Positions 1 to 64,000 of a DNA stretch of 64,000 nt are shown here, one piece after another. The stretch covers positions 32,001 through 96,000 of IMG/VR virus record IMGVR_UViG_2816332336_000005; one strand, given 5' to 3'. The translations under genes were made by a program, and so were the position numbers. The notes under the pieces were generated by a model. That model made no database searches. It had not been told where the DNA came from and saw nothing but the letters and a program-made list of their open reading frames with translations. Position 1 is the first letter of the stretch; each line of letters opens with the position of its first letter. The stretch comes from a virus (taxonomy: Duplodnaviria > Caudoviricetes).

Positions 1-400
1 CATAAGCTTCTTCAAACCATGCCCACGATAAGACACCAACGTCTACTGTGATTGAAGTAATCTTCAATGGATCGTCTAACCCTCGAAATAATATCTTCTG
101 TCCAGTAGGCTTGTAGGTGATCTCTGGCAAGGATTCGTTGAATTTGAACAGGTCCTTAACCCCTAATTTGTGTATGGCCCATTTAAGATCAGTGAAACAA
201 GACTGTTTCAACGTGTTAGAAAACCGTCGGACAACCAAGATATTTCCCCAAGGATATTTCATGATGCGGTATATGAGGTTTAGAGCCGTTGTTTTAGACT
301 TTTTCGAACCACGGGAACCCTTGACTACCCTATAGAAGTTTTTGCGATTCCAGAACCGATTATAGCCTCCTCCGATCAACTCTTTTACGCTAATCTTCAT
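1..400 (-). CDS. Phage terminase large subunit, PBSX family (5' part, truncated by window)
   Basis: Hand-translated from ATG at 400: MKISVKELIGGGYNRFWNRKNFYRVVKGSRGSKKSKTT, containing a terminase-type Walker A; follows TerS. Confidence 0.9.
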   Translation of the reverse strand, partial: MKISVKELIGGGYNRFWNRKNFYRVVKGSRGSKKSKTTALNLIYRIMKYPWGNILVVRRFSNTLKQSCFTDLKWAIHKLGVKDLFKFNESLPEITYKPTGQKILFRGLDDPLKITSITVDVGVLSWAWFEEAY

Positions 401-824
401 CAGGAACATCCTCTACAAAGGTCGGAATTGTTAGTTCTATCTGTTGTTTCTCTGTCCAAAGTAGATAACGTTTACCTAGTAGTTCAGCAGCCTGATTGCG
501 TTCTTTGAAGAACGGAAACACTTTCTTAGGTTTCGTTTTCAAATTACCTTCATCATCGTAGTATTCAATTTCAATCTCGGCTGCTTCTCCACGCAAAACG
601 CTTGTGAGATATTCTAAAACTTCATCTTGCGAAGCAATACGGTCCTTTTCCTTTTGGGACATTCGTTCTTGAACATACTGCCGGATATTAGGTTTTCTTA
701 GGTTTTCTACCCCGATTACAGAAGCTGTCTTATCGCTATACCCTGCCTTCCTAGCCGCCTCTGTTGCATTACCTGTCTGAATATAATAATCTGCGAAAGC
801 TTGTTGTTTCGGTGTTAATTTCAT
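390..824 (-). CDS. Terminase small subunit
   Basis: MKLTPKQQAFADYYIQTGNATEAARKAGYS...ENLRKPNI, Terminase_2-type signature. Confidence 0.92.
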   Translation of the reverse strand: MKLTPKQQAFADYYIQTGNATEAARKAGYSDKTASVIGVENLRKPNIRQYVQERMSQKEKDRIASQDEVLEYLTSVLRGEAAEIEIEYYDDEGNLKTKPKKVFPFFKERNQAAELLGKRYLLWTEKQQIELTIPTFVEDVPDED

Positions 825-851
825 TTACATCACCACCACCACCCGTAAATA

Positions 852-877
852 AAAAAGCACCACTGTGGGTGCTTTTA
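852..877. terminator. Rho-independent terminator (probably bidirectional)
   Basis: aaaaagcac-cactgtgg-gtgctttt hairpin with A/T tails. Confidence 0.65.
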
Positions 878-884
878 AGTTGCG

Positions 885-1193
885 TTACTTTCGTTCGTAG
901 AGACCATCGACAACGATATCGTAATCTTCCAATAATGATTCAAGCGTATAGATTTTTAGTGGAGCTTTTCCAGACTTAATGTTTTCGATTGCGGTTTTAA
1001 GCAAGTCTGTAGGATATCTCCCAATAAATTCACCCTTATGTTCAGATAAATATTGTTCATCTAATATATGACTATAAGAAAACTCAACAATTGCATTTAC
1101 CAAAACTAATTTTTGTTCATGTTGCTCCATTACAAAGTAGTAATTCCCATACTTATCTGTAATTAAATCTCCGCGTTTCTTAAAATCGATCAC
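885..1193 (-). CDS. Hypothetical protein (AT-rich moron)
   Basis: 102-aa ORF with GGAGGTG SD and its own downstream terminator. Confidence 0.65.
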   Translation of the reverse strand: MIDFKKRGDLITDKYGNYYFVMEQHEQKLVLVNAIVEFSYSHILDEQYLSEHKGEFIGRYPTDLLKTAIENIKSGKAPLKIYTLESLLEDYDIVVDGLYERK

Positions 1194-1340
1194 GTAATCA
1201 CCTCCCTTTCCTATACCATTTTGAATGAAATGTTAATATTTGTCTACAAATTGTTAATTACTATATTAGAACTCTTCATTTTTTTCTAAACGTTTTTTAC
1301 CCTTCTACTTATAGTGGGCTTTCGTATGACAAAAAAGAGC

Positions 1341-1850
1341 CTATCCGACAAGGAATAGGCTTGAAACTACACGATTTGCAATTTTATTTTGTGCCCGTGT
1401 TACCAGTGTTTGAACACTACTCTTCGAAATACACAAAAATCTAGCCGTTTCCTCAAATGAAAATCCTTCACCGTGGGTAAGTATATAGCACTCTCTTTCT
1501 CTAGCTGATAGGCAACACAACGCATCCTCTAGCTGTTCTTTTTCCCACTCTGTAAGGTTGCAAGGACTACCTGCCGTGCCTCTATAAACAAATGCCTGCA
1601 TTCTTAATGGATCTACTGGCTTTTCTCTTTCATAGGCTGCTCTTCTCTCAATCCCCCGTTTACTCTCTGGTCTACGTCCTGTCTCCAGCCATTCAATTAC
1701 ATACTCTACATCGCTAATCATTTCAGAGAGGTAGCGTCTTTCCGAATCATCAAGAACTGCCTCTGTTGCTCTCAGATCAGCGTATGCTTTTTTCAATTTC
1801 TTTCTTGTCTCTCTATACTCTTTTAAAAGTTCTTGCATTGTGTTCATCAA
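1341..1850 (-). CDS. Sigma-70 region-4 type late transcription regulator (Xpf-like)
   Basis: LSARERECYILTHGEGFSFEETARFLCISKSSVQTLVTRA HTH; lies just before the packaging genes. Confidence 0.8.
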   Translation of the reverse strand: MMNTMQELLKEYRETRKKLKKAYADLRATEAVLDDSERRYLSEMISDVEYVIEWLETGRRPESKRGIERRAAYEREKPVDPLRMQAFVYRGTAGSPCNLTEWEKEQLEDALCCLSARERECYILTHGEGFSFEETARFLCISKSSVQTLVTRAQNKIANRVVSSLFLVG

Positions 1851-1934
1851 TCATTCCCCCTCACCATCTGCTCATGGTATAATAGTTTTACCGAACGTAT
1901 ATTCCATGGCTTCCGATGAGGGAGCTTTTTTGTT

Positions 1935-2270
1935 TTATAAATAAGGCTTAATATCCACGCCTTTAGCTTTTAGATAGGTTAGGGTTACTGCTGTAGGTAA
2001 ATGGATGTGACTCGCAACATGTGTAAAGGAATTATGTTTACCTAAATCAACTCCGCATAGTACTAAATTCAATTTATCGTGCGTAGTGATTTCAAAACGA
2101 ATACCATCTTTCTTTGCCTCTTCTATCAACAGCAGCATTCCCTCACCGGTAGAATCAAAGGAAAACAACTCTTTATCATAGTGATACCTTTCTTGTGGAT
2201 CGTACCAATACAATCCTGTATCCCTCCATCCCAAGCACTCAGCCACTTTAGCGTCAATCTCTCTACTCAT
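1935..2270 (-). CDS. Phage hypothetical protein
   Basis: 111-aa ORF, coupled to the upstream gene by an ATGA overlap. Confidence 0.7.
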   Translation of the reverse strand: MSREIDAKVAECLGWRDTGLYWYDPQERYHYDKELFSFDSTGEGMLLLIEEAKKDGIRFEITTHDKLNLVLCGVDLGKHNSFTHVASHIHLPTAVTLTYLKAKGVDIKPYL

Positions 2271-2710
2271 TGGCTGCCACCATTCCTTTTCTGAAGCTTA
2301 CGATAAAATTCTGCGTTTCCGAAACCCGTCACATCCTTGAAGTCAAATAATTGTTGGCATGAAGGGCAATAAGGCAGCATTTTTCCCTTTTGATAAGACT
2401 GTTCAAGGTTTTTAAACAAAACTGAATGTGGCTTTTCTTTGAACCATTGCAATCTTTGCTCTTCCATGAGTCTATGCTGATAATTCAAGTGATCGTAGTG
2501 TTTTGCCATATCCAACATTGCTTCAAATGGATCTACAACCATGCCACACTCGCAAGTGATTTCACGATTAACCGTATCTACGGTGTATTTACGGAATTCA
2601 CAAGTGCATTTTCGTTCTTTATTGCGTTCAAGCCGGATAAAATTGAGCTGGATAAGTTTGTCAGATTGGTTCTCACTCACTCTGTTCATTGGCTTCCTCC
2701 CGAAGTTCAA
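2267..2710 (-). CDS. Phage hypothetical protein with Cys pairs
   Basis: CxC, CECG and CPSC motifs; true start possibly the second Met. Confidence 0.7.
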   Translation of the reverse strand: MNFGRKPMNRVSENQSDKLIQLNFIRLERNKERKCTCEFRKYTVDTVNREITCECGMVVDPFEAMLDMAKHYDHLNYQHRLMEEQRLQWFKEKPHSVLFKNLEQSYQKGKMLPYCPSCQQLFDFKDVTGFGNAEFYRKLQKRNGGSQ

Positions 2711-2918
2711 GATTTACTTTTTGTAAAAACTCCGTTGAAAATGATCCACTAAAACCTTCCAAGAAAATTGAACAATAATCATGACCTTTGCGCCTAAAAG
2801 CGTCAGTCTTGCAAGTCCAAATTCTCCCGTAATTATTTGGATTCTGAGCTTCTATGCAAGTGTGCATAACCACTAGATCACCTTTTTTTAACGTAGATAA
2901 TGGATTTTCAATAGACAT
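2673..2918 (-). CDS. Phage hypothetical protein
   Basis: Part of ORF 2673..3023; SD GGAGGG precedes MSIENPL at 2918. Confidence 0.6.
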   Translation of the reverse strand: MSIENPLSTLKKGDLVVMHTCIEAQNPNNYGRIWTCKTDAFRRKGHDYCSIFLEGFSGSFSTEFLQKVNLELREEANEQSE

Positions 2919-2946
2919 GATTTCCCTCCACATAAGCAATGTTTTG

Positions 2947-3213
2947 TTAAACTGTTTCGCCTCTGCGCCTTTGCATTTCTTCGAACACGACCCTGATATC
3001 CAACTTTGGTTGTTGGAACTCAAGCTGACTTATATCCTTCACAGCAAAGCGATGATGTGAGCCTTGTACAGTCGAGAGCTTCATATACGCGTCGTTTTCT
3101 TTACTGACCATCATCTGGAAGAATTTATCGTGATTTGTTTGGTACACATCCCACATGAATATCAAGAGGCTTTCCAGTGACTGGATATAATCTTCTTGGC
3201 TAATACCTTCCAT
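2947..3213 (-). CDS. Phage hypothetical protein
   Basis: 88 aa with SD GGGAGGGAG. Confidence 0.6.
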   Translation of the reverse strand: MEGISQEDYIQSLESLLIFMWDVYQTNHDKFFQMMVSKENDAYMKLSTVQGSHHRFAVKDISQLEFQQPKLDIRVVFEEMQRRRGETV

Positions 3214-3256
3214 CTGTTCTCCCTCCCATTTAACAAATCGTATGTTTAATTAAATT

Positions 3257-3445
3257 TCAGTCCTCTTCTTCAATCTGAGCGCCAATGCCATCGCACAGCA
3301 AAAAGTCACATAGAATCTCAAAATCCCCACTGGCTACAACCATTTCCCACTCTTCGCCTTCATATCCATATTCATCCGAAAGAGTAGTTACAACACGATC
3401 AAATCTTGTAAACTCAAACTCACCACAATTAATGATTAAGTTCAT
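3257..3445 (-). CDS. Small acidic hypothetical protein
   Basis: 62 aa, SD GGGAGGT. Confidence 0.65.
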   Translation of the reverse strand: MNLIINCGEFEFTRFDRVVTTLSDEYGYEGEEWEMVVASGDFEILCDFLLCDGIGAQIEEED

Positions 3446-3481
3446 ACTCTATACCTCCCATTTCCAAATCGTGTTTTGTAT

Positions 3482-3691
3482 TTAGTTCTCATCTGGCGAG
3501 CAATCTGGGCAGCATTCATGTTCTTCGCATGTGCATGCACTTAATAAGCCGTTTTCTTTCATGATCTGTTTCGTCCTATTGCAATGGTTGCATGGCTCTT
3601 TATGTGTTTCTTCGATATAAGGGAAATGCAGTGAGACAATCCCTGTATTTTCAACTGTATAGCCCAGCCCTCCGCAGTGCTGACAAACCAT
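3482..3691 (-). CDS. Small Cys-rich hypothetical protein
   Basis: CxxCxGxG, CxxC and CxC...CCxxC motifs; SD GGAGGGG. Confidence 0.65.
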   Translation of the reverse strand: MVCQHCGGLGYTVENTGIVSLHFPYIEETHKEPCNHCNRTKQIMKENGLLSACTCEEHECCPDCSPDEN

Positions 3692-3729
3692 ACTGTCCCC
3701 TCCATTTACAAATCGTGTGTTTTGTTAAA

Positions 3730-3924
3730 TCACAACATTATGAAAATAGGATCATCAGGAAAGTATTCAGAGTATTGTTCTAACAGTAACTTTTCTATCT
3801 CTGGCTTCTCCCATAGTCCAAACCCACGTTCATCTGATTCTGAACCATCAATAGTAAGCATTTCTATTCCACCTACTATGACCCTTATACAATCCTCTCC
3901 ATCAATCCGCCATTCTACTTTCAA
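3730..3924 (-). CDS. Phage hypothetical protein
   Basis: 64 aa, TTG start with SD. Confidence 0.6.
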   Translation of the reverse strand: MKVEWRIDGEDCIRVIVGGIEMLTIDGSESDERGFGLWEKPEIEKLLLEQYSEYFPDDPIFIML

Positions 3925-3969
3925 AGCACTCTCCCCCCATTTAACAGATCGTGTGTGCCGTGTTAATAA

Positions 3970-4230
3970 TTAGAAACCGCCATGTACTATGAGCTCTCCT
4001 GTGAGTTTGTTTATTTCTACATACACATAGTTTTCAGACAAAGTTTGCACTGTTTCATACGTAATTTCTTCATTGCAATGAGGGCATTTTTCCAAACGGA
4101 AATCTGTAACTTCCCATCCAACCCATTTCTTTTTCTCGATCTGTTCATCAAACTCATAAAAAACACCATTGCACACCTTGCATTGCATCTCTTTAGCTGA
4201 TAAAGAAAGAGTTCCTCCTATGTCTTTCAT
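3970..4230 (-). CDS. Zn-ribbon hypothetical protein
   Basis: CKVC...CPHC. Confidence 0.65.
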   Translation of the reverse strand: MKDIGGTLSLSAKEMQCKVCNGVFYEFDEQIEKKKWVGWEVTDFRLEKCPHCNEEITYETVQTLSENYVYVEINKLTGELIVHGGF

Positions 4231-4256
4231 TGTTTATTTCTCCCCCTTTTGTTCGG

Positions 4257-4646
4257 TCATTGTGATTCCTCCGTCAACTCTGGATTTTCGTAGATATTAC
4301 CGATTACTTCAAGGAATTCGTTGTAATCTCTCAGATCGTCAATATCGGGCCCGTGCCAATCGACAATAATACTTCCACGTGAAAATTCCACCGTTCCTGT
4401 TGCTGGTTCACTCCGACCAAGAACAATATCACCTTCATAAATCTCTTTACCGTTTTTGTCGTGGAGTCCAGTGTATTGCCGTAGAAGAAAGTACGAAGTT
4501 GCTGTATCGCAAATATTTCCCTTTGGCTTGGGTTGAGTATAATCAATTACTCCGCCATATCCATCTTCAATATCTAAATTAAACTCTCTCCATTTCAACA
4601 TACGTTTTTCTTCTGTTAGCCAAGCTTGAAACTTTTTCTCTCGCAT
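4257..4646 (-). CDS. YopX family protein
   Basis: QYTGLHDKNGKEIYEGDIV and EVIGNIYENPEL signatures. Confidence 0.9.
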   Translation of the reverse strand: MREKKFQAWLTEEKRMLKWREFNLDIEDGYGGVIDYTQPKPKGNICDTATSYFLLRQYTGLHDKNGKEIYEGDIVLGRSEPATGTVEFSRGSIIVDWHGPDIDDLRDYNEFLEVIGNIYENPELTEESQ

Positions 4647-4824
4647 CTAGTGCCTCCCATTTAGCTTGAACCTCTGCTAAGCCCTTCTGATAATCTGTAA
4701 GACTGCCCTCTAGTATTCTTCTGGAGTAGTCATACTGCACATTTTTGATATCTTCTTCTAGCTCATGGATGTAATTTTTAAAGTAAGTAATTTGTATAGC
4801 TAATACTGCTTTCTCGTTGTTCAT
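4579..4824 (-). CDS. Phage hypothetical protein
   Basis: 81 aa directly after Rha with SD AAAGGAG. Confidence 0.6.
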   Translation of the reverse strand: MNNEKAVLAIQITYFKNYIHELEEDIKNVQYDYSRRILEGSLTDYQKGLAEVQAKWEALDAREKVSSLANRRKTYVEMERV

Positions 4825-4826
4825 TT

Positions 4827-5558
4827 CTACGCTCCTTTGAATCCATCGAACATGTTCATCTGACCATTTGCCTCTTCAATTTCCCGAAGCAACTTGCCAC
4901 GCGGTGTCCATCTCTGTAAAAACTCTTTTGCTTTTTCGAAATCTTTAGTTGCAGTGTTCCGGTAAGAGTTAACTGCAAAATATTCCTGGTACTCATTCCA
5001 TGCTGCTTTAAACACTTTGAATACGATTTGTTTATATGCTGGACTTTCCTTACCGCCGATAATTTCCATCACTCTGCGCTTGCAAAGCGAGTTCAAAACT
5101 TGTTGTTGGCTATAATCCACTGTCTTGGTTTGCTCCAAATGAAACACACGATTTTCTATTTCCGATGTTCTTTCCTCGATCTTTTTATCTAGGACAAAAA
5201 TAGCTTGTAATTCTTTGCTCATACCAGCGAATGGATTGCTTATCTGCTTTTCCATTTCTTCAAACTTGGTCACATATGTTGCGGTAAACAGGGTTCCTTT
5301 TTCTCCAGTCATTTTGTTGGCTACCATATCGCAACCTTTACGACTAAGAAGGAAGCACGGTCTTAACTGGTTTTGTTTATCTACATACTCGCTAGGGAGA
5401 AAGAATTCGCCGAGGGAAAAATCTCCCTGAGTTAGATGTTCTGCATAATTTCTAATGGCTTTCATCAAATCGTTATGTGGCCTTTCGATCATCACAGCTA
5501 CCTCTCGGCTGTCTACTAGTAGTTGTCCGTTTTGATTGATTACAGTTAATTGATTCAT
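4827..5558 (-). CDS. Rha-family regulator/antirepressor with ORF6C-type C-terminus
   Basis: VDSREVAVMIERPHNDLMKAI and GCDMVANKMTGEKGTLFTATYV; C-terminal F.VNSYRN. Confidence 0.85.
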   Translation of the reverse strand: MNQLTVINQNGQLLVDSREVAVMIERPHNDLMKAIRNYAEHLTQGDFSLGEFFLPSEYVDKQNQLRPCFLLSRKGCDMVANKMTGEKGTLFTATYVTKFEEMEKQISNPFAGMSKELQAIFVLDKKIEERTSEIENRVFHLEQTKTVDYSQQQVLNSLCKRRVMEIIGGKESPAYKQIVFKVFKAAWNEYQEYFAVNSYRNTATKDFEKAKEFLQRWTPRGKLLREIEEANGQMNMFDGFKGA

Positions 5559-6634
5559 GCTCGTTTCTCTCCTCTCAGGGACTCATATAATTCTTTTAGC
5601 TCAGGATCATCCATAATCGTTTGCTTTTGCCTATCAAGCGTTGGATGTTCTAGTTGCTCCCGTTCTATTTGGCGCTGTACTGCTGCTGGAAGCTTGTCCT
5701 GCACAACATGCTTGCCATATCCTTTTTTGCCTTGTACAACTTGCAAATGGTTAGCCCTCTCTGCTTTGGAACGCTCATGATCTTGCTTATTTAGTTCAGC
5801 GTGTTCGGCTGTTTTGATGCCTCTTGATGGGAATTTATTAATAATGCCTCTGCAATAGATCCAATCCTTGCCATTCTCTGCTGCTTCCCTCATAGCCCAA
5901 GCAATAGCTGACATTTCTATTCCGTCATCAAGGTAACTATGTAAGAGTTCCGTCATGATGAAAGTTGGCTCGAAAACGAAATATTTTTTGTATTGGTCTA
6001 TGACACTGTTAAAAACATGCAAATCTCTACCGCCTACCTCCACCACTTCCCCTAAGGGGGATATAGGGGGTGTAGTATTATCTGTATCTGGTTCTGTATC
6101 TGGTTCTGTATCTGAATCTGTATCTGTATATATAGCGTGACTCGGCGTGACATCCTGTGACTTACCTTCTTTTACTTCGTGACCGTCACGCTTAGAATCA
6201 GTAGAACCAGCGTCATCATTAGCTTTTTTCTCTTCGGACTCTTTCTGCTTCTTCTTCTCTTCTGCTTCTTTAGCGCGTTGCTTCCTTTTTCTCTCTCGTG
6301 TGTTCTCTGGTTTATCAGATGATTTTTCGTATTGTCGATTCATGAAGTTGATCAATGTCACGCTACCATCAGCGTGACGCTCCATCATTTTGAGCGTGAC
6401 ACACATTTCAATAAAACCATTTGCTTGATCTAATTCTGACGCTGTTAGGCCAGCAACATGGGCTAAATCTTGATCGGTGTATTCAATGCCATCAGCGATG
6501 AATAATCTGCCTCGATCTGTTGAATTAGATGCCTCACACATAGCTGCAATCCATAACCATTTCTGCGTTGCGTTTAATCTTCGTAACTTCGGATCAACTA
6601 ATATTTCCGGATAAAGCCTCAACCATTTAACCAT
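5555..6634 (-). CDS. Phage replication initiator (replisome-organiser N-terminus, DnaD/DnaB-like C-terminus)
   Basis: MVKWLRLY...DPKLRRL N-terminus, RERKRKQR, DT repeats, WIYCRGIINKF; SD before 6634. Confidence 0.85.
   Translation of the reverse strand: MVKWLRLYPEILVDPKLRRLNATQKWLWIAAMCEASNSTDRGRLFIADGIEYTDQDLAHVAGLTASELDQANGFIEMCVTLKMMERHADGSVTLINFMNRQYEKSSDKPENTRERKRKQRAKEAEEKKKQKESEEKKANDDAGSTDSKRDGHEVKEGKSQDVTPSHAIYTDTDSDTEPDTEPDTDNTTPPISPLGEVVEVGGRDLHVFNSVIDQYKKYFVFEPTFIMTELLHSYLDDGIEMSAIAWAMREAAENGKDWIYCRGIINKFPSRGIKTAEHAELNKQDHERSKAERANHLQVVQGKKGYGKHVVQDKLPAAVQRQIEREQLEHPTLDRQKQTIMDDPELKELYESLRGEKRA
6079..6190. repeat. Tandem DT(E/D)(P/S) coding repeats and CGTGAC iteron-like repeats; putative origin of prophage A
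   Basis: tctgtatctggt repeats and several (G)CGTGAC copies in the middle of the initiator gene, the usual position of lambdoid-type origins. Confidence 0.5.
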
Positions 6635-6644
6635 GTCCTCACCC

Positions 6645-6995
6645 CTACGATGCTCCATTTGTGTAGTACGGGAGCAATACTTTCTCTCGATAATTCCGAA
6701 ACGCTTGACGCCCTTCTTTCGTGTGGTGAGCCTTCCAATGACACGTGCCTTTTTGACCAACAGGCCCGCAGGCTAAAGCAATGTTATGGACCTCTCCAGT
6801 GCCTCCCTCGCTTTTAAAAATGATGTGATGTGCTTCTAGCCATGTAGTCTTGCCACACAGCACACAACGCCCGTTATCTCGCTTCATTACTTCTTTGTAG
6901 ACAGCCGGGGAAATTCTTCCCCGGGCTCCGCGTTTTTTCGTTCTACGCTTGAAATTTGGCTTTTGTACAGCTCTTACTTCATCAAACATTCCCAT
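6645..6995 (-). CDS. HNH endonuclease
   Basis: RDNGRCVLCG...LEAHHIIFKSEGG...NIALAC...CHWKAH. Confidence 0.85.
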   Translation of the reverse strand: MGMFDEVRAVQKPNFKRRTKKRGARGRISPAVYKEVMKRDNGRCVLCGKTTWLEAHHIIFKSEGGTGEVHNIALACGPVGQKGTCHWKAHHTKEGRQAFRNYREKVLLPYYTNGAS

Positions 6996-7008
6996 GTTTA
7001 TCACCATC

Positions 7009-7413
7009 CTAGAAAGGTAAGTCATCATCTGAAATATTGATTGGTTTATCACTAGCGAAAGGATCATCGAATGAACTCTTATTGCTCTGTTGAGTTTGTC
7101 CATCTTTATAACTTAGGAACTGTACATTTTCTGCTATAACCTCAGTGACAAATCGTTTTTTACCATCCTGATCATCATAGCTACGAACCTGTATACGTCC
7201 CTCTAACGCGCATTTCTTCCCTTTTGATAAATAATTAGCGCATAGGTCGGCAAGCTGTCTCCAAACCACGATATTGATGAAATCTGCTTCGTTTTGTCCG
7301 TTCTGAACACGACGGTTAACTGCCAATGTGAATGTAGCAACCGCAACTCCATTTGGTGTGTATTTCATCTCAACATCTCGTGCAAGATTTCCGATGAGAA
7401 TAACTCTATTCAA
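7009..7413 (-). CDS. ssb: Single-stranded DNA-binding protein
   Basis: [15 protein letters not shown]...acidic tail DDDLPF. Confidence 0.95.
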
Positions 7414-7414
7414 A

Positions 7415-8017
7415 TCATGCAACCCCTTTTTCTTTCATCTTTTCTGTTAGGAACCTCTCGATTTGTTCATCCGTTTTTCCTTTTGATCGTTCTGTTTTAT
7501 ACCAATCATCAAACCCGTTTAGCGATCCAGCGAGCATCTGCCACTTAGCTTTTAATACAGCTTCTTTACTGTCGTTAACGTTCGGTTGAGCCTTTGATTG
7601 ATCTTTTGGCTTTTTTTCATCTAATTCAGCAGAACTTACTTTGTCTGGGTCTTCTCCTGTAGGAATAGCAAAGGTTCTTAGAAGCAAATATTTATAGGCA
7701 TATGTCATAGCCTTACCTACACCTTTATCTTGTGTATCTGCCCCTGTTCCACTTGAAACAGCTTCTATGCTGTCTCCTGTATCTACATCAACAATCCGGT
7801 ACCGAACATTCACTGTGGTAAGCTGATCCACTTTGGAATGCTCTTGATGGATAGGGATTATCACAAGCCCATGTTCCCGCATTGCTTTTCCTACAGCAGA
7901 CGTTACTTTCTCTTCTGAGATAGCCTTATATTTCGTGGATTTAAACTCCACTTTGTCATCTTTTTGGAGATAGGACACATCATTCATCACAGCGAGAATC
8001 TTTTTGTATACATTCAT
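7415..8017 (-). CDS. ERF-family single-strand annealing protein
   Basis: [29 protein letters not shown] motif. Confidence 0.88.
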
Positions 8018-8027
8018 GTTCTCACTC

Positions 8028-8513
8028 CTATTTGATCTGTAAGGAAGTACCTTTTACTAGCGTTACGCCCGGTATTTCCTCGCCTGATTTCAAACGTTCT
8101 GACATCGACTTTTTATCAAGAATTGGTGGTGGCGTTACCCAGAACATTTGAGGGATTTCAATTTCGTTTACCACCTGTACTGAACCCGTATTCTTTCTAA
8201 CTGAGATAGTGAAGATCGGTGTTTTGACTTTTTGTAATCCAGCTACCTCTAGTTGCTCTTTCAGATAGAGCTTTAAGCCCTCCTGCTTCTTTTCTAGGCG
8301 TCTCCTACGTTCAGCTAGGCGAGCCTCTTCCTGTTTAATCACCTCTACCTCAGCCGAGATATTACGCACCATTTTGGCGATATTATCAGCCTTATTTCCG
8401 ATAGCATCTTTTATGGATTGTAGAGTGTTAACTAGAGCCTCTGTTGGCGTCTCATCATCCAATATGATTTGTGCAACCTCAGCATAAGCACCAGCAAGAT
8501 CATACAACCTCAT
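8028..8513 (-). CDS. Siphovirus Gp157-family protein
   Basis: MRLYDL...KADNIAK...LKSGEEIPGVTL...SLQIK. Confidence 0.88.
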   Translation of the reverse strand: MRLYDLAGAYAEVAQIILDDETPTEALVNTLQSIKDAIGNKADNIAKMVRNISAEVEVIKQEEARLAERRRRLEKKQEGLKLYLKEQLEVAGLQKVKTPIFTISVRKNTGSVQVVNEIEIPQMFWVTPPPILDKKSMSERLKSGEEIPGVTLVKGTSLQIK

Positions 8514-8767
8514 AGTCCAACACCTCCGTAGAGCTTCATCAAATTGTCAAAGTGTTTTTTTACATCCACTAGGTATTCGAGGTTTTGTTCTGTTGAAAAT
8601 TCCTCCCAAGATACGGTTAGATATTTTAGATCCTCACTAATGCTTTCTACCTTCTCCCGTAACTCATCCCCCGGTTCATTGAAGGCTTTAATGCCATGAA
8701 GGAGATATCCTTGCCGATCAGGTTCAACACGCTCTACAAATTGCGGAAAATCAAGCAATGCTGGCAT
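8510..8767 (-). CDS. Phage hypothetical protein
   Basis: 85 aa, coupled within the early operon. Confidence 0.65.
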   Translation of the reverse strand: MPALLDFPQFVERVEPDRQGYLLHGIKAFNEPGDELREKVESISEDLKYLTVSWEEFSTEQNLEYLVDVKKHFDNLMKLYGGVGL

Positions 8768-8999
8768 ACTGTTTCCCCTCCCGTACTAAGGCTGCTGCAT
8801 GATCTTCACAGCGCCATAATTCTGTTTGTAATCCCCCTCTTGTTGATTTCATTTCAGCTAGCTCTCTACCGATCTTGCTGATCTTTTCTTCCAAAGCTAG
8901 TATTTCTTCATCCATTGATCTAATTTCTGTATTTAAGCGATCGATAGCACGATTTTGTTCGTTTAGCTCTATTTGAACGGTTCTGATATTTCTTTCCAT
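8751..8999 (-). CDS. Coiled-coil hypothetical protein
   Basis: MERNIRTVQIEL... heptad pattern; SD GGAGGT. Confidence 0.65.
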   Translation of the reverse strand: MERNIRTVQIELNEQNRAIDRLNTEIRSMDEEILALEEKISKIGRELAEMKSTRGGLQTELWRCEDHAAALVREGKQYASIA

Positions 9000-9048
9000 G
9001 CTTGTCCAACCTCCAATTATTTGGTATTGTAGAGGTACAAATTTTTGA

Positions 9049-9222
9049 TTAAGATGCCGTCTGTTGGTCGCAGGCGGTTTTTTCATGCTCTCTTATTTGT
9101 TCTGTAATCCACCGGGTAACTTGGCGATAGTTTTCATGAGCCTGATGATCTCCTGCTGTCTTAGTAATCATCATCAATCGCTGATATCTTTTTAGATCAG
9201 CAACTAAGTCCTCATAGTTCAC
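9049..9222 (-). CDS. Small hypothetical protein (57 aa, not in ORF track)
   Basis: GTG start after AAGGGGG SD: MNYEDLVADLKRYQRLMMITK... Confidence 0.5.
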   Translation of the reverse strand: MNYEDLVADLKRYQRLMMITKTAGDHQAHENYRQVTRWITEQIREHEKTACDQQTAS

Positions 9223-9427
9223 GCAGATAATCCCCCTTATTTAAGATTCGTTGAGATTGTTCAAACTGGCGTGTTACTTTGATATCCGACACCTTCCTCG
9301 CTATGATCTCCTTCCTTGTGGCATCGACCTCATCCCCGTTTTCACGACTAATCTCTGAAAGAATAAGCATCCCTTGTGCGATGTGATACAGCTCCTCTTC
9401 GTCCAAACCATCCAGCATTTCTTTCAC
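9212..9427 (-). CDS. Phage hypothetical protein
   Basis: 71 aa, SD AAGGAG. Confidence 0.65.
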   Translation of the reverse strand: MKEMLDGLDEEELYHIAQGMLILSEISRENGDEVDATRKEIIARKVSDIKVTRQFEQSQRILNKGDYLREL

Positions 9428-9439
9428 CTTCTCACTCCT

Positions 9440-9688
9440 TTACACCATTACTGATAGAACGTTTTGCATGATGGACATTCCATCCATTCCACAGAAGAAC
9501 GCTACAGCCACCTCCTTCGCTCCTGTGGCTTCTATCCACGCTAGTCCCGTTTGGAAATCCAACGTTTTCTTATCTGTCTCCAGCTTGCTTATGCAACTTC
9601 TTGAACGATTGAGCTTTTCGGCTAATTGTTCTTGGCTTAACCCTGCTCTTTCTCTGCAAGCGTGCAGTATCGCTCCGAACTTCTTCAC
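9440..9688 (-). CDS. XRE-family HTH regulator
   Basis: RERAGLSQEQLAEKLNRSRSCISKLE. Confidence 0.85.
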   Translation of the reverse strand: MKKFGAILHACRERAGLSQEQLAEKLNRSRSCISKLETDKKTLDFQTGLAWIEATGAKEVAVAFFCGMDGMSIMQNVLSVMV

Positions 9689-9820
9689 TTTTCTCTCTCC
9701 TTCTTCAAACTTGTTCCATTTTGTTCCAAATAAGAACAGCCAAATTTGATAAGTTGTTTTACAATTAAAGTGTGTTCATCTTTCATGCTTTCCCTCGGGC
9801 TGCTCACCTGGGGGAATTTT

Positions 9821-10009
9821 TTAACCAACTTGATAACTTTCTTCTTCGGATTTACGCATCCATTCGTCGATAACTTCCTTTCGAAATAAGATGCGCCCTC
9901 TAACTCTTGTATTTGGTATCTGCTTTTTTCGAACCATTGTATAGATTGTGTCGGTGCTAACACCTAGATAAGTTGCTATTTCAGAAACGGACATTGTTGT
10001 TTTTGTCAT
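9821..10009 (-). CDS. Excisionase-like HTH DNA-binding protein
   Basis: MSVSEIATYLGVSTDTIYTMVRKKQIP...RILFRKEVIDEW. Confidence 0.85.
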   Translation of the reverse strand: MTKTTMSVSEIATYLGVSTDTIYTMVRKKQIPNTRVRGRILFRKEVIDEWMRKSEEESYQVG

Positions 10010-10094
10010 ATTAATTGCTCCTTTTTGAATTTTTTTACCTCTTTCTGGTAAAATGGAGTTGTCGAGACTACTTCTACTAGAAAGGGGGATAAAA

Positions 10095-10364
10095 ATGATT
10101 ACATATGCTGAAGTGAAATGTTACAACTGCGAAAATAAGTTTCCTGTATATTGGCATGATTGGGAAAAGAATTTACCTATTAAATGTCCTTTTTGTGTAA
10201 CTCAGTTTACTGACCGTCAAACTGAACATCTAAAACTTGCTCTTGGCACTGCCTCTGAATTAAATGGCAAGCTTAGAAGTGAAGCTATGGACGGTGGTGA
10301 CCTTTTCCAAGTTGATTTCAAACATGTATTTGTTCCAGTCGAAAAGTATCGTTTAGATGATTAA
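10095..10364 (+). CDS. Zn-ribbon hypothetical protein (opposite strand)
   Basis: CYNC...CPFC; SD AAAGGGGG. Confidence 0.65.
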   Translation: MITYAEVKCYNCENKFPVYWHDWEKNLPIKCPFCVTQFTDRQTEHLKLALGTASELNGKLRSEAMDGGDLFQVDFKHVFVPVEKYRLDD

Positions 10365-10539
10365 ACAGTTTTTCAGTTTGACTAGGATTGAGATTGTTTC
10401 GTTTTATAATGTTCGAAATTTCGGTTGTTATAATAGCGTAACAATCTCTTCCTAGTTCAATTTTCAATTCATTGGCTTCAAACTTATAACGCTCGATAAA
10501 ACTTTCTAGCTTTTCGGTCGGACTAGCCATTCTTATCAC
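10318..10539 (-). CDS. Phage hypothetical protein
   Basis: ORF directly after the Cro-like gene. Confidence 0.5.
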   Translation of the reverse strand: MIRMASPTEKLESFIERYKFEANELKIELGRDCYAIITTEISNIIKRNNLNPSQTEKLFNHLNDTFRLEQIHV

Positions 10540-10542
10540 CCC

Positions 10543-10779
10543 TTAGGCTGTTTTTTGTTCACTTTTGTGACCACAATCAATAAAAAAAATAACCTCAAAC
10601 TGTACTTCTAATGTTTCGCATATTTCTTTCGCTACTTGCGGACTTGGGTTTCGATTACCACTCTCCAGTAGGGAGATGTAAGACACCGCTTTATTAATTT
10701 CTCGTGCAAGACCTCGTTGAGAAAACCCTTTTTTTATTCGAGCCTGAGCAAAATCATGTACCTTAACCTTTATCTTCAT
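10543..10779 (-). CDS. Cro-like XRE HTH regulator
   Basis: ARIKKGFSQRGLAREINKAVSYISLLESGNRNPS; divergent from the repressor. Confidence 0.85.
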   Translation of the reverse strand: MKIKVKVHDFAQARIKKGFSQRGLAREINKAVSYISLLESGNRNPSPQVAKEICETLEVQFEVIFFIDCGHKSEQKTA

Positions 10780-10917
10780 TGTCACCATCCTTTCAACTGG
10801 TTCCTTATGTGACCATAATAACATTGAATGTAACTTTTTGCAACCGTTTTTGGTTCTTTTTGAAAACAATTGTTTTCATTCGTGAACATGGTAAAATAAA
10901 ACTAATTGTGCTCACAA
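10565..10917. promoter_or_regulatory. Genetic-switch operators, consensus TTGTG-N2-CACAA
   Basis: TTGTGACCACAA 10565-10576, ATGTGACCATAA 10807-10818, TTGTGCTCACAA 10906-10917. Confidence 0.6.
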
Positions 10918-10943
10918 ATGTTTACTAGAAAGGAGGAGACTCC

Positions 10944-11573
10944 TTGGATTTCGGTAAGTACCTAAAAAATATTCGGGAAAGTCGTTCCCTTTCTGTTAGG
11001 GAGTTAGCCAAAAGATCCGATGTGTCCCATTCCCATATTTCTCAAATCGAGACAGGTCAAAGAGGTATTCCAAAACCTGATACTATAAAAAAACTGGCTG
11101 ATGGGTTAAATATTCCCTTTGACGAACTGATGCAATACGCCGGATATATAGAACAATCTACTTATACTAATCAGGAAGAGTTTGATTCTTTAAATAGTAG
11201 CAGTGAAAGCCTCTCTAAAGCTGGTCAGAGAATCAAGCTGTTACGTGAAACAAGAAAATGGTCCCAGTTATTATTGTCTGAAAAACTTGGTATAAACAAT
11301 AGCGTTCTATCAAGAATTGAAGCTGGAAAGCGTGATGTAGAAGATTATTTGCTTAATAAAGCAGCAGATATTTTTGATGTAACATCTGATTATTTGCTCG
11401 GCAGGACAAATGATCCAAGCCCCAATAATGCGAAGTATAATGACAATGATTCGAATATAGGTCTAGCCTTTTCCGATGGTGGAGAAACAGAACTTACTGA
11501 GGAAGAAGAGTTATACCTTAAAGAGAGCTTAATGCTATTTAGAAGAATGAAAGAAAAACGTTCAAACAAATAA
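10944..11573 (+). CDS. Immunity repressor (ImmR/CI-like) with two XRE HTH domains
   Basis: Two HTH_3-like domains; divergent from Cro and upstream of ImmA. Confidence 0.88.
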   Translation: MDFGKYLKNIRESRSLSVRELAKRSDVSHSHISQIETGQRGIPKPDTIKKLADGLNIPFDELMQYAGYIEQSTYTNQEEFDSLNSSSESLSKAGQRIKLLRETRKWSQLLLSEKLGINNSVLSRIEAGKRDVEDYLLNKAADIFDVTSDYLLGRTNDPSPNNAKYNDNDSNIGLAFSDGGETELTEEEELYLKESLMLFRRMKEKRSNK

Positions 11574-11618
11574 TAGAACCTTTTTAGCCCTAAGGGCTAT
11601 TATTTTCAACTATAGATA

Positions 11619-11632
11619 CGAACATACGTTTG
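11619..11632. promoter_or_regulatory. SOS (LexA/DinR) box upstream of ImmA
   Basis: CGAACATACGTTTG versus Bacillus consensus CGAAC-N4-GTTCG. Confidence 0.7.
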
Positions 11633-11649
11633 AGGAACGAGGGGACATC

Positions 11650-12282
11650 ATGGATTTTTCACTTTATAAGACAATGCCATTAGAAGATTGGATTAACTCA
11701 ATTTATCTCCAAAACTCTATTTGTACTCCTGATGATCTTGAAATTGAACAGATTTCATCTATCTTTGGAGGAGAGGTTATCTATCTACCAACAAATTCTC
11801 ATGCCAGATGGATTGATGATGGAACTACTGAATTTCTTATAGTGGTGAATAGTCGTTTAGATGAGATAGCTATACGTGGTCAATTCTTTCATGAACTTTG
11901 TCACCCCCTTCGACACTCGGGAAATCAAAAAGTACTTCCCCGAGCATTCTGTGATTTACAAGAGGCACAAGCTTTTCATTTTCAATTGTACTCTTCAATA
12001 CCGTTTTATATGGTCAGAGAACTCGATCTCCCTCTGTATGAAAAAGACATATCTCAATATATAAGTCACACTTTCAAAGTGCCCATTGAACTTGCCACAC
12101 ATCGCTTTAAACAAATCAAAGCACGCATTCAACAGGAAGAATATCGACTCACTATTTCTACCCATCTTCAGGAATGGTATCGAAAATCTATTCCAGAAAA
12201 CTGGTCAGACGAGACGAAAACACTTTTCCGTCTGGCACTTAAAAGGAAGTTTGAAAAAGAAAGAGAAGTTGTCCTTAGCTAA
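11650..12282 (+). CDS. ImmA/IrrE-family metallopeptidase (anti-repressor)
   Basis: FFHELCH HExxH motif followed by QEAQA; lies between repressor and integrase. Confidence 0.9.
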   Translation: MDFSLYKTMPLEDWINSIYLQNSICTPDDLEIEQISSIFGGEVIYLPTNSHARWIDDGTTEFLIVVNSRLDEIAIRGQFFHELCHPLRHSGNQKVLPRAFCDLQEAQAFHFQLYSSIPFYMVRELDLPLYEKDISQYISHTFKVPIELATHRFKQIKARIQQEEYRLTISTHLQEWYRKSIPENWSDETKTLFRLALKRKFEKEREVVLS

Positions 12283-12378
12283 AAGTGGCTGTTTATCACA
12301 CTCTTTTTATAGGTTCTTTATGATTCCATTACTCTTTTAAAACGTAAGGAATTACTACATATAAAATCTGAAAATGAG

Positions 12379-13569
12379 GTGGAGAGATTGGCTAGCATTG
12401 AAAGACGGGGTAAAGACTCTTTTCGTTTGGTTGTGGAAGTTGGCTATGATGCAAACGGCAAACGAATTAAACGCACAAAGACTATTAAAGGTGTAGGTAA
12501 ACGTGAGGCAGAAAAAGAATTGGCCAAATTTATCATGGAAGTTGAGTCAGGAGAATACATTGCTCCAGAAAAAATGACATTAGCTACTTTTGTAGATGAG
12601 TGGAAAGAAAAATATGCTAAAAGGGAGTTAGCTCCTAAAACATTAGAGAATTATCTTATCCAAATCAATAATAGAATTCTTCCTGAATTTGGGCATATGA
12701 GATTAGATCAAATAAAGCCACTCCATATAATCACCTTCATTAATAAGCTTCAAGGTGAAGGTATTAGGAACGATAACAGAGAAGGAAAGCTTTCTTCTAG
12801 TATGATCGAATACATCCATAAAGTTCTTAAAAATATTTTCAATCGTGCTGTAGAATGGAAAGTCATAAAAAAACACCCGATGGAATCCTTAAAAAAGCCT
12901 AAGGTTGAACAAGAAGAAATGTCAGTTTATGAAGAAGAAGAGATTCGACTGCTCTTTATAGCACTAGAGAAAGAATCTTTAATGTGGAGAATCATGGTAA
13001 CCCTTGCTCTTACTTGCGGTCTGAGAAGAGGTGAATTACTTGCCTTAGAATGGGATAATGTGAACTTCGAGGAGAGTTATATCTATATTAAACATTCACT
13101 ATCCTATTCCAAAGAGTCTGGATACCTAATCAAAGAGCCTAAGACAAAAAACTCCAAAAGAAAAGTATCTATTCCTTTAAGTCTAATACCGGACCTAAAA
13201 GAATTAAAAAAGCAAGCAATGAAAGATCGGCTTAAAGCAGAGGAACTATGGGAAGGTGGAGAAAGATTTTTTGTATTTACTTCTTGGCATGGTAAGCCTC
13301 TATATCCATCAAGCGTAAAAACATGGTGGTCACGATTTACAAAAAGACACGCATTAAGATATATTCGTTTTCACGACTTACGCCACACATCAGCTACATT
13401 ACTTATCAACCAAGGTGTACACACTAAGATAGTTAGTCAAAGATTGGGACATGCGAAAACATCTACAACTAATGATATCTATGCTCATGTATTACTTTCT
13501 GCTGATAAAGAAACAGCCAAACATTTTGATTCTCTCCTACAAAATATATCAGTCCCCAAAAATGCATAA
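12379..13569 (+). CDS. int: Tyrosine integrase
   Basis: GLRRGELLAL, FHDLRHT, RLGH and IYAH catalytic R-HxxR-H-Y residues. Confidence 0.95.
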   Translation: MERLASIERRGKDSFRLVVEVGYDANGKRIKRTKTIKGVGKREAEKELAKFIMEVESGEYIAPEKMTLATFVDEWKEKYAKRELAPKTLENYLIQINNRILPEFGHMRLDQIKPLHIITFINKLQGEGIRNDNREGKLSSSMIEYIHKVLKNIFNRAVEWKVIKKHPMESLKKPKVEQEEMSVYEEEEIRLLFIALEKESLMWRIMVTLALTCGLRRGELLALEWDNVNFEESYIYIKHSLSYSKESGYLIKEPKTKNSKRKVSIPLSLIPDLKELKKQAMKDRLKAEELWEGGERFFVFTSWHGKPLYPSSVKTWWSRFTKRHALRYIRFHDLRHTSATLLINQGVHTKIVSQRLGHAKTSTTNDIYAHVLLSADKETAKHFDSLLQNISVPKNA

Positions 13570-13608
13570 CTCGAATTTTAGGCAACAAAAAAGAGGACAA
13601 AAAAAAGT

Positions 13609-13630
13609 TTCGTCCCCAATTCGTCCCCAA
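13609..13630. repeat. Tandem TTCGTCCCCAA repeat, probable integrase arm sites of prophage A
   Basis: Two exact adjacent copies, plus a partial GTCCCCAA at ~13552. Confidence 0.6.
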
Positions 13631-13682
13631 GTTAGAATTCAAGAGCCTGTACTAGTAAATTAAACAACCCTGTTACATCAAA

Positions 13683-13707
13683 AAAAGCCTTGATAATCAA
13701 GGCTTTT
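13683..13707. repeat. Perfect 12-bp inverted repeat next to att
   Basis: AAAAGCCTTGAT-A-ATCAAGGCTTTT. Confidence 0.65.
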
Positions 13708-13720
13708 AACGTTTCTGTTA

Positions 13721-13765
13721 TGGTGATCCGGACTGGGTTCGAACCAGCGACCCCCACCCTGTCAA
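13721..13765 (-). other. att core: 3' half of tRNA-Val(GAC), from anticodon loop to CCA
   Basis: Minus strand TTGACAG GGTGG GGGTC GCTGG TTCGAAC CCAGT CCGGATC ACCA; the 5' half of the tRNA is absent. Confidence 0.85.
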
Positions 13766-13787
13766 CTATCCGATTTGGGTTCGGAGC

Positions 13788-13858
13788 CTTTCCGTTATGT
13801 CCTCCCGCCTGTCCATCCGCTACATATCAACGTTTGTCCATCCGCTCTCTTTCCGTTA
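13788..13858. repeat. Direct repeats on the B side of att (arm/Xis-type sites)
   Basis: TGTCCATCCGCT at 13810 and 13835; CTTTCCGTTA at 13788 and 13849. Confidence 0.55.
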
Positions 13859-13946
13859 ATGAGTATTATACCGTACAGGAGCAGTAAACAGCAAATTTCT
13901 TGACCTACAGACTGGGTTGCAAATGTGCCCTCGGGTCTCTTCTATT

Positions 13947-14291
13947 TTAATCGGTAACGGACGCAATGTTCCCGAAATCAATCCACGTCCAATCCCCGTT
14001 TTCTTCCTCGATTCTAACTTGCTTCATAATCGTATCAAACGACTTGGCAACGCCCCTCACCGTCAGGAACTCGCCTCCATTCTCGGAGACTTCCCGCCAA
14101 TACTTAACGGTTATCTCGAAGTTATAACGTTTACTTTCCGTCAGCCTATAGTTAATCGCCATGATTTCGTCATGATCGAGGTCAGGCTTCGGTAGTAACG
14201 ATAGCTCTCTTCGGTGTTGCTCCGGCAATACCATACGCATGGAGCCGAATAAATCGTTAATCTTTGTTCGTTTTTGCATAGTAAAACTCAT
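13947..14291 (-). CDS. YolD-like protein
   Basis: SMRMVLPEQHR...KPDLDHDEI...ITVKYW...WIDFGNIASV. Confidence 0.85.
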   Translation of the reverse strand: MSFTMQKRTKINDLFGSMRMVLPEQHRRELSLLPKPDLDHDEIMAINYRLTESKRYNFEITVKYWREVSENGGEFLTVRGVAKSFDTIMKQVRIEEENGDWTWIDFGNIASVTD

Positions 14292-14571
14292 CCCCCGTCC
14301 ATAGCCAATCTATCAAGTCTAGGTTAGGTGATACGATGATGTCAACGATTTGATTGACGCGGATCGTATGTGAGCTCCAGTCCGTCAATAGCTTGATTTG
14401 TTCGTTATCATTAGCCGCGATCCAGCCCCATGACGTATGGGCTCCTGTTTGGTCCGACCAGATAACCAATAGTGGCCTGTTGTTGTTTATAGAATCGTTG
14501 ATGATATACTGTACGTCCTCTAATTGAGTACGAGAGATAGGTTTTATCGTCTCAACAAACAAATCCAGCAT
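14257..14571 (-). CDS. Second YolD-like protein
   Basis: KPISRTQLEDVQYIINDS...IRVNQIVDI; same layout as YolD, directly behind an SOS box. Confidence 0.6.
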   Translation of the reverse strand: MLDLFVETIKPISRTQLEDVQYIINDSINNNRPLLVIWSDQTGAHTSWGWIAANDNEQIKLLTDWSSHTIRVNQIVDIIVSPNLDLIDWLWTGDEFYYAKTNKD

Positions 14572-14595
14572 AATACCGCCGCCCTCTGTTTAAAT

Positions 14596-14609
14596 AGAAC
14601 ATTTGTTCC
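14596..14609. promoter_or_regulatory. SOS box upstream of the yolD-like pair
   Basis: AGAACATTTGTTCC. Confidence 0.75.
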
Positions 14610-14642
14610 TATTATATGCGAACAGAACGGGAACATGCAACC

Positions 14643-14688
14643 AAAAAAAAATCGCCCACCTACCAGCCATTAGGCCAATAAGTGGGCA
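14643..14688 (-). terminator. Terminator of the late/lysis operon
   Basis: GCCCAC...GTGGGC stem followed by a T tract on the minus strand. Confidence 0.55.
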
Positions 14689-14740
14689 GTAATTCTTTAT
14701 ATGGTTAGATTCAGTCTGGTCCAAGGTGAACTAGAGCTAT

Positions 14741-14992
14741 TTACTTTTTCCCCTCGCTACTGTCCGGCTTAACATACGAATATGCACCCGCCGCCGTCAG
14801 TCCGACCACAACCGTAGTCAATAGATTCGTCTTCAGCGCCCCGTCCGGTAAGAACACGAACACGCCCGAAAGCGCAATCGCTACTAACGGAGCAAACTTC
14901 GTCGGCACCCCGAATCCTTTCGCGATTCCCGTTAAAGCTGCCACGATTGCGGCTAGCGTCGCGATGTCATACGTAAGTTCCACGTTATACAC
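14741..14992 (-). CDS. Holin
   Basis: Three hydrophobic segments, KFAPLV and GLTAAGAYS; next to the endolysin. Confidence 0.85.
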   Translation of the reverse strand: MYNVELTYDIATLAAIVAALTGIAKGFGVPTKFAPLVAIALSGVFVFLPDGALKTNLLTTVVVGLTAAGAYSYVKPDSSEGKK

Positions 14993-15743
14993 CCGCCTTT
15001 CTCGCCGCCACCCGATCCACTAGTACAAAGACCAGCCACGGCATGTCCTCGATTACCTTCTGCGGCTCCTTCCGTAAACGCTCCTTCCATTCGGCCGCAT
15101 CCGACAGTAGTTCCTGTGCTGCGAGATTATCTATCGACTTATCCGCGAGTTCTAATTGCCATTCCTTTAACGCCAAGCTTACCGCCTCCTCGATTTTCAT
15201 TATAGGTACCGGGGCCACCGGCTTATCAAAACGGGTTAACTTATTTCCGTTTACAATCGACATGATTAACGTAACGTAATTCGGGTCAGTCGCGTACCCG
15301 CCCCGTTTGACCGCCTCCGCAAACTCCCGTGGAGTCTTCGCCTTCCATACGCCCGCATTCACGTAGCGCGGCTTCTTTAACAATGCGAAGTGGTCGTCGA
15401 TGGCCTCGCCGTAATTGTTGTACGCTCGGAACCGCGCCTTTACCTGTACCTTCGTCTTGGCACCGGAAGTACCAAGTATCTTTACAAGGTCACCGCTGGC
15501 CTTCGCCTTCGCTACGTCGGCCGCCGAATAATACTCCGTGGTCAAGATCGTAACGCTACCGGCCGGCCCCGTTCCTTTGATATTGCCGAGATTATACGAC
15601 TCGCGCCCCGTCACCATGTCGCGTGGTGTCCGTAAGTCCCATCCGACCTCTAGTATGAGTTGCGCGATAACGCCGGACGGGCACGGGTAACGCCCGACTA
15701 CATGCGGTGCTATTAACGAGATTAGCCGTTCTTGCTTCGTCAT
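14985..15743 (-). CDS. Endolysin, GH73 glucosaminidase/muramidase
   Basis: IAQLILEVGW, NLGNIK, FRAY, GGYATDPNY. Confidence 0.9.
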   Translation of the reverse strand: MTKQERLISLIAPHVVGRYPCPSGVIAQLILEVGWDLRTPRDMVTGRESYNLGNIKGTGPAGSVTILTTEYYSAADVAKAKASGDLVKILGTSGAKTKVQVKARFRAYNNYGEAIDDHFALLKKPRYVNAGVWKAKTPREFAEAVKRGGYATDPNYVTLIMSIVNGNKLTRFDKPVAPVPIMKIEEAVSLALKEWQLELADKSIDNLAAQELLSDAAEWKERLRKEPQKVIEDMPWLVFVLVDRVAARKAGV

Positions 15744-15753
15744 ATGTTCGACC

Positions 15754-16017
15754 TCATTTCGTTAGAAAATAAATAAGGATGGACCCGATAAAACTCGTTC
15801 CCATCCCGATGATTACGCCCCAGCTTCGGCGCGAATCCGACTTGATTTCCGCAATGTCACGCGCGTTCTCTTGGGCCAACGCTAGTGCTTCCCGTGCTTT
15901 GTCGTGTACTTGTTCGAGCTTTTCACGGTCACGCGATAAGTGGTCGACCTTTTCTTCCACGCGGACCATGCGCTCCCGTACGTCTTGTAAAATAGATACT
16001 GTATCGTGTTCTCCCAT
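15754..16017 (-). CDS. XhlA-like lysis membrane protein
   Basis: Coiled coil plus a single C-terminal TM helix, before the endolysin. Confidence 0.75.
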   Translation of the reverse strand: MGEHDTVSILQDVRERMVRVEEKVDHLSRDREKLEQVHDKAREALALAQENARDIAEIKSDSRRSWGVIIGMGTSFIGSILIYFLTK

Positions 16018-16028
16018 ACGCGCTCCTC

Positions 16029-16166
16029 CTAGAATTTGATTCCGGTAATTTCTTCGTAATCGGCCGGTGTGATCTCTCCATACGGGTTACTATCCGTTCT
16101 AACAGCCAGACGTAATTGCTCCGCGGTCACCCATTTGTACTGATATGCGATTCTCCAAAATTCCAT
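16029..16166 (-). CDS. XkdX-family small protein (45 aa, not in ORF track)
   Basis: MEFWRIAYQYKWVTAEQLRLAV...GEITPADYEEITGIKF. Confidence 0.85.
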   Translation of the reverse strand: MEFWRIAYQYKWVTAEQLRLAVRTDSNPYGEITPADYEEITGIKF

Positions 16167-16364
16167 TTATGCGCCACCCCTTATCTGAATTAATTCAAGC
16201 TTCAGGCCGGTAATTTCGCGGCCCAAAGTCTGGATTAAGATGTCTTTTTGTGCCAACTCCACTTTCTGCATTGCAAGTTCTTGGCCTAACGTCTGAAGGG
16301 GCAATTGTTCCTGCTCCCTCTCCTTCTCAATTTGAGATAATGCTTTTGGTTTAGTCAGGATCAA
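16167..16364 (-). CDS. XkdW-like tail-associated protein
   Basis: Repeated QTLG(Q/R)E coiled coil preceding XkdX. Confidence 0.65.
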   Translation of the reverse strand: MILTKPKALSQIEKEREQEQLPLQTLGQELAMQKVELAQKDILIQTLGREITGLKLELIQIRGGA

Positions 16365-18022
16365 TCGAATGCACCTCCGAATCCTCTTACGATAACTGGC
16401 TCAGTTGCTGTTCCTTTGGTGAATGAAAAACGTACGCTAACGCCCCATTTTTCTGCTGTTTTTTCCTTGTTGGTGAAGATGAAGCCTCGATTGAATTTGA
16501 CATGGTTGCTCGCGTCTTCCCATGTCGGCAACTCGTCGAATGCGTTGTTACATACCTCGGCTTTGTAATCGGCACCGGCAGGAATCGTCCCGTCGATTGT
16601 CACTAGGATGCGTTTGGCAGCTATGTCGGTACCGAATGGGTTCCTTAGAGCAAACGCTATCTTGTCGGCTGATCGTCGGAAGGTATACGATCGAGTCGAG
16701 GTCATCCCTTTGCTGTCGGTTGCCTCGATTATAAGGGTGTGTACCGCTGTCAAGGAGAGGCGTAACCATGTGTCCAGTGGGATTGTTGCAGTGTTTTCTT
16801 TGCTGTCAGTTCCAGCGAACGTGCGGATCACTTTGCCGTTGATTTTTTCTGTGATGGTAAATGCGTCACCCTCTGGCTCTGTGACGGTGTATGTTTTTGA
16901 CGGGATAGCGTTTAATACACCGAGGTCTACGTTTTGACCATTGATAACAGGAGGGCGATTGTGGACAACTCGGAACTTGCGGGTCACCTCGGTTGATTTA
17001 CCGCCTTGGTCGTCCTCTGCCCAGATGGTTAGGGTGTGATCGGTGTTTTCGGCTAGATCGGAGCCTGTGAGATCGGTGGTGCCGTCATAGAGACGTTTGG
17101 CTCGGAATGTTAGGGTTTTGGCAAAAGAAATAGGCGTGCTACCGTTGGATACTCCGGATTGCAACGCCCTTGTGGTGCCGTTGTTGATGCGGTATTTTAT
17201 TGTGACTACGTTGTCTTTGTCGGTGTCGGAGGCGGTGCCTTGGATGTTTAACGTAGCGTTTTCGATTAGAGTCTGGTTGTCGGATGGAGACGTGAGCGCT
17301 AGAGTAGGCGCTTGATTTAAAGCTTCGAGTACAGGGCGCCAACCTCTATCCCAGTCGGTAATTACATGATTTTCGTTACGGAGCCATCCCCAAAATCTAG
17401 CCGAATGATAACCTCGATTAGAGCAAACGTTAGTGGTTCCTATATAAGTCGTCTCTTGTCCCCATGAGAACACCCCCATCCAGTTCCAAAAACGGTTGTG
17501 AATACTGTCTTTGTCTACGCTATTTAACGATGTGTCAAGATCATATACGGTAGGAGACGGAATGCCATTTATTTTGTCCTCATTTGTGATATACCGGTCC
17601 CATTCATTACTTGTGGGAAACCCTCCAGTATACCCATTCCCACCTTCATCGCGAGATTGAGTTCCACAAGTTAACAAGCGAAGCTTGTACGGCTGACCAT
17701 CAATTGTTATTGTCTTGCCGAATACTCGATTGTCACTATTTAGAGCATACCAACTTACGCTAACAAGAATGACCCTATCACAAATAAGTAGCGTCTTATT
17801 TCCTTCTTGGATTTTATGCCAATATAGTCGGTTAGCTTCGACAGCATCCGTATCTCCAATATTCCAGTTCGTAATAACTGAGTCTGTTCTAAAATCAGCA
17901 ATATTACCGTTACCAGACCCTTCGAACGGTTCACCATATTGCCAAGGTCGTGTCGGTCTAGGGATTACCGTTGTTTTATTTCGTAATGTCCCCAACTTTA
18001 CTAATCCTTCATAAGTTGCCAT
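16361..18022 (-). CDS. Tail fibre/receptor-binding protein with Ig-like domains
   Basis: Position after the baseplate; NQAPTL/NRPPVI Ig-like linkers; N-terminal domain ends GWRPVLE. Confidence 0.75.
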   Translation of the reverse strand: MATYEGLVKLGTLRNKTTVIPRPTRPWQYGEPFEGSGNGNIADFRTDSVITNWNIGDTDAVEANRLYWHKIQEGNKTLLICDRVILVSVSWYALNSDNRVFGKTITIDGQPYKLRLLTCGTQSRDEGGNGYTGGFPTSNEWDRYITNEDKINGIPSPTVYDLDTSLNSVDKDSIHNRFWNWMGVFSWGQETTYIGTTNVCSNRGYHSARFWGWLRNENHVITDWDRGWRPVLEALNQAPTLALTSPSDNQTLIENATLNIQGTASDTDKDNVVTIKYRINNGTTRALQSGVSNGSTPISFAKTLTFRAKRLYDGTTDLTGSDLAENTDHTLTIWAEDDQGGKSTEVTRKFRVVHNRPPVINGQNVDLGVLNAIPSKTYTVTEPEGDAFTITEKINGKVIRTFAGTDSKENTATIPLDTWLRLSLTAVHTLIIEATDSKGMTSTRSYTFRRSADKIAFALRNPFGTDIAAKRILVTIDGTIPAGADYKAEVCNNAFDELPTWEDASNHVKFNRGFIFTNKEKTAEKWGVSVRFSFTKGTATEPVIVRGFGGAFD

Positions 18023-18301
18023 CTACAAAACCACCAGCCTTTTATTAGCCTCGTCATACCAACCTTCTGTTAACGTGATATCGTCCAGTGTTGCAAAGTT
18101 CTCAAAAAACACATTGTCCGTAAAGTTGTTAAACACCGCATCTTTTATCGTCTTCACATCAATCTGCAAAGCCGAAATAGTCACTGTGTGCTGTTCCAGT
18201 AACTTGTGCGCATCGTCTATTCCTTTTTCCCATCGGTTGACGTCGCCCTCCGTGATATCATCTTCGAACTCCCAATCAAGCCGTGCGCTATACGACATCA
18301 A
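18023..18301 (-). CDS. Tail fibre-associated protein
   Basis: DW...DVNRWEKGIDDAH motif typical of fibre anchors. Confidence 0.65.
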   Translation of the reverse strand: MMSYSARLDWEFEDDITEGDVNRWEKGIDDAHKLLEQHTVTISALQIDVKTIKDAVFNNFTDNVFFENFATLDDITLTEGWYDEANKRLVVL

Positions 18302-18579
18302 CGCGCCCCCTCTCGAATAGCAAAATTGAACCGAAACTCTAAACGTTGTCCCTCGCTAACCGGAACATCCGCCTGCCTCTCCGCAATCAGACCGCCCGTC
18401 TCATCGTACAGTCTTAATGAAGAAACTCGCGTAATCCCTTTGACTGATTCCGTACGTATGGTCACCGTCGCCCCATTCCGGCTAATATTCCGAATAGGTA
18501 CCGTTTGATTATTAAGAACGATAGATGTCGCACGAGTAGCGATATCCTCCGCAATCCTTTCGAGATACCTTCCGTCCAT
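18298..18579 (-). CDS. Baseplate-associated hypothetical protein
   Basis: 93 aa within the tail operon. Confidence 0.65.
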   Translation of the reverse strand: MDGRYLERIAEDIATRATSIVLNNQTVPIRNISRNGATVTIRTESVKGITRVSSLRLYDETGGLIAERQADVPVSEGQRLEFRFNFAIREGAR

Positions 18580-19158
18580 CTATAGCGTCACCTCCCGTTG
18601 CTCCTTACCGATCGTATCCCCGACACGTAACTCGCCAATCGTCCGATATCGCCGTAGATTTACCGTTACCGAATCGACTACTTCGATTACTTCCCGTGGC
18701 ATGGGCGCTAGTACCACATCGACATGAGCCGGCGCCATTTCACGGAGGGCGACGTAGGCATCGTATAGATTCGGTGGGATGTCGCCGCCAATTATGATAA
18801 TGACCGTATACTTGCGTGGCTCCTCCTCGGCCGTGGCGTCGGGGAAGAACGCATCGGCAATGGATTCGAGTACAGCCAATGTAACCGTCCCTGTCCCGCG
18901 TAGCTTAGACTTAATAACGGAGCGCCGCTGTTCGATTGGTTTAGTCAGATCGGTGGGCACTCCGACAACGGCCTCCCATCGCGTAAGACCCCACGTTGCC
19001 GTATCTACGAAGAATTGGTCGGTTAAGTCCCGAATCCCCTCGTGCAGTAACGCAAACTCTTCTGACTCTCGCTCAATTATGTTCTTTATGTGTCGCGACT
19101 CTCCGTAGTGAATCGTCGGTAAAGAGTCAAGCATCCGGCGTTTAATCACGTCATTCAC
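18580..19158 (-). CDS. Baseplate wedge protein XkdU/YmfQ-like (DUF2313)
   Basis: DQFFVDTATWGLTRWE...IEQRRSVIKSKLRGTG...PAHV. Confidence 0.85.
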   Translation of the reverse strand: MNDVIKRRMLDSLPTIHYGESRHIKNIIERESEEFALLHEGIRDLTDQFFVDTATWGLTRWEAVVGVPTDLTKPIEQRRSVIKSKLRGTGTVTLAVLESIADAFFPDATAEEEPRKYTVIIIIGGDIPPNLYDAYVALREMAPAHVDVVLAPMPREVIEVVDSVTVNLRRYRTIGELRVGDTIGKEQREVTL

Positions 19159-20230
19159 TGAGTGTCACCGTCCCTAGTACCGCGATTGAATCGGTGCCTA
19201 TCGTTATATTCTCCTCCGTACCATTGACAGTCAGATCGGCATAGTCAAGTACCGAAGCCGCGCCTCCGATCACGCCGGCAACTCGCGTAAAACGTACAAC
19301 TGAGTCAACTAGCGCGATCTTACCGAGATAATCCGTTAGTGCTTTTGTCACTTCTTCGCGGGCCTCTTCGATGGTGTGGCCGTTCACTAACGTTATCTTT
19401 GCGGTTACATTGATTGTTATTTCGGCTACACCAACGACCGTCACTTCCGCACATGCAGGCCGCTCCTTTTCGATGTAAGACGCTACCTTGTCGGTTAGTT
19501 CTTGGGAGGGTGCCCGCTTCCGATCGTCTAGCAAGACGACTTTTACCGTCCCCGGGCCATCCCACACCTCGTATACTCGCGCATCAGAGATACCAACGAC
19601 ATCAAGCGCCCATTTCCGGTAATGATGACGATTGCCCGACGTGATAGGCTTTCGGACGCGATCGAGATACCGTTCTAGCAGGGCATCGTCTGATTCTTCG
19701 TCGATACCGCCCTCGAAAGGTAGCTCATTCGTTACACCGGTTATCCCTGTAATATTGCCCTGCGTTAGTCTGATTTCGCCAGCACCCACGTTGCCCGATT
19801 TACCACCCTCAGTGGCTTTCGCGGCTAACGTTACGGTACCATTTAAAATGACGCCAGACTCCGTGACTTCGAAATAAATCGGCTCGTCCCCGTCCGTAGA
19901 AACTTCGGTACCTACGGGGATTTCCGTATTCTCATGACCATAAATAGCAACGGTACCTTTAGCCTTTTCCGAGGGCTTTCGGTAGACGCCTAATTCGGCA
20001 CATCTACGCGTTAGCCACCCGTCGTAAGACGACATGGTACCGTCAGTTTTTATCGCGAATCCCTTATCATGTACAGCGTCTAGCTCTAGCCACAACGCCT
20101 CTAGCTCGGGCGCCACGGGAGCCGTCGCATCATACAAGATCGCACCGGGTCGCTTGTCTACGTCCGGCCGAGACCTTCCGAGTATCCGTTCAAGGATCGC
20201 CTCACGCGTTTGTTGTTCGTACACCGTCAC
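19151..20230 (-). CDS. Baseplate J-like protein (XkdT)
   Basis: GGIDEESDDALLERY, SGNRHHYRKWA, WDGPGTVKVV. Confidence 0.92.
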   Translation of the reverse strand: MTVYEQQTREAILERILGRSRPDVDKRPGAILYDATAPVAPELEALWLELDAVHDKGFAIKTDGTMSSYDGWLTRRCAELGVYRKPSEKAKGTVAIYGHENTEIPVGTEVSTDGDEPIYFEVTESGVILNGTVTLAAKATEGGKSGNVGAGEIRLTQGNITGITGVTNELPFEGGIDEESDDALLERYLDRVRKPITSGNRHHYRKWALDVVGISDARVYEVWDGPGTVKVVLLDDRKRAPSQELTDKVASYIEKERPACAEVTVVGVAEITINVTAKITLVNGHTIEEAREEVTKALTDYLGKIALVDSVVRFTRVAGVIGGAASVLDYADLTVNGTEENITIGTDSIAVLGTVTLSE

Positions 20231-20643
20231 ACCTCCTCTACGACATCTAACGTCAGCCCGTCCGTCGTATCAACGTAAAAAGAGACGGTCAATTTGTCCG
20301 CCTCTCGTTCTATCTCAAAGTCGTATACATCGTCTATTCGATCGTCATAAATCAATGCCTCGGTTATGACACGGGGTATCTCCGACCGCAAAAGTTCTAT
20401 TGGTAAATCTTCTCCGATTAAGTCTATGAGTTCACAACCGTACTCGCCGTCGTAGTAGATTGGGAACCTGAACCGCGCCGTCATAATAACCTTGCTGATA
20501 AATTGACGGATGGCCGCCTCGCCGTCGATCATGCCGTCAATATCACCGGTATCAAAGTCCAGCGAATAAGTTAGCGTTGGCTGGACTTCTGGCTCCGATT
20601 GGATCACTCGATCCTCTAGTCGCTGCAACGGACTAAGCGCCAT
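20227..20643 (-). CDS. XkdS-like baseplate protein (DUF2634)
   Basis: AIRQFISKVIMTARFRFPIY...YGCEL...EALIYDDRI. Confidence 0.85.
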   Translation of the reverse strand: MALSPLQRLEDRVIQSEPEVQPTLTYSLDFDTGDIDGMIDGEAAIRQFISKVIMTARFRFPIYYDGEYGCELIDLIGEDLPIELLRSEIPRVITEALIYDDRIDDVYDFEIEREADKLTVSFYVDTTDGLTLDVVEEV

Positions 20644-21076
20644 TATAGATCACCGCCCGATCCTGGATGATATACGTTTGGCCTTCGTCAATAGACTGGA
20701 CGATGACGCGATCGCCCGCTTTCAATTCGTCGGTGAACTCGATTTCCCCTTCGATAACCAACTCCGTGATATCGTGCACGTGTGGCGTATAGCCTGCCTT
20801 CGTCATAACCTCGCGCACTGTCTCACTGGTTAGCGTAACCTTCCGCTTATGCCGCGTCAGATGCTCCGCAACGATCAAGTCTTCCGCTAACAACTCGAGC
20901 TTTTCATCGTTATCGACTGTTACTCGGATAGCTGGCGGAGGAGCAACGACAGTGCCGAGCTCGATATCCACGTCCTTATTGTATCCGATCTGTTGGATGA
21001 GCTGTCGAAACTGACTCGGACCTCCGCCTTCCAGCCGACTAGGCTCTTGGAGTCTTTTTGAGGATTTCGTCGACAA
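20633..21076 (-). CDS. XkdR-like spike protein (DUF2577)
   Basis: GTVVAPPP...LKAGDRVIV...GQTYIIQDR. Confidence 0.82.
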   Translation of the reverse strand: MSTKSSKRLQEPSRLEGGGPSQFRQLIQQIGYNKDVDIELGTVVAPPPAIRVTVDNDEKLELLAEDLIVAEHLTRHKRKVTLTSETVREVMTKAGYTPHVHDITELVIEGEIEFTDELKAGDRVIVQSIDEGQTYIIQDRAVIYNGA

Positions 21077-22106
21077 CTGATTTCCGCCCCTTTCGTTTCT
21101 TTCTTTTCTTCTTCGGCTTGTCTTCCGGTGGTGGGTCGTATTTCAACGTTGGAAGGTCGTCCGTCGCGCTCAACGTAAGTGACATCGTATGTTTGCCGCT
21201 CTCAAACGTGTGACTATCGGTTGAAACGTAGTAACCCCCGATTATCTCCGTCATTGACTCTTGTACGTAGACGCCTACCCCCGCGTACACGGTGTCAATC
21301 CCTAGCGCATTGACGGTCGCCTCGTCGTGTATGGTTCCGAGGTCTTTTAGGAGCTGTTTCGCTAACTGCTCGATTTGGGATCGGGTTTTATCCGAGTCAG
21401 CACTTTCGAGGTGCTGCATGATGCCGAACCGTTTTATGAGTGCGTCGTTTTTGACTACAGCCACCAACGGCTTTTTCTTGTCATCCCCGCCGGTCACTTT
21501 GACTTGCGTTCGTAACTCTTCGATCGACTGCGAGTATGACGCATCCAGTATATTAACGCCGTTTTCGAGTACCCACCGAACAGGCTGTTCTTTTCGCGAT
21601 AACAGATTAAACTTGCCTTCCTTCGAGCAAATAAAAAAGCGCCGTCCGGTCTGCTTCTGCGTAACCGTTAGCGCTGTTATCATCATGTCCCATATGGATT
21701 TATTCCGTAGTACAAGCTTTGGTATTACGTATCCTGTATCGTCAATTTTACCGACTGCAATTCCGAACTGTTTGCATAGTTTTTGTGCGATGGCACTCGC
21801 CTTCAATCCGCGGAATATCTGCGTGTCTTGATTCTTCGCAAGATAGATATTATCGTCGTATGCCGTAACGCTCATGATCCCTCGATCATTGATATTATGC
21901 TTGAACGTCAGACCCCGGAATAGTTCGCGTCCATTACTGTAGAGACGTAACTCCCTGCCGAGTTCTACGGGGACAGCTTTTTTACGGCCGTCCACCGTAT
22001 TTACGAAAGATATTTCTAGGGTACGGGCTGGCTGCGTAATATCGCCGGACCATGTAGCACTTTGAACAACCATAGGCGCGCCGTCATAATGCACTTCCCA
22101 CGTCAT
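21039..22106 (-). CDS. XkdQ/YqbQ-like baseplate hub
   Basis: TWSGDITQPARTL, TAYD...YLAKN, HTMSLTL. Confidence 0.88.
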   Translation of the reverse strand: MTWEVHYDGAPMVVQSATWSGDITQPARTLEISFVNTVDGRKKAVPVELGRELRLYSNGRELFRGLTFKHNINDRGIMSVTAYDDNIYLAKNQDTQIFRGLKASAIAQKLCKQFGIAVGKIDDTGYVIPKLVLRNKSIWDMMITALTVTQKQTGRRFFICSKEGKFNLLSRKEQPVRWVLENGVNILDASYSQSIEELRTQVKVTGGDDKKKPLVAVVKNDALIKRFGIMQHLESADSDKTRSQIEQLAKQLLKDLGTIHDEATVNALGIDTVYAGVGVYVQESMTEIIGGYYVSTDSHTFESGKHTMSLTLSATDDLPTLKYDPPPEDKPKKKRKKRKGRKSVVDEILKKTPRA

Positions 22107-22783
22107 ACTAACACCAACTTCTGACCCGGCTTTATTTTGTTGGGATCGGAACCAACAACGGCTTTGTTCTTGGCGTAGATATCCCGTGACTTAAGCCCGT
22201 ATCTAGCCGCGATCACGGACAGGCAATCGCCTTTCTTTACGACATATGGCTTCGGAATCTGCTTCTTACCGCCTCTTGCGGCCGCCTTTTTCACTTTCGC
22301 CGTGACTGCTGTACCGTTGCCTTTCTTCGCGCCCATGTCGACTTGACGGATGCTTGTAAACTTGTACTCTTTGAGGTCGAGATCATAGTAGATATCACCG
22401 GGCGCACCGTGTTTTTCGGGCACGATATCGAACTTACGGATGGTGACCGCATAGTTTATCGGGGTTCCCGTAATCGTCAGGCGGCACGGCTTCCGGGAGT
22501 CGCGCCACCTCTCTAGCATCTCTCTAGCTGACCACGGATCGGGAAAGCCTTCGTACTCGCAATAGGACGGATGGTAGTCGCGAGGAAAGAACGATGAAAA
22601 CGAAAAGTCTCGCAACTTGGGATTACCGATAATGGTAAATTCGCCTAAGTGCGAGACTTCAACGTCTTGATAGCCGAAATCACTCAATATTTTGATAGAC
22701 TCCGGATTAACCGGAAGTTGCAGGCGTTCCGCCCCGTTATTGTAAGAGAGCCAGAATTGAATACCGTTTGTCATCGTCATCAC
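22103..22783 (-). CDS. XkdP-like tail tube initiator with LysM
   Basis: LPVNPE..., LDLKEYK, C-terminal LysM YVVKKGDCLSVIA...IKPGQKL. Confidence 0.9.
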   Translation of the reverse strand: MMTMTNGIQFWLSYNNGAERLQLPVNPESIKILSDFGYQDVEVSHLGEFTIIGNPKLRDFSFSSFFPRDYHPSYCEYEGFPDPWSAREMLERWRDSRKPCRLTITGTPINYAVTIRKFDIVPEKHGAPGDIYYDLDLKEYKFTSIRQVDMGAKKGNGTAVTAKVKKAAARGGKKQIPKPYVVKKGDCLSVIAARYGLKSRDIYAKNKAVVGSDPNKIKPGQKLVLV

Positions 22784-22805
22784 CTCTTTTACACTTGCTC
22801 GTTAA

Positions 22806-24764
22806 TTAACAAACCTCTACCAACCGTTGCGCTATACCTAGAGTAATCTTGTCAATATCAGCTTCTTCTCTTACAGTCGCATGCACATTAATCGTAATAT
22901 TATTAGAAGCATGACTAGAACCACTTTCGCTCACAGGTTCTCGTCTATCGACAGGTGGCTCAGACGCCTCTTCCTTGCTGGCTCGGTTCTCCTCTGCGGT
23001 CATTACCCTTTCGCCTTTATGCAAACGAGCTTGGTAGCCGTCAAATGGCACGTAGTCAAGGCCACTGTAGTGAGAACCATCGTCCCCGACGCCTATATTG
23101 CGACGCTCACGAAAATCTCTCATCTTCTCTTGTTGAAGCGAGTAATCCATTTCGACTGCGGTTATTTTCGGGATATTGAGCGTGAACTCCTCGTCACTGA
23201 AAGGCATTTTAAAGCTAAACGCCTGATTCATCGCGTCAATTAGCGTGTTCAATTTCCCGATTACCCAGTTCACTCCGGTCGCGAACCCGTTTTTGATAGT
23301 GACCCACATGGAATGGCCCGCTTCTTTTACGGTCTCCCAGTTTTTAACGAGTAGATATCCTGCGCCGATTAACGTACCTATCCCGACTACTACAAGCCCT
23401 ATCGGGTTAGCGCTAGCTGCGGTATTAAACGCCCATTGTGCGGCTGTTGCCGTTAACATTACGGCCTTATAAGTAGCCCATGCCGTAGTAGCTCCGACAA
23501 CCAATGGTCCCACGATTTCTAAGACGTCTTTAGTTGTTTTCCCCCACTTTTGCGCCTCTTTACTTCCGAACCACTTGTTGAAGACAGAAGCCGCATTTGC
23601 TCCTTTATCTGCGAGGTCTCTTAGGGTAGGAAGCATCGGTGTGAATATTTCTATCTTTAACCCTTCCAGCGCGGATTCCAACTCAACAAGCGAGCCGTTA
23701 AAGTTATCGAGTTGGATTTTCGATACTCTTCCGGCTGTCCCGGCGCTATTCTCCAGCTCTTTCGTAAACTTCCGTAGCTTATCGGGGCCCGCGTCCATTA
23801 ACGCTAGAAATCCGCTACCAGCTTCCATACCCGCGATTATACCAGAAAGCGCCGTTTTCTGTTCGCTGGTCATGCCTTTCATCGCGTTCTGGAGGTCTCC
23901 AAGGATCGTGGCAAGCGATTTCATCTTGCCTCCGCTATCAAACAGTTTAACGCCAAGCTTATCGAACGCTTCTGCCGCTTCTTTCGGAGGTTTCGCAAAA
24001 CGGGCGAATAGTCCCCGTAACGTAGTACCCGCTTGTTCCGCTTGGATACCCGCATTACCGAGAATACCTGCCGCGGCAGCCGTTTCTTCTAACGACACAC
24101 CGAGCGCTTTCGCCCAAGGAGCCGCGTACTTCATCGTGTAACCGAGCATTTGAAGGTCAACGTTAGCTGACGTAAAGGCCTTCGTAAGCACGTCGGCCAC
24201 ACGTCCTGTATCTCCTGCCGCGATACCAAAGCCGGAGAGGATATTCGAAACGATATCGGCGGTTGTTCCGAGGTCTGTCTGGCCCGCCGCAGCCGCATCG
24301 AGAAGCCCGGGCATGGCCGAGATTATCTCGTTGGTCTTATAGCCCGCCATCGCGAGAAACTGCATACCTTCGGCGGCTTGGCTTGCGCTAAAGACCGTAG
24401 AGGCGCCGAGTTCTTTTGCTTTCGTGGTTAGTTTCGCCAGGTCTCCGGCGCTAGCGCTTGAAAGTGCTGCTACACGGGACATTGAGCTTTCGAAGTCAGC
24501 CGCCGTTTTGATTCCGTCAAAGGCCGTACCGACAGCGACTACTGCGCCCGCCACCATTTTAAGCTTGCCGAGAAGATTCGGAAGTCCACCCGAGAAATTG
24601 TTTAGCGATTGAGTTGCGGCATTCTGAGAATTACGATAGGAGCCGGTAGTTGCTGCAATCTTTTTCACCGATAAGTTCGTCCGATCGAGTTCCGAAGACA
24701 CTCGGCGGAGGGTCGGGGTCATCACGTCCACAATCCGTAACCGGCCGACTAGATCAAACGCCAC
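22806..24764 (-). CDS. Tape measure protein (TP901 family)
   Basis: FSASQAAEGMQFLAMAGY core motif; ARLHKGERVMTA. Confidence 0.93.
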   Translation of the reverse strand: MAFDLVGRLRIVDVMTPTLRRVSSELDRTNLSVKKIAATTGSYRNSQNAATQSLNNFSGGLPNLLGKLKMVAGAVVAVGTAFDGIKTAADFESSMSRVAALSSASAGDLAKLTTKAKELGASTVFSASQAAEGMQFLAMAGYKTNEIISAMPGLLDAAAAGQTDLGTTADIVSNILSGFGIAAGDTGRVADVLTKAFTSANVDLQMLGYTMKYAAPWAKALGVSLEETAAAAGILGNAGIQAEQAGTTLRGLFARFAKPPKEAAEAFDKLGVKLFDSGGKMKSLATILGDLQNAMKGMTSEQKTALSGIIAGMEAGSGFLALMDAGPDKLRKFTKELENSAGTAGRVSKIQLDNFNGSLVELESALEGLKIEIFTPMLPTLRDLADKGANAASVFNKWFGSKEAQKWGKTTKDVLEIVGPLVVGATTAWATYKAVMLTATAAQWAFNTAASANPIGLVVVGIGTLIGAGYLLVKNWETVKEAGHSMWVTIKNGFATGVNWVIGKLNTLIDAMNQAFSFKMPFSDEEFTLNIPKITAVEMDYSLQQEKMRDFRERRNIGVGDDGSHYSGLDYVPFDGYQARLHKGERVMTAEENRASKEEASEPPVDRREPVSESGSSHASNNITINVHATVREEADIDKITLGIAQRLVEVC

Positions 24765-24766
24765 GA

Positions 24767-24946
24767 TTAGCCACCCCCTTCCCTATTCAACGCCGCAGTC
24801 TCGTCTTCAACGGCCACCTCTGTGGAGGCGTACATAAAGATACGCTCACCTCTCGGCGCGTTATAAATGTAGGCCGGCGGGAGGCCTTGTCGTTGGAATA
24901 TTGTGTGTATAACGAAAGCCTCGCCTCCCGCGCGTATTAGTTTTTT
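24767..24946 (-). other. -1 programmed frameshift extension of the tail assembly chaperone
   Basis: Slippery A AAA AAC at 24946-24940 before the stop; the -1 frame stays open (KLIRAGGEAFVIHTIFQRQG...) to 24767. Confidence 0.8.
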
Positions 24947-25302
24947 ACTTGGTCAACCGCTGCCCCAATGTCGTACCCAGATAAGTCTAAAATCTCAGAG
25001 ACAAGCTTAATCCTTTCACCCGGAAGTAACGTCTTTTCAACAACTTTTACAGGGTCTTGTGTCTCATATTTCGCGAGTAAATCCGGATGTGACCAGTCTG
25101 GTTCGATCGTTGCTTTTTGTATCATTATTAGGGCTTTCTTAGTCTGATCGACCGTCTTCCCAAACGTCGCTCTTTCTTGGCTATCTTCGATTTCTTGATC
25201 ATCAAGAGCACGGATACGGAATGTCCCAAATCGTTTCAGTGGCACTTCTTTTTCGGGTTTTTTATCAGCATCAAGCAGGGCTTTTAATAGATCGTCTGTC
25301 AT
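24937..25302 (-). CDS. Tail assembly chaperone XkdN-like
   Basis: LLPGERIKLVSEILDLSGY...VDQVKN. Confidence 0.88.
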   Translation of the reverse strand: MTDDLLKALLDADKKPEKEVPLKRFGTFRIRALDDQEIEDSQERATFGKTVDQTKKALIMIQKATIEPDWSHPDLLAKYETQDPVKVVEKTLLPGERIKLVSEILDLSGYDIGAAVDQVKN

Positions 25303-25321
25303 GTAATCATCCCCCTAATTT

Positions 25322-25768
25322 TTACTTCTCTTCAATGAAATCTAGGAACTCGTAATCTTCAAAAACAAAAGGCCACTCCGTCTCGACGGGTGACCCATGC
25401 TCAAATTTCATTACATCAATTTTGGTAAACTGGACGCCCTTTGCGAGTACTCGCTCGGCACCGTATGCCTCGGGATCATCGAGTTTCATAACGAGCTGGC
25501 AAACGAAGGCCCCGGCACGGTCGTCCATGATCTGTCCTATCTTACGAGCAAATGCGGACGATATCTTGTATCCGCGAATAGAACCGGTACACTCGATACT
25601 CATCGGCTTGTTCCCGGCTTTGCGACTACCGGATCGCTTAATCTTTTCGTATTGAATCTCGACGGATAACTCACCCGCATTGAAGTTCGCCAGCCACACT
25701 CCGTCCATCCAGATTTCGCCGAACGAACCACTTAGGACGCGGTTGGATTCTAGTAAATTTTTCGCCAT
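25322..25768 (-). CDS. Tail tube protein XkdM-like
   Basis: VLSGSFGEIWMDG, KLDDPEAYGAERV, EWPFVFEDYE. Confidence 0.9.
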   Translation of the reverse strand: MAKNLLESNRVLSGSFGEIWMDGVWLANFNAGELSVEIQYEKIKRSGSRKAGNKPMSIECTGSIRGYKISSAFARKIGQIMDDRAGAFVCQLVMKLDDPEAYGAERVLAKGVQFTKIDVMKFEHGSPVETEWPFVFEDYEFLDFIEEK

Positions 25769-25782
25769 CTATACTTACCTCC

Positions 25783-26820
25783 CTATACGTGGATTCGTAG
25801 GAAGATGCGTTCCATACTATCGGTCTCTGTATAAGCGATGTACAAATATACCGCGTCTCCCTTCGATTCAAATTCGGGGTCTAACGTTACAACGGGGTCT
25901 TCGAGGACATTCGCTTTACCTAATCGTTCTAGGTACGCTTTGATCGCCGCAATTAAGGCCGCCTGCCCGTCTCGGTTGTTATCAAGTTTGCCGATGTATT
26001 CACTCGCGGCTGTTTTCACGATGTCCGTGCTAATCGCCTGTCGTCCGCGAATCTTGCGTATCTTGGCACCGCTTGTTAATTGCCCTTTTTCCACGATCAC
26101 GTAATCACCGTTGTGTACGAGGACAAGCGAACCCGCTTCGAGCGCTTCGTCGATCTGTGCGTTCGTAAGACGCTTATTAACGTCGTCTAACGGTAGTCTT
26201 GCGTACGTAATCGACTTATTGATCGGTGTACCTGCGATTAAGCCGGCAATGTACGGTGCGTACTCACCTGACGGGTACTCTTTGCCGTTGACTACGCCGC
26301 CGACAATCAGGTTAGCTACATAGCTATCCGCTATCTTCTTACTGCGCGCGTTCCCTACTTTCGGGTCAGCGTCATCTGCCGCCGTACCGCCTGTGACGTA
26401 TACGAAATGCTTGCCTTCCGTACGATTGCGTTTCACCCACGCTACTGTCGCGTCAATTTCAGCCGAATCCACAGATCCGTCGTATGCAAACACGTTAAAT
26501 GTTCGTGTATCAAAGGAATCGCGCATCTCGATAAATGCCTCTGCCGCTTGCTCCTTCGGCATGGTGTATACGAGCACTTGCTTTGCGCCGCCTTGCAATA
26601 CGAAACGAATGGACTGAATATTGGTGACGCCGAACAAGTCAACCGCTTGCTTTTCGGTCTCAATCGTGTAGAACGTCTTTTCTGTCGCTTTTGCTCCGTA
26701 CTTCATAAGTGGAATTGCAACAATACCACGAGCACCGCCTCGAATCTGTGATGCCGCGGCTTCCACGTACATCAAATAGAGCCCGGGACGGGTCGGCTCA
26801 TTAAGTGGGTCCCATTCCAT
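25783..26820 (-). CDS. Tail sheath protein XkdK-like
   Basis: RPGLY, RGIVAIP, SITY, KIRKIR, YIGKLDN, DSMERI. Confidence 0.9.
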   Translation of the reverse strand: MEWDPLNEPTRPGLYLMYVEAAASQIRGGARGIVAIPLMKYGAKATEKTFYTIETEKQAVDLFGVTNIQSIRFVLQGGAKQVLVYTMPKEQAAEAFIEMRDSFDTRTFNVFAYDGSVDSAEIDATVAWVKRNRTEGKHFVYVTGGTAADDADPKVGNARSKKIADSYVANLIVGGVVNGKEYPSGEYAPYIAGLIAGTPINKSITYARLPLDDVNKRLTNAQIDEALEAGSLVLVHNGDYVIVEKGQLTSGAKIRKIRGRQAISTDIVKTAASEYIGKLDNNRDGQAALIAAIKAYLERLGKANVLEDPVVTLDPEFESKGDAVYLYIAYTETDSMERIFLRIHV

Positions 26821-26834
26821 CGCGTTACCTCCTT

Positions 26835-27281
26835 TTATCGGGCCTCAAACCGCCCGTATACGTGCATAATCTTGTCGTACTGTTCTTGCGTTCTTGCCTC
26901 GCGTACCTCCGTTGATAACACCCCAAGCCGTGCGTAGAGACCGCCCTCCGTCTTGAATGCCGTTGAAAAAGAAAAAGACCCGATACGGATAAACCGCTTC
27001 GAGTCTTTCATTGGGATTAATGTAGTTCCATCGTTTACTTTACGTTCGATCACGTCCATTTTGGCTAGGACATCCTGCGCATCAACACCGTATACCACGA
27101 TCTGATAGTCGCGATCAATCCGGTAGTGATAGCGCGTCTCAGACTCAGACCCGGAGGACAGGAGCCGGACGACTACGTTATTTTTCGCTGGCTTGTCAGG
27201 TACTTCGTATTTCAACGCGATCGAAGGCAATGCCGCCTTTATAAACTCACCCACTGATTCTTGCTCAACGAGTGCGGACAT
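26835..27281 (-). CDS. Tail terminator/neck protein
   Basis: Synteny before the sheath, 148 aa. Confidence 0.7.
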   Translation of the reverse strand: MSALVEQESVGEFIKAALPSIALKYEVPDKPAKNNVVVRLLSSGSESETRYHYRIDRDYQIVVYGVDAQDVLAKMDVIERKVNDGTTLIPMKDSKRFIRIGSFSFSTAFKTEGGLYARLGVLSTEVREARTQEQYDKIMHVYGRFEAR

Positions 27282-27294
27282 CGTACCACCTCCG

Positions 27295-27711
27295 TTAGAA
27301 ACCTAGTTTCTGGACTTCCGCTTTTACTCCGTCTTCAATGTCTTTTAGCCACTTCTGCTTATGTTCGTCGGCCGGAGCATCTATAAACTTCGCAACAGTG
27401 CCGGGAGTTGTCGGATTCTTGATGTCGCCTTTTACCTCGTGAATGTAGTAAGCGTAATTAAAATTCGGCCACTTGGGTGTGTTTTCTATTGCAACGGCCG
27501 AAATCTCACCGCTTACCTCACCGTTTTTCTGCCGGACTTCCGTACTAATGCCGCGCCGTAACGTGCCTTTGTCTAAAGGAGCAACGTCTACTGATTCCGC
27601 TTTCCACTCGTCCATAGCATCGTGCATACCGCGTTTGGTCGCGGCGAATACGACCTCGGGCGTTCGCTGAATCGCGTCCTTAAATGCCCGCATGTCAAAT
27701 TCGAATTCCAT
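27295..27711 (-). CDS. HK97 gp10-like neck protein
   Basis: APLDKGTLRRGI, YAYYIHE. Confidence 0.8.
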   Translation of the reverse strand: MEFEFDMRAFKDAIQRTPEVVFAATKRGMHDAMDEWKAESVDVAPLDKGTLRRGISTEVRQKNGEVSGEISAVAIENTPKWPNFNYAYYIHEVKGDIKNPTTPGTVAKFIDAPADEHKQKWLKDIEDGVKAEVQKLGF

Positions 27712-27713
27712 AG

Positions 27714-28079
27714 TTACAGTGACACCTCCGTTAAGATAGGCTTGCCGCCAATACCACGTTTAATCTCAATCGCTAACGGGCTATACTGGCGTACTCTGCC
27801 GAGCTCGTCGGTAAACTCGATCCGGTCGCTGATCGAAATAGGTGCTAGTCTGTCGCAAAGTACCTGTGCAGAGGACACGACTTCTTGCGAAGTAACGCCG
27901 TGTACACCGCCCTGATTCGTCTGTGCCCGAACAAGCTTCGTCTTCTCCTGTATCCGGCAACGCAACGAAAAAGGATCGCCGTATACCGGTCGATCCCATT
28001 CGTCTGTCTTCGGATTGCCCTCGTCGTCTAACAACGCAGGGTAAACCGTTATCTTGTTTCGCATCGGCACCAAAGGCAC
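27714..28079 (-). CDS. Head closure protein
   Basis: DEWDRPVY..., QEVVSSAQV; synteny. Confidence 0.7.
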   Translation of the reverse strand: MPLVPMRNKITVYPALLDDEGNPKTDEWDRPVYGDPFSLRCRIQEKTKLVRAQTNQGGVHGVTSQEVVSSAQVLCDRLAPISISDRIEFTDELGRVRQYSPLAIEIKRGIGGKPILTEVSL

Positions 28080-28463
28080 TTATAACACGCTCCATCCTAC
28101 GCCGCGATTCCCGAGCTTCACGTCATTTTCCGCCCCGATTAGTTCACGACTTATTGGCGGTATCAGATCGGCTAGTTCTCTCGGTTTGTCGCGGAATGTA
28201 AAGGATGCTACACCGGATAACGAAAACGCACTGACGCCGTTATGGGCTTGCCGTAACGTGTCGTTAAACTCTCGGGCCAATACTGCCGCGAACTCATATA
28301 CAGCCGCATCCGGTACTGTATATTTCGGATATGCGGACGCTAGTGTACGTGACGCGACGTTAATTATCCGTTGTTTTCTCGCTTCGTCACAATCCGCCCA
28401 ATCTTCGATATCAATAACATTTACGTCAATATAATCGTCTGCGGCTTCGATTGATAACGTCAT
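28080..28463 (-). CDS. Head-tail adaptor
   Basis: SIEAADDY...W...KQRIINVASR..., SLSGVASFT; synteny. Confidence 0.72.
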   Translation of the reverse strand: MTLSIEAADDYIDVNVIDIEDWADCDEARKQRIINVASRTLASAYPKYTVPDAAVYEFAAVLAREFNDTLRQAHNGVSAFSLSGVASFTFRDKPRELADLIPPISRELIGAENDVKLGNRGVGWSVL

Positions 28464-28481
28464 AAGGAAACACCTCCGTTT

Positions 28482-28667
28482 TTATTCGGAGGCTTTGCCG
28501 CGTCCCTTTTTGGCGGGTTCCTCCGTTTTTGTTTCGTCCATGTATCCGTAATTGTTTACGAGTACATCACGGGTCACTACGTCCTTAACCTCTGCTACCC
28601 CGTTGACAAACGGCACCCCCTCGGTAATGCCGTTATACTTATCATTTGGCGTTTTAATCGTATACAA
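28482..28667 (-). CDS. Small virion-associated protein
   Basis: YNGITEGVPFVNGVAE; follows the capsid gene. Confidence 0.7.
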   Translation of the reverse strand: MYTIKTPNDKYNGITEGVPFVNGVAEVKDVVTRDVLVNNYGYMDETKTEEPAKKGRGKASE

Positions 28668-28682
28668 GGTCGCACCTCCTTA

Positions 28683-29606
28683 TTACTTGCGAACTTCTGG
28701 CTTCTTAATGACGCCCTTCAATCGTGCGGCCGCACGAGGGTGGAATACAGCCATACCTGCATACCATTCGATACGAGTACGGAATACTGGCTTGCTGTCC
28801 AGTTCGCCTAGGTCTCGAACCGATACGCCACCATTCTGTAAGCCGGATACGTACTGCTCTGGTCCAAATCTCACAGCGTAGACAGAGCCTGTATCCTTTG
28901 CAGTACCAACCGTCTCATTAAAGCCAAGGATTTCATTACCGGATTGGTCTGTTTCAACGGTACGGATCGGGATGCCATAGTACGTAGATACAGGACGACC
29001 AAACGCGTCTGCTCCGTTTTCGATATAGTGAGTAGATTCGCGTAAAAGCTTGTTAAATTCTCGGCGCATCGCTTTCGACACAAACAATGCGCTAGGATCA
29101 CCCTCCACAGCGTCAATTAGTTCGTCGATCATGTCTTGTGTGAGGTTGGCACCGTTCTCACCGGCTGAAATAACTTGACCGCCAGACAGTCGTTTTTTCA
29201 AGCCATCAAACCCCTTTGCGTCCACTGCTTGGTCGCCATTGAAAAATTGATTCGTGATAGCTAGCGACAAAGCTTTGGCTTTCATTTCGGTATGAATCGC
29301 GCGAACATCGTTGATATTACTGCGAGTCTGCACAATAAATCTGTCAACGTCCACGTCACCACCCGCGATGTACAGTTTCTCAGACGCAGGATTGATGATA
29401 CCTGTAGACTCATTGTAGCCTTCGTTTACATCACGAAAACCAATGCCCGGTAGAGCACCCTCTTGATTGTACGCGTACGCATTACCTGCGATTTCCATAA
29501 ACGGCAGCAATTCAAGAATGGATGAGGTACGAGCGAATGTTTCAATAACTCCGCGTTGTAGTGTATCTTGGGATAATTTCGAAGCTTCTAGTAGGGTCAA
29601 AGACAT
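28683..29606 (-). CDS. Major capsid protein
   Basis: MSLTLLEASKL..., ILELLPF, GGDVDVDRFI, FDGLKKRL, AAARLKGV. Confidence 0.92.
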   Translation of the reverse strand: MSLTLLEASKLSQDTLQRGVIETFARTSSILELLPFMEIAGNAYAYNQEGALPGIGFRDVNEGYNESTGIINPASEKLYIAGGDVDVDRFIVQTRSNINDVRAIHTEMKAKALSLAITNQFFNGDQAVDAKGFDGLKKRLSGGQVISAGENGANLTQDMIDELIDAVEGDPSALFVSKAMRREFNKLLRESTHYIENGADAFGRPVSTYYGIPIRTVETDQSGNEILGFNETVGTAKDTGSVYAVRFGPEQYVSGLQNGGVSVRDLGELDSKPVFRTRIEWYAGMAVFHPRAAARLKGVIKKPEVRK

Positions 29607-29643
29607 AAATTAAACATCTCCTTTAGTAGTTTTTTTGGAAAAT

Positions 29644-29669
29644 AAAAAGACACCCTCATTTGGGTGCCT
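29644..29669 (-). terminator. Hairpin between scaffold and capsid genes
   Basis: GGCACCC-AAATGA-GGGTGTC followed by TTTTT on the minus strand. Confidence 0.5.
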
Positions 29670-29670
29670 C

Positions 29671-30246
29671 TTATTTAGAGGAGCCGTAGCCCGCTTTAAT
29701 TAATTGAATAGGGGAAAGCTTACTTAGGTCAGGCTTCTGTTGATCAGGCGTATTTGTATCCCCGCCAATCTGCTCCTGTTTCTTCCTTGCAAACAACCCC
29801 TTTTTCTCTGCTGTATTAATCCATTCAAGTTTTTGTTCGATCGTAAAATCTTTCGGAATTAAATCGTGTAACTCTTCTGGTATAGTTGAAATCTTTGTTT
29901 CGAACATCTGTTGAAGTATTGACTCTAGTTGCTGTACGCGTTGCTCTTGTGATTCTGCTTTAACTTTAAAGTCTTCTGCCTGTTTTGTGCTTTCTTGATA
30001 GAGACGTTCAAACTCGCCCTTCTTTTCAGCTTCTTCTTTTTCTTGTGTTTCTTTCTCTTTTAAAATCTCCTCTAGCTGTTTTTGTGTTTCACGATAACGG
30101 TTATTTACGTCATCGAATCTACTTTTTGGGATAAACTTTTCTTCCTGTTTCTTATCTTGGGGTTCTTGCTGCCCTTCTACAGATTCGCCCTCTGTTTCTG
30201 CAAAATATTGAAGATTTACGGAAAAAGGAAATAGTAACTTTTTCAT
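29671..30246 (-). CDS. Capsid scaffolding protein
   Basis: NLQYFAE leader, IPKSRFDDVN, charged coiled coil. Confidence 0.85.
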   Translation of the reverse strand: MKKLLFPFSVNLQYFAETEGESVEGQQEPQDKKQEEKFIPKSRFDDVNNRYRETQKQLEEILKEKETQEKEEAEKKGEFERLYQESTKQAEDFKVKAESQEQRVQQLESILQQMFETKISTIPEELHDLIPKDFTIEQKLEWINTAEKKGLFARKKQEQIGGDTNTPDQQKPDLSKLSPIQLIKAGYGSSK

Positions 30247-30288
30247 AAACAGTCCTCCTATTCGTGTTTAACGAGCAACGCCTCGATT

Positions 30289-31116
30289 TTATTTTTCCGG
30301 CAATCGTATCGGCGTGACCACATGCCTGCAACGTGGATGAAATATCTCTCGACTACCTATAAGGTTTCCGATATACGGGTAATCTCCCGGGGCATCCGGC
30401 ATTAGTTTGACGATACGTCCTTCCCAACTACGGCAAGCATCCTTCGCCCCATGACCGGAAATACGACCGTAATATGTTTCGCGCTCAACCGCTTCATTTA
30501 TCGTCGCTTCTATTTGTGTCCGCATCATCTTCGTACGAACAACGGTGTCAACGTAAACTTCCGGCTTCCAGCGCCGACCAGCCGCATCAATTATGCCTGT
30601 TTCAACAGATCGCCCTAGCGTCTTTCTAATGTCCGAAAGGATATCGCGACTAATCGTACGCCTACCGTTAGTGCCTCGTGCCATATTCGCACGCATGGCC
30701 TCTGCGGTAGCCCTCCGGATTGCTAGTCGAACCTCTCTATGAACTCGTTTCGTAACTTCGAGTAGGTCCGATTGTGTATCAGCTATGGCTGACGCTACCA
30801 ACCGCTTATTCAGCGTGCCGAATTTAGCGAGGGCCAACGCTTCGCTGACCGTACCAACGGATTCAAGAGCCACGAGACTTTCCGCGACGCCATACTCGAC
30901 CGCCTTCGTAATGCTTACGTTAATCCATTCGGTGGTTTCTTCGTTTAACTCCGTGAGAATTTGTGTAATCTTTGCTACGAGCGCCTTCTCCCTTGTGTAA
31001 GAGACGTCTGTTACGTTAAGCCGTTCTAGTTCGCGCATAATGTCGTTCAATGCACGCTTGTACGCGGTGACTAGACGCTCAATATCGTAATCGTACTGAG
31101 TCTGAGGTCCATTCAT
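30289..31116 (-). CDS. Minor capsid/head morphogenesis protein
   Basis: IIDAAGRRWKPEVY, HGAKDACRSWEG, FHPRCRH. Confidence 0.85.
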   Translation of the reverse strand: MNGPQTQYDYDIERLVTAYKRALNDIMRELERLNVTDVSYTREKALVAKITQILTELNEETTEWINVSITKAVEYGVAESLVALESVGTVSEALALAKFGTLNKRLVASAIADTQSDLLEVTKRVHREVRLAIRRATAEAMRANMARGTNGRRTISRDILSDIRKTLGRSVETGIIDAAGRRWKPEVYVDTVVRTKMMRTQIEATINEAVERETYYGRISGHGAKDACRSWEGRIVKLMPDAPGDYPYIGNLIGSREIFHPRCRHVVTPIRLPEK

Positions 31117-32588
31117 TACTTGTCATCACCGCTTTTTTCGGACTCGTTGAACACTGACGGGTCCACGAACTCTTGCTCCGATTTAATACGAGCCATCTCT
31201 TCGTCTACTTGCTCCTCAGTCAATCCGTCGAGAAGCTTAATAGCTGTACGTTGGCTAATCGTTGGCATTCCGGCCGTTCTTATACTCATTAGGTTGGCCT
31301 GCTCCATTTCATCATCAGGCAATCCGTCTTTAAAATTGATCTTAGGCCATGTCGGGGTGTAGTTTAGCTTTTCCGTAGATTGCGCGTGTTCTAGTAGCTG
31401 TGCGATGTACAATACGTTTTTAAGTCCTTTGTCATAGTACTGACGTTTACGGTTTATCTTCGCGAGCAGACTATTCATACGCCACTTGATTGATAGTCCC
31501 GAAGAACCGGACGTACCACTATTGTCTTTTCCTAACGCTACAGCAGGTAGTTCAGCAACCGTTAAAAGAACGTCGAGTATCCTTTCGATTTCTTTAAAGG
31601 CCGCGTCCAGTTGCCCATCCCAAGTGATGTACTTAGGCATTACGTCGTCCTTCCCTGTAATCTCGAATACCTTTAGGCTACCAACGTGAAAAACTGTTCG
31701 ACCGTCCTCGTCCACGTCCATCAAGCCCGCCGGAATAGCGATTGCAGGATCGGCATGTTTATCGAGAATTACCGCGATTTGACTGAGGCGGTTGTTTAAC
31801 TCATCGAATAGTGATAGGTGTTCCGAGAGATCATCCAATCCACGCCACGAGTCGTCGTAAGCGAAGTTTGGTACGTGTACAACCAACGGAAAAGGCACGC
31901 CGGTTTTGATTTCTTTGTGAGACTCCGTAACCTCAGCGTAAATCTTCCAACTGATTACCTCGTTATCCTCATTGGTAGAGAGTGCGTTCATTCGGTATTC
32001 TCTTTTAATTATCTTCCCGGGATAATGAGACTCTACTTCAAGGAACCACTCTACGCCCTCAGACCCGTCAGCAGGAACCGGAACAGCGATATGATAGGCC
32101 GCGATCTGCTTCGAGCTACCGCGTAAGGTCTCGGGAAACACATACGCTGGATTCTGCGATTCAATTATGACCCGATAGGGGTCGATGTCCTCCGGCAAAG
32201 CGCCACGCCATGTCTGAGCCCACTTAATCTTGTAGAACGAATCCCCCCGGTAAGCATTTCCGATTGCAGATTCATAATTCACAATGTGCAAATCGTTCTC
32301 CTCGATAAAGCGCTCGACAGCCTTTTGTTCCTCCGAATTCTCTTTCCCTGCGCTAATATTCGGCGTTTCTCCGAATAAAAAATCCGCACTCTTCTTAGCA
32401 ATGACGCCCGGAAGATTTGCGGATATGTAGATAATGTCGCGTTGGGTTTTAGATAATCGGTTGCTTACGCGTTCGAATACATCGTGGTGTAACCCCTGTG
32501 CTAGTTTACGGTTGTCACGATACCTCTTGATACGCTTGTCATGCGGGTGTGGTGGGTAATAGTCACCGATTTTAAACAGACGTCTCAC
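31116..32588 (-). CDS. Portal protein (SPP1 gp6/A118-like)
   Basis: KSADFLFGE, YITWDGQL, SGLSIKW, FKDGLPDD; true start may be CTG at 32579. Confidence 0.9.
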   Translation of the reverse strand: MRRLFKIGDYYPPHPHDKRIKRYRDNRKLAQGLHHDVFERVSNRLSKTQRDIIYISANLPGVIAKKSADFLFGETPNISAGKENSEEQKAVERFIEENDLHIVNYESAIGNAYRGDSFYKIKWAQTWRGALPEDIDPYRVIIESQNPAYVFPETLRGSSKQIAAYHIAVPVPADGSEGVEWFLEVESHYPGKIIKREYRMNALSTNEDNEVISWKIYAEVTESHKEIKTGVPFPLVVHVPNFAYDDSWRGLDDLSEHLSLFDELNNRLSQIAVILDKHADPAIAIPAGLMDVDEDGRTVFHVGSLKVFEITGKDDVMPKYITWDGQLDAAFKEIERILDVLLTVAELPAVALGKDNSGTSGSSGLSIKWRMNSLLAKINRKRQYYDKGLKNVLYIAQLLEHAQSTEKLNYTPTWPKINFKDGLPDDEMEQANLMSIRTAGMPTISQRTAIKLLDGLTEEQVDEEMARIKSEQEFVDPSVFNESEKSGDDK

Positions 32589-32593
32589 CTCCG

Positions 32594-34339
32594 TTATAAT
32601 CCGTTAGGTTTCGTATAAAACACGCGTGCTTTGCGTCGCGTACCACCGGCAATGTCGACAGCTCCCGCGAGTGCATCCGGTAAATCATCGTGAGTGGCTC
32701 CCGGAAAGTGTTCTAGCTGCTCACTCAACAAACGATGATCACGATTAAATCGTAAAAAGCCGTTTTCAACTAACGGTTCTAGCGCTTCAATACGCTCTTC
32801 TTTTTTCTTTCGGGTTACAATCGGCTTCAATCTCGTACCGTAGACACGTTCCTTCGCAAGCCGTTCCTGTAGCTGTCGGTATAAATCGTGCTGTGCCCCT
32901 ACGGTCTCGACGCCAAATACGCGATGGCCGTACCGTTTTATGATTTCAACGGCTTCTCCTAACGCGATATGTGCCGGACACTTCTTCGCCCACGCCTCTA
33001 TTACGTACATAACGCCCGTCCTTCGATCGCGTCCAATAGTGACGATTGCATTGTAGTCGGACCGATTTGATTTACCGAACGCCATATCCCAAAACGCATA
33101 GTAATCTAGCGACGTGTCTACCAGATCGGACGCGTCATAGTAACGAAATTTGTCTGGTACAAATATCTGCGATTCTTCGTCGATGGGCTGATTTTGGTAC
33201 TCGGTAGAAAACGCCTTTGACCCATTGTCCCACTTCCACGTCATCAGCTTCCATAAAGGCTGAACATCCGGCCATAAGACGCGAGCTCCTAAATCCATCT
33301 CTGATTTGTTAGCAAGATAAAACTCTTCGGCTAGGGCGGCCCTATCTGGATTCTCCGCGTTCAAATAAATAGCTCGACACTGCTCCCATAGGTCAGTACG
33401 TTCCGGCTCCTCTATCAATGCTTTAAAGAGTCTCGATTTGAAGTCGGCACGTTCATGGAGTACGTAGCGTAATAATGATTCCGCATGAACCATTGTTCCC
33501 ATAAATACCAATGCGGTCTTTTTACCTTCGGGGTCACCAAGTGGCGTCACTGTCTGCGTAAACCAATCGCGTAGCTCTTGTCTTAGTTCGGCCGTATTCG
33601 TATTCTTTTTCGATTCTAAGTCGTCACAGACGATTAGGTCCGGCCTATATCCATTCCAGTTACGGCCGCGTAACGCCTGTCCCGTAGACGCCGCTTGAAC
33701 AAGCGTTAGCAGTCGCTGTTCTTCGTTCTCTCGTTGCTCCCACGCGATAAACTCCGAAGTATTATCCCGAGGATTTACCTGTTGTTTCGGGTGTAGTAAG
33801 TGCCCGAAATCAGCTCGTAGTTTTGCGTTAGATTTTAGCTGATTCGCGAGCCAGTCTAAGTTAGCCGTTGCTACGGACGGTGTTTCTGATATGATGATGA
33901 TGTATTTACGTTTACGGAATACGATTTCGTGTAATGGGAACGCCTTTGATAGATACGATGATTTTGCGTGAGACCGGGGCGCCGCCCATCCGATCTTTGC
34001 ATTTACCTCGTGCATAGATACCGTGTTCATAATCGCGCACAATTCGTGGTGGAACTCCGGGGCCTTGTCGATGGTTACCGGTATCCAGTTGCCCGAATTA
34101 TCTGGGTTATAGTGCTCACCGAAATACTCGTACGCGAAGTAAAGTAGATCGACCTCGGCTCGGTGGATGCGTGCTAAGCGTTTAATCTCCGTTAGCCATG
34201 TCCGTAATTGTACGGCTTCATCGGCTGTTATCGTGTCATTATCGAGCTTTTTACGGAGCTTTACCGTACCCACTCGAAGCATGTCAATTAGTTCTTGTCG
34301 CTGATCTCGCGTCAACCACTTACCGTTAACCCATGCGAT
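32594..34339 (-). CDS. Terminase large subunit
   Basis: APRSHAKS Walker A, LIVCDDLE Walker B, WDMA, HDDLPDAL; the frame extends to ATC at 34339 behind an SD. Confidence 0.92.
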   Translation of the reverse strand: MAWVNGKWLTRDQRQELIDMLRVGTVKLRKKLDNDTITADEAVQLRTWLTEIKRLARIHRAEVDLLYFAYEYFGEHYNPDNSGNWIPVTIDKAPEFHHELCAIMNTVSMHEVNAKIGWAAPRSHAKSSYLSKAFPLHEIVFRKRKYIIIISETPSVATANLDWLANQLKSNAKLRADFGHLLHPKQQVNPRDNTSEFIAWEQRENEEQRLLTLVQAASTGQALRGRNWNGYRPDLIVCDDLESKKNTNTAELRQELRDWFTQTVTPLGDPEGKKTALVFMGTMVHAESLLRYVLHERADFKSRLFKALIEEPERTDLWEQCRAIYLNAENPDRAALAEEFYLANKSEMDLGARVLWPDVQPLWKLMTWKWDNGSKAFSTEYQNQPIDEESQIFVPDKFRYYDASDLVDTSLDYYAFWDMAFGKSNRSDYNAIVTIGRDRRTGVMYVIEAWAKKCPAHIALGEAVEIIKRYGHRVFGVETVGAQHDLYRQLQERLAKERVYGTRLKPIVTRKKKEERIEALEPLVENGFLRFNRDHRLLSEQLEHFPGATHDDLPDALAGAVDIAGGTRRKARVFYTKPNGL

Positions 34340-34843
34340 AGGGCATCGTCTCCTTTCGTGTGATCACCGGAAACACAAAAAGGCCACCGATTAGGCAGTT
34401 CGGTAGCCATGCGTCTGTTTCCGATTTTCAAAGTTAATTTTTGATACGCGGATTTTTCGGACACCTGACGGGAGAAAAGACCGGGGTGCCAGGGGTGGGG
34501 TACCCCTCACAATTTCGTTATACATTTCGTTGCATAACGCAGTTAACATAACAGAGGTAATCGGACTCAGCCCGGTTTCAAGAACGTTGTAGTGGCGGGC
34601 TTCATCGGAGGCACGTTTTTTATCGTTTATGCACCGTATATACAAACCGCATACCTACGCCATTTTTAGCGTGTGCCCATCCGGTCATTTCCCGCCTAAA
34701 TTACGCGAATATACATCGTTTATGCATCCCCGTTGAAAAGTTTCGGAGGGGTCGCGCGCCGGGCGGTCGCAGTTGATGTACGTGTACTTCTCATGAAACC
34801 GACTGCATCCGTCCAAACGCGTACCTTCATTATATGGCGCCTT

Positions 34844-35218
34844 CTATTCGTCCATTTCAGCTACCATGCGTTTCAGCTCGTCAATGTCCGGCACCTCTCC
34901 GTTAGCCTTCGTCTCGACTTCGACCTTATCCGTAAGCAATCCGACCTGCTGGAACAGCAGCTTAGCCGCCGCCGCGTTCCCGTCCTTGACTGCCGTGTCA
35001 AACATCGCTTTATTCACCGCAGGTATCATGTCGCGTACATTACGCCTCATCCGCGCTATAAGTTCCTTTTCGAACGCGCTATCGTTCTTCCAATTGTAAA
35101 TTGTACGTTCGCTCACGTTACATTCCTTCGCGATCTCAGCGACTGTCTTGCCGCCTTGTTGTGGCTGTGCTAGATAGCCTATCGCGATGTACTGTTCGGT
35201 TGTTAATCGTTTAGCCAT
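34844..35218 (-). CDS. Terminase small subunit, phBC6A51-type HTH
   Basis: LTTEQYIAI..., EIAKECNVSERTIYNWK, GNAAAAKLLFQ. Confidence 0.8.
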   Translation of the reverse strand: MAKRLTTEQYIAIGYLAQPQQGGKTVAEIAKECNVSERTIYNWKNDSAFEKELIARMRRNVRDMIPAVNKAMFDTAVKDGNAAAAKLLFQQVGLLTDKVEVETKANGEVPDIDELKRMVAEMDE

Positions 35219-35245
35219 CGGTTTTATCCGTCTCCTTTCCGTTAT

Positions 35246-35371
35246 TTATCTATATGGCCCGTTACGGAAGCTCCACAAGAACAGGCCGCCTACAAACGCT
35301 AAAGCTAACGTGCCTAATCCGATAGGTACTCCGATAAGCCAAACAGTCCACATCGGTATAGTAAACGTCAT
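35246..35371 (-). CDS. Small single-TM membrane protein (41 aa)
   Basis: SD AAAGGAG, MTFTIPMWTVWLIGVPIGLGTLALAFVGGLFLWSF. Confidence 0.65.
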   Translation of the reverse strand: MTFTIPMWTVWLIGVPIGLGTLALAFVGGLFLWSFRNGPYR

Positions 35372-35523
35372 GCACGCGGTCTCCTTTCGTCTCAATAAGA
35401 AATAACGCGGAACCATCGAGTGGCGCCGCATCTACATTTGGGTAAAACGCCCCCGTCAATTCGTCCAATCAGGACGGGACGTATAGTCATTTACTATAAA
35501 AGGCGCGTTACTTTAATGAGGGA

Positions 35524-35793
35524 GTGAAGACATTGAAAAGAAAAGGTAACAAGAAATGCATTCAACACGTACAGTATGACGGGTATCCAAATCCATACGA
35601 TCCTTATTTCTTACCATACCCTTACTCTTATCCACACCGATCAAGAGACGATGTAGACCACGGTATATGTACCCAAGATTATTACGACTGCTTACGCGAT
35701 TGCCGACAGATGCCCGATCCTTATTCTGACTGCCGATCCCAGTGCAGAGCTCAGTATCACTATTGTTTAAACCAGATCAGACACTATCGCTAG
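35524..35793 (+). CDS. Cys/Tyr/Pro-rich small protein (moron)
   Basis: Opposite strand, SD GAGGGAG, hairpin terminator at ~35796-35833. Confidence 0.65.
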   Translation: MKTLKRKGNKKCIQHVQYDGYPNPYDPYFLPYPYSYPHRSRDDVDHGICTQDYYDCLRDCRQMPDPYSDCRSQCRAQYHYCLNQIRHYR

Positions 35794-36016
35794 AGTAGAT
35801 AGGGCAGCTTGAAGCGAAGAGTTGCCTTATCTACATACTCCTTCAAATATGATTTTATTAAATGTACTTACTATACTTAGGTCGCGTTTATTTATCTCCC
35901 TTTATATCTATCTTTTATATAAAGTGACAGCGCGATAGAAGGAACGTAGTGACTGATTGATGCGCTATCTTTTTAAGTCTTATTAATAAGTCTAAGTACA
36001 TAAGTCTTATTTACCT

Positions 36017-36079
36017 GTAAAATTTACCGTAACGTTCCGGTAAAAATTACTGTAACGTACCCGTAAAATTTACCGTAAC
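36017..36079. repeat. Three 17-bp iterons with 23-bp period; putative origin of prophage B
   Basis: GTAAAA(T/A)TTAC(C/T)GTAAC at 36017, 36040 and 36063, next to AT-rich TAAGTC repeats. Confidence 0.75.
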
Positions 36080-36496
36080 ACTTTCTGACCGTCTTCTCTC
36101 ACGCATTCTCGCCATGTTATCGGCCGATCGTCTTCTTTCCGCATCACGTCCGGCAAGTCTTCGTTTATACTCTCGTTCTGCCTCCGGGTATCTCTCGAAT
36201 AGCTCCTCTAGGCTCGATACGGGATCAACCGGAACGAACAACTTCTTCGCGCCGTCCATGTGGGTACGTAGTAAGCCATATTCCTCGAGGACATCTAAGT
36301 GTTCCCCCGTAGTCTTTGCGGTCTTCCCGTAATGGAAAGCGAGCGTGTCCACGTTAGGCCAAGCGTAGCCTTCCTCGACGTTGTAGTAATGCGTCAGTAG
36401 CCCGTAGAGTGTCGTCATCTCCGCCTTATACTTCGGCAGAAACGTGTAATAAAATAACATGAAATGCGGTGTCTTTACGAATCTTTCTCCGTTCAC
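36047..36496 (-). CDS. Winged-helix replication-initiator-like protein
   Basis: LYGLL...GYAWPNVDTLA...HLDVLEEYGLL HTH; iterons overlap its 3' end. Confidence 0.75.
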   Translation of the reverse strand: MNGERFVKTPHFMLFYYTFLPKYKAEMTTLYGLLTHYYNVEEGYAWPNVDTLAFHYGKTAKTTGEHLDVLEEYGLLRTHMDGAKKLFVPVDPVSSLEELFERYPEAEREYKRRLAGRDAERRRSADNMARMRERRRSESVTVNFTGTLQ

Positions 36497-36526
36497 TTAA
36501 CGTCACATCCCTATATAATTTTCGAC

Positions 36527-36742
36527 TTAACCTTGTGGCTTATTACGTTCGTACTCCGCGAGAGAGCCGTCTAGCTTATCGTCGCGTCGGTATTGCCAGA
36601 ACTTACGGAGTGTTTTTTCGTGAAGGCCCGAGCAGATATATCGCAGACCCTTACGTTTCAAGAACTCGTACAGATTAGGGGAATAGCAATAAAAATACTC
36701 ACGGGAATTATCCTCGTGAGCTCTCGTCAGTGATCCGTTCAT
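36527..36742 (-). CDS. Phage hypothetical protein (DUF5659-like)
   Basis: FYCYSPNLYEFL...KFWQY. Confidence 0.65.
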   Translation of the reverse strand: MNGSLTRAHEDNSREYFYCYSPNLYEFLKRKGLRYICSGLHEKTLRKFWQYRRDDKLDGSLAEYERNKPQG

Positions 36743-36998
36743 TTACCGTCACCTTCCGTATGGGATTTAATGTATCAAGAACCATTGCGCCGATTTGATA
36801 GTGCGATCTGTATATAAATAAACCTCGAAGCCAGTCGCAAATCTGGGGCGTAATAATATCTGCAAATTCCTTTCGCCAGTCATCCGGCATACCTCGTAAG
36901 TAATCGACATTGTAGCCGCGATCTTCTATGAACAGTTCGATTGTCCTGACCGTAGTAAAATTATGTTCTTTAATGCCGCCATAGTTCAGAGATAACAC
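36708..36998 (-). CDS. Phage hypothetical protein
   Basis: ORF within the operon, with SD. Confidence 0.6.
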   Translation of the reverse strand: MLSLNYGGIKEHNFTTVRTIELFIEDRGYNVDYLRGMPDDWRKEFADIITPQICDWLRGLFIYRSHYQIGAMVLDTLNPIRKVTVNERITDESSRG

Positions 36999-37005
36999 CC
37001 TCCCG

Positions 37006-37206
37006 TTAGCCTATTCGGAACACTAGCGTAATACCAATCGGAGCGTTCGCTTTAATGTATTCGATGGCCTGTAGACGCGGCTCCTCTTCGCCGATTACGG
37101 AAACGACAAGTCTGCCCGGACGTGATGAGTATAGGTACGTATGCACGCAGAAACGTTCGCCTACCTCGTTATACCATTCTCGTGAGCCTGTAACCGTCAA
37201 TTGCAA
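37006..37206 (-). CDS. Phage hypothetical protein
   Basis: TTG start after AGGAGGT. Confidence 0.6.
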   Translation of the reverse strand: MQLTVTGSREWYNEVGERFCVHTYLYSSRPGRLVVSVIGEEEPRLQAIEYIKANAPIGITLVFRIG

Positions 37207-37224
37207 CGACCTCCTATAAAATAG

Positions 37225-37248
37225 AAAAAGCCGCCGGAATTGGCGACT
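37225..37248 (-). terminator. Terminator downstream of the micropeptide array
   Basis: Minus strand AGTCGCC-AATTCC-GGCGGCT-TTTT. Confidence 0.75.
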
Positions 37249-37302
37249 CTCGATTAGTTACTTACTCATATGGTCCGCGTACATCGTGGTAAATGCGGCT
37301 AC

Positions 37303-37359
37303 TTACCAGCCGATTCCACCGTGATCAAAACGACGCTTATTCCAATCTGGTTCTGCCAT
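37303..37359 (-). CDS. Micropeptide 6: MAEPDWNKRRFDHGGIGW
   Basis: SD AAAGGAG, ATG 37359, TAA 37303; paralogous to the other array members. Confidence 0.75.
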   Translation of the reverse strand: MAEPDWNKRRFDHGGIGW

Positions 37360-37376
37360 ATCGTACACTCCTTTGC

Positions 37377-37454
37377 TTAGTGACCGGGGTCATCGACGTA
37401 GCCCGGGTCGTCCGTATTGCAATTACGCTGTACCGCCCATTCTGATTCGGTCAT
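37377..37454 (-). CDS. Micropeptide 5: MTESEWAVQRNCNTDDPGYVDDPGH
   Basis: SD GGAGGAGG, ATG 37454. Confidence 0.8.
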   Translation of the reverse strand: MTESEWAVQRNCNTDDPGYVDDPGH

Positions 37455-37473
37455 ATTGCGAGCCTCCTCCGTT

Positions 37474-37545
37474 TTAGTAGCCGGGATCGTCGATCCAAAC
37501 AACGATACCTTGCGGATTATCAACCCAATTCTTATCGTAAACCAT
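37474..37545 (-). CDS. Micropeptide 4: MVYDKNWVDNPQGIVVWIDDPGY
   Basis: SD GAGGGAGG, ATG 37545. Confidence 0.8.
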   Translation of the reverse strand: MVYDKNWVDNPQGIVVWIDDPGY

Positions 37546-37562
37546 ATCGGTTCCTCCCTCAT

Positions 37563-37619
37563 TTAATGACCCGCATCGTCTAGCCAACCGGGGTCAAAAA
37601 TCCAATCTGGTTCCGTCAT
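37563..37619 (-). CDS. Micropeptide 3: MTEPDWIFDPGWLDDAGH
   Basis: SD GAGGAGGG, ATG 37619. Confidence 0.8.
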   Translation of the reverse strand: MTEPDWIFDPGWLDDAGH

Positions 37620-37637
37620 AGAAAATCCCTCCTCGGT

Positions 37638-37676
37638 TTAATGACCGGGATCATAGTGCCATTCTGGATTAGTCAT
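37638..37676 (-). CDS. Micropeptide 2: MTNPEWHYDPGH
   Basis: SD AAGGAGGT, ATG 37676. Confidence 0.8.
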   Translation of the reverse strand: MTNPEWHYDPGH

Positions 37677-37697
37677 GTCGTGTAACCTCCTTAAATA

Positions 37698-37796
37698 CTA
37701 ATGCCCCGGGTTGTCGGTCCACTTCGGTCCTGCGTCCCAATTAGGGTCTGTGCAGCATTTCCACTCCGGAAAGCTCTCGAAAACTATTTTCATCAT
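37698..37796 (-). CDS. Micropeptide 1: MMKIVFESFPEWKCCTDPNWDAGPKWTDNPGH
   Basis: SD AAGGAGGTG, ATG 37796. Confidence 0.8.
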   Translation of the reverse strand: MMKIVFESFPEWKCCTDPNWDAGPKWTDNPGH

Positions 37797-37817
37797 ATCC
37801 ACCTCCTTGCCTACATC

Positions 37818-37845
37818 TTTCGACAAGAAGATTTCTAATTCCTTC
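37818..37845 (-). promoter_or_regulatory. Sigma-H-like promoter for the micropeptide array
   Basis: GAAGGAATT-N12-GTCGAAA versus sigma-H consensus AGGA-N17/18-GAAT (one mismatch in the -10). Confidence 0.55.
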
Positions 37846-37854
37846 CAAACGTGC

Positions 37855-37880
37855 AAAAAGCCGCCGGTTTTCCGACGACT
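37855..37880 (-). terminator. Terminator insulating the array from upstream genes
   Basis: Minus strand AGTCGTCGG-AAAA-CCGGCGGCT-TTTT; shares AAAAAGCCGCCGG with the 37225 terminator. Confidence 0.75.
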
Positions 37881-37965
37881 AATTGCGTTTCTTCACGGCT
37901 TGTACCAACGCGGTGATCGAGATGACCAACGCTATCACCGCGATTACCAATGTAATAGTTTCCAC
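37879..37965 (-). CDS. Type I toxin-like hydrophobic peptide METITLVIAVIALVISITALVQAVKKRN
   Basis: SD GGAGG, GTG start, single TM helix with a basic tail. Confidence 0.7.
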   Translation of the reverse strand: METITLVIAVIALVISITALVQAVKKRN

Positions 37966-37981
37966 GGTTCCGACGCCTCCG

Positions 37982-38010
37982 TTGACTATAGAGTATATCG
38001 AGGGTATGAT
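37982..38010 (+). promoter_or_regulatory. Sigma-A promoter with no downstream ORF
   Basis: TTGACT-N17-TATGAT. Confidence 0.75.
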
Positions 38011-38016
38011 TGGAAT

Positions 38017-38104
38017 AAGATGATAGGGAAGGAAGGAAGCCGATAAGCTTCCGACCCTCTGATGCGCGACCTCTTACGCCACGAACGTAAGGGGTCTTTA
38101 CTTT
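38017..38104 (+). ncRNA. Putative ~90-nt antisense/antitoxin sRNA
   Basis: Lies between the sigma-A promoter and hairpin GACCTCTTACG...CGTAAGGGGTC-TTT; internal GGAAGC/GCTTCC stem. Confidence 0.55.
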
Positions 38105-38199
38105 AGGTTTCGGCTGTTTTGCCTGCCATTGCGATAATTAACTACCGCAGTTGCCAAGTTCACCAGCGCAGTCACCAGTAGTACGACCTCTACCATCAT
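38098..38199 (-). CDS. Second hydrophobic peptide MMVEVVLLVTALVNLATAVVNYRNGRQNSRNLK
   Basis: SD AAGGAGG, TM helix with a polar/basic tail. Confidence 0.65.
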   Translation of the reverse strand: MMVEVVLLVTALVNLATAVVNYRNGRQNSRNLK

Positions 38200-38251
38200 C
38201 CGTCCTCCTTCTCATTTATTGGAAGGTATGGAAATCACACCCTCTACAAGA

Positions 38252-38280
38252 AGGATATCATGATACTCCTATAGTATCAA
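38252..38280 (-). promoter_or_regulatory. Sigma-A promoter with an overlapping palindromic operator
   Basis: TTGATA-N17-TATCCT; inverted repeat TGATACT-N5-AGTATCA at 38261-38279. Confidence 0.55.
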
Positions 38281-38342
38281 TAACTTTCTGAAGCTTCTGC
38301 CGTTCTAAAGTTTTTGCTATTATGTTTGTGGAGGTGTTCGCG

Positions 38343-38555
38343 TTGCAAATCCGGGTAAAACTTGACGCTATCTTAAAAGAACGTGGGATCACTCAACGAG
38401 AGTTCTCCCGCATGACAAATATTCGATTCCCTACCATAAACGGCATGTGTAAAAATGAGACTCAGCGTTTGCAACTCGATAACCTTGCGAAGATATGCGA
38501 AGTGCTTGGCGTTGAGATTACGGATGTACTCGAGCTTGTGGATGAACGTCTCTAG
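38343..38555 (+). CDS. Cro/C1-type HTH regulator
   Basis: LKERGITQREFSRMTNIRFPTIN...LAKICEVLGV. Confidence 0.88.
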   Translation: MQIRVKLDAILKERGITQREFSRMTNIRFPTINGMCKNETQRLQLDNLAKICEVLGVEITDVLELVDERL

Positions 38556-38591
38556 CATGCATAGATACGAAACCTCCCAAAACGAACCCCC

Positions 38592-39044
38592 TTACGCAAT
38601 AAAATAGCTCTTGACTTCGCTCGCCTTTATGTCCCTTGCGTACTGTTCTTGTCTCGCCTTATTGCGTATCTTAGCGTTGTTATCTACGAATTGCATTTCG
38701 TAAGGGCTGCGTCTTCTGCGCGAAGGTTTCCGGTAAGAGATTCCGTCCGTCCCTGTATCCTCTACTATTTTAAGCGAGGTCTCACCGCCCATACCGGAAC
38801 CTCGTCGCTTGTGTTTTCCGAGTGTTCGGCGGGCGTATTGTGTCGCGGATAGAATCGGATATTCATGGTGGGTCATTTTATGTTCGTCATCATCCGTGAG
38901 CTCTTCGTAGAGTATCGCGTCTGCTAGGCGTTCAAGCTCGCCGGAGTCTGGCCTATTATCCGTACGTAGGATTACTTCATCTATCCACTCGCAAATAGCT
39001 GCTATTCGGTCGGTTCGTTCCATTTTTACCCATTCCATCATCAT
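38592..39044 (-). CDS. Phage hypothetical protein
   Basis: LERLADAILYEELTD...EYPILSATQ; coupled to the sigma-like gene. Confidence 0.7.
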   Translation of the reverse strand: MMMEWVKMERTDRIAAICEWIDEVILRTDNRPDSGELERLADAILYEELTDDDEHKMTHHEYPILSATQYARRTLGKHKRRGSGMGGETSLKIVEDTGTDGISYRKPSRRRRSPYEMQFVDNNAKIRNKARQEQYARDIKASEVKSYFIA

Positions 39045-39409
39045 GCTGCCTCCTCACCGTAATTCCATATCTCATAGACCTTCGCTATTCGTTCCAATCC
39101 ATTTCTTACGCGTAATCCGGCTTTTTGAGGGCTGATGCCCATAGCCTTTCCCGTCTCAACAGTGTCTAACTCCCGTTCATAAACGTAATACAACGCCTCA
39201 CGCTCCCGATCTGTCAGCCCCGCCCGTTCGATCGCCTCCGCCAGATCAATCAACACGTCACACGCCGCGTAGTCGCCCCGTTCGAACCGGCTGGCCCGTA
39301 AATGGTGGATGTCGCGTAGGATTGCGTGTACGCCGTCGCGGTCATTTAACGCATACCTTACGGAAAGATTGCGGTGTCCCTTTTCGATATCTACGGCACA
39401 TGCGCCCAT
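39041..39409 (-). CDS. Sigma-70 region-4 HTH protein
   Basis: GLTDREREALYYVY...ETGKAMGISPQK. Confidence 0.75.
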   Translation of the reverse strand: MGACAVDIEKGHRNLSVRYALNDRDGVHAILRDIHHLRASRFERGDYAACDVLIDLAEAIERAGLTDREREALYYVYERELDTVETGKAMGISPQKAGLRVRNGLERIAKVYEIWNYGEEAA

Positions 39410-40626
39410 TAAGCCGCCTCCTTTATCGTATTCCCCTCGTAATACCCCGCTACAATCCGATCCGCCCATCCGAAGTCCCACGTACTATTACCGTCAATCT
39501 CCTCGCCCGCGCCGAGTGTCAGTTCGTTCCACCGGTAAGGTCCGTCGGCATACGTTCGGGCCCCGTCTCTGTATCCATCACAGTAACCGTTACCGTGCGA
39601 GAAGAAAAACGCCTCGTTACCCTTGCCGCTCCCGTGCCAACTCGGAATATGCGGGTACAAGTTCTCGCGCATCAGACCATCATCCGTAAAGTCCACGAGC
39701 AGATCGTCCAGTTGTGCCGCCTCAGTTCGTTGCCCTTTCGCATCCAACCCAATGTCCGTCACCACCGCGAAATAGGACGGAGGCTGTCCGGCTAGGAACC
39801 GCGCATCGTGTTGCGTAATAGCGACGTCTCCCCCACGCTTAAAGCTCGATCTCCATCGTTTAGTCGCGGGTTCAATTAACGGAGTATCAGGTGGCCCCTT
39901 CCGTAATATCAATATCTGTGTTTCTATTGTCGTCCCTACGTGTTGGAACGTCTCGCCCGGCAGGTGGATCGTGGCAATATGCCAGCAAGTTTCGTGCATG
40001 TATTTACGGATTTTTGCGGAATACTGTGCGTACGAAATACCCATTGGTAGGACGAATGCAATATAACCGCCGGGCTTTACGGCTTTGATAGCGAGTTCGA
40101 GAAATACGTTCTCGGACTTACCGCGGTATTTGCCCTTCGACTTGGATAGCGTCGTAAAATCGTCACGTTCCGTCTCCAACGTCAGCCCATACGGTGGGTT
40201 ACCAATGACTATATCGTAGTAGTCGCGTCTCTCATGTAGCAACGCGTCCGCATTGATCACGTTCACATGCGGGTAAATGAGCTTCGTCACCTTCGCACTC
40301 GTTTCGTCGAGCTCGAGCGCTGTAATTTCGCAATCCGGCGGAATGTGTTCGAGAAATACACCGGAGCCGGCTGACGGTTCGAGGACACGCATACTGCTCG
40401 TTAGTCCACCAGACAATCCCGCAATCGCCTCGACCACGAACCGCGCTACGTGCGTCGGCGTAAAGAAAGCACCACCGGAGAATGCGTTCGGTAAGAGACC
40501 GCCTGCCGACGTGTAGTTTTCGCGTAGGAACTGGACGTCTTCCTCCGTTATCTCTTCGGGTGGCTTCGCTACTATCGCCATTGAGCGTACGTTACCTTCC
40601 CAACGTTTGCGGTCGGCTTTTCCCAA
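39409..40626 (-). CDS. N6-adenine DNA methyltransferase (orphan)
   Basis: FFTP, VLEPSAGSGVF (motif I), IGNPPY (motif IV). Confidence 0.9.
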   Translation of the reverse strand: MGKADRKRWEGNVRSMAIVAKPPEEITEEDVQFLRENYTSAGGLLPNAFSGGAFFTPTHVARFVVEAIAGLSGGLTSSMRVLEPSAGSGVFLEHIPPDCEITALELDETSAKVTKLIYPHVNVINADALLHERRDYYDIVIGNPPYGLTLETERDDFTTLSKSKGKYRGKSENVFLELAIKAVKPGGYIAFVLPMGISYAQYSAKIRKYMHETCWHIATIHLPGETFQHVGTTIETQILILRKGPPDTPLIEPATKRWRSSFKRGGDVAITQHDARFLAGQPPSYFAVVTDIGLDAKGQRTEAAQLDDLLVDFTDDGLMRENLYPHIPSWHGSGKGNEAFFFSHGNGYCDGYRDGARTYADGPYRWNELTLGAGEEIDGNSTWDFGWADRIVAGYYEGNTIKEAA

Positions 40627-40748
40627 TTACACCGCCTCCTTCATTTCGCGTGTGAGATATGGTAATAAACGTCTGCCTATCGCGCTTATTAACGGTATTA
40701 TCTTCCAATCCGCCGTCGAATGACGTATACTATCGTTAAATAACGTTA

Positions 40749-41156
40749 ATGATCGGAGTGATTACTATGTCTTTCGTTGCTCACAATTTTGCGGAGTCCC
40801 TCGAAGCTTACATTTCGGTAGACAAATTTAACCGTCTGTACCTATCGTCCGCACTCCGCAGTAAGCTCGGTATTGTGCCCGGCACGCCGTTCAAATGCCA
40901 CGTGGGCTATGACCCGAAGACCGGCAATATCGGAATTGCACGTCCGGGCGAAGTCTCCGTTGATGACTCGGTACAGCCGGCTACATTCGACGGCAAACGT
41001 TACTACGCGGCCGTAGCTTCCTTTGTCCGTAAACATAACGTTCCTGTCGGCAAGTACCTGTATATCGAACGCTCCAACAACTGGTACGCGTTCCGTCACA
41101 AGGAGCAGGAAGAGCCCGCACCGTCTTCACCCAGACGTGGCCGTAAGAAATCGTAA
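40749..41156 (+). CDS. Hypothetical protein, AbrB-like N-terminus
   Basis: ISVDKFNRLYLSSALRSKLGI; opposite strand, basic tail. Confidence 0.6.
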   Translation: MIGVITMSFVAHNFAESLEAYISVDKFNRLYLSSALRSKLGIVPGTPFKCHVGYDPKTGNIGIARPGEVSVDDSVQPATFDGKRYYAAVASFVRKHNVPVGKYLYIERSNNWYAFRHKEQEEPAPSSPRRGRKKS

Positions 41157-41356
41157 GTAATCTCCGTTGAGGCGGCGTGACGGCCATCCGTGTAGCCAGC
41201 ACGGTAGCCGTCCGCATATGCCTCGAGAACATACGCAGGCCAGTCGGGTACGAACGGGTCTATTTGACGATCAACTTCACGATCTCGAATATCCAGATCA
41301 TCATTGCAGACACAAGAAGTAAGAATTCGATCGGGTTCTCGTTTGCGAACTTCCAC
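41096..41356 (-). CDS. Phage hypothetical protein
   Basis: Follows the PAPS-reductase-like gene with SD GGAGG; AYADGYRAGY motif. Confidence 0.5.
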   Translation of the reverse strand: MEVRKREPDRILTSCVCNDDLDIRDREVDRQIDPFVPDWPAYVLEAYADGYRAGYTDGRHAASTEITYDFLRPRLGEDGAGSSCSL

Positions 41357-41357
41357 A

Positions 41358-42143
41358 TCAAACCGCCTCCTCGTCGTAATTCAAAAAGCAACCGCAACCA
41401 CCGATATCAGTCATATCTATTTCACGCTTCTTTTCGATATCTTCTCGTAATTCTCGGAGACTATACGGAGTCTTTATACCATTTCGTTGTTTTCTTAATA
41501 TAGTGACATCCTTGCCTAGATGCTGGCGAATTGCCTCCTCGTTAGATTCACACTCAGCAAACCGGTCTGGCATCTTCATCAACAGGTTAGCGAAGTGTCC
41601 TTGTCCAGCGCGACAGCAGAACCCACCACAATTATTATGAGTGAATCCCATTTCATACAGACGTGGACGCTTAATACCCAATGCTTCTAAGCTTTGTAAC
41701 ATTTGTTCTTTATCCAAGAAAGGCTCTTCTGTCATAGGGAATTTTATTGTGTAAGGCTTCCAATTTTCAATCGGCGCTATAGTCCGGTGCATTTCGGTCC
41801 AGTCTATACCAAGATAGATAGTACATTCATCAGGCGAAAAATTTTCCTCAACCCATTTTCGCGACATTTCTTGTTTGAGAACATGTGAGCAAGGAGCTCG
41901 ACGGGAGTTACCGAGAAATCTTCGGTCGTGGTAAACTTCCCACGGTGTTCGCCCGTCTGCAATGCGCACAAATTCTACGCCCATTTCTCTAGTCGTCTCA
42001 TCAAGGAACCGGTAAAGGTCCTCGTCCTCAATTAGAGTATCTGTAAAAAGTAAGATGATATCAGAGGCTCCGTACTCCTGGATCACACGTTTAGCAGTCG
42101 CCCAACTCCCGATTCCGCCCGAATACATTACGATATGCTTCAA
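41358..42143 (-). CDS. PAPS-reductase/PP-loop family protein
   Basis: MYSGGIGSW, FTDTLIED, CSHVLK, HNNCGGFC, GCGC. Confidence 0.8.
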   Translation of the reverse strand: MKHIVMYSGGIGSWATAKRVIQEYGASDIILLFTDTLIEDEDLYRFLDETTREMGVEFVRIADGRTPWEVYHDRRFLGNSRRAPCSHVLKQEMSRKWVEENFSPDECTIYLGIDWTEMHRTIAPIENWKPYTIKFPMTEEPFLDKEQMLQSLEALGIKRPRLYEMGFTHNNCGGFCCRAGQGHFANLLMKMPDRFAECESNEEAIRQHLGKDVTILRKQRNGIKTPYSLRELREDIEKKREIDMTDIGGCGCFLNYDEEAV

Positions 42144-42144
42144 T

Positions 42145-42696
42145 TTACACCGCCTCCTTACGCTTAACATCCCGCATCACCCAATCAATCTGCTCCCATA
42201 GGTCAAGGACTGATCCGTCATTGTACAAATCGTAGTCGACCTCGAACCAGTCGATATACTGTTCGGTCTCGTGGTGGAGATCAGCTTCCGTAAAGGTATC
42301 GCCAGCGTCCTCCATTCGTTTTAGTCGCGTCCCATCTTCGGCGTTAATTCGAATAATAATGAATCCTTCTTCGCGGAGCCGATCGTACTCATTCAATTGA
42401 CGAAGGTCTGTGACCACTACGTCAAAGCCTTGTGCTCTATATACTTCACGCATGGTTCGTTTAATCCATACGTCGGGATCAATCGACCTCATCGCCTGCC
42501 CCACGCCTTGTAATAGCGCACGGGGCTTTTTGCCATTTGCGACTTGTTCGGGGAATAGCTCGTGACATATATGCTTGATGCCGTCACCGAATGCGTACGG
42601 TACGAAGTCGTAATGTTCGACTAGGTAGGCCGCAACCGTATCCTTGCCCGACCGCATTTTTCCGGTAAGCGCGATTTTTACGTTAGGCAACGGCAA
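42145..42696 (-). CDS. Deoxynucleotide monophosphate kinase-like
   Basis: LTGKMRSGKDT P-loop, RALLQ.VG, TDLRQLNE, HHETE. Confidence 0.85.
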   Translation of the reverse strand: MPLPNVKIALTGKMRSGKDTVAAYLVEHYDFVPYAFGDGIKHICHELFPEQVANGKKPRALLQGVGQAMRSIDPDVWIKRTMREVYRAQGFDVVVTDLRQLNEYDRLREEGFIIIRINAEDGTRLKRMEDAGDTFTEADLHHETEQYIDWFEVDYDLYNDGSVLDLWEQIDWVMRDVKRKEAV

Positions 42697-43906
42697 TCAC
42701 CTCCGTTCCTTGGTCGCGGGAGTCGTCGATAATCTCTACGTCAGTAACGCTGACGTGCTGGTAATACCCGTCCTTACTACGGTCTGCATCTGCTGTTCGC
42801 TTACCATAAACCTTAAGTTCCCCTACAGGATTACTTATGCCTTTCACATGACCGATATCTCCGACATCATAGTAGTGGCGAAAGAATTGTTTACCTACGA
42901 TTACTACAACGTCTCCTACGCGTGCCTCCGTAGGCTGTGGTGCGTTCAAGTAATCCGAAGGCACATCGAGTCCCAACGCACGACGTAGCGCAATAGCCTT
43001 GCCGATATGGGCGTTGAAGCAGTCGTCAGGCGAACACTTGGCGATTCCACGCCCATATATCCTTTCCGGGGTTACTCCACCGCGAAGTAAGCAGACTACG
43101 GTTCTCTTTTCCCTGTTGACGATAAAATCTGCGGTCAATCCGAGTCCATTCCTGATGTAGATATCACCGCGTCCACGTAGATGCGGATTCCTTACCTTGG
43201 ACGTATCAGACCTTAGCTCCACCACGTCTGCCTTTGCACGTTCTACGACCTCATCACGAGACTTATTCGTCAGAACTTCCGTCATCTTAGCCCGGGTCTC
43301 CTCGTTGTTAGGCGCACCCACGAATTTCGCCAGCTCCGCCTGTACACTGTCCACGATCGCTTTAAGGATTTCGGAAGGAGACGATGAGGCTACGTTGACG
43401 GTTAGGTTTACGGTGATGTTATTCGTGGTCGGTTCGTTTATAGGCGTTATAACTACGTATTCGCGATGGTAAATAAGCAAGTCATGTTCCTTTACGCGCA
43501 CGCCGCCATACGACCTCCGTACTATCTCGACGGTCAGGACACTGCCGTTATCATACTGACTCCCAGTAATTTCTGCCGCGACGATTAGAATTCGTTCGCC
43601 GACCTTAGCCTCTCGCCTCTCTTCGCGGTAACGTACGCCATCAACGTGGATAATGTCGGTGGGTTCGAGGACTAAATACTCGTCGTGAGTCATATTAAGT
43701 GTAGAGCCGTCATCCCACTTTCCGTCGACGTCTATAAAGCTAGACCCGTCTAACTCCGTAACTGTATAAACCTCGCCCTTTCTAAATTCGCCTAGCATCT
43801 CTTCCGCGATGATCTTTACTCGTTCACCAACGTTCGCCTTACGTTCAACCTCGCGATATTCACGCTTTACTCCGTTATCATCCGTCAAAATAGTTACGTT
43901 CGTCAT
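42683..43906 (-). CDS. Phage protein with repeated beta modules
   Basis: YREVERKANVGE/YREERREAKVGE repeats; GIAKCSPDDCFNAHIGKAIALRRA. Confidence 0.75.
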   Translation of the reverse strand: MTNVTILTDDNGVKREYREVERKANVGERVKIIAEEMLGEFRKGEVYTVTELDGSSFIDVDGKWDDGSTLNMTHDEYLVLEPTDIIHVDGVRYREERREAKVGERILIVAAEITGSQYDNGSVLTVEIVRRSYGGVRVKEHDLLIYHREYVVITPINEPTTNNITVNLTVNVASSSPSEILKAIVDSVQAELAKFVGAPNNEETRAKMTEVLTNKSRDEVVERAKADVVELRSDTSKVRNPHLRGRGDIYIRNGLGLTADFIVNREKRTVVCLLRGGVTPERIYGRGIAKCSPDDCFNAHIGKAIALRRALGLDVPSDYLNAPQPTEARVGDVVVIVGKQFFRHYYDVGDIGHVKGISNPVGELKVYGKRTADADRSKDGYYQHVSVTDVEIIDDSRDQGTEVIAVA

Positions 43907-43933
43907 ATACCGATCACCCTCCGAAATTTTTAT

Positions 43934-44734
43934 TTAGGCTACGTCAAAGTACGGCGCTGTCCACGGCTCTGCTTTCGTAACCTCTCTACGTAATTGCTCG
44001 GCTAGTTCCGCAATCTCCCATTGAGCACCGCGCCCCTCTCGTCGTTTGCTGTAGAAGTCGAGCAAGGCCCGGAGATTCGCGGTCATAACTAGATTAGTTG
44101 CGGCCGCGTTCGGGAGGATCATACGGGCATCTTCCGGCGGTACTCCTGCGCGACGTAGACGGTCGTATGTCGATTGGATGTCACGCATAGCCTCTTCGAA
44201 CTCTTCGGTTGCGGTCACGTTACGGCAGATAGGCTCGCCAGTCGCCTCGTCAAACCCGGTTATCCGCCTAGTATCTGTTACCTTTCCGTTAAGAGAGGGC
44301 GGCACCACGTAATCAAATCCGCCAGTCTTATCGGAACTGCCCATCCGCACATACCGTTGCGATTGGACGGAGTAGCTAAAGCCGACCCGATGCCGTGTCA
44401 ATTGCGCTAGGAGTACGCGGGATACGCCCTCGATCGCGAATGTAAACGTTAAATGTTCCATAGTAGACGTATGGCCCGATCGTGTGATGTGGCGGAACAG
44501 GCGGTCGGCTTCCGTACCGCCTTCGCCGTCGGACGCGGTCTGGCCGAAATACTTGCCGCCTTCGAGAACAACGATTTCGGACGGCTTGTTGGCGGAATAA
44601 CACGTTCTGATTGCGGTGAGGGCTACGGCTTGGCCGTCCGTAGGAACTCCGCCTTCCAACTCAACCTCCCACCAAAAATCGTCTGCGAGCGCGGTGTGAG
44701 CGATTAACTTCACGGACATTTGCGTTTCTGCCAT
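43934..44734 (-). CDS. thyX: FAD-dependent thymidylate synthase
   Basis: QLTRHRVGFSYSVQSQRY (RHR-X-S motif), ARMILP, AQWEI. Confidence 0.95.
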   Translation of the reverse strand: MAETQMSVKLIAHTALADDFWWEVELEGGVPTDGQAVALTAIRTCYSANKPSEIVVLEGGKYFGQTASDGEGGTEADRLFRHITRSGHTSTMEHLTFTFAIEGVSRVLLAQLTRHRVGFSYSVQSQRYVRMGSSDKTGGFDYVVPPSLNGKVTDTRRITGFDEATGEPICRNVTATEEFEEAMRDIQSTYDRLRRAGVPPEDARMILPNAAATNLVMTANLRALLDFYSKRREGRGAQWEIAELAEQLRREVTKAEPWTAPYFDVA

Positions 44735-44925
44735 TAGCGTGCCTCCCTTAGTATCGCGAGTATAATCTCGGGGGAGATTTCGACTACTGCTCGGTTCTTC
44801 GCGTAAGACCCCCTAGTTAGAGAACGATCGGCCCATTTTCGGCTTGTATAAACTTTGTCCGATACAAGGCGCCCAGTGTCCGCATCAACTACGACAAAAG
44901 CACTTAAACTGGCAAGGTACCCCAT
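44734..44925 (-). CDS. Phage hypothetical protein
   Basis: 63 aa, coupled between dut and thyX. Confidence 0.6.
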   Translation of the reverse strand: MGYLASLSAFVVVDADTGRLVSDKVYTSRKWADRSLTRGSYAKNRAVVEISPEIILAILREAR

Positions 44926-45515
44926 TACACCGACACCCCCGTACTCCCAAAACCACCGGCTCCGCGTTCTGTCTCGCTTAATTCGTCCGCAACGATAAAC
45001 TGCGCCTGCATTACCGGCAATATCAATCCTTGGGCAACACGATCACCTTTACGTATTAGGTACGTTTCTTCTGGATAGTAGCGCCACAATTCGCCTCGGA
45101 CTAGCTCGCCGGATATCGTCCGTAGACACCCAGTGATCGGATATTCGATTCGATAGTCGGTTTCAATCGTTTTGCCCTTTTCGTAGTCGTAATCGGAGTC
45201 ATAGGCAATAAAAGGCTCTTTTTCCGCAATATTATCGAACATCATCGCGACTTCGCCCCGGTAATCACTGTCGATAATACCGATACCGTTCGATTGCCGA
45301 AGCTCCGTGTTAAGAGCGATGCCCGACCGCATGCACACTAACACCACGAATCCCTCCGGTATTTCAAACGCGAGTCCTAACGGAACCTTTTTCGTCTCAC
45401 CGGGCGAGATAGCTACGTCCTCAATCGCGACAAGATCGAAGCCGGCCGAGCCAGTCGTTGCGTACTGCGGAATTACTGCGTCCGGGTGCAGACGTTTGAT
45501 TTTTACGGGGATCAT
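44925..45515 (-). CDS. dut: Trimeric dUTPase with an insertion
   Basis: AGFDL, RSG, GIIDSDYRGE, GDRVAQ, RGAGGFGSTG. Confidence 0.93.
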   Translation of the reverse strand: MIPVKIKRLHPDAVIPQYATTGSAGFDLVAIEDVAISPGETKKVPLGLAFEIPEGFVVLVCMRSGIALNTELRQSNGIGIIDSDYRGEVAMMFDNIAEKEPFIAYDSDYDYEKGKTIETDYRIEYPITGCLRTISGELVRGELWRYYPEETYLIRKGDRVAQGLILPVMQAQFIVADELSETERGAGGFGSTGVSV

Positions 45516-45620
45516 TCGGTGCCCTCCTCTAATTGAGCAATTTTTTAGAATATACAAATTTATCAATAATTGATAACATAAATATCGGCAAAAAATTTTA
45601 CATAAAAGGAGTCGTTTCTG

Positions 45621-45896
45621 TTGAAAAACAAATTCTCAAAAATTCTTTCCGTCGTGGCACTTTCGACCCTTGTCTTTTCTCCAAGCGTTCTTGCCGCAGA
45701 CAAAGTATGGAAAACAGTAACATATGAAAAAGTATTACGTCATTGGTCGGGCAAGTTTGATCCTGAGATTAATTACGACAACGGGAAAGGGTACTCAGGT
45801 AAACTTAAGCTTGTAAGCACATCTTGCGATGTCAGAGACGCTGAAATCGAAGAATGTGATATCACCTATGAGGGATGGCTTTACTACCAATATTAA
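45621..45896 (+). CDS. Small secreted protein (moron)
   Basis: Sec signal MKNKFSKILSVVALSTLVFSPSVLA; own SD and terminator at ~45914-45950. Confidence 0.75.
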   Translation: MKNKFSKILSVVALSTLVFSPSVLAADKVWKTVTYEKVLRHWSGKFDPEINYDNGKGYSGKLKLVSTSCDVRDAEIEECDITYEGWLYYQY

Positions 45897-45999
45897 TAAG
45901 CTATAAAGCGCGAACCTCAGCTTATCATTAAAGGGATAGCTGAGGTCTTTTAATTTTACTTAGCTACGTCCCAAGATTTTATCTGAAATTCAGTCATCA

Positions 46000-46239
46000 T
46001 TACTTCGCCTCCTTAATAGATTCGTAGACTTCGAGAAGCTTTCGTTCAGCAAAATGCAAGCCAGCTCTATATGCTTTCGTTTCCAAGTCGTCTGGTTCTT
46101 GCAGAATCACTCGATGGTGCTCCTCGTGTAGCTTATAAAGCGTATGAAAAACGATATCGACTAACTGTTCACTAACCGCAGGCTTGCATTGTAACATTTC
46201 GATTAACTCGCGTTGTTCATTCGTTGGGCCGTAGCTCAT
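46000..46239 (-). CDS. Phage hypothetical protein
   Basis: 79 aa, coupled. Confidence 0.6.
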   Translation of the reverse strand: MSYGPTNEQRELIEMLQCKPAVSEQLVDIVFHTLYKLHEEHHRVILQEPDDLETKAYRAGLHFAERKLLEVYESIKEAK

Positions 46240-46535
46240 CGACGTACCTCCTTAACAACGAATACCTTGCCCCGTTGCTCAACGATCTGGTATTTGTCGG
46301 TGTCAAATCGGGACATATCCGTTATAGTGACCTCATATCTTGGAGTTGCGTAATCTACCACTACGAAGCCAGTCCAATTGCTTAGGATTGCCGAGATTAG
46401 TAAAAACGTTATTCCCATAGATTCTCCGTTGATTAGACTGAAAAACGCCATTACTCCAAAGATCACAGCAAGCATCCCAAGGCATATCATGCCAACCAAC
46501 GCTCCGGTATTTGACACCGTACTTAGAATTTCCAT
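46236..46535 (-). CDS. Two-TM membrane protein
   Basis: Two hydrophobic helices followed by YEVTI...YQIVEQRGK. Confidence 0.7.
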   Translation of the reverse strand: MEILSTVSNTGALVGMICLGMLAVIFGVMAFFSLINGESMGITFLLISAILSNWTGFVVVDYATPRYEVTITDMSRFDTDKYQIVEQRGKVFVVKEVRR

Positions 46536-46549
46536 CCTGCCACCTCCGT

Positions 46550-48784
46550 TTATCTAATTGGGCACGCCCCACCCTCGCATGAATCCGCGCCCTCTAAATC
46601 GCTAGTTCCGTCCGTCTCGTACTTCGCTAGAATCGCCGGATCGAACGGCTTCATCTTGGCGCGTAGCTCCTCGTATTCCTCTTTCGTAATAGCCTCGTAT
46701 GGCGCGAGTTGATACGTGCCGCCATCGAGTGCCAAGAACGATACGCCTACGAAATCGTCCCATCCGTCCCACACCGTCTGCTCAACCGTTGCCCATTCGT
46801 CCGGCCTCACAGTAATCGTATTGGACGAATTGTGGTCGGTGTACGAACGTTGGAATCGGAAGTAAGTCTCGAATTGACGCGCTGCACTTACGTCATCTTT
46901 CGTTTCTAACGCGCCAGAAGCTACGGGAAAGTCGATGACCAGCGTTCGGGCGTTGGCGAGACGTTCTGCTTCGGTGTCGCCCGGCGTTCCGACCTCGGGA
47001 TTCACCGTCCAGCCGAGTTCCTGCGCCACCTTCACGAGTGGATCGGACGCGTTGATACGGATACGTCGAATGTAGTACGGGCTGTGCGACCAGTGTAGAC
47101 CGGACGATACGCCGCCAGCTAGTTGCGAGATGGTTCCCTCCGGCTTGACCGTTGTCACAAGTAAGGGCGCGTTCACCCGCAGTTCCTTCGCATAGGCCTC
47201 CGCCTCGTTATTTGCTACGGTGCCGAGAAGTTCGAGTAAATCACATTCCTGCCGTTCGCTATAGTTAACGGCCGCCATAGCGTCCTTCCAACCGGTTAGC
47301 GACGTACCGAGAAGCCTATCACGCTGTTGGATCGCGTCCCAATGTGGCAATTCGAGTGTTACGAGAGTCATTCGTAAGCCGGCACGGGCGGAGCGTCGTT
47401 GAGCTTGTAGGAGTGCGGGGATATCGAGTGTATTGCCGCGCACGAACTGCATAACGTTGACCGTCGTTAAGTTGCAGACTCCGTATGAATCGAGCAGTAT
47501 TTCCGCGCAGGGATTAAGGCCCTCAGCGTTCGGCCGTCTTCTTCGCGCCTCTTCCAGATTGATAAACCCGGGTTCGCCTTCCGATTGCATGATCGTAAAC
47601 ACTAGATTTAGAAACACGCGACTAGGTTTCGTTTCGAACGCGATAGAGTTATTCGATAGTCTCCGGTGATCAAGCCCGAACCGTCCGTCTCCTACCTTCA
47701 TGATAGAGTCGAACCACTCCGGCTTTTGTCCGATAGCCTCTAGCATTTCGCCTACCTTACGATGGTGCGCGAGTTGATCTTCCGTCCACACTCCGTTGAT
47801 GCCGTACTTTGCGAGCAAGCACTCGTAGTCGTCCGCGTCAAAGAGGAATATTTCAGCTGTTCTACGGACGCCCCCGACCACAACGTTTGCTCCGATAAGA
47901 TTGCCGATATCGAGAATGTGGATCGGGCGGACTTGGGCGTAATCGAACTGCCCATATGCGAGTGTCATCGGTTCCAGTGACGGATCAATCTCGTTCTTTA
48001 ACACGCGGTCAATCCCCGCAAACATCTCCGCAAGTGGCTCGTGACCCGATGCCGTCCCGCCGAATCGTTTCAGACGTTCACCTTTCGGACGAACCGAATT
48101 GTACGAAATTTTCACGGTGTGGACTGACTCGCATTGCGGCTCCGTTAAGATTTCGAAATAGGCTCGGAGGGCTTCGACCCATCCTTCTTTACTGTCGCCC
48201 ACGTAGATTTTCACGTAGCCGTTATCGAGTTCAGTCACTTTCGTTTGCTCTAATCGTCGGTCTACGGGAACAGGTTCGTAGGGCGCGTTGATTAACGTTG
48301 TGTTTGTGCGGATTGGCGCTAACCCTGCCGCGAACTCCTTCGTACACTTGAATCCGACGCCTGTACCGATCATCAACAAGTAGAACAGGTCGCCTAAATC
48401 CGACCACGATCGAATGTTAATGAAGGAGCAATTAAAATTCGCGAGTGGGTACTTATCCGCGATTCCGCTTTCGGCGCCCCCGACCCACAACGTCCGCCCA
48501 CTCAGGAATTGACGTAGATTGAACATTCCGTCGAAGAACGACTCAGCTTCGGCCTGTAAACTCGCGTAAGGCACCGTGTAGCCGATCTTTTCGTAATGCC
48601 TAACCGCGAGACCAAGGTTGTACTCCGTAGCCCTACGGCACGTTTCTTTCCACGTCTCACGGCGGCCGATTTCGGGCAGCCACCGTGAATATGTCCGGTA
48701 ATATACGAACTTGCCCAGCTCGTTCGTGTGTTCGGGAAAGTCCGGGTAATTCCCGATGAACTCATCCGTTAGCAATTGAGTCAA
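46550..48784 (-). CDS. nrdJ: Class II (B12-dependent) ribonucleotide reductase
   Basis: [24 protein letters not shown]-terminal CEGGACPIR; no beta-subunit gene. Confidence 0.92.
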
Positions 48785-48956
48785 TCCGCGTCATCTCCCT
48801 TTCAATATCGTTTATCGCGTTGATAACCGTTTGTCTTCGTAATCTTAGCGTTAGACATCTTCGTTCACTGACGATTAGGCTCTCGTTTACGTCCTCTAGC
48901 TCATCGCACAAGTAACGGAGTGATCGTTCGACTGGTTTCTCGTCGTACTTATTCAT
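48762..48956 (-). CDS. Coiled-coil hypothetical protein
   Basis: MNKYDEKP... coupled to its neighbours. Confidence 0.55.
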
Positions 48957-49129
48957 CCGGTCAATACTCGCATCAATCGGAGTAGTGCAAAAAGCAAGAC
49001 CGAGTGAACAAACGGGATGCCTACGCCTAGAAGAGCAAAAATGTAATACACGCCAGCGCCGCCTAGTAAATATACGCCTGCAACGATTACTGCCCAAAAT
49101 ATGAAGAACCCCAGCTTAGACCAACTCAT
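48953..49129 (-). CDS. Small membrane protein (58 aa, not in ORF track)
   Basis: MSWSKLGFFIFWAVIVAGVYLLGG...; SD AAAGGAG. Confidence 0.6.
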   Translation of the reverse strand: MSWSKLGFFIFWAVIVAGVYLLGGAGVYYIFALLGVGIPFVHSVLLFALLRLMRVLTG

Positions 49130-49141
49130 CTAATCTCTCCT

Positions 49142-49303
49142 TTACCATTGAAATAAGGTAATGCAGATATAAGCAGCTACGGGAATTGCAATGAGAAATG
49201 ATGCAAGTCGTCTCCCACCTGAAGCATAATTAGTGGCGATAATTCCTACGATAGCAATGATATACATAATAAGAGAGTACCAACCCAGAATCTGCGTTAA
49301 CAT
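49142..49303 (-). CDS. Small membrane protein (53 aa, not in ORF track)
   Basis: MLTQILGWYSLIMYIIAIVGII...; TGATG overlap with the RuvC-like gene. Confidence 0.6.
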   Translation of the reverse strand: MLTQILGWYSLIMYIIAIVGIIATNYASGGRRLASFLIAIPVAAYICITLFQW

Positions 49304-49827
49304 CAAACCGCCTCCTCAACGTCTATCAATTTATTCGCGATAAGATACGCCAGCACCACCGCACACGCATCGCTGTCATCGTAGCCAACCGCAAACTCAT
49401 AGTCTTCTGGCAATCCGAGCATCTTACGTACACTTACCGCGACCTCAACCTTCTCCGCCTTGCCATTGCCGGTGACCAACCGTTTTACAGCCGTCGGACT
49501 AATTTCGTCTGTCACCGTGTAGCCATACCGAGCCAGCCCTTGGTCAACGGCCGCCCACGCACCGAACACGCCTTGTCTCGCCCTTTTCGACCGGCCATCC
49601 GTAAAGTCCTCACGTATAATTGCCGTAAGTGGTCCCGCATCGTGAGCGACCGCAACCGTCTTGGCCTCGATGTATGCGAACCGTTGGCCGTCCGTATGAG
49701 CTGTAGATGTAACGAGCGATGACGCGTATATTAGCGTAGGCACCCGGTTCACTACGTCTATCACCGCGAATCCGGGGTTCATCGAAATGTCCAAACCGAG
49801 ATATCGTTCCTTTTTACGAGTTGCCAT
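49303..49827 (-). CDS. RuvC-like Holliday junction resolvase
   Basis: YLGLDIS, ISPTAVKRLVTGNGKAEK, DDSDA. Confidence 0.88.
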   Translation of the reverse strand: MATRKKERYLGLDISMNPGFAVIDVVNRVPTLIYASSLVTSTAHTDGQRFAYIEAKTVAVAHDAGPLTAIIREDFTDGRSKRARQGVFGAWAAVDQGLARYGYTVTDEISPTAVKRLVTGNGKAEKVEVAVSVRKMLGLPEDYEFAVGYDDSDACAVVLAYLIANKLIDVEEAV

Positions 49828-49830
49828 CGG

Positions 49831-50034
49831 TCACCTCCGTAAGCCCGCCGCGGTCTCTAAATGACGCGCATAGTCGAGCAGATTGTCGTACACCACATCG
49901 CTGTCCTCCGTATGGAGCTCGGAGGCTAAACGGCGGAGGTCGCCGGACACGACCGCCATCACCGTTTTAAGTGAGTCTACTTCGCGTTCCAATTCGTCAT
50001 AATTTTCGATCATGTCGTGAGAGACTACCGGCAT
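49831..50034 (-). CDS. Phage hypothetical protein
   Basis: MPVVSHD... with SD GGAGGT. Confidence 0.6.
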   Translation of the reverse strand: MPVVSHDMIENYDELEREVDSLKTVMAVVSGDLRRLASELHTEDSDVVYDNLLDYARHLETAAGLRR

Positions 50035-50231
50035 TCGGTAGACACCTCCACGACTTCTATCGTGCATACTTTGTGCGTATCTACAACGCAGTTACCAACT
50101 TCTGTTTTGTCGCTAAACATAAAGTGTCTTGCGGCATAGAAGTTTCGAACAAACTCCACGAAGGATTTACCCGAGCAGTCAGTAAGTAGTCGCACATCCC
50201 CATTATCGAGTATCATTTTCATTTTCAACAC
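50025..50231 (-). CDS. Phage hypothetical protein
   Basis: 68 aa within the operon. Confidence 0.55.
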   Translation of the reverse strand: MLKMKMILDNGDVRLLTDCSGKSFVEFVRNFYAARHFMFSDKTEVGNCVVDTHKVCTIEVVEVSTECR

Positions 50232-50822
50232 TTACGCCACCTCCACGATTTTCGCCCCGTAAGGTACGTATTTCAACGGCCGATCCGGTGCATTTACGAC
50301 TACATTCCGATAATCAATTCCACGGTAATCTGCAATCGGTTTTAGTTTACGGAAGATCTCGATTGTGGCGAGTACATCGTTCATCGCACGATGGTGTCCG
50401 TTTAACTCGATGCCATATCGGGCACATACGTCTTTTAATGAAGCTGATTCCGTGGGCGCTACGAGCTTGGCGAGCGATCGAGTGCAGACGAACTTTTCAA
50501 GGAACATAACGCGTCCAGTAACAAACGATAGGTCGAATGGGGCATTGTGAGCAACGACCGTAGTATCAGCGAAAAATTTACCTAACGCACTGGTAGCGAA
50601 GAAACTGTGAGTGCCACCGTGCAAATCTCTCTCTGTGATACCCGTCAGTTCCACGATAAAGTTTGGTAATTCGCGTCCCTCATCGAGCTGCACAAACGTC
50701 TGGAACCGTCCGTACTCCCGTTCTAAATCCGTTCTGATCGCGGCAACTTCGATAATTTGATCGTTCTCGTGGTCGAGTCCCGTCGTTTCCAGGTCAATGA
50801 ACGTGTAGATTTCGCCCATCAA
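50232..50822 (-). CDS. DEDDh 3'-5' exonuclease (DnaQ-like)
   Basis: IDLETTGL, VAHNAPFD, HHRAMND. Confidence 0.92.
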   Translation of the reverse strand: MMGEIYTFIDLETTGLDHENDQIIEVAAIRTDLEREYGRFQTFVQLDEGRELPNFIVELTGITERDLHGGTHSFFATSALGKFFADTTVVAHNAPFDLSFVTGRVMFLEKFVCTRSLAKLVAPTESASLKDVCARYGIELNGHHRAMNDVLATIEIFRKLKPIADYRGIDYRNVVVNAPDRPLKYVPYGAKIVEVA

Positions 50823-51817
50823 GCCGCCTCCTTATCGAGTATCGAGGTGATTTGTTCGAACGCGACGATATACGATCGTTTCTTCCACTCAGGCATTCGC
50901 GACCTACGTACCATCGCCACTTGTCGTTCCAATTCATCGTATTCTTCGGCACTCAACGAAAGGGCGCACGCTGTCTTGAAGTTGTTAAACGTCCACTTTT
51001 CGAGGTCAAGCTTCGGTGGCCGACCCTCTTTCGATCGGACAACTATGTCCAGCAATTCGTCTCGAAGTCCGATCCGATCTTGATCCATAATAGTCACGTG
51101 GAACACTCGTAAATCAGGCTTGGCCGCGTATTCCTCATCCGTCAGTACCCAGTTAGCTTTAGACGCGTTCACATACACGATAAGATAGTCGTCTAACGGC
51201 ATTTCGGCTGTCCCGTACATTTCCGTATAGCCGACGCATTGAGCAACGTGCTTAGCTTCCGGCTCGGTCATCGAGTGCGGACTCGTCTTGGCTGCGGTTG
51301 ATTGTTTCGACTTGATTTCGAGTCCCACGCGACGTCCGTCTTTGTATCGGAGGATTCCGTCAGGCTTTCCGTAGAGGGCGAAGCGTTGGCCGCCGTGATC
51401 CATTACGTGTAATTTCTGCGCGAAATCCTCCCACATTGGCAAGCCGTCCGGTGTACGTTCAACTGTGAACGGCGGCGCCTCCCCGAGAGTACGCTCGTAA
51501 TGCTTCTCGATGAATAGTAGATCGCGTTGTATTACGTCACCGATTGCGGTACCGAGTCGTGTCCAGCGTCCTTGGTGCGGAGGTCGCGGTTGGATATCCT
51601 TCTTGGCTCCGCGTAGCTTCTCGTATAGCTCGCGTTTGTCAGCGTTAGCGCTAGACGGCGAAAAATACGGCTGGGCTCGAAAGTTGAAAAACGGACGGGT
51701 ACGGAGGGCTTTCGCTTTCTGTTCGGAGATTAACGCGTCAAGTTCGTTGTCCCAAACCTCAGGCGCAGAGTGCCATCGGTCAAGCATCGTTTTGAAATCA
51801 TCGGCTAGTTGTGAGAT
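50819..51817 (-). CDS. PD-(D/E)XK exonuclease (Cas4/YqaJ-like)
   Basis: GKPDG...LEIKS...QCVGY; the frame extends to ATC at 51817 behind an SD. Confidence 0.8.
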   Translation of the reverse strand: MSQLADDFKTMLDRWHSAPEVWDNELDALISEQKAKALRTRPFFNFRAQPYFSPSSANADKRELYEKLRGAKKDIQPRPPHQGRWTRLGTAIGDVIQRDLLFIEKHYERTLGEAPPFTVERTPDGLPMWEDFAQKLHVMDHGGQRFALYGKPDGILRYKDGRRVGLEIKSKQSTAAKTSPHSMTEPEAKHVAQCVGYTEMYGTAEMPLDDYLIVYVNASKANWVLTDEEYAAKPDLRVFHVTIMDQDRIGLRDELLDIVVRSKEGRPPKLDLEKWTFNNFKTACALSLSAEEYDELERQVAMVRRSRMPEWKKRSYIVAFEQITSILDKEAA

Positions 51818-52314
51818 AGAGCATCGTCCTCCTTAGGAATATTATTTAGTTGTGCACAATCTCCAAATAATTCTGATGCTTTTGTGTTATAAGCAATCGC
51901 TGCATCGACTGGAGACTCGTAGATACCTAGATATATCTTCTTTCCTAAATACATCACGCAGCTCTCCCACTTTTCAGCAGCTTTCGACCAAGAAACACCC
52001 CTAAATCCCGATTTGTTATTTCTGTTAAGATGCTGTCGGTTGGCCTGATTCTTAGTTTGGTCTACGATCCTTAAATTTGACCTTCTATTATCTAACTTGT
52101 TGCCATTTATGTGATCAACAACTTTCCCTACTGGGGCCTTCACTATCTTACGATGCATTAATATAAAAGATTTGGCTCCCGTACCTTTGTGATGAATTGA
52201 CCTTCCTGCATATCCGCTACTTACATAGTGCCACTTGTACCTGGATAGCGACTTGTAATCTAGGTCATCAACAATCGCGACTTTTCCTTTCGTCAAAGTA
52301 ATCTCTCGCGCCAA
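51805..52314 (-). CDS. HNH-AP2 homing endonuclease
   Basis: MHR...VDHINGNKLDNRRSNLR, SGFRGV...W...YLG...AAIAYN. Confidence 0.92.
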   Translation of the reverse strand: MAREITLTKGKVAIVDDLDYKSLSRYKWHYVSSGYAGRSIHHKGTGAKSFILMHRKIVKAPVGKVVDHINGNKLDNRRSNLRIVDQTKNQANRQHLNRNNKSGFRGVSWSKAAEKWESCVMYLGKKIYLGIYESPVDAAIAYNTKASELFGDCAQLNNIPKEDDALSHN

Positions 52315-52318
52315 ATAA

Positions 52319-54496
52319 TCACTCCCCTCCTTCACACTCTTCGAACCACTTGTGTTCACTCACTTTTTTCATCCAACGTTCCGGATTAATTTCCACGTCA
52401 CAACGAACTGGACATCGTAGTTTTACAGCGTTCTCCATTGTTGCTCTGATATGACCTAACGCATCTTGTGTTATGTCTCTAGGGCAATCGAAGAGGAGCT
52501 CATCATGTACTTGCAGTAGGGTAAAGGTGTCATAATGTTTGAGAACTGGTATAAGGTCTACAATCGCCTTTTTGAGAATAGAACCCGCGCTCTCTTGGAT
52601 CGGGAAGTTACCCGCCTGACGTTGTGCGCCAAATACTCGAAAACGCTCTTTCGATTTAATGTCCTCATGAAGTCGGCGTTTCCTTCCGAAAATCCCCGAT
52701 ACAAATCCGTCCTTCATAACCTTCCGATGCTGTTCGTCCATATATCGTTTAATGCCGGGATATCCACGAAAGTAATCGTCAATGATCGTCTGTGCGTCAG
52801 CTTTTGTTACTTCAAGCGTATCTGCAAGCTTACCGGCGCCCATTCCGTAAACGATTCCGAAGTTAACAATTTTCGCTTGTTTCCTAAGTTTCTGGCACTC
52901 GTGACCCTCCGTATCTTTGTGTTGCTCTATATCGTCATAAGTGTATCGTCCTTTACTGATAAGTGCCGCCGTGGTCGAGTGTATATCTCGCCCTGTCTCG
53001 AATGCCTCGATAAGCACCGATTCATTTGCCATATGTGCTAACACGCGCAATTCGATCTGTGAATAATCGACTGAAACAAGAATCCGGTCACTGTTCGTCG
53101 CGAGAAAAAGATGTCGTATTTCTGGCCGCTTAGCCGGGATTTGTTGCGTATTTGGATTGGCGCATGTGAATCGTCCAGTTGCGGCGCCCCAAGTATTGTG
53201 CCATGGGTGTATTTTCCCATCGGCTTTTACAGTATGAGGCAGTTTAGACGTGAACGCTTGTCTTAATTTCCCTACCGCACGGTAATCGAGAATTAACGGA
53301 ATGACCGGGTGGTTCTTTTTAATACGTTTTAAGGTACGAACTCCTGTAGACCCTTTATCGTTATCAGGCAACCGTAAATCCCCGTATAGTTTTTTTGATA
53401 GCTGTATTGGTGAGTTTAGATTGATTTTTTCACCTAGATATTCATGTATCTCCGCCTCTAACTGCAACTCCTCTTGCCCAAACTTCTCGTCCAGTTCCTT
53501 CGCCATATCTACATCAAACCGGATTCCACGTAAGTCAGACCTGATGAATTGTCGACACACAGGCATTTCGATGTCGAATACCAATCGCTCGATACGTTTG
53601 AGATCGTCGCGCTTCGAATACCAAGCACGAATCCACTCGTAAAGTTTTAGCGTCTTCTCCGTATCGCCTGCCGCGTATACCAAAGCGACATCTAACGGAA
53701 TTTGATTGAACGGAGTTTTACCGAAAAGCTGATCGAAATTGTCTCCAGGCAGTTTTAACCAATCTGTACACAAGTCCTTTAAACGGTGGTTACGGTTTTC
53801 ATCGAGTGCCATTGCCATTATCCTTGTGTCAGCATAGAGCGCGTCTACCAGGTCAAGCCCGTATTTCACATAGAACCATTTGCAATCAAAGGGCGCGTTG
53901 TGCATGACAATCTTGGACTTCGGAAGTACCTCGATCATTCTATCGATTACGCATTCTTCAGGCAGTGCCTTCTCAACGTGATTTAACGGAATATAGAAGC
54001 TTTCAGAGTGAGTTGAAACGCTGAATCCCGCCATATCACCGCGCCAAGGATCGAGAGCTGCACCATCTTCCCCGAACGTTTCACAGTCAACAGCTATAAT
54101 ATCCGCAGATTCAATCGCCCGAATCATGTATTCTAACGAAGAAACGTTGTTTACTAGGTGGTAATTAGGCGGAGTATTCCGTACCATCTCCGCCAATTTT
54201 TCACCGCGTTGTCGCTCGTTTAAATCTGCCCATATCCGGAGAGCTTCCGCCTTACTGAACCGTTTGGCAACGTCAGTCGGACGTCTGCCTATTACGCCCG
54301 ACTCCATCGCTCGTTTAACTTCTAGTAAACGCCCTTGATCCGATGCACTATTACTCATTGCAAGTATACGCACCCACGCCTGCTCAATCGTTTCTGTTGC
54401 GGCAGACTTACGTTTAGTCGCGTCTGCCACTCGTTGCTTAACCTCGGCGTCGGTTACGGTCGGTGAACGGAGTTTTAACGATAACTTTACGGTCAG
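52319..54496 (-). CDS. polA: DNA polymerase family A with 3'-5' exonuclease
   Basis: DCET, HNAPFD, DYSQIELR, KIVNFGIVYG, QVHDE; SD supports a CTG start at 54496. Confidence 0.93.
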   Translation of the reverse strand: MTVKLSLKLRSPTVTDAEVKQRVADATKRKSAATETIEQAWVRILAMSNSASDQGRLLEVKRAMESGVIGRRPTDVAKRFSKAEALRIWADLNERQRGEKLAEMVRNTPPNYHLVNNVSSLEYMIRAIESADIIAVDCETFGEDGAALDPWRGDMAGFSVSTHSESFYIPLNHVEKALPEECVIDRMIEVLPKSKIVMHNAPFDCKWFYVKYGLDLVDALYADTRIMAMALDENRNHRLKDLCTDWLKLPGDNFDQLFGKTPFNQIPLDVALVYAAGDTEKTLKLYEWIRAWYSKRDDLKRIERLVFDIEMPVCRQFIRSDLRGIRFDVDMAKELDEKFGQEELQLEAEIHEYLGEKINLNSPIQLSKKLYGDLRLPDNDKGSTGVRTLKRIKKNHPVIPLILDYRAVGKLRQAFTSKLPHTVKADGKIHPWHNTWGAATGRFTCANPNTQQIPAKRPEIRHLFLATNSDRILVSVDYSQIELRVLAHMANESVLIEAFETGRDIHSTTAALISKGRYTYDDIEQHKDTEGHECQKLRKQAKIVNFGIVYGMGAGKLADTLEVTKADAQTIIDDYFRGYPGIKRYMDEQHRKVMKDGFVSGIFGRKRRLHEDIKSKERFRVFGAQRQAGNFPIQESAGSILKKAIVDLIPVLKHYDTFTLLQVHDELLFDCPRDITQDALGHIRATMENAVKLRCPVRCDVEINPERWMKKVSEHKWFEECEGGE

Positions 54497-54514
54497 AGCG
54501 ACCGCCTCCTTTCG

Positions 54515-55717
54515 TTACGCTACTCGTAAGTTTACAACGGATTCTACTGGTGCGATGAGCTCTAGCTGATCCGCCTTAGTCCATGTTCCGTCGGTACTCT
54601 CCACAAACGCGGGCTTACTTAGCCGGTAAGGCATAGAAGTTCCATCATCATCTACGACAGTGGTGATAATTCCTACATGCTCATTTAGACCGTGACAACT
54701 CGATGCTCCAAGGAATCTTACCGTGTCGCCTACCTTAAACTTGCCAACCTTACGTCCGATTTCGGCCCATTTCGCCTCTTTGTCGGTTACCTTCTCTAGT
54801 TGATCAGGCTTCGCGTAGCCCTTCTTTCCATCTTGTCTTTTAATAGTCACTCTATCATCGTCCTCGCGTAAGCCGACAGTATAGATACCGCCATCATCAA
54901 ATCCGAACAGTGGCAACTCTCTTCCGCCGCTAATCAAACGTACCTTATCGCCCGGTTCAAACTGATCAAGTGCTTGTTTACGCAATGCTTCCGCAACTTC
55001 TTCGTCAGTGGCGCGGACTAACCCATCCTCTCGGAACCAGCCTGTGATTCTCTCGTCTAAGTCCTCGGCACGGTATGGCGTACGGGATTCATCATCGCAG
55101 ACAACCTTCACGATTTGCCCAACTGAGGCGTATGCCATATCGGCCTTTACCACTTTCGCATACTCCCCGACTTTCAAACGGTTAGCTTTCTTCTTCTTCA
55201 TCGCTTCAAGTTCGGCAACTCTCGCTTGTGCTGCGGCTAGTTCCTCGTCGATGGAGGCCGGCTCTAGTACGGCGTAATCTCCCGATTGCAAGAACCATTT
55301 TTCATTTACATCATCAATAAAATGAGGATCACCCGCTTTGTCTAATTCAGTAATCTCGTAAACTTTACCCGCGGTGCAATCCATCCGCGACACACTAGAG
55401 ATTATGAATCTATCGCCCACTCTCGCATCTCGCGCAACCTTTCGATAAGTTACGCCATCATGCGTTACTAGTTCGTTCGGAACAGTGCCGATTTTTTCGA
55501 GTAACTCGTAACGATCGAGCCAAGTATCACATTCGTCGCCTTCCTCATCAATAAAATAAGGATCACCGAAGGAGTCAACTTCCATTACCTCATATGGCTT
55601 GCCTTCTTCAATATAAGACCTTGGCGATTCATCGTAGAACACATAATCACCCACCTGCGCATCACGATCCGTTACCACGCGATATTGAACGCCATTTACC
55701 GTTTTGAAGTTTGCCAT
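54515..55717 (-). CDS. Multi-repeat phage protein (SH3/KOW-like modules)
   Basis: About five modules starting xxVGD/VGE/PGD. Confidence 0.75.
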   Translation of the reverse strand: MANFKTVNGVQYRVVTDRDAQVGDYVFYDESPRSYIEEGKPYEVMEVDSFGDPYFIDEEGDECDTWLDRYELLEKIGTVPNELVTHDGVTYRKVARDARVGDRFIISSVSRMDCTAGKVYEITELDKAGDPHFIDDVNEKWFLQSGDYAVLEPASIDEELAAAQARVAELEAMKKKKANRLKVGEYAKVVKADMAYASVGQIVKVVCDDESRTPYRAEDLDERITGWFREDGLVRATDEEVAEALRKQALDQFEPGDKVRLISGGRELPLFGFDDGGIYTVGLREDDDRVTIKRQDGKKGYAKPDQLEKVTDKEAKWAEIGRKVGKFKVGDTVRFLGASSCHGLNEHVGIITTVVDDDGTSMPYRLSKPAFVESTDGTWTKADQLELIAPVESVVNLRVA

Positions 55718-55719
55718 TA

Positions 55720-56115
55720 TTAAACCGCCTCCGATAATTGTTTTTTAATAACAGTCGATAACTTGCGCCATTTCTCGTTGATATTGTCCGGCGTCGCCCA
55801 GTATTCGGACAGTTCCCGATTTTCAATCAAGTACACTTCGCCGTCGAGCACCCCGATGAGATAATCCGCGTCGTCCCGCGTGTAAACTTCGCCACTATTA
55901 CGCGAGCCACATACAACGAGCGCGCCGCCTCGATCATCCCTCCTACGTACGGTCTTTACTTGAAACGTCTGCCAGTCGCGTGACAACGGGTGCCGCGCTA
56001 CAATGTCGTACACTTCGGGGGCTTCGGGATTGGCGATCTCATAACCGTTAGCAAGGAGCGCTGTTTTCGCCACTAACTGCGAATGGGCTCCGATATTATT
56101 CGAGTAGTTCGCCAT
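55720..56115 (-). CDS. PD-(D/E)XK-type endonuclease-like protein
   Basis: GAHSQ...YDIV...FQVKT...YTRDDADY. Confidence 0.65.
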   Translation of the reverse strand: MANYSNNIGAHSQLVAKTALLANGYEIANPEAPEVYDIVARHPLSRDWQTFQVKTVRRRDDRGGALVVCGSRNSGEVYTRDDADYLIGVLDGEVYLIENRELSEYWATPDNINEKWRKLSTVIKKQLSEAV

Positions 56116-56133
56116 CTGGTCGCCTCCTCTCGG

Positions 56134-56889
56134 TTAAAATGGCAAGTCCTCGTCGGAAACGGTAATCGGCACGTCATCTAGCACTGATTGATCCACGTTC
56201 TTTGTCGCGTTTTTGAGAATTTCGCGGATGTCGTCCTCAGTGCGGAAGTTCGCGAGTTCTTCGTACTTGATTTCGGTCGATCCGATAAAGGCACGGGCGG
56301 CATCGAGTACCCCTTCGTCAAGGTCAGCCGATTCCAGCGAGTACGATTTATCCGCCTTGCTGATCGTGACCGCATCGCCAGTTAACGTGTAGTCCGGCTT
56401 AAACTTTTTCGCGGCCTTTTCTAGCTTGTCAAAATCGATCATGAGATTGTTCGCGTGGAACTCTTTAAGATCGAGAACGCGCCACGTCTTGTATTCGGGG
56501 TCGTACACCGGCACCATGAAGTATAGTTTACGTTTGGCTTTCGCCTTGCACGATAAGCAGTTGCCTCCGTTCGGCTTCGCGTACTGATCGAATAGTGTAA
56601 CGCCTTCGTCTTCGTTAGTAGGCGCCTTTTTCGGACTGTGCGAGCACGTATGCTTACGGTAGTAAGTTTCGCGTGACGGGTACTTCTCGCCATCCTCGTG
56701 CGTGTAGTAGAAGTACCATTCGGTATACGGTGCGAGGAGGACAAACGTCTTGCCGCCGGTCAGTTCTTGACTGAGCTTGACGTAGCGTGTGACACCTTCC
56801 GGCAAGCCTGCGTTAATGCCTCCGCCGGCTCCTTGTGCCGCCTTGTCGCGCGCCTCTTCACGTTCTTTTAGCTTTTCGCGGATTCCCAT
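56134..56889 (-). CDS. Putative ssDNA-binding protein (gp32-like)
   Basis: HTC...CLSC Zn motif, acidic tail SDEDLPF; in the replication module. Confidence 0.7.
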   Translation of the reverse strand: MGIREKLKEREEARDKAAQGAGGGINAGLPEGVTRYVKLSQELTGGKTFVLLAPYTEWYFYYTHEDGEKYPSRETYYRKHTCSHSPKKAPTNEDEGVTLFDQYAKPNGGNCLSCKAKAKRKLYFMVPVYDPEYKTWRVLDLKEFHANNLMIDFDKLEKAAKKFKPDYTLTGDAVTISKADKSYSLESADLDEGVLDAARAFIGSTEIKYEELANFRTEDDIREILKNATKNVDQSVLDDVPITVSDEDLPF

Positions 56890-56908
56890 GCACATCGCTC
56901 CTTTTACG

Positions 56909-57325
56909 TTATGATCGGTGGATTGCTTCGAATTGGTCTCGTAGTTCCTCGCCACTTGAAACATCGGAGGCGTAGTAACGTAGCGCGTTGATCAACTTAC
57001 CCATCGTGTGTTCCGTTAGCTGAATCGTGTATGTCTTCTCAACGGCTGGTGTCGTGGAGATTAGCGTGATTGGTGTGTTGTGTGCGAGGTCTGTCAAAGG
57101 CTCTAGCACGACGTAATTCTGAAGAGAAGTATATCGACGGTCACCTGCGTCATCGTAAAACGCCGCATCACCGTCTGAGTCAAAGCCCGCTATCGCGTAA
57201 ACCCTATCCTTAGTTAAATCAACCGTTGGTTCTGTAATCTGTATGAGCCTATCGCCCATTAACGCCTCACGTTCAACCTTCCGATACAACTTACCTTCGT
57301 GAATAATCGTCTCTTGCGTTCCCAT
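56909..57325 (-). CDS. Phage protein with one repeat module
   Basis: HEGKLYRKVEREALMGD...FYDDAGD, similar to 54515..55717. Confidence 0.7.
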   Translation of the reverse strand: MGTQETIIHEGKLYRKVEREALMGDRLIQITEPTVDLTKDRVYAIAGFDSDGDAAFYDDAGDRRYTSLQNYVVLEPLTDLAHNTPITLISTTPAVEKTYTIQLTEHTMGKLINALRYYASDVSSGEELRDQFEAIHRS

Positions 57326-57344
57326 CGTCAACACTCCTCGTCAT

Positions 57345-57503
57345 CATTTCGGACACCGGTAGCCCCGCGTCCGCGAGACGGCATGAACGGTCGTCTACTA
57401 GAGTGGCTTGCGCCTGCACCCCACAGGTTTACGACAGGCATACGGGGCGCCTCGCCTTCTTCGTCCACACCGCCTTGCCGACGCGGGAGGTCGGCTTGTT
57501 CTC
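57345..57503 (-). ncRNA. Putative structured non-coding RNA/leader
   Basis: GC-rich intergenic stretch with GCCGAC/GTCGGC hairpin and long-range GCCCCG/CGGGGC pairing. Confidence 0.4.
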
Positions 57504-58028
57504 TTACGCGCTGTACACCGCAAGTGATTTCGCTACGTTCTTCTTTTCTAGCCGTAATGCCCGCAATTCTGCGTTCAATTGCGCGATATACAGGTCAATA
57601 CCGTTTATAAGCACCTGACACGCGTTTATGGTCGCTGTACTTCGAGCCCGTTCACGCTTTAAGACAATGCGCGACCTCTCAACCATCATTTCCGCAATTG
57701 TAATGCGGGTCTTTCTACTCAACGATGACTCCTTTCGTTCGAGCTTCCGCAACTCTTTGGTAAGATAAATACATACTTTATCGCGTACATCCGGCGTCGG
57801 TTTAGTGTATTGCATGACCGTGACTACGAGGTCAGATGACTCGTGAAGGATGATTCCGATTTGACCACGGGCGTACAACCGGCCCGGCTTGCCGTACTTA
57901 TCTATCGTTGTGCTTATGAACATTGCTCGCGACAGTTGTTTCCGAATCCATTCGGCTGCTTTCGTTTGACTTACGTTGAATCGTTCGACTGCGCGTTTGA
58001 TCGCGTGAGATGAAACGGTGAGATTCAT
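57504..58028 (-). CDS. Phage hypothetical protein (RelE-like N-terminal motif plus coiled coil)
   Basis: VSSHAIKRAVER...LVVTV. Confidence 0.65.
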   Translation of the reverse strand: MNLTVSSHAIKRAVERFNVSQTKAAEWIRKQLSRAMFISTTIDKYGKPGRLYARGQIGIILHESSDLVVTVMQYTKPTPDVRDKVCIYLTKELRKLERKESSLSRKTRITIAEMMVERSRIVLKRERARSTATINACQVLINGIDLYIAQLNAELRALRLEKKNVAKSLAVYSA

Positions 58029-58174
58029 CCGAGCCGCACCGCCTTTCCGAGCAAGGTAGATGAGGTGGATAAGGTAATCGGAATATAGTCCGCAGGATCA
58101 TCATAGGGCGGGAAACCTCCGTTGTAGATATATTCGATATTTTCTGATTGCTTACGTTTAGGCATCGGGATCAT
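58025..58174 (-). CDS. Small hypothetical protein
   Basis: MIPMPKRKQS... first gene after an AT-rich promoter region; ATGA overlap. Confidence 0.5.
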   Translation of the reverse strand: MIPMPKRKQSENIEYIYNGGFPPYDDPADYIPITLSTSSTLLGKAVRLG

Positions 58175-58360
58175 CTCCGTTTCAAGAGTAATTATTTCGC
58201 TATGTTTAACAGAACGTTCTGTATAATGACAATTAAAGATGGTTAAGATTTTGTAAGGACCACTTGTTATAATTGAGAACAACTTAGAAGTACTCTATAA
58301 TGACAATAAGAAAGAGATACGACGTGCATATGCTCGTACGTATTAATTTCTTAGGTTTTG

Positions 58361-58954
58361 TTAGACAATCCGTGGTAGGGTAGTTTGACAAAAAGACCTA
58401 AATCGTGTGATGGAACGTCTATGTGAATCGGGCTTACCTCCAAAGAGTTGCGCCAACAACTCCGAAAGAGCCGAATCATTATAGAAACCATCAGACCAAG
58501 CGAGTAGGATCGCTTTCTTTCTCGAATCGCCCTTCGCCAAAAGGGCGATTTTTTCATTTATTGATTCTTTAATAATCATTTCTTGCTCTGTCTCTCTAAA
58601 GACATCTGCTAACGTGTCAATTATCGTATTACCTTCGTCGTCAATTTCTCTTTCTAGTGGGATGTTATCAGTTCTATTGTATTTCCTTCTCTTTATAAAT
58701 TTTCTAAAACATCTTTCTAAATTAAATCTTGCTAATCTGCTAAAGGACCCTTTTTCTACATCGAAGTCTTTTATTGTCTGATCTAAGGCGTCTATCAACT
58801 CCTTTGTTAAGGAAGCTTCATTCTGTACCTTGTACCAGTTCCTATTAACGTAGTCGTTTATTATAGGAATGAAATCCTTATAAACTAACTCTTTGGATTT
58901 TTCGCAGCCTTTTTGGGCGGCTATTGCGATTATTTCTATTTGGTTGTGGTTCAA
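58361..58954 (-). CDS. Phage sigma-factor-like protein
   Basis: AAQKG...IKDFDVEKGSF region-2-like motif, C-terminal helical domain. Confidence 0.7.
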   Translation of the reverse strand: MNHNQIEIIAIAAQKGCEKSKELVYKDFIPIINDYVNRNWYKVQNEASLTKELIDALDQTIKDFDVEKGSFSRLARFNLERCFRKFIKRRKYNRTDNIPLEREIDDEGNTIIDTLADVFRETEQEMIIKESINEKIALLAKGDSRKKAILLAWSDGFYNDSALSELLAQLFGGKPDSHRRSITRFRSFCQTTLPRIV

Positions 58955-59070
58955 ATTCTACGCCTCCGTTTTAAGTAATTTTCCCTTATACTACTAATAG
59001 GGGAATGCTTGGTTTAAAATTGGGACATCTTTCTAAGAAAAATTTAAAAAGTCGTAATCAGAGGTGCCAT

Positions 59071-59328
59071 ATGACCTATAAAGTCGGAAGGTGCCGCTTG
59101 TTTGAACGGTTGAAAGTCGCTGATATGACGCAGGCTGATCTCGCGGAAAAAATTCAGATGAAACGCCAGCAGTTATCTGACTACGCGAATAACCGAAATG
59201 TCATGTCGTTGTCTAACGCGAAATCTATTGCGCACGCCCTGGGCTGTCATATCGACGATCTGTACGAGTGGGTCGAGATACCTCCCTCGGAGCGAAACCG
59301 TAACAACAATCGGAGCCGAGAAGAGTAG
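59071..59328 (+). CDS. XRE-family repressor
   Basis: MTQADLAEKIQMKRQQLSDYANN...IAHALGCHIDDLYEW; divergent from the lytic operon. Confidence 0.88.
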   Translation: MTYKVGRCRLFERLKVADMTQADLAEKIQMKRQQLSDYANNRNVMSLSNAKSIAHALGCHIDDLYEWVEIPPSERNRNNNRSREE

Positions 59329-59355
59329 CGGAAGTCTCCGCTCTCTCACCGACTT

Positions 59356-59377
59356 TTGTACCGAAGTTTCGGTACAA
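59356..59377. repeat. Perfect 10-bp inverted repeat (terminator or operator)
   Basis: TTGTACCGAA-GT-TTCGGTACAA. Confidence 0.65.
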
Positions 59378-59524
59378 TCTTTTTTAGTGGTTGCCCAACT
59401 AGCTGGCTCCTATTGCTTTCTTGTTTTTATTGTATACCCAGTAAAGGCTAATTCTGCTACTAGGTTTATAATTTTGATTTTTCCCGCTTTTTGTCGAATT
59501 TAGGCGAAACAAAGGAAAAAACAC

Positions 59525-59553
59525 AAAAAAAAGACACCCTCTACAGGTGTCTT
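59525..59553 (-). terminator. Terminator after the aimP-like gene
   Basis: AAGACACC-N6-GGTGTCTT with a T tract on the minus strand. Confidence 0.8.
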
Positions 59554-59569
59554 AAATAGGTTAGTAGTA

Positions 59570-59713
59570 CTACCAACCTCCTCCAACTATTCTGGAAGTT
59601 ACATATGCCACGCTCTCTTCTGATCCATTATCATAAGTAAACTGTTCTGCCTGTGTTGGCTGAGTAAATAAAACGGAGACAATTGCTACTAAAGTAACCA
59701 TAAATGCTTTCAT
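59570..59713 (-). CDS. AimP-like secreted signalling propeptide (47 aa, not in ORF track)
   Basis: MKAFMVTLVAIVSVLFTQPTQA-EQFTYDNGSEESVAYVTSRIVGGGW: signal peptide, acidic linker, Gly-rich Trp-terminated tail; starts 1 nt after the receptor stop. Confidence 0.85.
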   Translation of the reverse strand: MKAFMVTLVAIVSVLFTQPTQAEQFTYDNGSEESVAYVTSRIVGGGW

Positions 59714-59714
59714 T

Positions 59715-61040
59715 CTAATTCGCCCCTTTTAAAATATTCAAATATCTATGTTCAACGTCCTCTCCTAAAATAGCCTTATGTTCGAAGAGGATCGCGGACA
59801 TTTTTTGATATACGGAAATATCTCTGAACTCTAGTGCTGTTTTAATGACCTCGAGAACATCGTTGAATGCTTCTTTATACTGCTCCATAGCTAGATAATA
59901 CTGTAATCTAACAACTTGAAAATTATAAAACTGACTCTTATTGTACTTATCCTTCTTTAATGCGACTGACTCAAAGATCGCGTTATATTTCTCTAAAAAA
60001 ACACCAATTCTCTCTAGCTGTCCGTTTGAAAGTAATATCTTCAGCGCGTATGGAGCTACCGTAATAATTTCATGTTCGCGATTCTTATCTACAACCAGTC
60101 GGATAAACTCACTTACCGCTTCTAGCTTACCTTCCATTACTTCGATTAACTTTTCATTCGACAACGCCGCCCAACGGTAGTAATCACCTAGGTTGTGGCA
60201 TTCCCGGAGAAGTTCTGCCGCCTTTCTGAGTTCACCCATTCCTATTAAACTTGCTGCTTGGTAAAGAAGCGACTCCCCTAGATGTTTGATATCTTTGGCG
60301 TCCTTTGCCTCTTTATAGTACGCATCTGCTACAACAGAAAGTTCCTCCCACTCTTTGGTAACATTATACCAAGTAACGACACGGTAGTATCCATCTAACT
60401 GTAGATTTACTGTTTCTGCAACACCATTTTTTTGAATGGGATATTCTGTCGGCAGGTCGTTCAATACTGCTCGTAATTTATGTAATGCTTCTACACCCTT
60501 CTTACGCATATCTCGATCGCGTTCAATCAAGAAAATTCGATGGCAGCAAATCGCATACCTTTCTGATATTTTCTTTTCGATGTTTGTAATTGCGTAATAT
60601 ACAGACGCGGCCTCTGCTAGAAAGCCATAACCGAAAAGTGTCTCTGCAAAAGCTAAGGCGGTGGACATATCCTTTATATCTATTGTTTCCAAGAATAACT
60701 CGACTACTTTACTGCAATGACTGACACCTTGCTTACAGTGAGAGCATGCCTTAATAAAATCTGTTACTTTGGGAAGAGAAACTTTGGACGAGTCCTTGAA
60801 AAGCTCTCCATAAATCATTCCATAAAAAAAATCGGCGTCTAGTCTGAACACGTGTGTCAATAAATCTACCTGGTCCATCGTAATCGCTTGCTTGTTCTTC
60901 ATAATATAAGAAAGCGATTGGGGAGAGATATACAACAATTTAGCTAGGTCTCTTTGACTAAGATTATGTGAATGCATTTGGATTAGTATTTCTTCCCTTA
61001 ATTTAAGACGATAATAAGTCAAGTCACTGGTGTCGATCAT
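59715..61040 (-). CDS. AimR-like RRNPP receptor (XRE HTH plus TPR-like helices)
   Basis: LSQRDLAKLLYISPQSLSYIM HTH and ~370 aa of helical repeats, followed by the propeptide. Confidence 0.82.
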   Translation of the reverse strand: MIDTSDLTYYRLKLREEILIQMHSHNLSQRDLAKLLYISPQSLSYIMKNKQAITMDQVDLLTHVFRLDADFFYGMIYGELFKDSSKVSLPKVTDFIKACSHCKQGVSHCSKVVELFLETIDIKDMSTALAFAETLFGYGFLAEAASVYYAITNIEKKISERYAICCHRIFLIERDRDMRKKGVEALHKLRAVLNDLPTEYPIQKNGVAETVNLQLDGYYRVVTWYNVTKEWEELSVVADAYYKEAKDAKDIKHLGESLLYQAASLIGMGELRKAAELLRECHNLGDYYRWAALSNEKLIEVMEGKLEAVSEFIRLVVDKNREHEIITVAPYALKILLSNGQLERIGVFLEKYNAIFESVALKKDKYNKSQFYNFQVVRLQYYLAMEQYKEAFNDVLEVIKTALEFRDISVYQKMSAILFEHKAILGEDVEHRYLNILKGAN

Positions 61041-61082
61041 TGGTTATCACCTGCCATCAATTATTCGAAATAGTATAATCAA

Positions 61083-61142
61083 AGTATAATTCACATTATG
61101 TGTATTGTCAACACATTATGTGAATGAAGAATACATTATGTG
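61083..61142 (-). promoter_or_regulatory. Consensus sigma-A promoter of the aimR-like gene overlapped by three operators
   Basis: TTGACA-N17-TATACT (61111-61083); (C/T)ACATTATGTG at 61092, 61112 and 61132. Confidence 0.8.
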
Positions 61143-61204
61143 ATGTATTATATTTAAATATGTGTTATGATGAATATAAATTTAGTAAAGGAGAGATATT
61201 CCAG

Positions 61205-61423
61205 ATGAAGAAGGAAATTGAACTACAAGGAAATACATTTAAAGAGTGCTTAGATATTATGAAAGCAGAGAAGAAAATAAAAACTTATAAGGAACTAGCC
61301 GAGCTGTCAGGCGTGAAGGAAACCACTCTCAGCATGCGCCTTACGCGAGGAAATATGAACCTGAGTGACGTTGTTACCCTACTCGAAGCTCTTGACTATG
61401 AAATCATATTTCGTAAAAAATAA
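61205..61423 (+). CDS. Small XRE-like HTH regulator
   Basis: TYKELAELSGVKETTLSMRL...LLEALDYEI; divergent from the aimR-like gene. Confidence 0.8.
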   Translation: MKKEIELQGNTFKECLDIMKAEKKIKTYKELAELSGVKETTLSMRLTRGNMNLSDVVTLLEALDYEIIFRKK

Positions 61424-62397
61424 TTATTACCTTTACAAAAATTTATCTTAATAAAACTTTTTTTATCTGTAAACACATTTTTTAACACATGATTTAATTC
61501 CGCCTTATTTTTTATTTCGTTTGGGTCCTTATAACGAATCGGATACCCCACGACGTTAACCGTCATATATCCCGACAGCCCTCCGACGACCGCCCGTTTC
61601 ATCTTCTGGCCCGCCTCGTCATGATCCGCCATCACCCCGATAATCTCTATCGGGCTCTTCCGCAAAGCCTCCGCCTTCTCTTCGCTGAACACCGATCCAC
61701 CTAACGCTACCGCCGGCACTCCCGCACTCCACAGATACATCGCGTCAATCTCGGATTCCACAAGCACTACCCCTGTGATTCTCTGCTTATAAACGATATC
61801 CAGCCCGTACACCATTTCACGTATAGGCCGCCCTCCCTTTGCGTACCAGAACGTCTTTTCGTCAACTTTTCGATATTTAACGTTTCCGAGCGTGCCGTCC
61901 GCGTTAAACCAAGGAATAGTAACCGCGTTAATCCTCGGATCATAGCCCGTTCGGAACAGATGTTGTATCTCACCGGCTATACCTCGCGAAGCTAAATACG
62001 GATGATCCCTACCTAGGTACGGTTCGTCTAACGTCTTAACTCGCGGCTGATCTATACGTAATCGCCCCGACAAGTCCAACGTAAGAGCCTCGGGGTCAAC
62101 CATTCCCTCCCCGTACTTCCACCGTAAGTAATCCTGCGTCTCCTCTTCCGTTTCCTCCCGCAAAAACGCCAGCAACTTCACGATCCCACCACGTTGATAA
62201 TCCGGGTCCTTCGCGCCTAAATCCGACCAGTAGCCGGCTTTTGCTATGTTACGTGGGTCGTTACTGTCACGTAACCAAACGTAGAAGGACGGCGACCGAT
62301 CCCAACGGAAGGGACTGGCCGCAAGCAGCTTATCATCCGTCCACGTTGCGGCTGTCCACGAAAACTGTTCGAGTTCGGCCCGAATATCTATCTGCAT
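61396..62397 (-). CDS. DNA primase (Toprim)
   Basis: YLASRGI, IPW, VKYR, VESEIDAM, MADHDEAG, KDPNE. Confidence 0.88.
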   Translation of the reverse strand: MQIDIRAELEQFSWTAATWTDDKLLAASPFRWDRSPSFYVWLRDSNDPRNIAKAGYWSDLGAKDPDYQRGGIVKLLAFLREETEEETQDYLRWKYGEGMVDPEALTLDLSGRLRIDQPRVKTLDEPYLGRDHPYLASRGIAGEIQHLFRTGYDPRINAVTIPWFNADGTLGNVKYRKVDEKTFWYAKGGRPIREMVYGLDIVYKQRITGVVLVESEIDAMYLWSAGVPAVALGGSVFSEEKAEALRKSPIEIIGVMADHDEAGQKMKRAVVGGLSGYMTVNVVGYPIRYKDPNEIKNKAELNHVLKNVFTDKKSFIKINFCKGNNYFLRNMIS

Positions 62398-62410
62398 CTA
62401 TACGTCCTCC

Positions 62411-63757
62411 TTAAAAAGGCAGCTTAAACTGATCTGCGGCCGCCTCTCCGCTTGGTAGTTCGCGCACAAGCCCGTAGTTCGGCATGTAAACGACTTCTAA
62501 CGTGACACCTTCGCCTCCATTGCGCCCTTTGTTTAGCTGTATAACCCCGATCCCATCCAGCGTATCTATTCCGATAGTTAGTGCCGAGTCTTCGAGAAAC
62601 GACTTACTCTTTTTCAGCTCGGCGCGTGTGGGCGGTCTAAGTTCGCGATTACCCTCGTCGTCCTTGTCATCCCGGACCTCTTCCGCCTGTGTAATGCCGT
62701 GGATAACGCACTGATATCGACCTGCCAACGCCCTGATTTTGTTCGAAGTCTCGGTTGCGTCTCCTCCGGTTGTCTTAGACCGGTTCGCCTCGTAGGTCAT
62801 GTAATAGTACGGGTCAATCACAACCACGTCCGCCTTTGTTGCCACGATGTCAGCTTCTAGGTCGCGAACTCTACGGGATGAGAAGTCGATATCGTCTACC
62901 GCACGAACAACGATGGTGCCTGGTATAATTTCGTTGATCTCCGTTAAAAATTGTTCGAACCCCTGTTCAAACTCTTCCGTTAATTTCCCATTAAGCAGCG
63001 CTCTATTTTCGAAACCTACCTCGTAATCCACACCGTCAATGTTTGCGTTAACAGCTCCTTGGCGCGCTGAGATAGATGAATAGGCACGGGCCATCCATTC
63101 GAATCGCGACATTTCCATCGCCCACACAAGTACGTTTGCTCCCTGGGCCGCAGCCTCTATCGCTTCTTCCATCGTAAAGATTGATTTACCTCGACCACTG
63201 CGCCCGTACCACGTGTAGACATTGCCGGAAAGGTACCCGCCTATCTCTTTATTAATCGTAGGAAATTTCGACTTCCATATCTTAAACGACGTTCCTTCCT
63301 TACGTTTTCGATATTCGTCTAAGAACGTTACCGTATCACGTTTGATATCCGTTCCTACCTTTGATCGTGTAGCCGTTTCCGCCCTGATCCGTTCCGTTTG
63401 CTCGATGAGCCACGCGGCAAACTCTTCCGTCGATAGTTCCGTAAACTTATCGCCTACGTCCCGTCCGGTTAAGAACGAATGTAGCCGTAACTTGCCCGCA
63501 TTGTTCCTTATCTTACGCGCCATGTATTCGAAGGAATCGCCCACTTCCGGCATGTACGTGAAGCCCGCACACTCAGCAACGACAGTTCTATAATCCGGGG
63601 CCTGCCCTCCGTTGCTATCCGCGTAGGCCTTTATAAATCGGTAGGCCTTCCGTTCGGCTTCCGTAGGGAAATGCTCGGCCCGAATATCGTATCGAAGAAA
63701 TGCGCCCGTATCGTTTGTGTCAATCACTTTCGATAGAAACGATTCACCGTATGCCAA
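62411..63757 (-). CDS. DnaB-like replicative helicase
   Basis: GRSGRGKS Walker A, AMEM, VVIDP, ITQA, KGRNG. Confidence 0.9.
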   Translation of the reverse strand: MAYGESFLSKVIDTNDTGAFLRYDIRAEHFPTEAERKAYRFIKAYADSNGGQAPDYRTVVAECAGFTYMPEVGDSFEYMARKIRNNAGKLRLHSFLTGRDVGDKFTELSTEEFAAWLIEQTERIRAETATRSKVGTDIKRDTVTFLDEYRKRKEGTSFKIWKSKFPTINKEIGGYLSGNVYTWYGRSGRGKSIFTMEEAIEAAAQGANVLVWAMEMSRFEWMARAYSSISARQGAVNANIDGVDYEVGFENRALLNGKLTEEFEQGFEQFLTEINEIIPGTIVVRAVDDIDFSSRRVRDLEADIVATKADVVVIDPYYYMTYEANRSKTTGGDATETSNKIRALAGRYQCVIHGITQAEEVRDDKDDEGNRELRPPTRAELKKSKSFLEDSALTIGIDTLDGIGVIQLNKGRNGGEGVTLEVVYMPNYGLVRELPSGEAAADQFKLPF

Positions 63758-63863
63758 ATCCGCTCACCTCCGTTTATGAAAACGTTTTATAATCAAATGG
63801 TATCACGACCGCTTCTAACAACTGTACGCATAAATATTTACAATTAATTCCGTTTATTGGATT

Positions 63864-64000
63864 TTATAAACTTAAATTTTGATGCCATTCCTCTAGTTTG
63901 TTCCTTAACCGATCCGCCTTCTTGTCCGACAGCTCCCCGAACTCATTCCGGAACTCTATTAACAGCGCGTAATCCAGAAAAGCCCCTGCGCAGTAATCTC
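63864..64000 (-). CDS. 3' end of a hypothetical protein (truncated by window)
   Basis: Open frame ...DYCAGAFLDYALLIEFRNEFGE...WHQNLSL*. Confidence 0.4.
   Translation of the reverse strand, partial: DYCAGAFLDYALLIEFRNEFGELSDKKADRLRNKLEEWHQNLSL

Follow-up and report, generated by a model that had tools for sequence, protein, structure and literature searches.

A Brevibacillus prophage array of leaderless micro-ORFs with a probable role in counterfeiting multiple cell-to-cell signals

What might a prophage encode with six consecutive minus-strand ORFs of 12–32 amino acids lying between two terminator-like elements? The question is raised by a small cassette in a stretch of 64,000 nt from a Brevibacillus prophage (IMG/VR record IMGVR_UViG_2816332336_000005, positions 32,001 to 96,000; the whole stretch is referred to here as the window), for which an original prediction had proposed an array of paralogous micropeptides mimicking RRNPP-type signals within the cell. 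The six micro-ORFs span positions 37303–37796 and their predicted translations were all reproduced exactly (Table 1), with the end coordinate first given for the block, 37845, being a leader position outside micro-ORF1. The shared ends were as described, with four of the six peptides starting M(T/A)(E/N)(P/S)(D/E)W, five ending (D/N)(P/A)G(H/Y), and the sixth ending GGIGW, and each ORF has the strong SD claimed for it (GGAGG-type, inside the 18 nt upstream and by eye about 5–9 nt before the ATG). The claim that signal peptides are absent was confirmed by charge and hydrophobicity: across all of the arrays described below, the micro-ORF peptides are 11–55 aa long with a net charge of −10 to 0 (mean −3.1), and no Sec-type signal sequence was found in them as hydrophobic residues number at most eight per 12-residue window (this maximum occurs in one frameshift-fused ORF). 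The host propeptides, by contrast, all begin with an MKK-type sequence followed by a hydrophobic stretch.

Table 1. Features of the cassette, and of the phage's own receptor–propeptide pair, in the window
Feature	Position	Strand	Units or evidence
Terminator-like hairpin and T-run, CCGGCGGCTTTTT core, upstream	37855..37879	-	Found by eye; missing from terminator scan
Leader with promoter-like boxes and ORF1 SD	37797..37850	-	Alignment of arrays
Micro-ORF1, 32 aa	37698..37796 (incl. stop)	-	..SFPEW / ..DPNW / DAGPKW / TDNPGH
Micro-ORF2, 12 aa	37638..37676 (incl. stop)	-	MTNPEW / HYDPGH
Micro-ORF3, 18 aa	37563..37619 (incl. stop)	-	MTEPDW / IFDPGW / LDDAGH
Micro-ORF4, 23 aa	37474..37545 (incl. 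stop)	-	MVYDKNW / VDNPQG / IVVW IDDPGY
Micro-ORF5, 25 aa	37377..37454 (incl. stop)	-	MTESEW / AVQRNCNTDDPGY / VDDPGH
Micro-ORF6, 18 aa	37303..37359 (incl. stop)	-	MAEPDW / NKRRFD / HGGIGW
Intrinsic terminator closing the cassette, downstream	37226..37251	-	Terminator scan
Phage's own secreted propeptide, 47 aa, ends IVGGGW	59570..59713	-	Directly after the 441-aa receptor
Phage's own receptor, 441 aa, HTH and helical repeats	59715..61040	-	HTH_3 match; homologues in related phages

The micro-ORF peptides are built of units of about six residues, and these units recur unchanged as the C-terminal tails of secreted propeptides whose genes adjoin those of HTH–TPR receptors. Exact hexapeptides in the window match four host signals and the signal of phage Emery: TDNPGH of micro-ORF1 is the propeptide tail at locus L129, HYDPGH of micro-ORF2 is the tail at L118 (the DNA differs at 2 of 18 nt), LDDAGH of micro-ORF3 is the tail at L134, the internal VDNPQG of micro-ORF4 is the tail at both L122 and L123, and HGGIGW of micro-ORF6 is the twice-repeated tail of Emery's secreted propeptide (4 of 18 nt differ). 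Micro-ORF6 carries the sole GGIGW-stop of the entire provirus record. Matches of five residues add SFPEW of micro-ORF1 (L149), TEPDW of micro-ORF3 (L148), DDPGY of micro-ORF4 (L125), and DDPGY and DDPGH of micro-ORF5 (L125 and L139, respectively), for which no exact 6-mer match to the catalogued signal tails was found. The internal or N-terminal units that match signals are VDNPQG, TEPDW, TAPDW, SFPEW, LDPGW and HDDPGY. A lack of RRNPP propeptides with matching tails had been named in the original prediction as the outcome that would speak against mimicry; we found the opposite, with many such propeptides, and its signal-mimic interpretation is supported by these sequence identities.

This agreement was measured against a catalogue of 80 signal-peptide-bearing propeptides encoded right behind HTH–TPR receptors in six genomes and a few phages. 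A genuine signal 5-mer ends 53 of 71 micro-ORFs and a signal 6-mer ends 16, where 71 is a lower bound as the SD filter skipped a GGIGW ORF with a weak SD in each of L069 and L077, and the set leaves out the L153 array as well as L012, which holds the end of the L004 array; for 55 of the 71, an exact 6-mer partner was not found in this six-genome and few-phage catalogue. When counted as unique peptides, 45/60 end in a signal 5-mer and 14/60 in a 6-mer, and 2000 composition-preserving shuffles of these gave means of 0.02 and 0.0025 (maxima of 2 and 1), or means of 4.2 and 0.31 when the last three residues were kept fixed. The remainder of the window, read in six frames (127,996 residues), holds one signal-tail match.

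The DNA beneath the shared hexapeptides has diverged, with 2–5 of 18 nt differing and unrelated flanks in 21 comparisons of identical hexapeptides, and such use of different codons argues that selection is acting on the peptide. The same can be seen between orthologous micro-ORFs, where differences at codon positions 1/2/3 number 110/65/181 (a tally over 45 ORF pairs which are non-independent) and where micro-ORF1 and its Emery counterpart have synonymous differences only across FESFPEWKCCTDPNW. This concentration of differences at third codon positions agrees with the synonymous variation described earlier.

Homologous arrays hold 4–9 ORFs and are conserved with variable copy number at at least 15 loci, which agrees with the variation anticipated for the same locus in related prophages. 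Given this conservation and the codon-position profile, the array is more than chance. The carriers are phage Emery, six other IMG/VR proviruses, one plasmid, and four of six B. laterosporus genus-group genomes, some of which bear several arrays each, and in the other 55 family genomes there was just one weak match of 42 nt. Emery was the sole relative of the array or of micro-ORF1 in the phage collection. The leader pattern gave no matches in the representative genomes since their leaders differ, and a BLAST-type search later recovered arrays in four genus genomes. The pattern MTEP(D/E)WxxDPG had no matches in IMG/VR, and a pattern of SD-led 12-mers ending DPG(H/Y) matched seven stretches, including one new array, three already known, and three representing one unrelated single ORF.

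The receptors of the copied systems have an N-terminal HTH followed by a TPR superhelix, with matches to HTH_3/HTH_26 and weak matches to TPR families. The model of the TDNPGH-system receptor (pLDDT 85.6) has an HTH and a helical-repeat superhelix, and the structural matches of the receptors include PlcR–PapR, RapI, NprR and AimR alongside generic TPR proteins (LGN has a Z of 19.7 compared to 18.2 for RapI, and AimR, at 14.6–14.8, falls below generic TPR proteins). Neither profile nor sequence searches of the PDB with the receptors produced a match to AimR, and no AimR-named family is among the Pfam/NCBIfam matches listed for them, so that the likeness to AimR is at the structural TPR level only (Z ~14.7). 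A secreted-peptide ORF lies immediately downstream in 86 of 120 distinct long ORFs, with relaxed criteria adding more, and the propeptides of the target systems are 28–73 aa long and have a signal peptide. A Spo0E-like gene follows within 900 nt downstream in 19/52 and 8/38 of the full-length receptor matches, and of 65 Spo0E-like matches, 27 have a listed receptor in the preceding 900 nt. There are 7–25 receptor matches per host-clade genome; it should be noted that receptor-alignment pattern searches recovered four viral loci and one genome locus, and that whole-genome profile searches were far more sensitive.

These target systems look like the Alo systems of the Paenibacillaceae (Voichek et al. 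2020; PMC7425212), for which the source lists Brevibacillus among the carriers of AloR-like proteins, gives the mature AloP13 signal as the C-terminal hexapeptide SHGRGG, and reports that AloP13 lowers the expression of a downstream spo0E-like gene. What is shared is the HTH plus TPR-like receptor, the propeptide immediately downstream, many paralogues per genome, and the Spo0E-like gene often found downstream, as well as a resemblance between SHGRGG and some of the tails found here (DHGIGG and EHGVGG); the likeness is one of architecture and tails. Most of the presumed targets are Alo-type systems of the host, often linked to Spo0E-like genes, and not arbitrium systems of other phages. The array itself is unlike Alo in having no adjoining receptor, no signal peptide and several signals per peptide, and in being a phage operon of 4–9 ORFs.

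GGIGW is alone among the units in pointing, by sequence, to a rival phage, and here the phage's own signal matters. The sole receptor of the window phage lies 22 kb from the array in the same prophage, and the propeptide behind it agrees with the VGGGW ending reported earlier and also occurs in L009, L011, L015 and L027. The tail IVGGGW is absent from the window array, and all eight of the phages and prophages that signal with IVGGGW or NVGEHG have a GGIGW unit in the array and never their own tail, with no GGIGW micro-ORF found in the array of Emery, whose own signal is HGGIGW (this tally is of related, non-independent phages and includes one Emery-type genome and one fragment). A tblastn search of the phage collection with the window-type receptor gave no match, and for the Emery-type receptor there were matches in Emery and in SecTim467. 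We note that the small ORF annotated behind the SecTim467 receptor does not have the look of a signal peptide.

We suggest, at a probability of roughly 0.6, that the array is a phage-borne library of leaderless signal mimics directed at sporulation-linked receptors of the host and at the receptor of a rival phage. Under this reading the six micro-ORFs would yield, on translation, short acidic peptides that lack export signals, each a concatemer copying the mature tails of secreted propeptides of the host clade, with HGGIGW copying the Emery-type signal. The peptides, whole or cut behind the aromatic residue that ends a unit, would fill the pockets of receptors inside the producing cell, and such direct cytoplasmic occupancy would skip secretion, maturation and re-import. 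The phage could then make a dozen receptors report 'high density', or keep them from doing so, all at the same time, and since many of the copied systems are located just upstream of genes for Spo0E-like phosphatases, the expected output would be a shift in the timing of Spo0A-controlled sporulation of the lysogen or infected cell, while the GGIGW unit may give false information to the decision module of an Emery-type phage that superinfects. We infer that the ORFs are translated in vivo, that their products are processed and bind, whether as agonists or antagonists, and that they act in the cytoplasm. Most of the products contain two to five units, and at 11–55 aa they exceed the presumed mature signals of 6 aa, and internal units would need cutting after W/Y/F/H by a putative cytoplasmic protease; short acidic peptides may also be degraded rapidly in the cytoplasm. 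We would give an even chance to the array being an evolvable 'phrasebook', in which leaderless concatemers fake density for a dozen or more host pherotypes and for a rival phage signal and thereby release or hold Spo0E-type brakes on sporulation and mislead competing phages.

The reading that competes best with mimicry inside the cell, although we consider it unlikely, is that the signal copies are broadcast: released by lysis or leakage, they would be matured outside the cell by the proteases that mature propeptides by cutting after aromatics, and imported by neighbours, which would read a false high density while rival phages would read a false HGGIGW. An aromatic residue precedes the terminal hexapeptide in 40/79 propeptides and 55/60 micro-ORFs compared to a background of 7.8%, and this fits extracellular maturation equally well. 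Broadcast would also be consistent with units that end in, and are preceded by, an aromatic residue or His (propeptides have Y/F before the terminal hexapeptide), and with internal and N-terminal signal matches which make sense only if the units are cut out. SIP is an 8-residue peptide rich in L/F, and as the array peptides are acidic and not hydrophobic, unlike SIP, their passive exit is unlikely. Leaderless communication peptides (LCPs) that leave the cell are nonetheless documented (PMC10518010), and PMC11343458 reports extracellular maturation of multi-pheromone propeptides in phage Rap–Phr systems.

The genomic setting bears on broadcast in both directions. The window array sits between the gene for a late sigma-like regulator and the terminase genes, as might suit release at lysis, but the array in Emery has a different position between the lysis genes and the integrase, and this, together with the terminators and conserved promoter-like leader, is the layout of a moron expressed from the prophage and not of a late gene. 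The two related terminators claimed to flank the block were both recovered, the downstream one by scan and the upstream one by eye, and they have the CCGGCGGCTTTTT core in common. The upstream hairpin, which ends the preceding gene for a 28-aa membrane peptide, is also found before the arrays in L003, L004, L005, L006, L007, L068, L070, L073 and L077, and the core of the downstream terminator recurs behind arrays or their cargo genes in relatives. The leader is near-identical in 12 of 12 intact arrays aligned and has the boxes GGAAGGAATT and, after 12 nt, GTCGAAAG (at ~37847–37817), which we take to resemble a sigma-H promoter; the promoter-like box was found in just 2 of 80 host propeptide genes, suggesting that the array promoter has not been borrowed from them. 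Flanking terminators, a promoter-like leader of its own, and variable presence and position all mark the cassette as a prophage moron, and the best reading of the predicted signals is of an independent transcription unit, closed off by terminators, in a temperate Brevibacillus phage.

It is very unlikely that the peptides serve as decoy substrates which compete for the maturation protease, for the oligopeptide permease (from the inside) or for a PepF-type peptidase without signalling through any receptor, so that all host signals are raised or lowered together. Their simultaneous resemblance to many signals would suit such a role, and intracellular degradation of a pheromone by PepF is a known point of control in another RRNPP system (PMC9173638). 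However, whole hexapeptides are exact, including at pherotype-specific positions (HYDPGH, HDDPGH, TDNPGH, LDDAGH and HGGIGW), which is beyond the need of a generic competitor, and no specific evidence for decoys was found in this analysis.

We give little credence to the possibility that the units are non-functional remnants of propeptide tails, or that the micro-ORFs are upstream ORFs which merely regulate a downstream cargo gene. In several relatives a variable cargo gene lies behind the array, together with a hairpin region that is conserved and a further promoter-like box (another copy of the leader, ahead of this optional gene), and some chromosomal arrays have decayed (L071, L078, L083 and L085), which also weighs against signal mimicry. 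When folded, the conserved stretch that separates an array from its cargo gene gives a long hairpin, itself conserved, with no covariation support (a compensatory change in 1 of 29 pairs); searches with Rfam found no known RNA family in the window at gathering thresholds, and at up to E=1 gave a single chance mir-30 match in four related loci. But the arrays of the window, L007 and L070 (the last from its ORF list) are without this conserved stretch and cargo gene, each micro-ORF retains a strong SD of its own, the codon-position profile is of the coding type, and hexapeptides remain identical despite diverged synonymous sites.

Least probable of all are RiPP precursors modified into a natural product by a host enzyme or a distant phage enzyme, for which one could cite a set of small paralogues that keep their N-terminal part and vary in the C-terminal one, and a Cys pair in some versions of micro-ORF1, but the Cys are not conserved (KCC, KHR, KYR and KHS), the units are unmodified linear tails of Sec-dependent propeptides, and no modifying enzyme, protease or exporter was found beside the arrays among the annotated neighbours in the window and Emery or, at the other loci, in the flanking DNA and small ORFs. 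In the window the genes around the array encode small membrane peptides, an XRE protein, a sigma-like factor and hypothetical small proteins; the annotated neighbours in the window and Emery also include no transporter or receptor, in keeping with the earlier statement that no modifying enzyme or transporter is adjacent, and no receptor genes were found among the ORFs listed around the arrays at other loci. The ideas of RiPPs, SSB-tail mimics, ComX-like signals, arrest peptides and RNA sponges were dropped as the units are identical to the tails of secreted signals.

Signal mimicry by leaderless arrays has relatives amongst described systems, each of which differs in construction. The LCPs (SIP–RopB) of streptococci and other Firmicutes (PMC10518010) are ultrasmall ORFs missed by annotation which likewise encode a RRNPP-type ligand without secretion or processing sequences, but they are single 8-residue peptides encoded beside a RopB-type receptor and are secreted and re-imported. 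The array peptides are instead acidic 11–55-mers which are encoded in receptor-less arrays in phages and copy signals of the host that take the Sec route. In arbitrium (AimR–AimP–AimX), hexapeptides bound by cytoplasmic HTH–TPR receptors steer phage decisions, and non-cognate peptides can reportedly influence other phages. The window phage and Emery each have their own receptor and secreted-propeptide pair which is arbitrium-like in general kind, whereas arbitrium peptides, unlike those of the array, are secreted from a propeptide encoded beside the receptor. Closer in spirit to a counterfeit are iCF10 and iAD1, the inhibitors of enterococcal pheromone plasmids that counter host pheromones at PrgX/TraA: there too the product of a mobile element imitates a host peptide signal and competes at a RRNPP-type receptor, but with one inhibitor per plasmid, secreted with a signal sequence and acting on the plasmid's own receptor. 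Paratox (Prx) is said to be a prophage-encoded protein acting against the host RRNPP receptor ComR, and differs from the array in being a folded receptor-binding protein and neither a copy of a signal nor directed at multiple systems. The propeptides of phage Rap–Phr systems (PMC11343458) are sporulation-linked and have tandem pheromone units freed by proteolysis, but these precursors have signal peptides, repeat their own cognate signal and are encoded beside the Rap receptor. No description of such a leaderless multi-signal array was found in the literature, and a term search found none of 'mimic', 'leaderless' and 'orphan' in a 2026 paper on arbitrium cross-talk (PMC13220667).

If our reading is true, viral mimicry of peptide quorum signals would be seen here for the first time, as would a receptor-less multi-signal gene array. 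Phages are known to have quorum systems of their own (arbitrium and Rap–Phr) and to use proteins such as paratox to block the receptors of the host; for a compact array to copy multiple host signals and that of a rival phage, with neither export sequences nor a receptor, would be a new cheating strategy in microbial communication. It would also explain the signal diversity of the host clade, with pherotypes set against mimic libraries in a possible arms race. Each micro-ORF unit predicts its presumed receptor, and leaderless signal cassettes might find use in genetic work, as a means of switching peptide quorum receptors from within cells. Genes of 12–32 aa fall into a blind spot of annotation: the micro-ORFs lacked annotation in every record examined, and in the record of Emery, genes have been called on the wrong strand across the unannotated array.

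The window holds two prophages in tandem, the second of which extends beyond its end and carries the array between lysis and structural genes (about 14-35 kb) and replication genes (>62 kb). The array is immediately flanked by genes for two small membrane peptides, for an XRE protein and for small proteins of no assigned function; neither an enzyme nor a transporter adjoins it, as first noted, and a receptor gene is also absent nearby. Our reading of the six consecutive minus-strand small ORFs was identical to the sequences first reported, and the strong SD claimed for each was found in 6/6 cases as a GGAGG-type motif a few nucleotides 5' of the ATG. The encoded peptides are acidic (net charge averages -3.1) and have no hydrophobic leader, in agreement with the claim that they lack signal peptides. 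Two related terminators had been said to enclose the block: the downstream one was found by a terminator scan and has the same core as the upstream hairpin, which was recognised by eye only, was absent from the scan, and is separated from the micro-ORFs by a 50-nt leader.

Features of the window, related arrays and associated loci
Feature	Record or locus	Position	Strand	Remark
First prophage	window	1-13569		
Repressor	window	10944-11573		end of first prophage
ImmA-like peptidase	window	11650-12282		end of first prophage
Integrase	window	12379-13569		end of first prophage
Second prophage	window	14000-64000		
Small terminase subunit	window	34844-35218		one flank of array
Intrinsic terminator	window	37251-37226	-	array 3' end; core CCGGCGGCTTTTT
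Six micro-ORFs	window	37303-37796	-	
Terminator-like hairpin	window	about 37879-37855	-	5' of array; core CCGGCGGCTTTTT
Membrane peptide, 28 aa	window	37879-37965	-	single helix; just 5' of array
Membrane peptide, 33 aa	window	38098-38199	-	single helix; just 5' of array
Late sigma-like factor	window	39041-39481		other flank of array
HTH protein, 441 aa	window	59715-61040		followed by propeptide
Emery micro-ORFs	L001 (KC595516.1)	3780-4290	- (of locus)	record calls gp37, gp38 on opposite strand
Plasmid array	NZ_CP011075.1	605713-606227		unannotated
Distant receptor homologue	L017 (SecTim467, KT151957.1)	1110-2933		directly after Spo0E-annotated gene
Conserved stretch/cargo region	L003	10313-10530		
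Conserved stretch/cargo region	L005	660-859	-	
Conserved stretch/cargo region	L012	2106-2325		
Conserved stretch/cargo region	L001	3593-3737	-	
Conserved stretch/cargo region	L006	8564-8708	-	
Conserved stretch/cargo region	L073	2237-2379		
Conserved stretch/cargo region	L077	1918-2210		

Signal tails, the C-terminal 5- or 6-mers of secreted propeptides encoded beside HTH-TPR receptors, were catalogued from the Brevibacillus laterosporus genus group (G006-G011; loci L019-L152), where the receptor/propeptide repertoire is very large and some pairs are in tandem. A profile of the phage receptors gave 45 matches in 5/6 of these genomes, at most 12 in any one, and a second, related HTH-TPR family that adjoins some of them gave 7-25 matches per genome in all six. 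Small ORFs with the look of a signal peptide follow 86 of the 120 distinct long ORFs examined, and a stricter filter kept 80 propeptides with 50 distinct 6-mer tails, among them LDDAGH, HYDPGH, HDDPGH, TDNPGH, TGDPGH, VYDPGH, VVDPGY, DYDPGY, TDNPQG, ITEPDW, STAPDW and YSFPEW, with VDNPQG and NEDPGH gained under relaxed criteria.

The original prediction depended on RRNPP propeptides with tails matching those of the micro-ORFs, and such matches were found: among 71 micro-ORFs from 15 loci, the terminal 6-mer is identical to a signal tail in 16 and the terminal 5-mer in 53, and, of the 166 units parsed, 74 terminate in a genuine signal 5-mer. A six-frame reading of the remainder of the window (127,996 residues) yielded a single match. 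When the 60 unique peptides were shuffled 2000 times with their composition preserved, the mean number of matches was 0.02 for 5-mers and 0.0025 for 6-mers against 45 and 14 observed, rising to 4.2 and 0.31 when the last three residues were fixed. Exact signal hexapeptides occur in five of the six window ORFs (TDNPGH, HYDPGH, LDDAGH, HGGIGW and, internally, VDNPQG), and ORF5 has two exact signal 5-mers. The heads MTEPDW and MTAPDW and the SFPEW of ORF1 also match signal tails; 16/60 unique ORFs are 12-mers made of a head and one signal unit, and a further 10 are 18-mers of three units. Judged by these identities, the micro-ORFs are assembled from signal tails. Because identical hexapeptides differ by 2-5 synonymous changes per 18 nt in 21 comparisons and their flanks are unrelated, it is, at the level of sequence, the peptide that is conserved and not the DNA.

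In the receptors of the systems that use these signals, a domain search found an HTH at the N-terminus and weak matches to TPR. The predicted structure of the TDNPGH-system receptor (pLDDT 85.6) has an HTH and a helical-repeat superhelix; in the Foldseek ranking PlcR-PapR is third and AimR 48th amid generic TPR proteins, and VIA-align gave Z scores of 18.2 for RapI, 17.8 for NprR, about 14.7 for AimR and 19.7 for LGN, so that the modelled fold is consistent with RRNPP receptors without being diagnostic of them. Spo0E-like genes (5-24 hits per genome) lie within 900 nt downstream of 19/52 full-length matches of one receptor family and 8/38 of the other, accounting for 27 of the 65 hits, and the coordinate tables link them to systems with the tails LDDAGH, VDNPQG, HDDPGY, VYDPGH and TGDPGH. 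This receptor, propeptide and Spo0E-like gene layout is the same as that of the Alo systems of Paenibacillaceae, according to PMC7425212, which names Brevibacillus among Alo carriers and reports that the AloP13 hexapeptide reduces expression of the downstream spo0E-like gene.

The phages have receptors and signals of their own. In the window the 441-aa HTH protein is followed by a 47-aa propeptide with a signal peptide and the tail IVGGGW, bearing out the VGGGW ending noted from the sequence, and receptor homologues in related phages are accompanied by the tail IVGGGW in three relatives, two copies of NVGEHG in another and two copies of HGGIGW in Brevibacillus phage Emery. The RRNPP_detector papers mention candidate receptor-propeptide pairs in Brevibacillus phages. 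In SecTim467, a large Brevibacillus phage, the small ORF annotated after the distant receptor homologue does not look like a signal peptide. ORF6 of the window ends in HGGIGW, the Emery propeptide tail; in a pattern search the only GGIGW-stop of the window's record was that of ORF6, and the only one of Emery was that of the propeptide. All eight phages or prophages with IVGGGW or NVGEHG as their own signal have a GGIGW unit in the array and never their own tail, and the unit is absent from the arrays of Emery, whose own signal is HGGIGW, and of its fragmentary relative L006. This tally suggests that arrays favour a rival's signal over that of the carrier, and is only suggestive because the phages are related. 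Arrays are also mixed with respect to the host: some units match signals that its genome encodes, and others are seen only in other genomes of the clade.

Emery has a homologous, unannotated array of seven micro-ORFs at another genomic place, between lysis genes and an XRE/integrase module, and scans with the conserved leader and ORF patterns found arrays of 5-6 ORFs in six further IMG/VR proviruses, so that copy number varies across related prophages, as had been anticipated. A search of 61 family genomes found arrays in 4/6 genomes of the genus group, up to three in each with 4-9 ORFs and some decayed, and a single weak 42-nt match in the remaining 55; 50,697 phage records held no match besides Emery. 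A large B. laterosporus plasmid (NZ_CP011075.1) is a further carrier of an unannotated array. The leader is near-invariant, consisting of the terminator, GGAAGGAWTT, 12 nt, GTCGAAAG and the SD. Across 45 non-independent pairs of equal-length orthologous micro-ORFs, differences at codon positions 1/2/3 number 110/65/181, and the codon changes are synonymous in 105 cases and non-synonymous in 157, a coding signature plus rapid change at a few positions. Decayed arrays (L071 and L085 in G009, L078 in G006, L083 in G011) have frameshifts, fused ORFs or spoiled tails such as ...GDRG and ...DNSGQ, and the identical defects in L071 and L078 suggest an old remnant. Three near-identical viral contigs from IMG/VR metagenomes (L154, L155, L156) have a single, unrelated SD-led 12-aa ORF ending ...LDPGH, which the search pattern probably picked up by chance.

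Our preferred reading, to which we give a probability of about 0.6, is that the cassette encodes ready-made copies of numerous host signals and of one rival phage's signal, and that these act inside the producing cell, where they would either switch host and rival-phage receptors as the true signals do or block them. Action there is favoured because the peptides have no leader, because the receptors are cytoplasmic, and because the cassette is insulated and movable in the manner of a prophage moron. A serious rival, though one we think rather improbable, is release at lysis followed by maturation along the host's extracellular route. Internal units need excision to function, and unit boundaries resemble maturation sites: an aromatic residue or His precedes the terminal hexapeptide in 55/60 micro-ORFs (mostly W) and in 40/79 propeptides (mostly Y; background 7.8%), and a cut after aromatics would thus free hexapeptides from both kinds of precursor. 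The membrane peptides upstream may have a role in the exit of small peptides from the cell. Full-text searches of open-access main texts on leaderless or RRNPP phage peptides, prophage pheromone mimics and B. laterosporus Alo systems turned up no account of such an array; the RRNPP_detector papers mention none around the relevant terms, and a 2026 arbitrium cross-talk paper does not contain the words 'mimic', 'leaderless' or 'orphan'.

In most relatives (L003, L004, L007, L068, L070, L073 and L153) the array is likewise preceded by the 28-aa membrane peptide and its terminator. On the 3' side, the arrays of the window and L007 lack a feature seen in many relatives, namely conserved non-coding DNA that contains a long hairpin (compensatory change in only 1/29 predicted pairs) and a second copy of the leader's promoter-like box, followed by a variable cargo gene. 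The cargo is a membrane peptide of 41 aa in Emery, L006 and L073; in L003, L005 and L012 it is a larger protein.

Follow-up and report, generated by a model that had tools for sequence, protein, structure and literature searches.

Phage-to-phage communication has its textbook case in arbitrium, which has been linked with the AimR family and with phages of Bacillus. The available excerpts of Kabel et al. (bioRxiv 2025) describe a short repressor with a single HTH, directly downstream and in opposite orientation, for about 80% of arbitrium systems; they also argue that the working part in arbitrium phages is the small AimX protein and probably not the antisense RNA. A receptor–peptide module beside an opposed small repressor also appears in the Fig. 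6 legend of Bernard et al. 2023 (PMC10075063), and in the RRNPP_detector catalogue, going by the portions of that paper at hand, AloR is one of the families that have one or more viral members. For Alo itself, the accessible sections of Voichek et al. 2020 (PMC7425212) describe aloP13 as followed immediately by a gene that AloR13 switches on and that the peptide turns off again.

The locus described here lies in a 64-kb window, which is the whole stretch of phage DNA that was analysed. Our reading is that a Brevibacillus laterosporus prophage acquired a three-gene cassette (a small HTH gene, an AloR-like receptor and an AloP-like propeptide) into its early-gene switch region, and we put the probability of this explanation as a whole at roughly 0.5. 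The core of what the first-pass annotation had proposed, a communication module of receptor and secreted propeptide on a prophage, is borne out. The source record resembles two adjacent prophages, so this module and the micropeptide array mentioned in the first-pass annotation may or may not share one phage.

The receptor gene (59715..61040, minus strand) encodes 441 aa, with an XRE-type HTH at the N-terminus and a TPR-like superhelix at the C-terminus, much as had been noted before. Pfam HTH_3 matches residues 25-72 (E 8.6e-07; 29.3 bits, cut-off 23). As a single sequence the protein matched no Pfam TPR model at E<=1 and gave nothing significant in a PDB sequence search; a profile built from 29 sequences of the family finds TPR proteins (LapB, 2.6e-07; consensus TPR, 4.3e-07), and the AlphaFold model is an all-helical repeat (pLDDT 92.2). 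In structure comparison this model reached Z 15.9 with NprR, 15.4 with the pLS20 Rap, 14.5 with a phage Rap, 12.5 with PlcR and 12.3 with AimR (5zvv, rmsd 17.4), the last ranking under NprR, Rap and many unrelated TPR proteins. The matches from Foldseek and VIA were mostly generic TPR proteins with RRNPP members interspersed, and in the ESM Atlas the receptor falls only in generic 'HTH transcriptional regulator' clusters. The predicted fold supports a TPR receptor and gives no family assignment, because RRNPP members sit among unrelated TPR proteins.

Membership of the receptor in AimR (arbitrium), as first proposed, failed in three tests and was dropped. The AimR family model (NCBIfam NF038310, curated cut-off 70 bits) gave 13.4 bits, over model positions 4-41 only, that is, the HTH, and an NCBIfam scan of the receptor returned no AimR match at E<=1. 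The positive controls behaved as AimR, with B. subtilis above the cut-off and the receptors of three phage loci discussed below (L062-L064) at 213-240 bits. Aligned by hhalign with phi3T AimR, the 29-sequence family profile reached a probability of 4.4% over 70 columns, and BLASTP of the receptor against the same protein gave E 0.28.

On a plasmid of P. polymyxa ATCC 842, the gene at 21494-22867 is followed by an ORF identical in every residue to AloP11 in Voichek Table S1, which identifies the gene as AloR11. Against AloR11 (Paenibacillus polymyxa), hhalign with the family profile gave a probability of 100% (E 6.4e-40, 402 columns), and BLASTP with the window receptor alone gave E 2e-12 over the first 160 residues. 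An exhaustive HMMER search recovered 57 representative relatives at E<=0.001, mostly of about 415-470 aa. The receptor family is present in 62 of 401 sampled Bacilli genomes, with 13 matches in Brevibacillus dissolubilis alone, and its plasmid matches comprise 15 Paenibacillus records, 4 Brevibacillus records and 1 Arthrobacter record; the nearest named relative of the receptor is from B. laterosporus. We conclude that the cassette is very probably an Alo-type receptor–peptide pair, on the Alo branch of RRNPP.

The propeptide gene (59570..59713, minus strand) follows directly, its ATG sitting one base past the receptor stop. Its 47-aa product has a signal-like N-terminus and the tail ...YVTSRIVGGGW; the sequence reads MKAFMVTLVAIVSVLFTQPTQA up to the putative signal cleavage site, which was placed by eye, and EQFTYDNGSEESVAYVTSRIVGGGW beyond it. 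The window contains 11 small signal-like ORFs, this one among them, and the G-rich AloP/AimP-like tail is unique to it; a search for a second AloP-like propeptide in the 64 kb found none. The tail IVGGGW is G-rich as in AimP tails, but has a W at its end. Comparison with the AloP sequences of Voichek Table S1 was by eye; published AloP ends in the available part of PMC7425212 include ..VGGS, ..IGGA, ..IGGF and ..HGRGG, and Alo16 contains HGLGGW. Exact tails (GGGW and others) were absent from the Voichek supplements and from the searched part of the Bernard supplement, a part that held no searchable peptide sequences. Among distant receptor homologues, 14 of 37 loci have a signal-like small ORF starting -24 to +81 nt from the receptor stop, with tails that include DDFGMNW, DDFGPGW, NWLGTGW, YEEGPRW, YGHGIGG and YTHGMGG. 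The tails ..FGMNW, ..FGPGW, ..LGTGW and ..HGIGG belong to propeptides behind Brevibacillus relatives. Most likely the active peptide comes from the C-terminus and ends in IVGGGW, in agreement with an earlier placement of the mature peptide near SRIVGGGW. The adjacent secreted-type propeptide itself and the terminator behind it had also been called correctly; this intrinsic terminator of the receptor–propeptide operon (59531..59553, read 59553-59531 on the minus strand) has a 9-bp stem and a T run.

Facing the module is the opposed XRE gene that the first-pass annotation had described, its 3' end towards the propeptide gene (59071..59328, plus strand; 85 aa, single HTH, HTH_3 E 7.5e-11). The longest ORF in this frame starts at 59005; the start at 59071 has a GAGGTG Shine-Dalgarno sequence and agrees with the 85-aa form in a related provirus (L003). 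No CI-like repressor was found near the integrase of this phage, and the 85-aa protein is probably the switch repressor of this phage lineage. Divergent from it lies a sigma-70-like gene (58361..58954, minus strand; 197 aa, weak matches). Downstream of the cassette no co-directional gene comes earlier, and we propose this one as the regulated target. Its product matches NCBIfam PRK08295 at E 8.8e-06, far below the cut-off, and PHROG 24888 (function unknown) at E 1.8e-30.

At the other end, divergent from the receptor gene, is a small HTH gene of 72 aa (61205..61423, plus strand), a form also present in L003. Its 3' end overlaps the 3' end of the primase gene (61396) by 28 nt, and its product has weak HTH_26, HTH_3 and CI-repressor matches (E 0.003-0.005, below the Pfam cut-offs). 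The gene is part of the cassette, which stands out as a low-GC island (28-45%) flanked by neighbours of about 50% GC.

The whole block is retained in all three related IMG/VR proviruses, in which the mature region is identical and the receptor differs by 2-9%. The gene arrangement is more than chance. When the module or the receptor was compared, as nucleotides and as protein, with 50,697 phage records, from which close neighbours of the window may be missing, there was no match at E<=1e-5 or at E<=1, and genome-contig scans with the receptor and protein P0002 gave no confirmed relative. Homologues of the XRE protein led to 15 viral loci, 10 of which share the backbone of helicase, primase, opposed XRE and sigma-like gene. 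Four of these 10 lack a receptor, three carry a true AimR-AimP cassette and three carry this Alo-type cassette. The three AimR loci (L062-L064; AimR 213-240 bits against the cut-off of 70) also code for an AimP-like propeptide and, divergently, for a small HTH protein, and their cassette lies directly upstream of the sigma-like gene. Identity of the present backbone to that of L062 is 60% for helicase, 41% for primase and 59% for XRE.

With both cassette types, the next co-directional protein-sized gene after the propeptide gene is the sigma-like gene, which has positional equivalents in the backbone relatives. Against this stands that the 197-aa protein is not detectably similar to its L062 counterpart beside AimR (E 1.2); the L003 allele alone is (2e-25). 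In backbone relatives that have no cassette, the 72-aa HTH gene is missing and the primase gene is likewise convergent on XRE; since this convergence is there already, the insertion point may be simply a permissive intergenic site. We advance tentatively, at somewhat less than even odds, that the density input of this helicase/primase/XRE/sigma-like lineage is a swappable three-gene cassette taken from whichever RRNPP family is at home in the host clade, with AimR-AimP found in a Neobacillus (Bacillaceae) phage and the Alo type in Brevibacillus (Paenibacillaceae) phages.

In the working that we propose, receptor and propeptide would be co-transcribed from a promoter at about 61100, a sequence reading that draws on a promoter-like site at 61083..61111 (minus strand; TTGACA-17-TATACT, 11/12, a consensus match only). 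Sec would export the propeptide, with signal cleavage following ..PTQA, and extracellular trimming would then leave a short C-terminal peptide that ends in IVGGGW, by analogy with AloP and Phr as far as the excerpted PMC7425212 describes them. This peptide would be re-imported and then bound in the TPR groove of the receptor. Peptide-free receptor would activate a promoter just past the propeptide terminator, and the resulting minus-strand transcript would traverse the 85-aa XRE gene in antisense orientation before reaching the sigma-like gene and the early or lytic genes that follow. Build-up of the peptide would shut this transcription off, so that lysogeny or its maintenance is favoured. 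The activation and shut-off step is modelled on AloR13/spo0E, AimR/aimX and comparative anatomy.

Through the cassette the phage can probably gauge its own density. An input from it into the lysis-lysogeny or induction decision of the phage comes close to an even chance without quite reaching it, and the specific promoter and direction of the proposed output are doubtful. A lysis-lysogeny role is plausible because related phages have true AimR-AimP at the same switch locus, and the opposed XRE layout fits it; of the quorum system first suggested for this locus, this functional part gains indirect support, while its placement in AimR fails.

The candidate site of the receptor-dependent promoter is the non-coding spacer (59385..59530, minus strand). 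From the propeptide stop to the XRE stop is 241 nt with no convincing ORF, and counted from the terminator the distance is about 200 nt, close to the 190 bp of non-coding DNA given earlier; the hairpins reported in it are the propeptide and XRE terminators, the latter at 59356..59377 (plus strand). These two terminators also account for the fold z of -2.5. The spacer contains a weak promoter-like sequence (TCGACA-18-AATTAT at 59497-59468, minus strand, 9/12), which would point across the XRE gene, and a promoter scan of the region containing the spacer found 20 sites against 9.7 expected. Conservation of the spacer among the related proviruses is about that of the flanking genes. A search of the spacer for a receptor-operator dyad found none but an A/T-rich inverted repeat (59472-59484 / 59514-59526). 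This repeat was dropped as an operator or RNA stem, with a compensatory change in 0 of 19 pairs across 4 sequences. A strong terminator lies between the propeptide gene and the spacer, and this counts against the proposed output. RNA-seq under the same species label (three runs) placed 0 reads on 57500-62500 and so is no test of transcription here.

These features also bear on the reading given first for this locus, that an AimR/AimP arbitrium system makes a non-coding aimX RNA antisense to the repressor mRNA. Receptor, peptide and opposed small HTH gene are indeed the commonest arbitrium layout in the available text of Kabel et al. (bioRxiv 2025). The XRE terminator has its T run on the plus strand only and should thus not stop a minus-strand transcript, which would make read-through of the XRE gene possible. 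A search for an AimX-like ORF found none that is preceded by a Shine-Dalgarno sequence and intact across all four proviruses, and this leaves room for an output of RNA only. Minus-strand ORFs of 41, 50 and 58 aa are nevertheless present past the propeptide gene; they have no Shine-Dalgarno sequence in the window, and none is intact across all four proviruses, but they could still give a small-protein output. Against an RNA output, Rfam gave no match at E<=1 over 58000-61600, there is no covariation, and, in the same excerpts of Kabel et al., stop-codon and recoding mutants give antisense RNA little role and identify a 29-80-aa AimX protein as the effector. With AimR membership failing as well, we regard this reading as highly improbable.

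Another alternative to our proposed downstream transcript comes from the stretch that separates the receptor gene from the small HTH gene. In this divergent promoter region lie three palindromes, (C)ACATTATGTG (61092..61143), as exact copies at 61093, 61113 and 61133 with a spacing of exactly 20 bp, together with a 15-nt inverted repeat (61089-61103/61111-61125). The palindromes overlap both divergent promoter-like sites, and their cores recur with slight alterations in L002-L004, the three related proviruses. Over the whole window there are 7 matches with at most one mismatch against 3.6 expected, and 8 of 100 shuffles reach 7, which is not significant; it is the clustering, not the window-wide count, that matters. 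The palindromes are probably operators. The receptor might act directly on the three CACATTATGTG copies in its own promoter region and regulate the 72-aa HTH gene, the receptor operon or both, with the small HTH protein, not a downstream transcript, relaying the signal to the switch.

These are the only clear operator-like repeats of the module, and their position upstream of the receptor counts against a downstream output. The AimR cassettes of L062-L064 have a small divergent HTH gene as well, so that HTH, receptor and peptide look like one mobile unit. Yet the palindromes could equally serve the 72-aa protein as an autoregulator internal to the cassette, the small HTH proteins of the two cassette types are not detectably similar, and the AloR13 and AimR precedents, in the parts of the literature cited above, act on the gene downstream of the peptide gene. 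We consider a relay through the small HTH protein unlikely.

The ancestry of the receptor suggests a different possibility, that the cassette is a host-directed moron, a captured host Alo system that tunes sporulation or other Alo circuits of the host by lysogen density and takes no part in phage lysis-lysogeny. In a quick tree the receptor nests among chromosomal and plasmid Brevibacillus paralogues, and the GC of the cassette is host-like, unlike that of the phage backbone. Peptides of one Alo system act on other Alo loci too, and spo0E-like genes are under the control of several Alo systems (PMC7425212, in the sections at hand); hijacking of host sporulation has been proposed for several phage RRNPP systems (Bernard et al., PMC10075063, in its available part). 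The same tree, however, gives the phage clade a stem branch of 2.15 substitutions per site, and identity of the receptor to the closest chromosomal representative is at most 27%, a divergence that makes cross-talk with host receptors less than obvious. Next to the cassette there is no spo0E-, abrB- or rap-like gene; the cassette lies within the early/replication region beside the conserved XRE/sigma-like pair of the lineage, and related phages have a genuine arbitrium system at the same locus. A purely host-directed role is improbable in our view, at about the level of the relay through the small HTH protein.

If the swappable-cassette reading is true, an Alo-type system does the job of arbitrium here. 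It would be the first time that a family other than AimR controls phage lysis-lysogeny at a locus that can be compared directly with an arbitrium locus, and the function would be defined by the switch and not by the receptor family. One backbone with no cassette, an arbitrium cassette or an Alo-type cassette is a natural experiment on whether receptor families are interchangeable switch inputs. The locus also allows a test of the real output, be it antisense RNA, a small protein or read-through into the sigma-like gene. Finally, it offers a defined peptide–receptor pair (tail ..IVGGGW) for B. laterosporus, a biocontrol species whose strain stability is affected by prophage induction.

As far as PMC7425212 is available to us, the module resembles Alo in its receptor, which joins an HTH to TPR-like repeats in the 440-490 aa class, and in the short ORF directly after the receptor gene (47 aa here, 32-50 aa there), with its hydrophobic signal-like N-terminus and G-rich C-terminal tail. 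It shares with Alo a Paenibacillaceae host with many paralogues per genome. This cassette differs in lying in the early-gene region of a prophage and not on the chromosome beside spo0E; its peptide has a W after GGG, and behind it come an opposed XRE repressor gene and then the sigma-like gene. The searched passages of Voichek Table S2 hold no 441-aa B. laterosporus entry.

With arbitrium, as the excerpts of Kabel et al. (bioRxiv 2025) present it, the locus has in common a phage-borne receptor and a secreted propeptide. It is also like the extended form (aimR-aimP-aimX-aimC-aimL) in having an opposed single-HTH gene immediately downstream (85 aa; AimC 80-140 aa) and then a divergent early-gene operon. 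Unlike that form, the gene divergent from XRE encodes a 197-aa sigma-like protein and not a small cro-like HTH (aimL). It further differs from arbitrium in the extra small HTH gene divergent from the receptor, with its three palindromic candidate operators, in a receptor that is not AimR, and in the lack of a convincing AimX ORF in our searches.

A limited literature search for Brevibacillus arbitrium phages or phage AloR found no description of this locus. Bernard et al. (PMC10075063, in the portions available) place an AloR-AloP pair on a B. laterosporus plasmid, in contrast to the prophage locus here. Prophage-borne AloR-family systems, and the layout of quorum-sensing system, opposed repressor and operon, have already been catalogued computationally, and the present finding extends these known ideas.

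The receptor and its propeptide lie together on the minus strand. A consensus scan places a promoter-like site (TTGACA-17-TATACT, 61111-61083, minus strand) upstream of the 441-aa receptor ORF (61040..59715, minus strand), and a 47-aa propeptide ORF (59713..59570, minus strand) begins one base past the receptor stop codon. The scan also finds a terminator with a 9-bp stem and a T run (59553-59531, minus strand). After this terminator comes an opposed short HTH gene, a convergent XRE-type gene of 85 aa (59071..59328, plus strand) with its own terminator (59356-59377, plus strand); 241 nt separate the propeptide and XRE stop codons. The layout proposed in the first-pass annotation (receptor, adjacent secreted propeptide, terminator, opposed XRE gene) is thus confirmed in every element by ORFs, sequence and the consensus scan. 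Hairpins had also been claimed in the spacer; two do exist, and both are the terminators of the propeptide operon and the XRE gene.

On the other side, a 72-aa HTH gene in the ORF list (61205..61423, plus strand) diverges from the receptor. Across the divergent promoters of these two genes lie three copies of the palindrome CACATTATGTG at an exact 20-bp spacing. Low GC content (28-45%) marks the stretch of 72-aa HTH gene, receptor and propeptide as an island, with neighbours at about 50% and the XRE gene at 50%. The primase and the 72-aa HTH gene overlap by 28 nt, 3' end on 3' end, and the last ~25 primase codons (61396-61470) lie within low-GC cassette DNA. When the cassette inserted, its DNA apparently took the place of the original primase C-terminus.

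Receptor residues 25-72 match Pfam HTH_3, and the rest is predicted to be a confident all-helical repeat (AlphaFold model, pLDDT 92.2, pTM 0.87). TPR proteins are among the hits of a profile built from the receptor's relatives. A word-based search returned only two close relatives, one named Brevibacillus laterosporus; an exhaustive HMMER search yielded 57 representatives (E<=0.001), which are mostly ~415-470 aa long with identities of 20-28%. We aligned 29 family members, the window receptor included. A tblastn search of plasmids gave Paenibacillus and Brevibacillus records, among them the plasmid of P. polymyxa ATCC 842. The small ORF 3' of the ATCC 842 plasmid gene is exactly AloP11 of that strain, as given in Table S1 of Voichek et al. 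2020 (PMC7425212), and this gene is therefore AloR11. The alignment matches AloR11 by hhalign with a probability of 100% (E 6.4e-40, 402 columns), and the window receptor alone matches it by BLASTP over its first 160 residues (E 2e-12).

The first-pass annotation had named the module arbitrium, that is, AimR. We reject this family label: the AimR model NF038310 gave no match to the receptor at E<=1. Run against all six frames of the provirus, it reached 13.4 bits, confined to the HTH, where the cut-off is 70; a B. subtilis control genome exceeded that cut-off. In the identical hhalign test, phi3T AimR reached a probability of 4.4% over 70 columns, and BLASTP of the window receptor against it gave E 0.28. 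Weak AimR matches occur in 2 of the 29 aligned members (best E 0.00029). Structure comparison did not discriminate the family, with NprR, Rap, PlcR and AimR interspersed among many unrelated TPR proteins. Given the strong AloR11 alignment and the failed AimR tests, we therefore file the receptor in Alo and not AimR; judged by sequence, it is an Alo family member.

Of 401 Bacilli genomes sampled, 62 hold the family, and Brevibacillus dissolubilis alone accounts for 13 matches. In a quick tree with SH-aLRT support only, the four phage receptors share a long stem (2.15 substitutions per site). They belong to a supported 13-row group (support 96) whose other members include paralogues from B. dissolubilis and a copy on a B. 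laterosporus plasmid, and the Paenibacillus/AloR11 branch is separate. Several of the B. dissolubilis matches stand in tandem pairs (L009/L010 and L012/L013): a receptor with a 28-aa propeptide (..DDFGMNW or ..DDFGPGW), then immediately a second receptor with no recognisable propeptide. These pairs resemble the P. polymyxa Alo13-Alo14 arrangement.

The peptide side agrees with the Alo assignment. The propeptide starts with a signal-like stretch, carries the tail ..YVTSRIVGGGW, and is the only ORF within the 64-kb window with an AloP/AimP-like G-rich tail. Of 37 homologue loci, 14 have a small ORF with signal-like character beginning -24 to +81 nt from the receptor stop; tails at homologue loci include DDFGMNW, DDFGPGW, NWLGTGW, YEEGPRW, YGHGIGG and YTHGMGG. 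Voichek et al. (PMC7425212) give AloP tails of ..VGGS, ..IGGA, ..IGGF and ..HGRGG, with HGLGGW within Alo16, and report C-terminal AloP fragments in supernatants; there the C-terminal 6-mer of AloP13 silences the gene just downstream, whose expression depends on AloR13. A short C-terminal piece ending in IVGGGW would, by analogy, be the active peptide here.

Three IMG/VR proviruses, on contigs of 55-63 kb, retain the whole block, with receptors 91-98% identical and the CACATTATGTG palindromes also present. Their sole propeptide change is in provirus L003 and affects the signal part, which leaves the mature peptide region identical in all three. L003 changes over to a different sigma-like allele precisely where the XRE start codon lies (window 58955-59071 against L003:7971-8102). 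L003 shares the XRE gene, propeptide and receptor, and its region upstream of XRE is unrelated, a mosaic breakpoint; its 214-aa sigma-like allele is similar to that of L062, an AimR-bearing locus (E 2e-25), and the window's 197-aa allele recurs in the cassette-free locus L057.

We sorted 15 viral loci with XRE homologues by family HMM search and ORF maps. Three (L052-L054) are these same proviruses with the Alo-type cassette. Another four (L055, L057, L058, L059) have the backbone of helicase, primase, opposed XRE and sigma-like gene and are cassette-free; in the stretch listed they show no family match and no other receptor-sized ORF. In three more (L062-L064), the same backbone is interrupted between XRE and the sigma-like gene by an insertion comprising a receptor of 405-406 aa, a propeptide and a divergent small HTH gene. 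The remaining five (L056, L060, L061, L065, L066) have other contexts, two being cut by contig ends. On NF038310 the receptors of L062-L064 reach 213-240 bits, and the cassettes (L062:1854-3466; L063:1331-2930; L064:1926-3143) are AimR with AimP-like propeptides ending in ..SDKVGG or ..AYANKVGG, SDKVGG occurring twice in that of L062. The L062 sequence recurs unchanged in a Neobacillus niacini genome; its identity to the window is 60% for helicase, 41% for primase and 59% for XRE. Between aimP and the sigma-like gene, L062 and L063 share a small ORF with a conserved stretch (..ISELE.CLLST...LYLIQAKRAST..), a candidate AimX. With three states on a shared backbone, one lineage thus carries nothing, an arbitrium or an Alo-type cassette at one switch locus. 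Mainly because the two cassettes alternate there, we have reason to think that the Alo-type cassette has an arbitrium-like role, which is guilt by position and not proof.

As to output, the receptor and propeptide are predicted from their arrangement to be co-transcribed, with the terminator after them, and the XRE terminator should leave minus-strand transcription unstopped. We infer that peptide-free receptor would activate a promoter within 59530-59385, that the transcript would run antisense across the XRE gene and then into the sigma-like gene (58361..58954, minus strand) and those behind it, and that peptide would switch this transcription off. Against such a downstream promoter count a consensus scan that found only a weak promoter-like site within 59530-59385, the lack of a supported operator-like dyad in the spacer, clear operator-like repeats only upstream of the receptor, and cassette-free relatives that likewise have a gene convergent on XRE. 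An Rfam search of the module region gave no match, and no Shine-Dalgarno-preceded small ORF conserved in all four proviruses was found. Three same-species RNA-seq runs placed 0 reads on the module region and so provide no test of transcription. The antisense transcript might itself act on the XRE repressor; we give this low odds because passages of a preprint (Kabel et al., bioRxiv 2025) name a small AimX antirepressor, and probably not antisense RNA, as the effective output in arbitrium phages. The output may be a small protein, transcription that reads through into the sigma-like operon, or a route through the 72-aa HTH gene. With both cassette types, the first protein-sized gene to follow the propeptide gene in the same direction is the sigma-like gene.

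The parent IMG/VR provirus record (105,175 bases, of which the window covers 32001-96000) looks like two adjacent prophages. A lysogeny module (window 10543-13569: 108-aa HTH, 209-aa double-HTH repressor, ImmA/IrrE peptidase, 396-aa integrase) abuts the lysin end of the module-bearing phage; its integrase, repressor and peptidase genes, at 10.9-13.6 kb, face away from the lysin at 15 kb. The latter extends from about window 14 kb to the record end, with nearly all genes on the minus strand and a second tyrosine integrase at the far right (L050:8639-9676; about 104.1-105.2 kb of the record). No CI-like repressor is recognisable near this integrase; the XRE gene diverges from the 197-aa protein with weak sigma-70-like matches. 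A small plus-strand HTH ORF (38364-38510; open frame 87 aa) in this otherwise minus-strand phage came to light only because its HTH weakly matched the AimR model. Window 39409-54430 encodes a phage N6 DNA methylase, a class II-type ribonucleotide reductase and a family A DNA polymerase; the best sequenced relative of the polymerase, in Bacillus phage Mgbh1, is 54% identical, and the collection searched therefore holds no close sequenced phage.

Alo systems are already published (Voichek et al. 2020, PMC7425212), and Bernard et al. 2023 (PMC10075063) include AloR in their count of RRNPP families that have viral members and set out a layout of 'QSS, opposed c1 repressor, operon'. A description of the window locus was not found in the literature searched, which took in the RRNPP_detector tables in part. 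We conclude that the window receptor system is a new Alo family member, divergent and carried by a phage, and that the swapping of Aim and Alo cassettes at a single phage switch is possibly a new angle.
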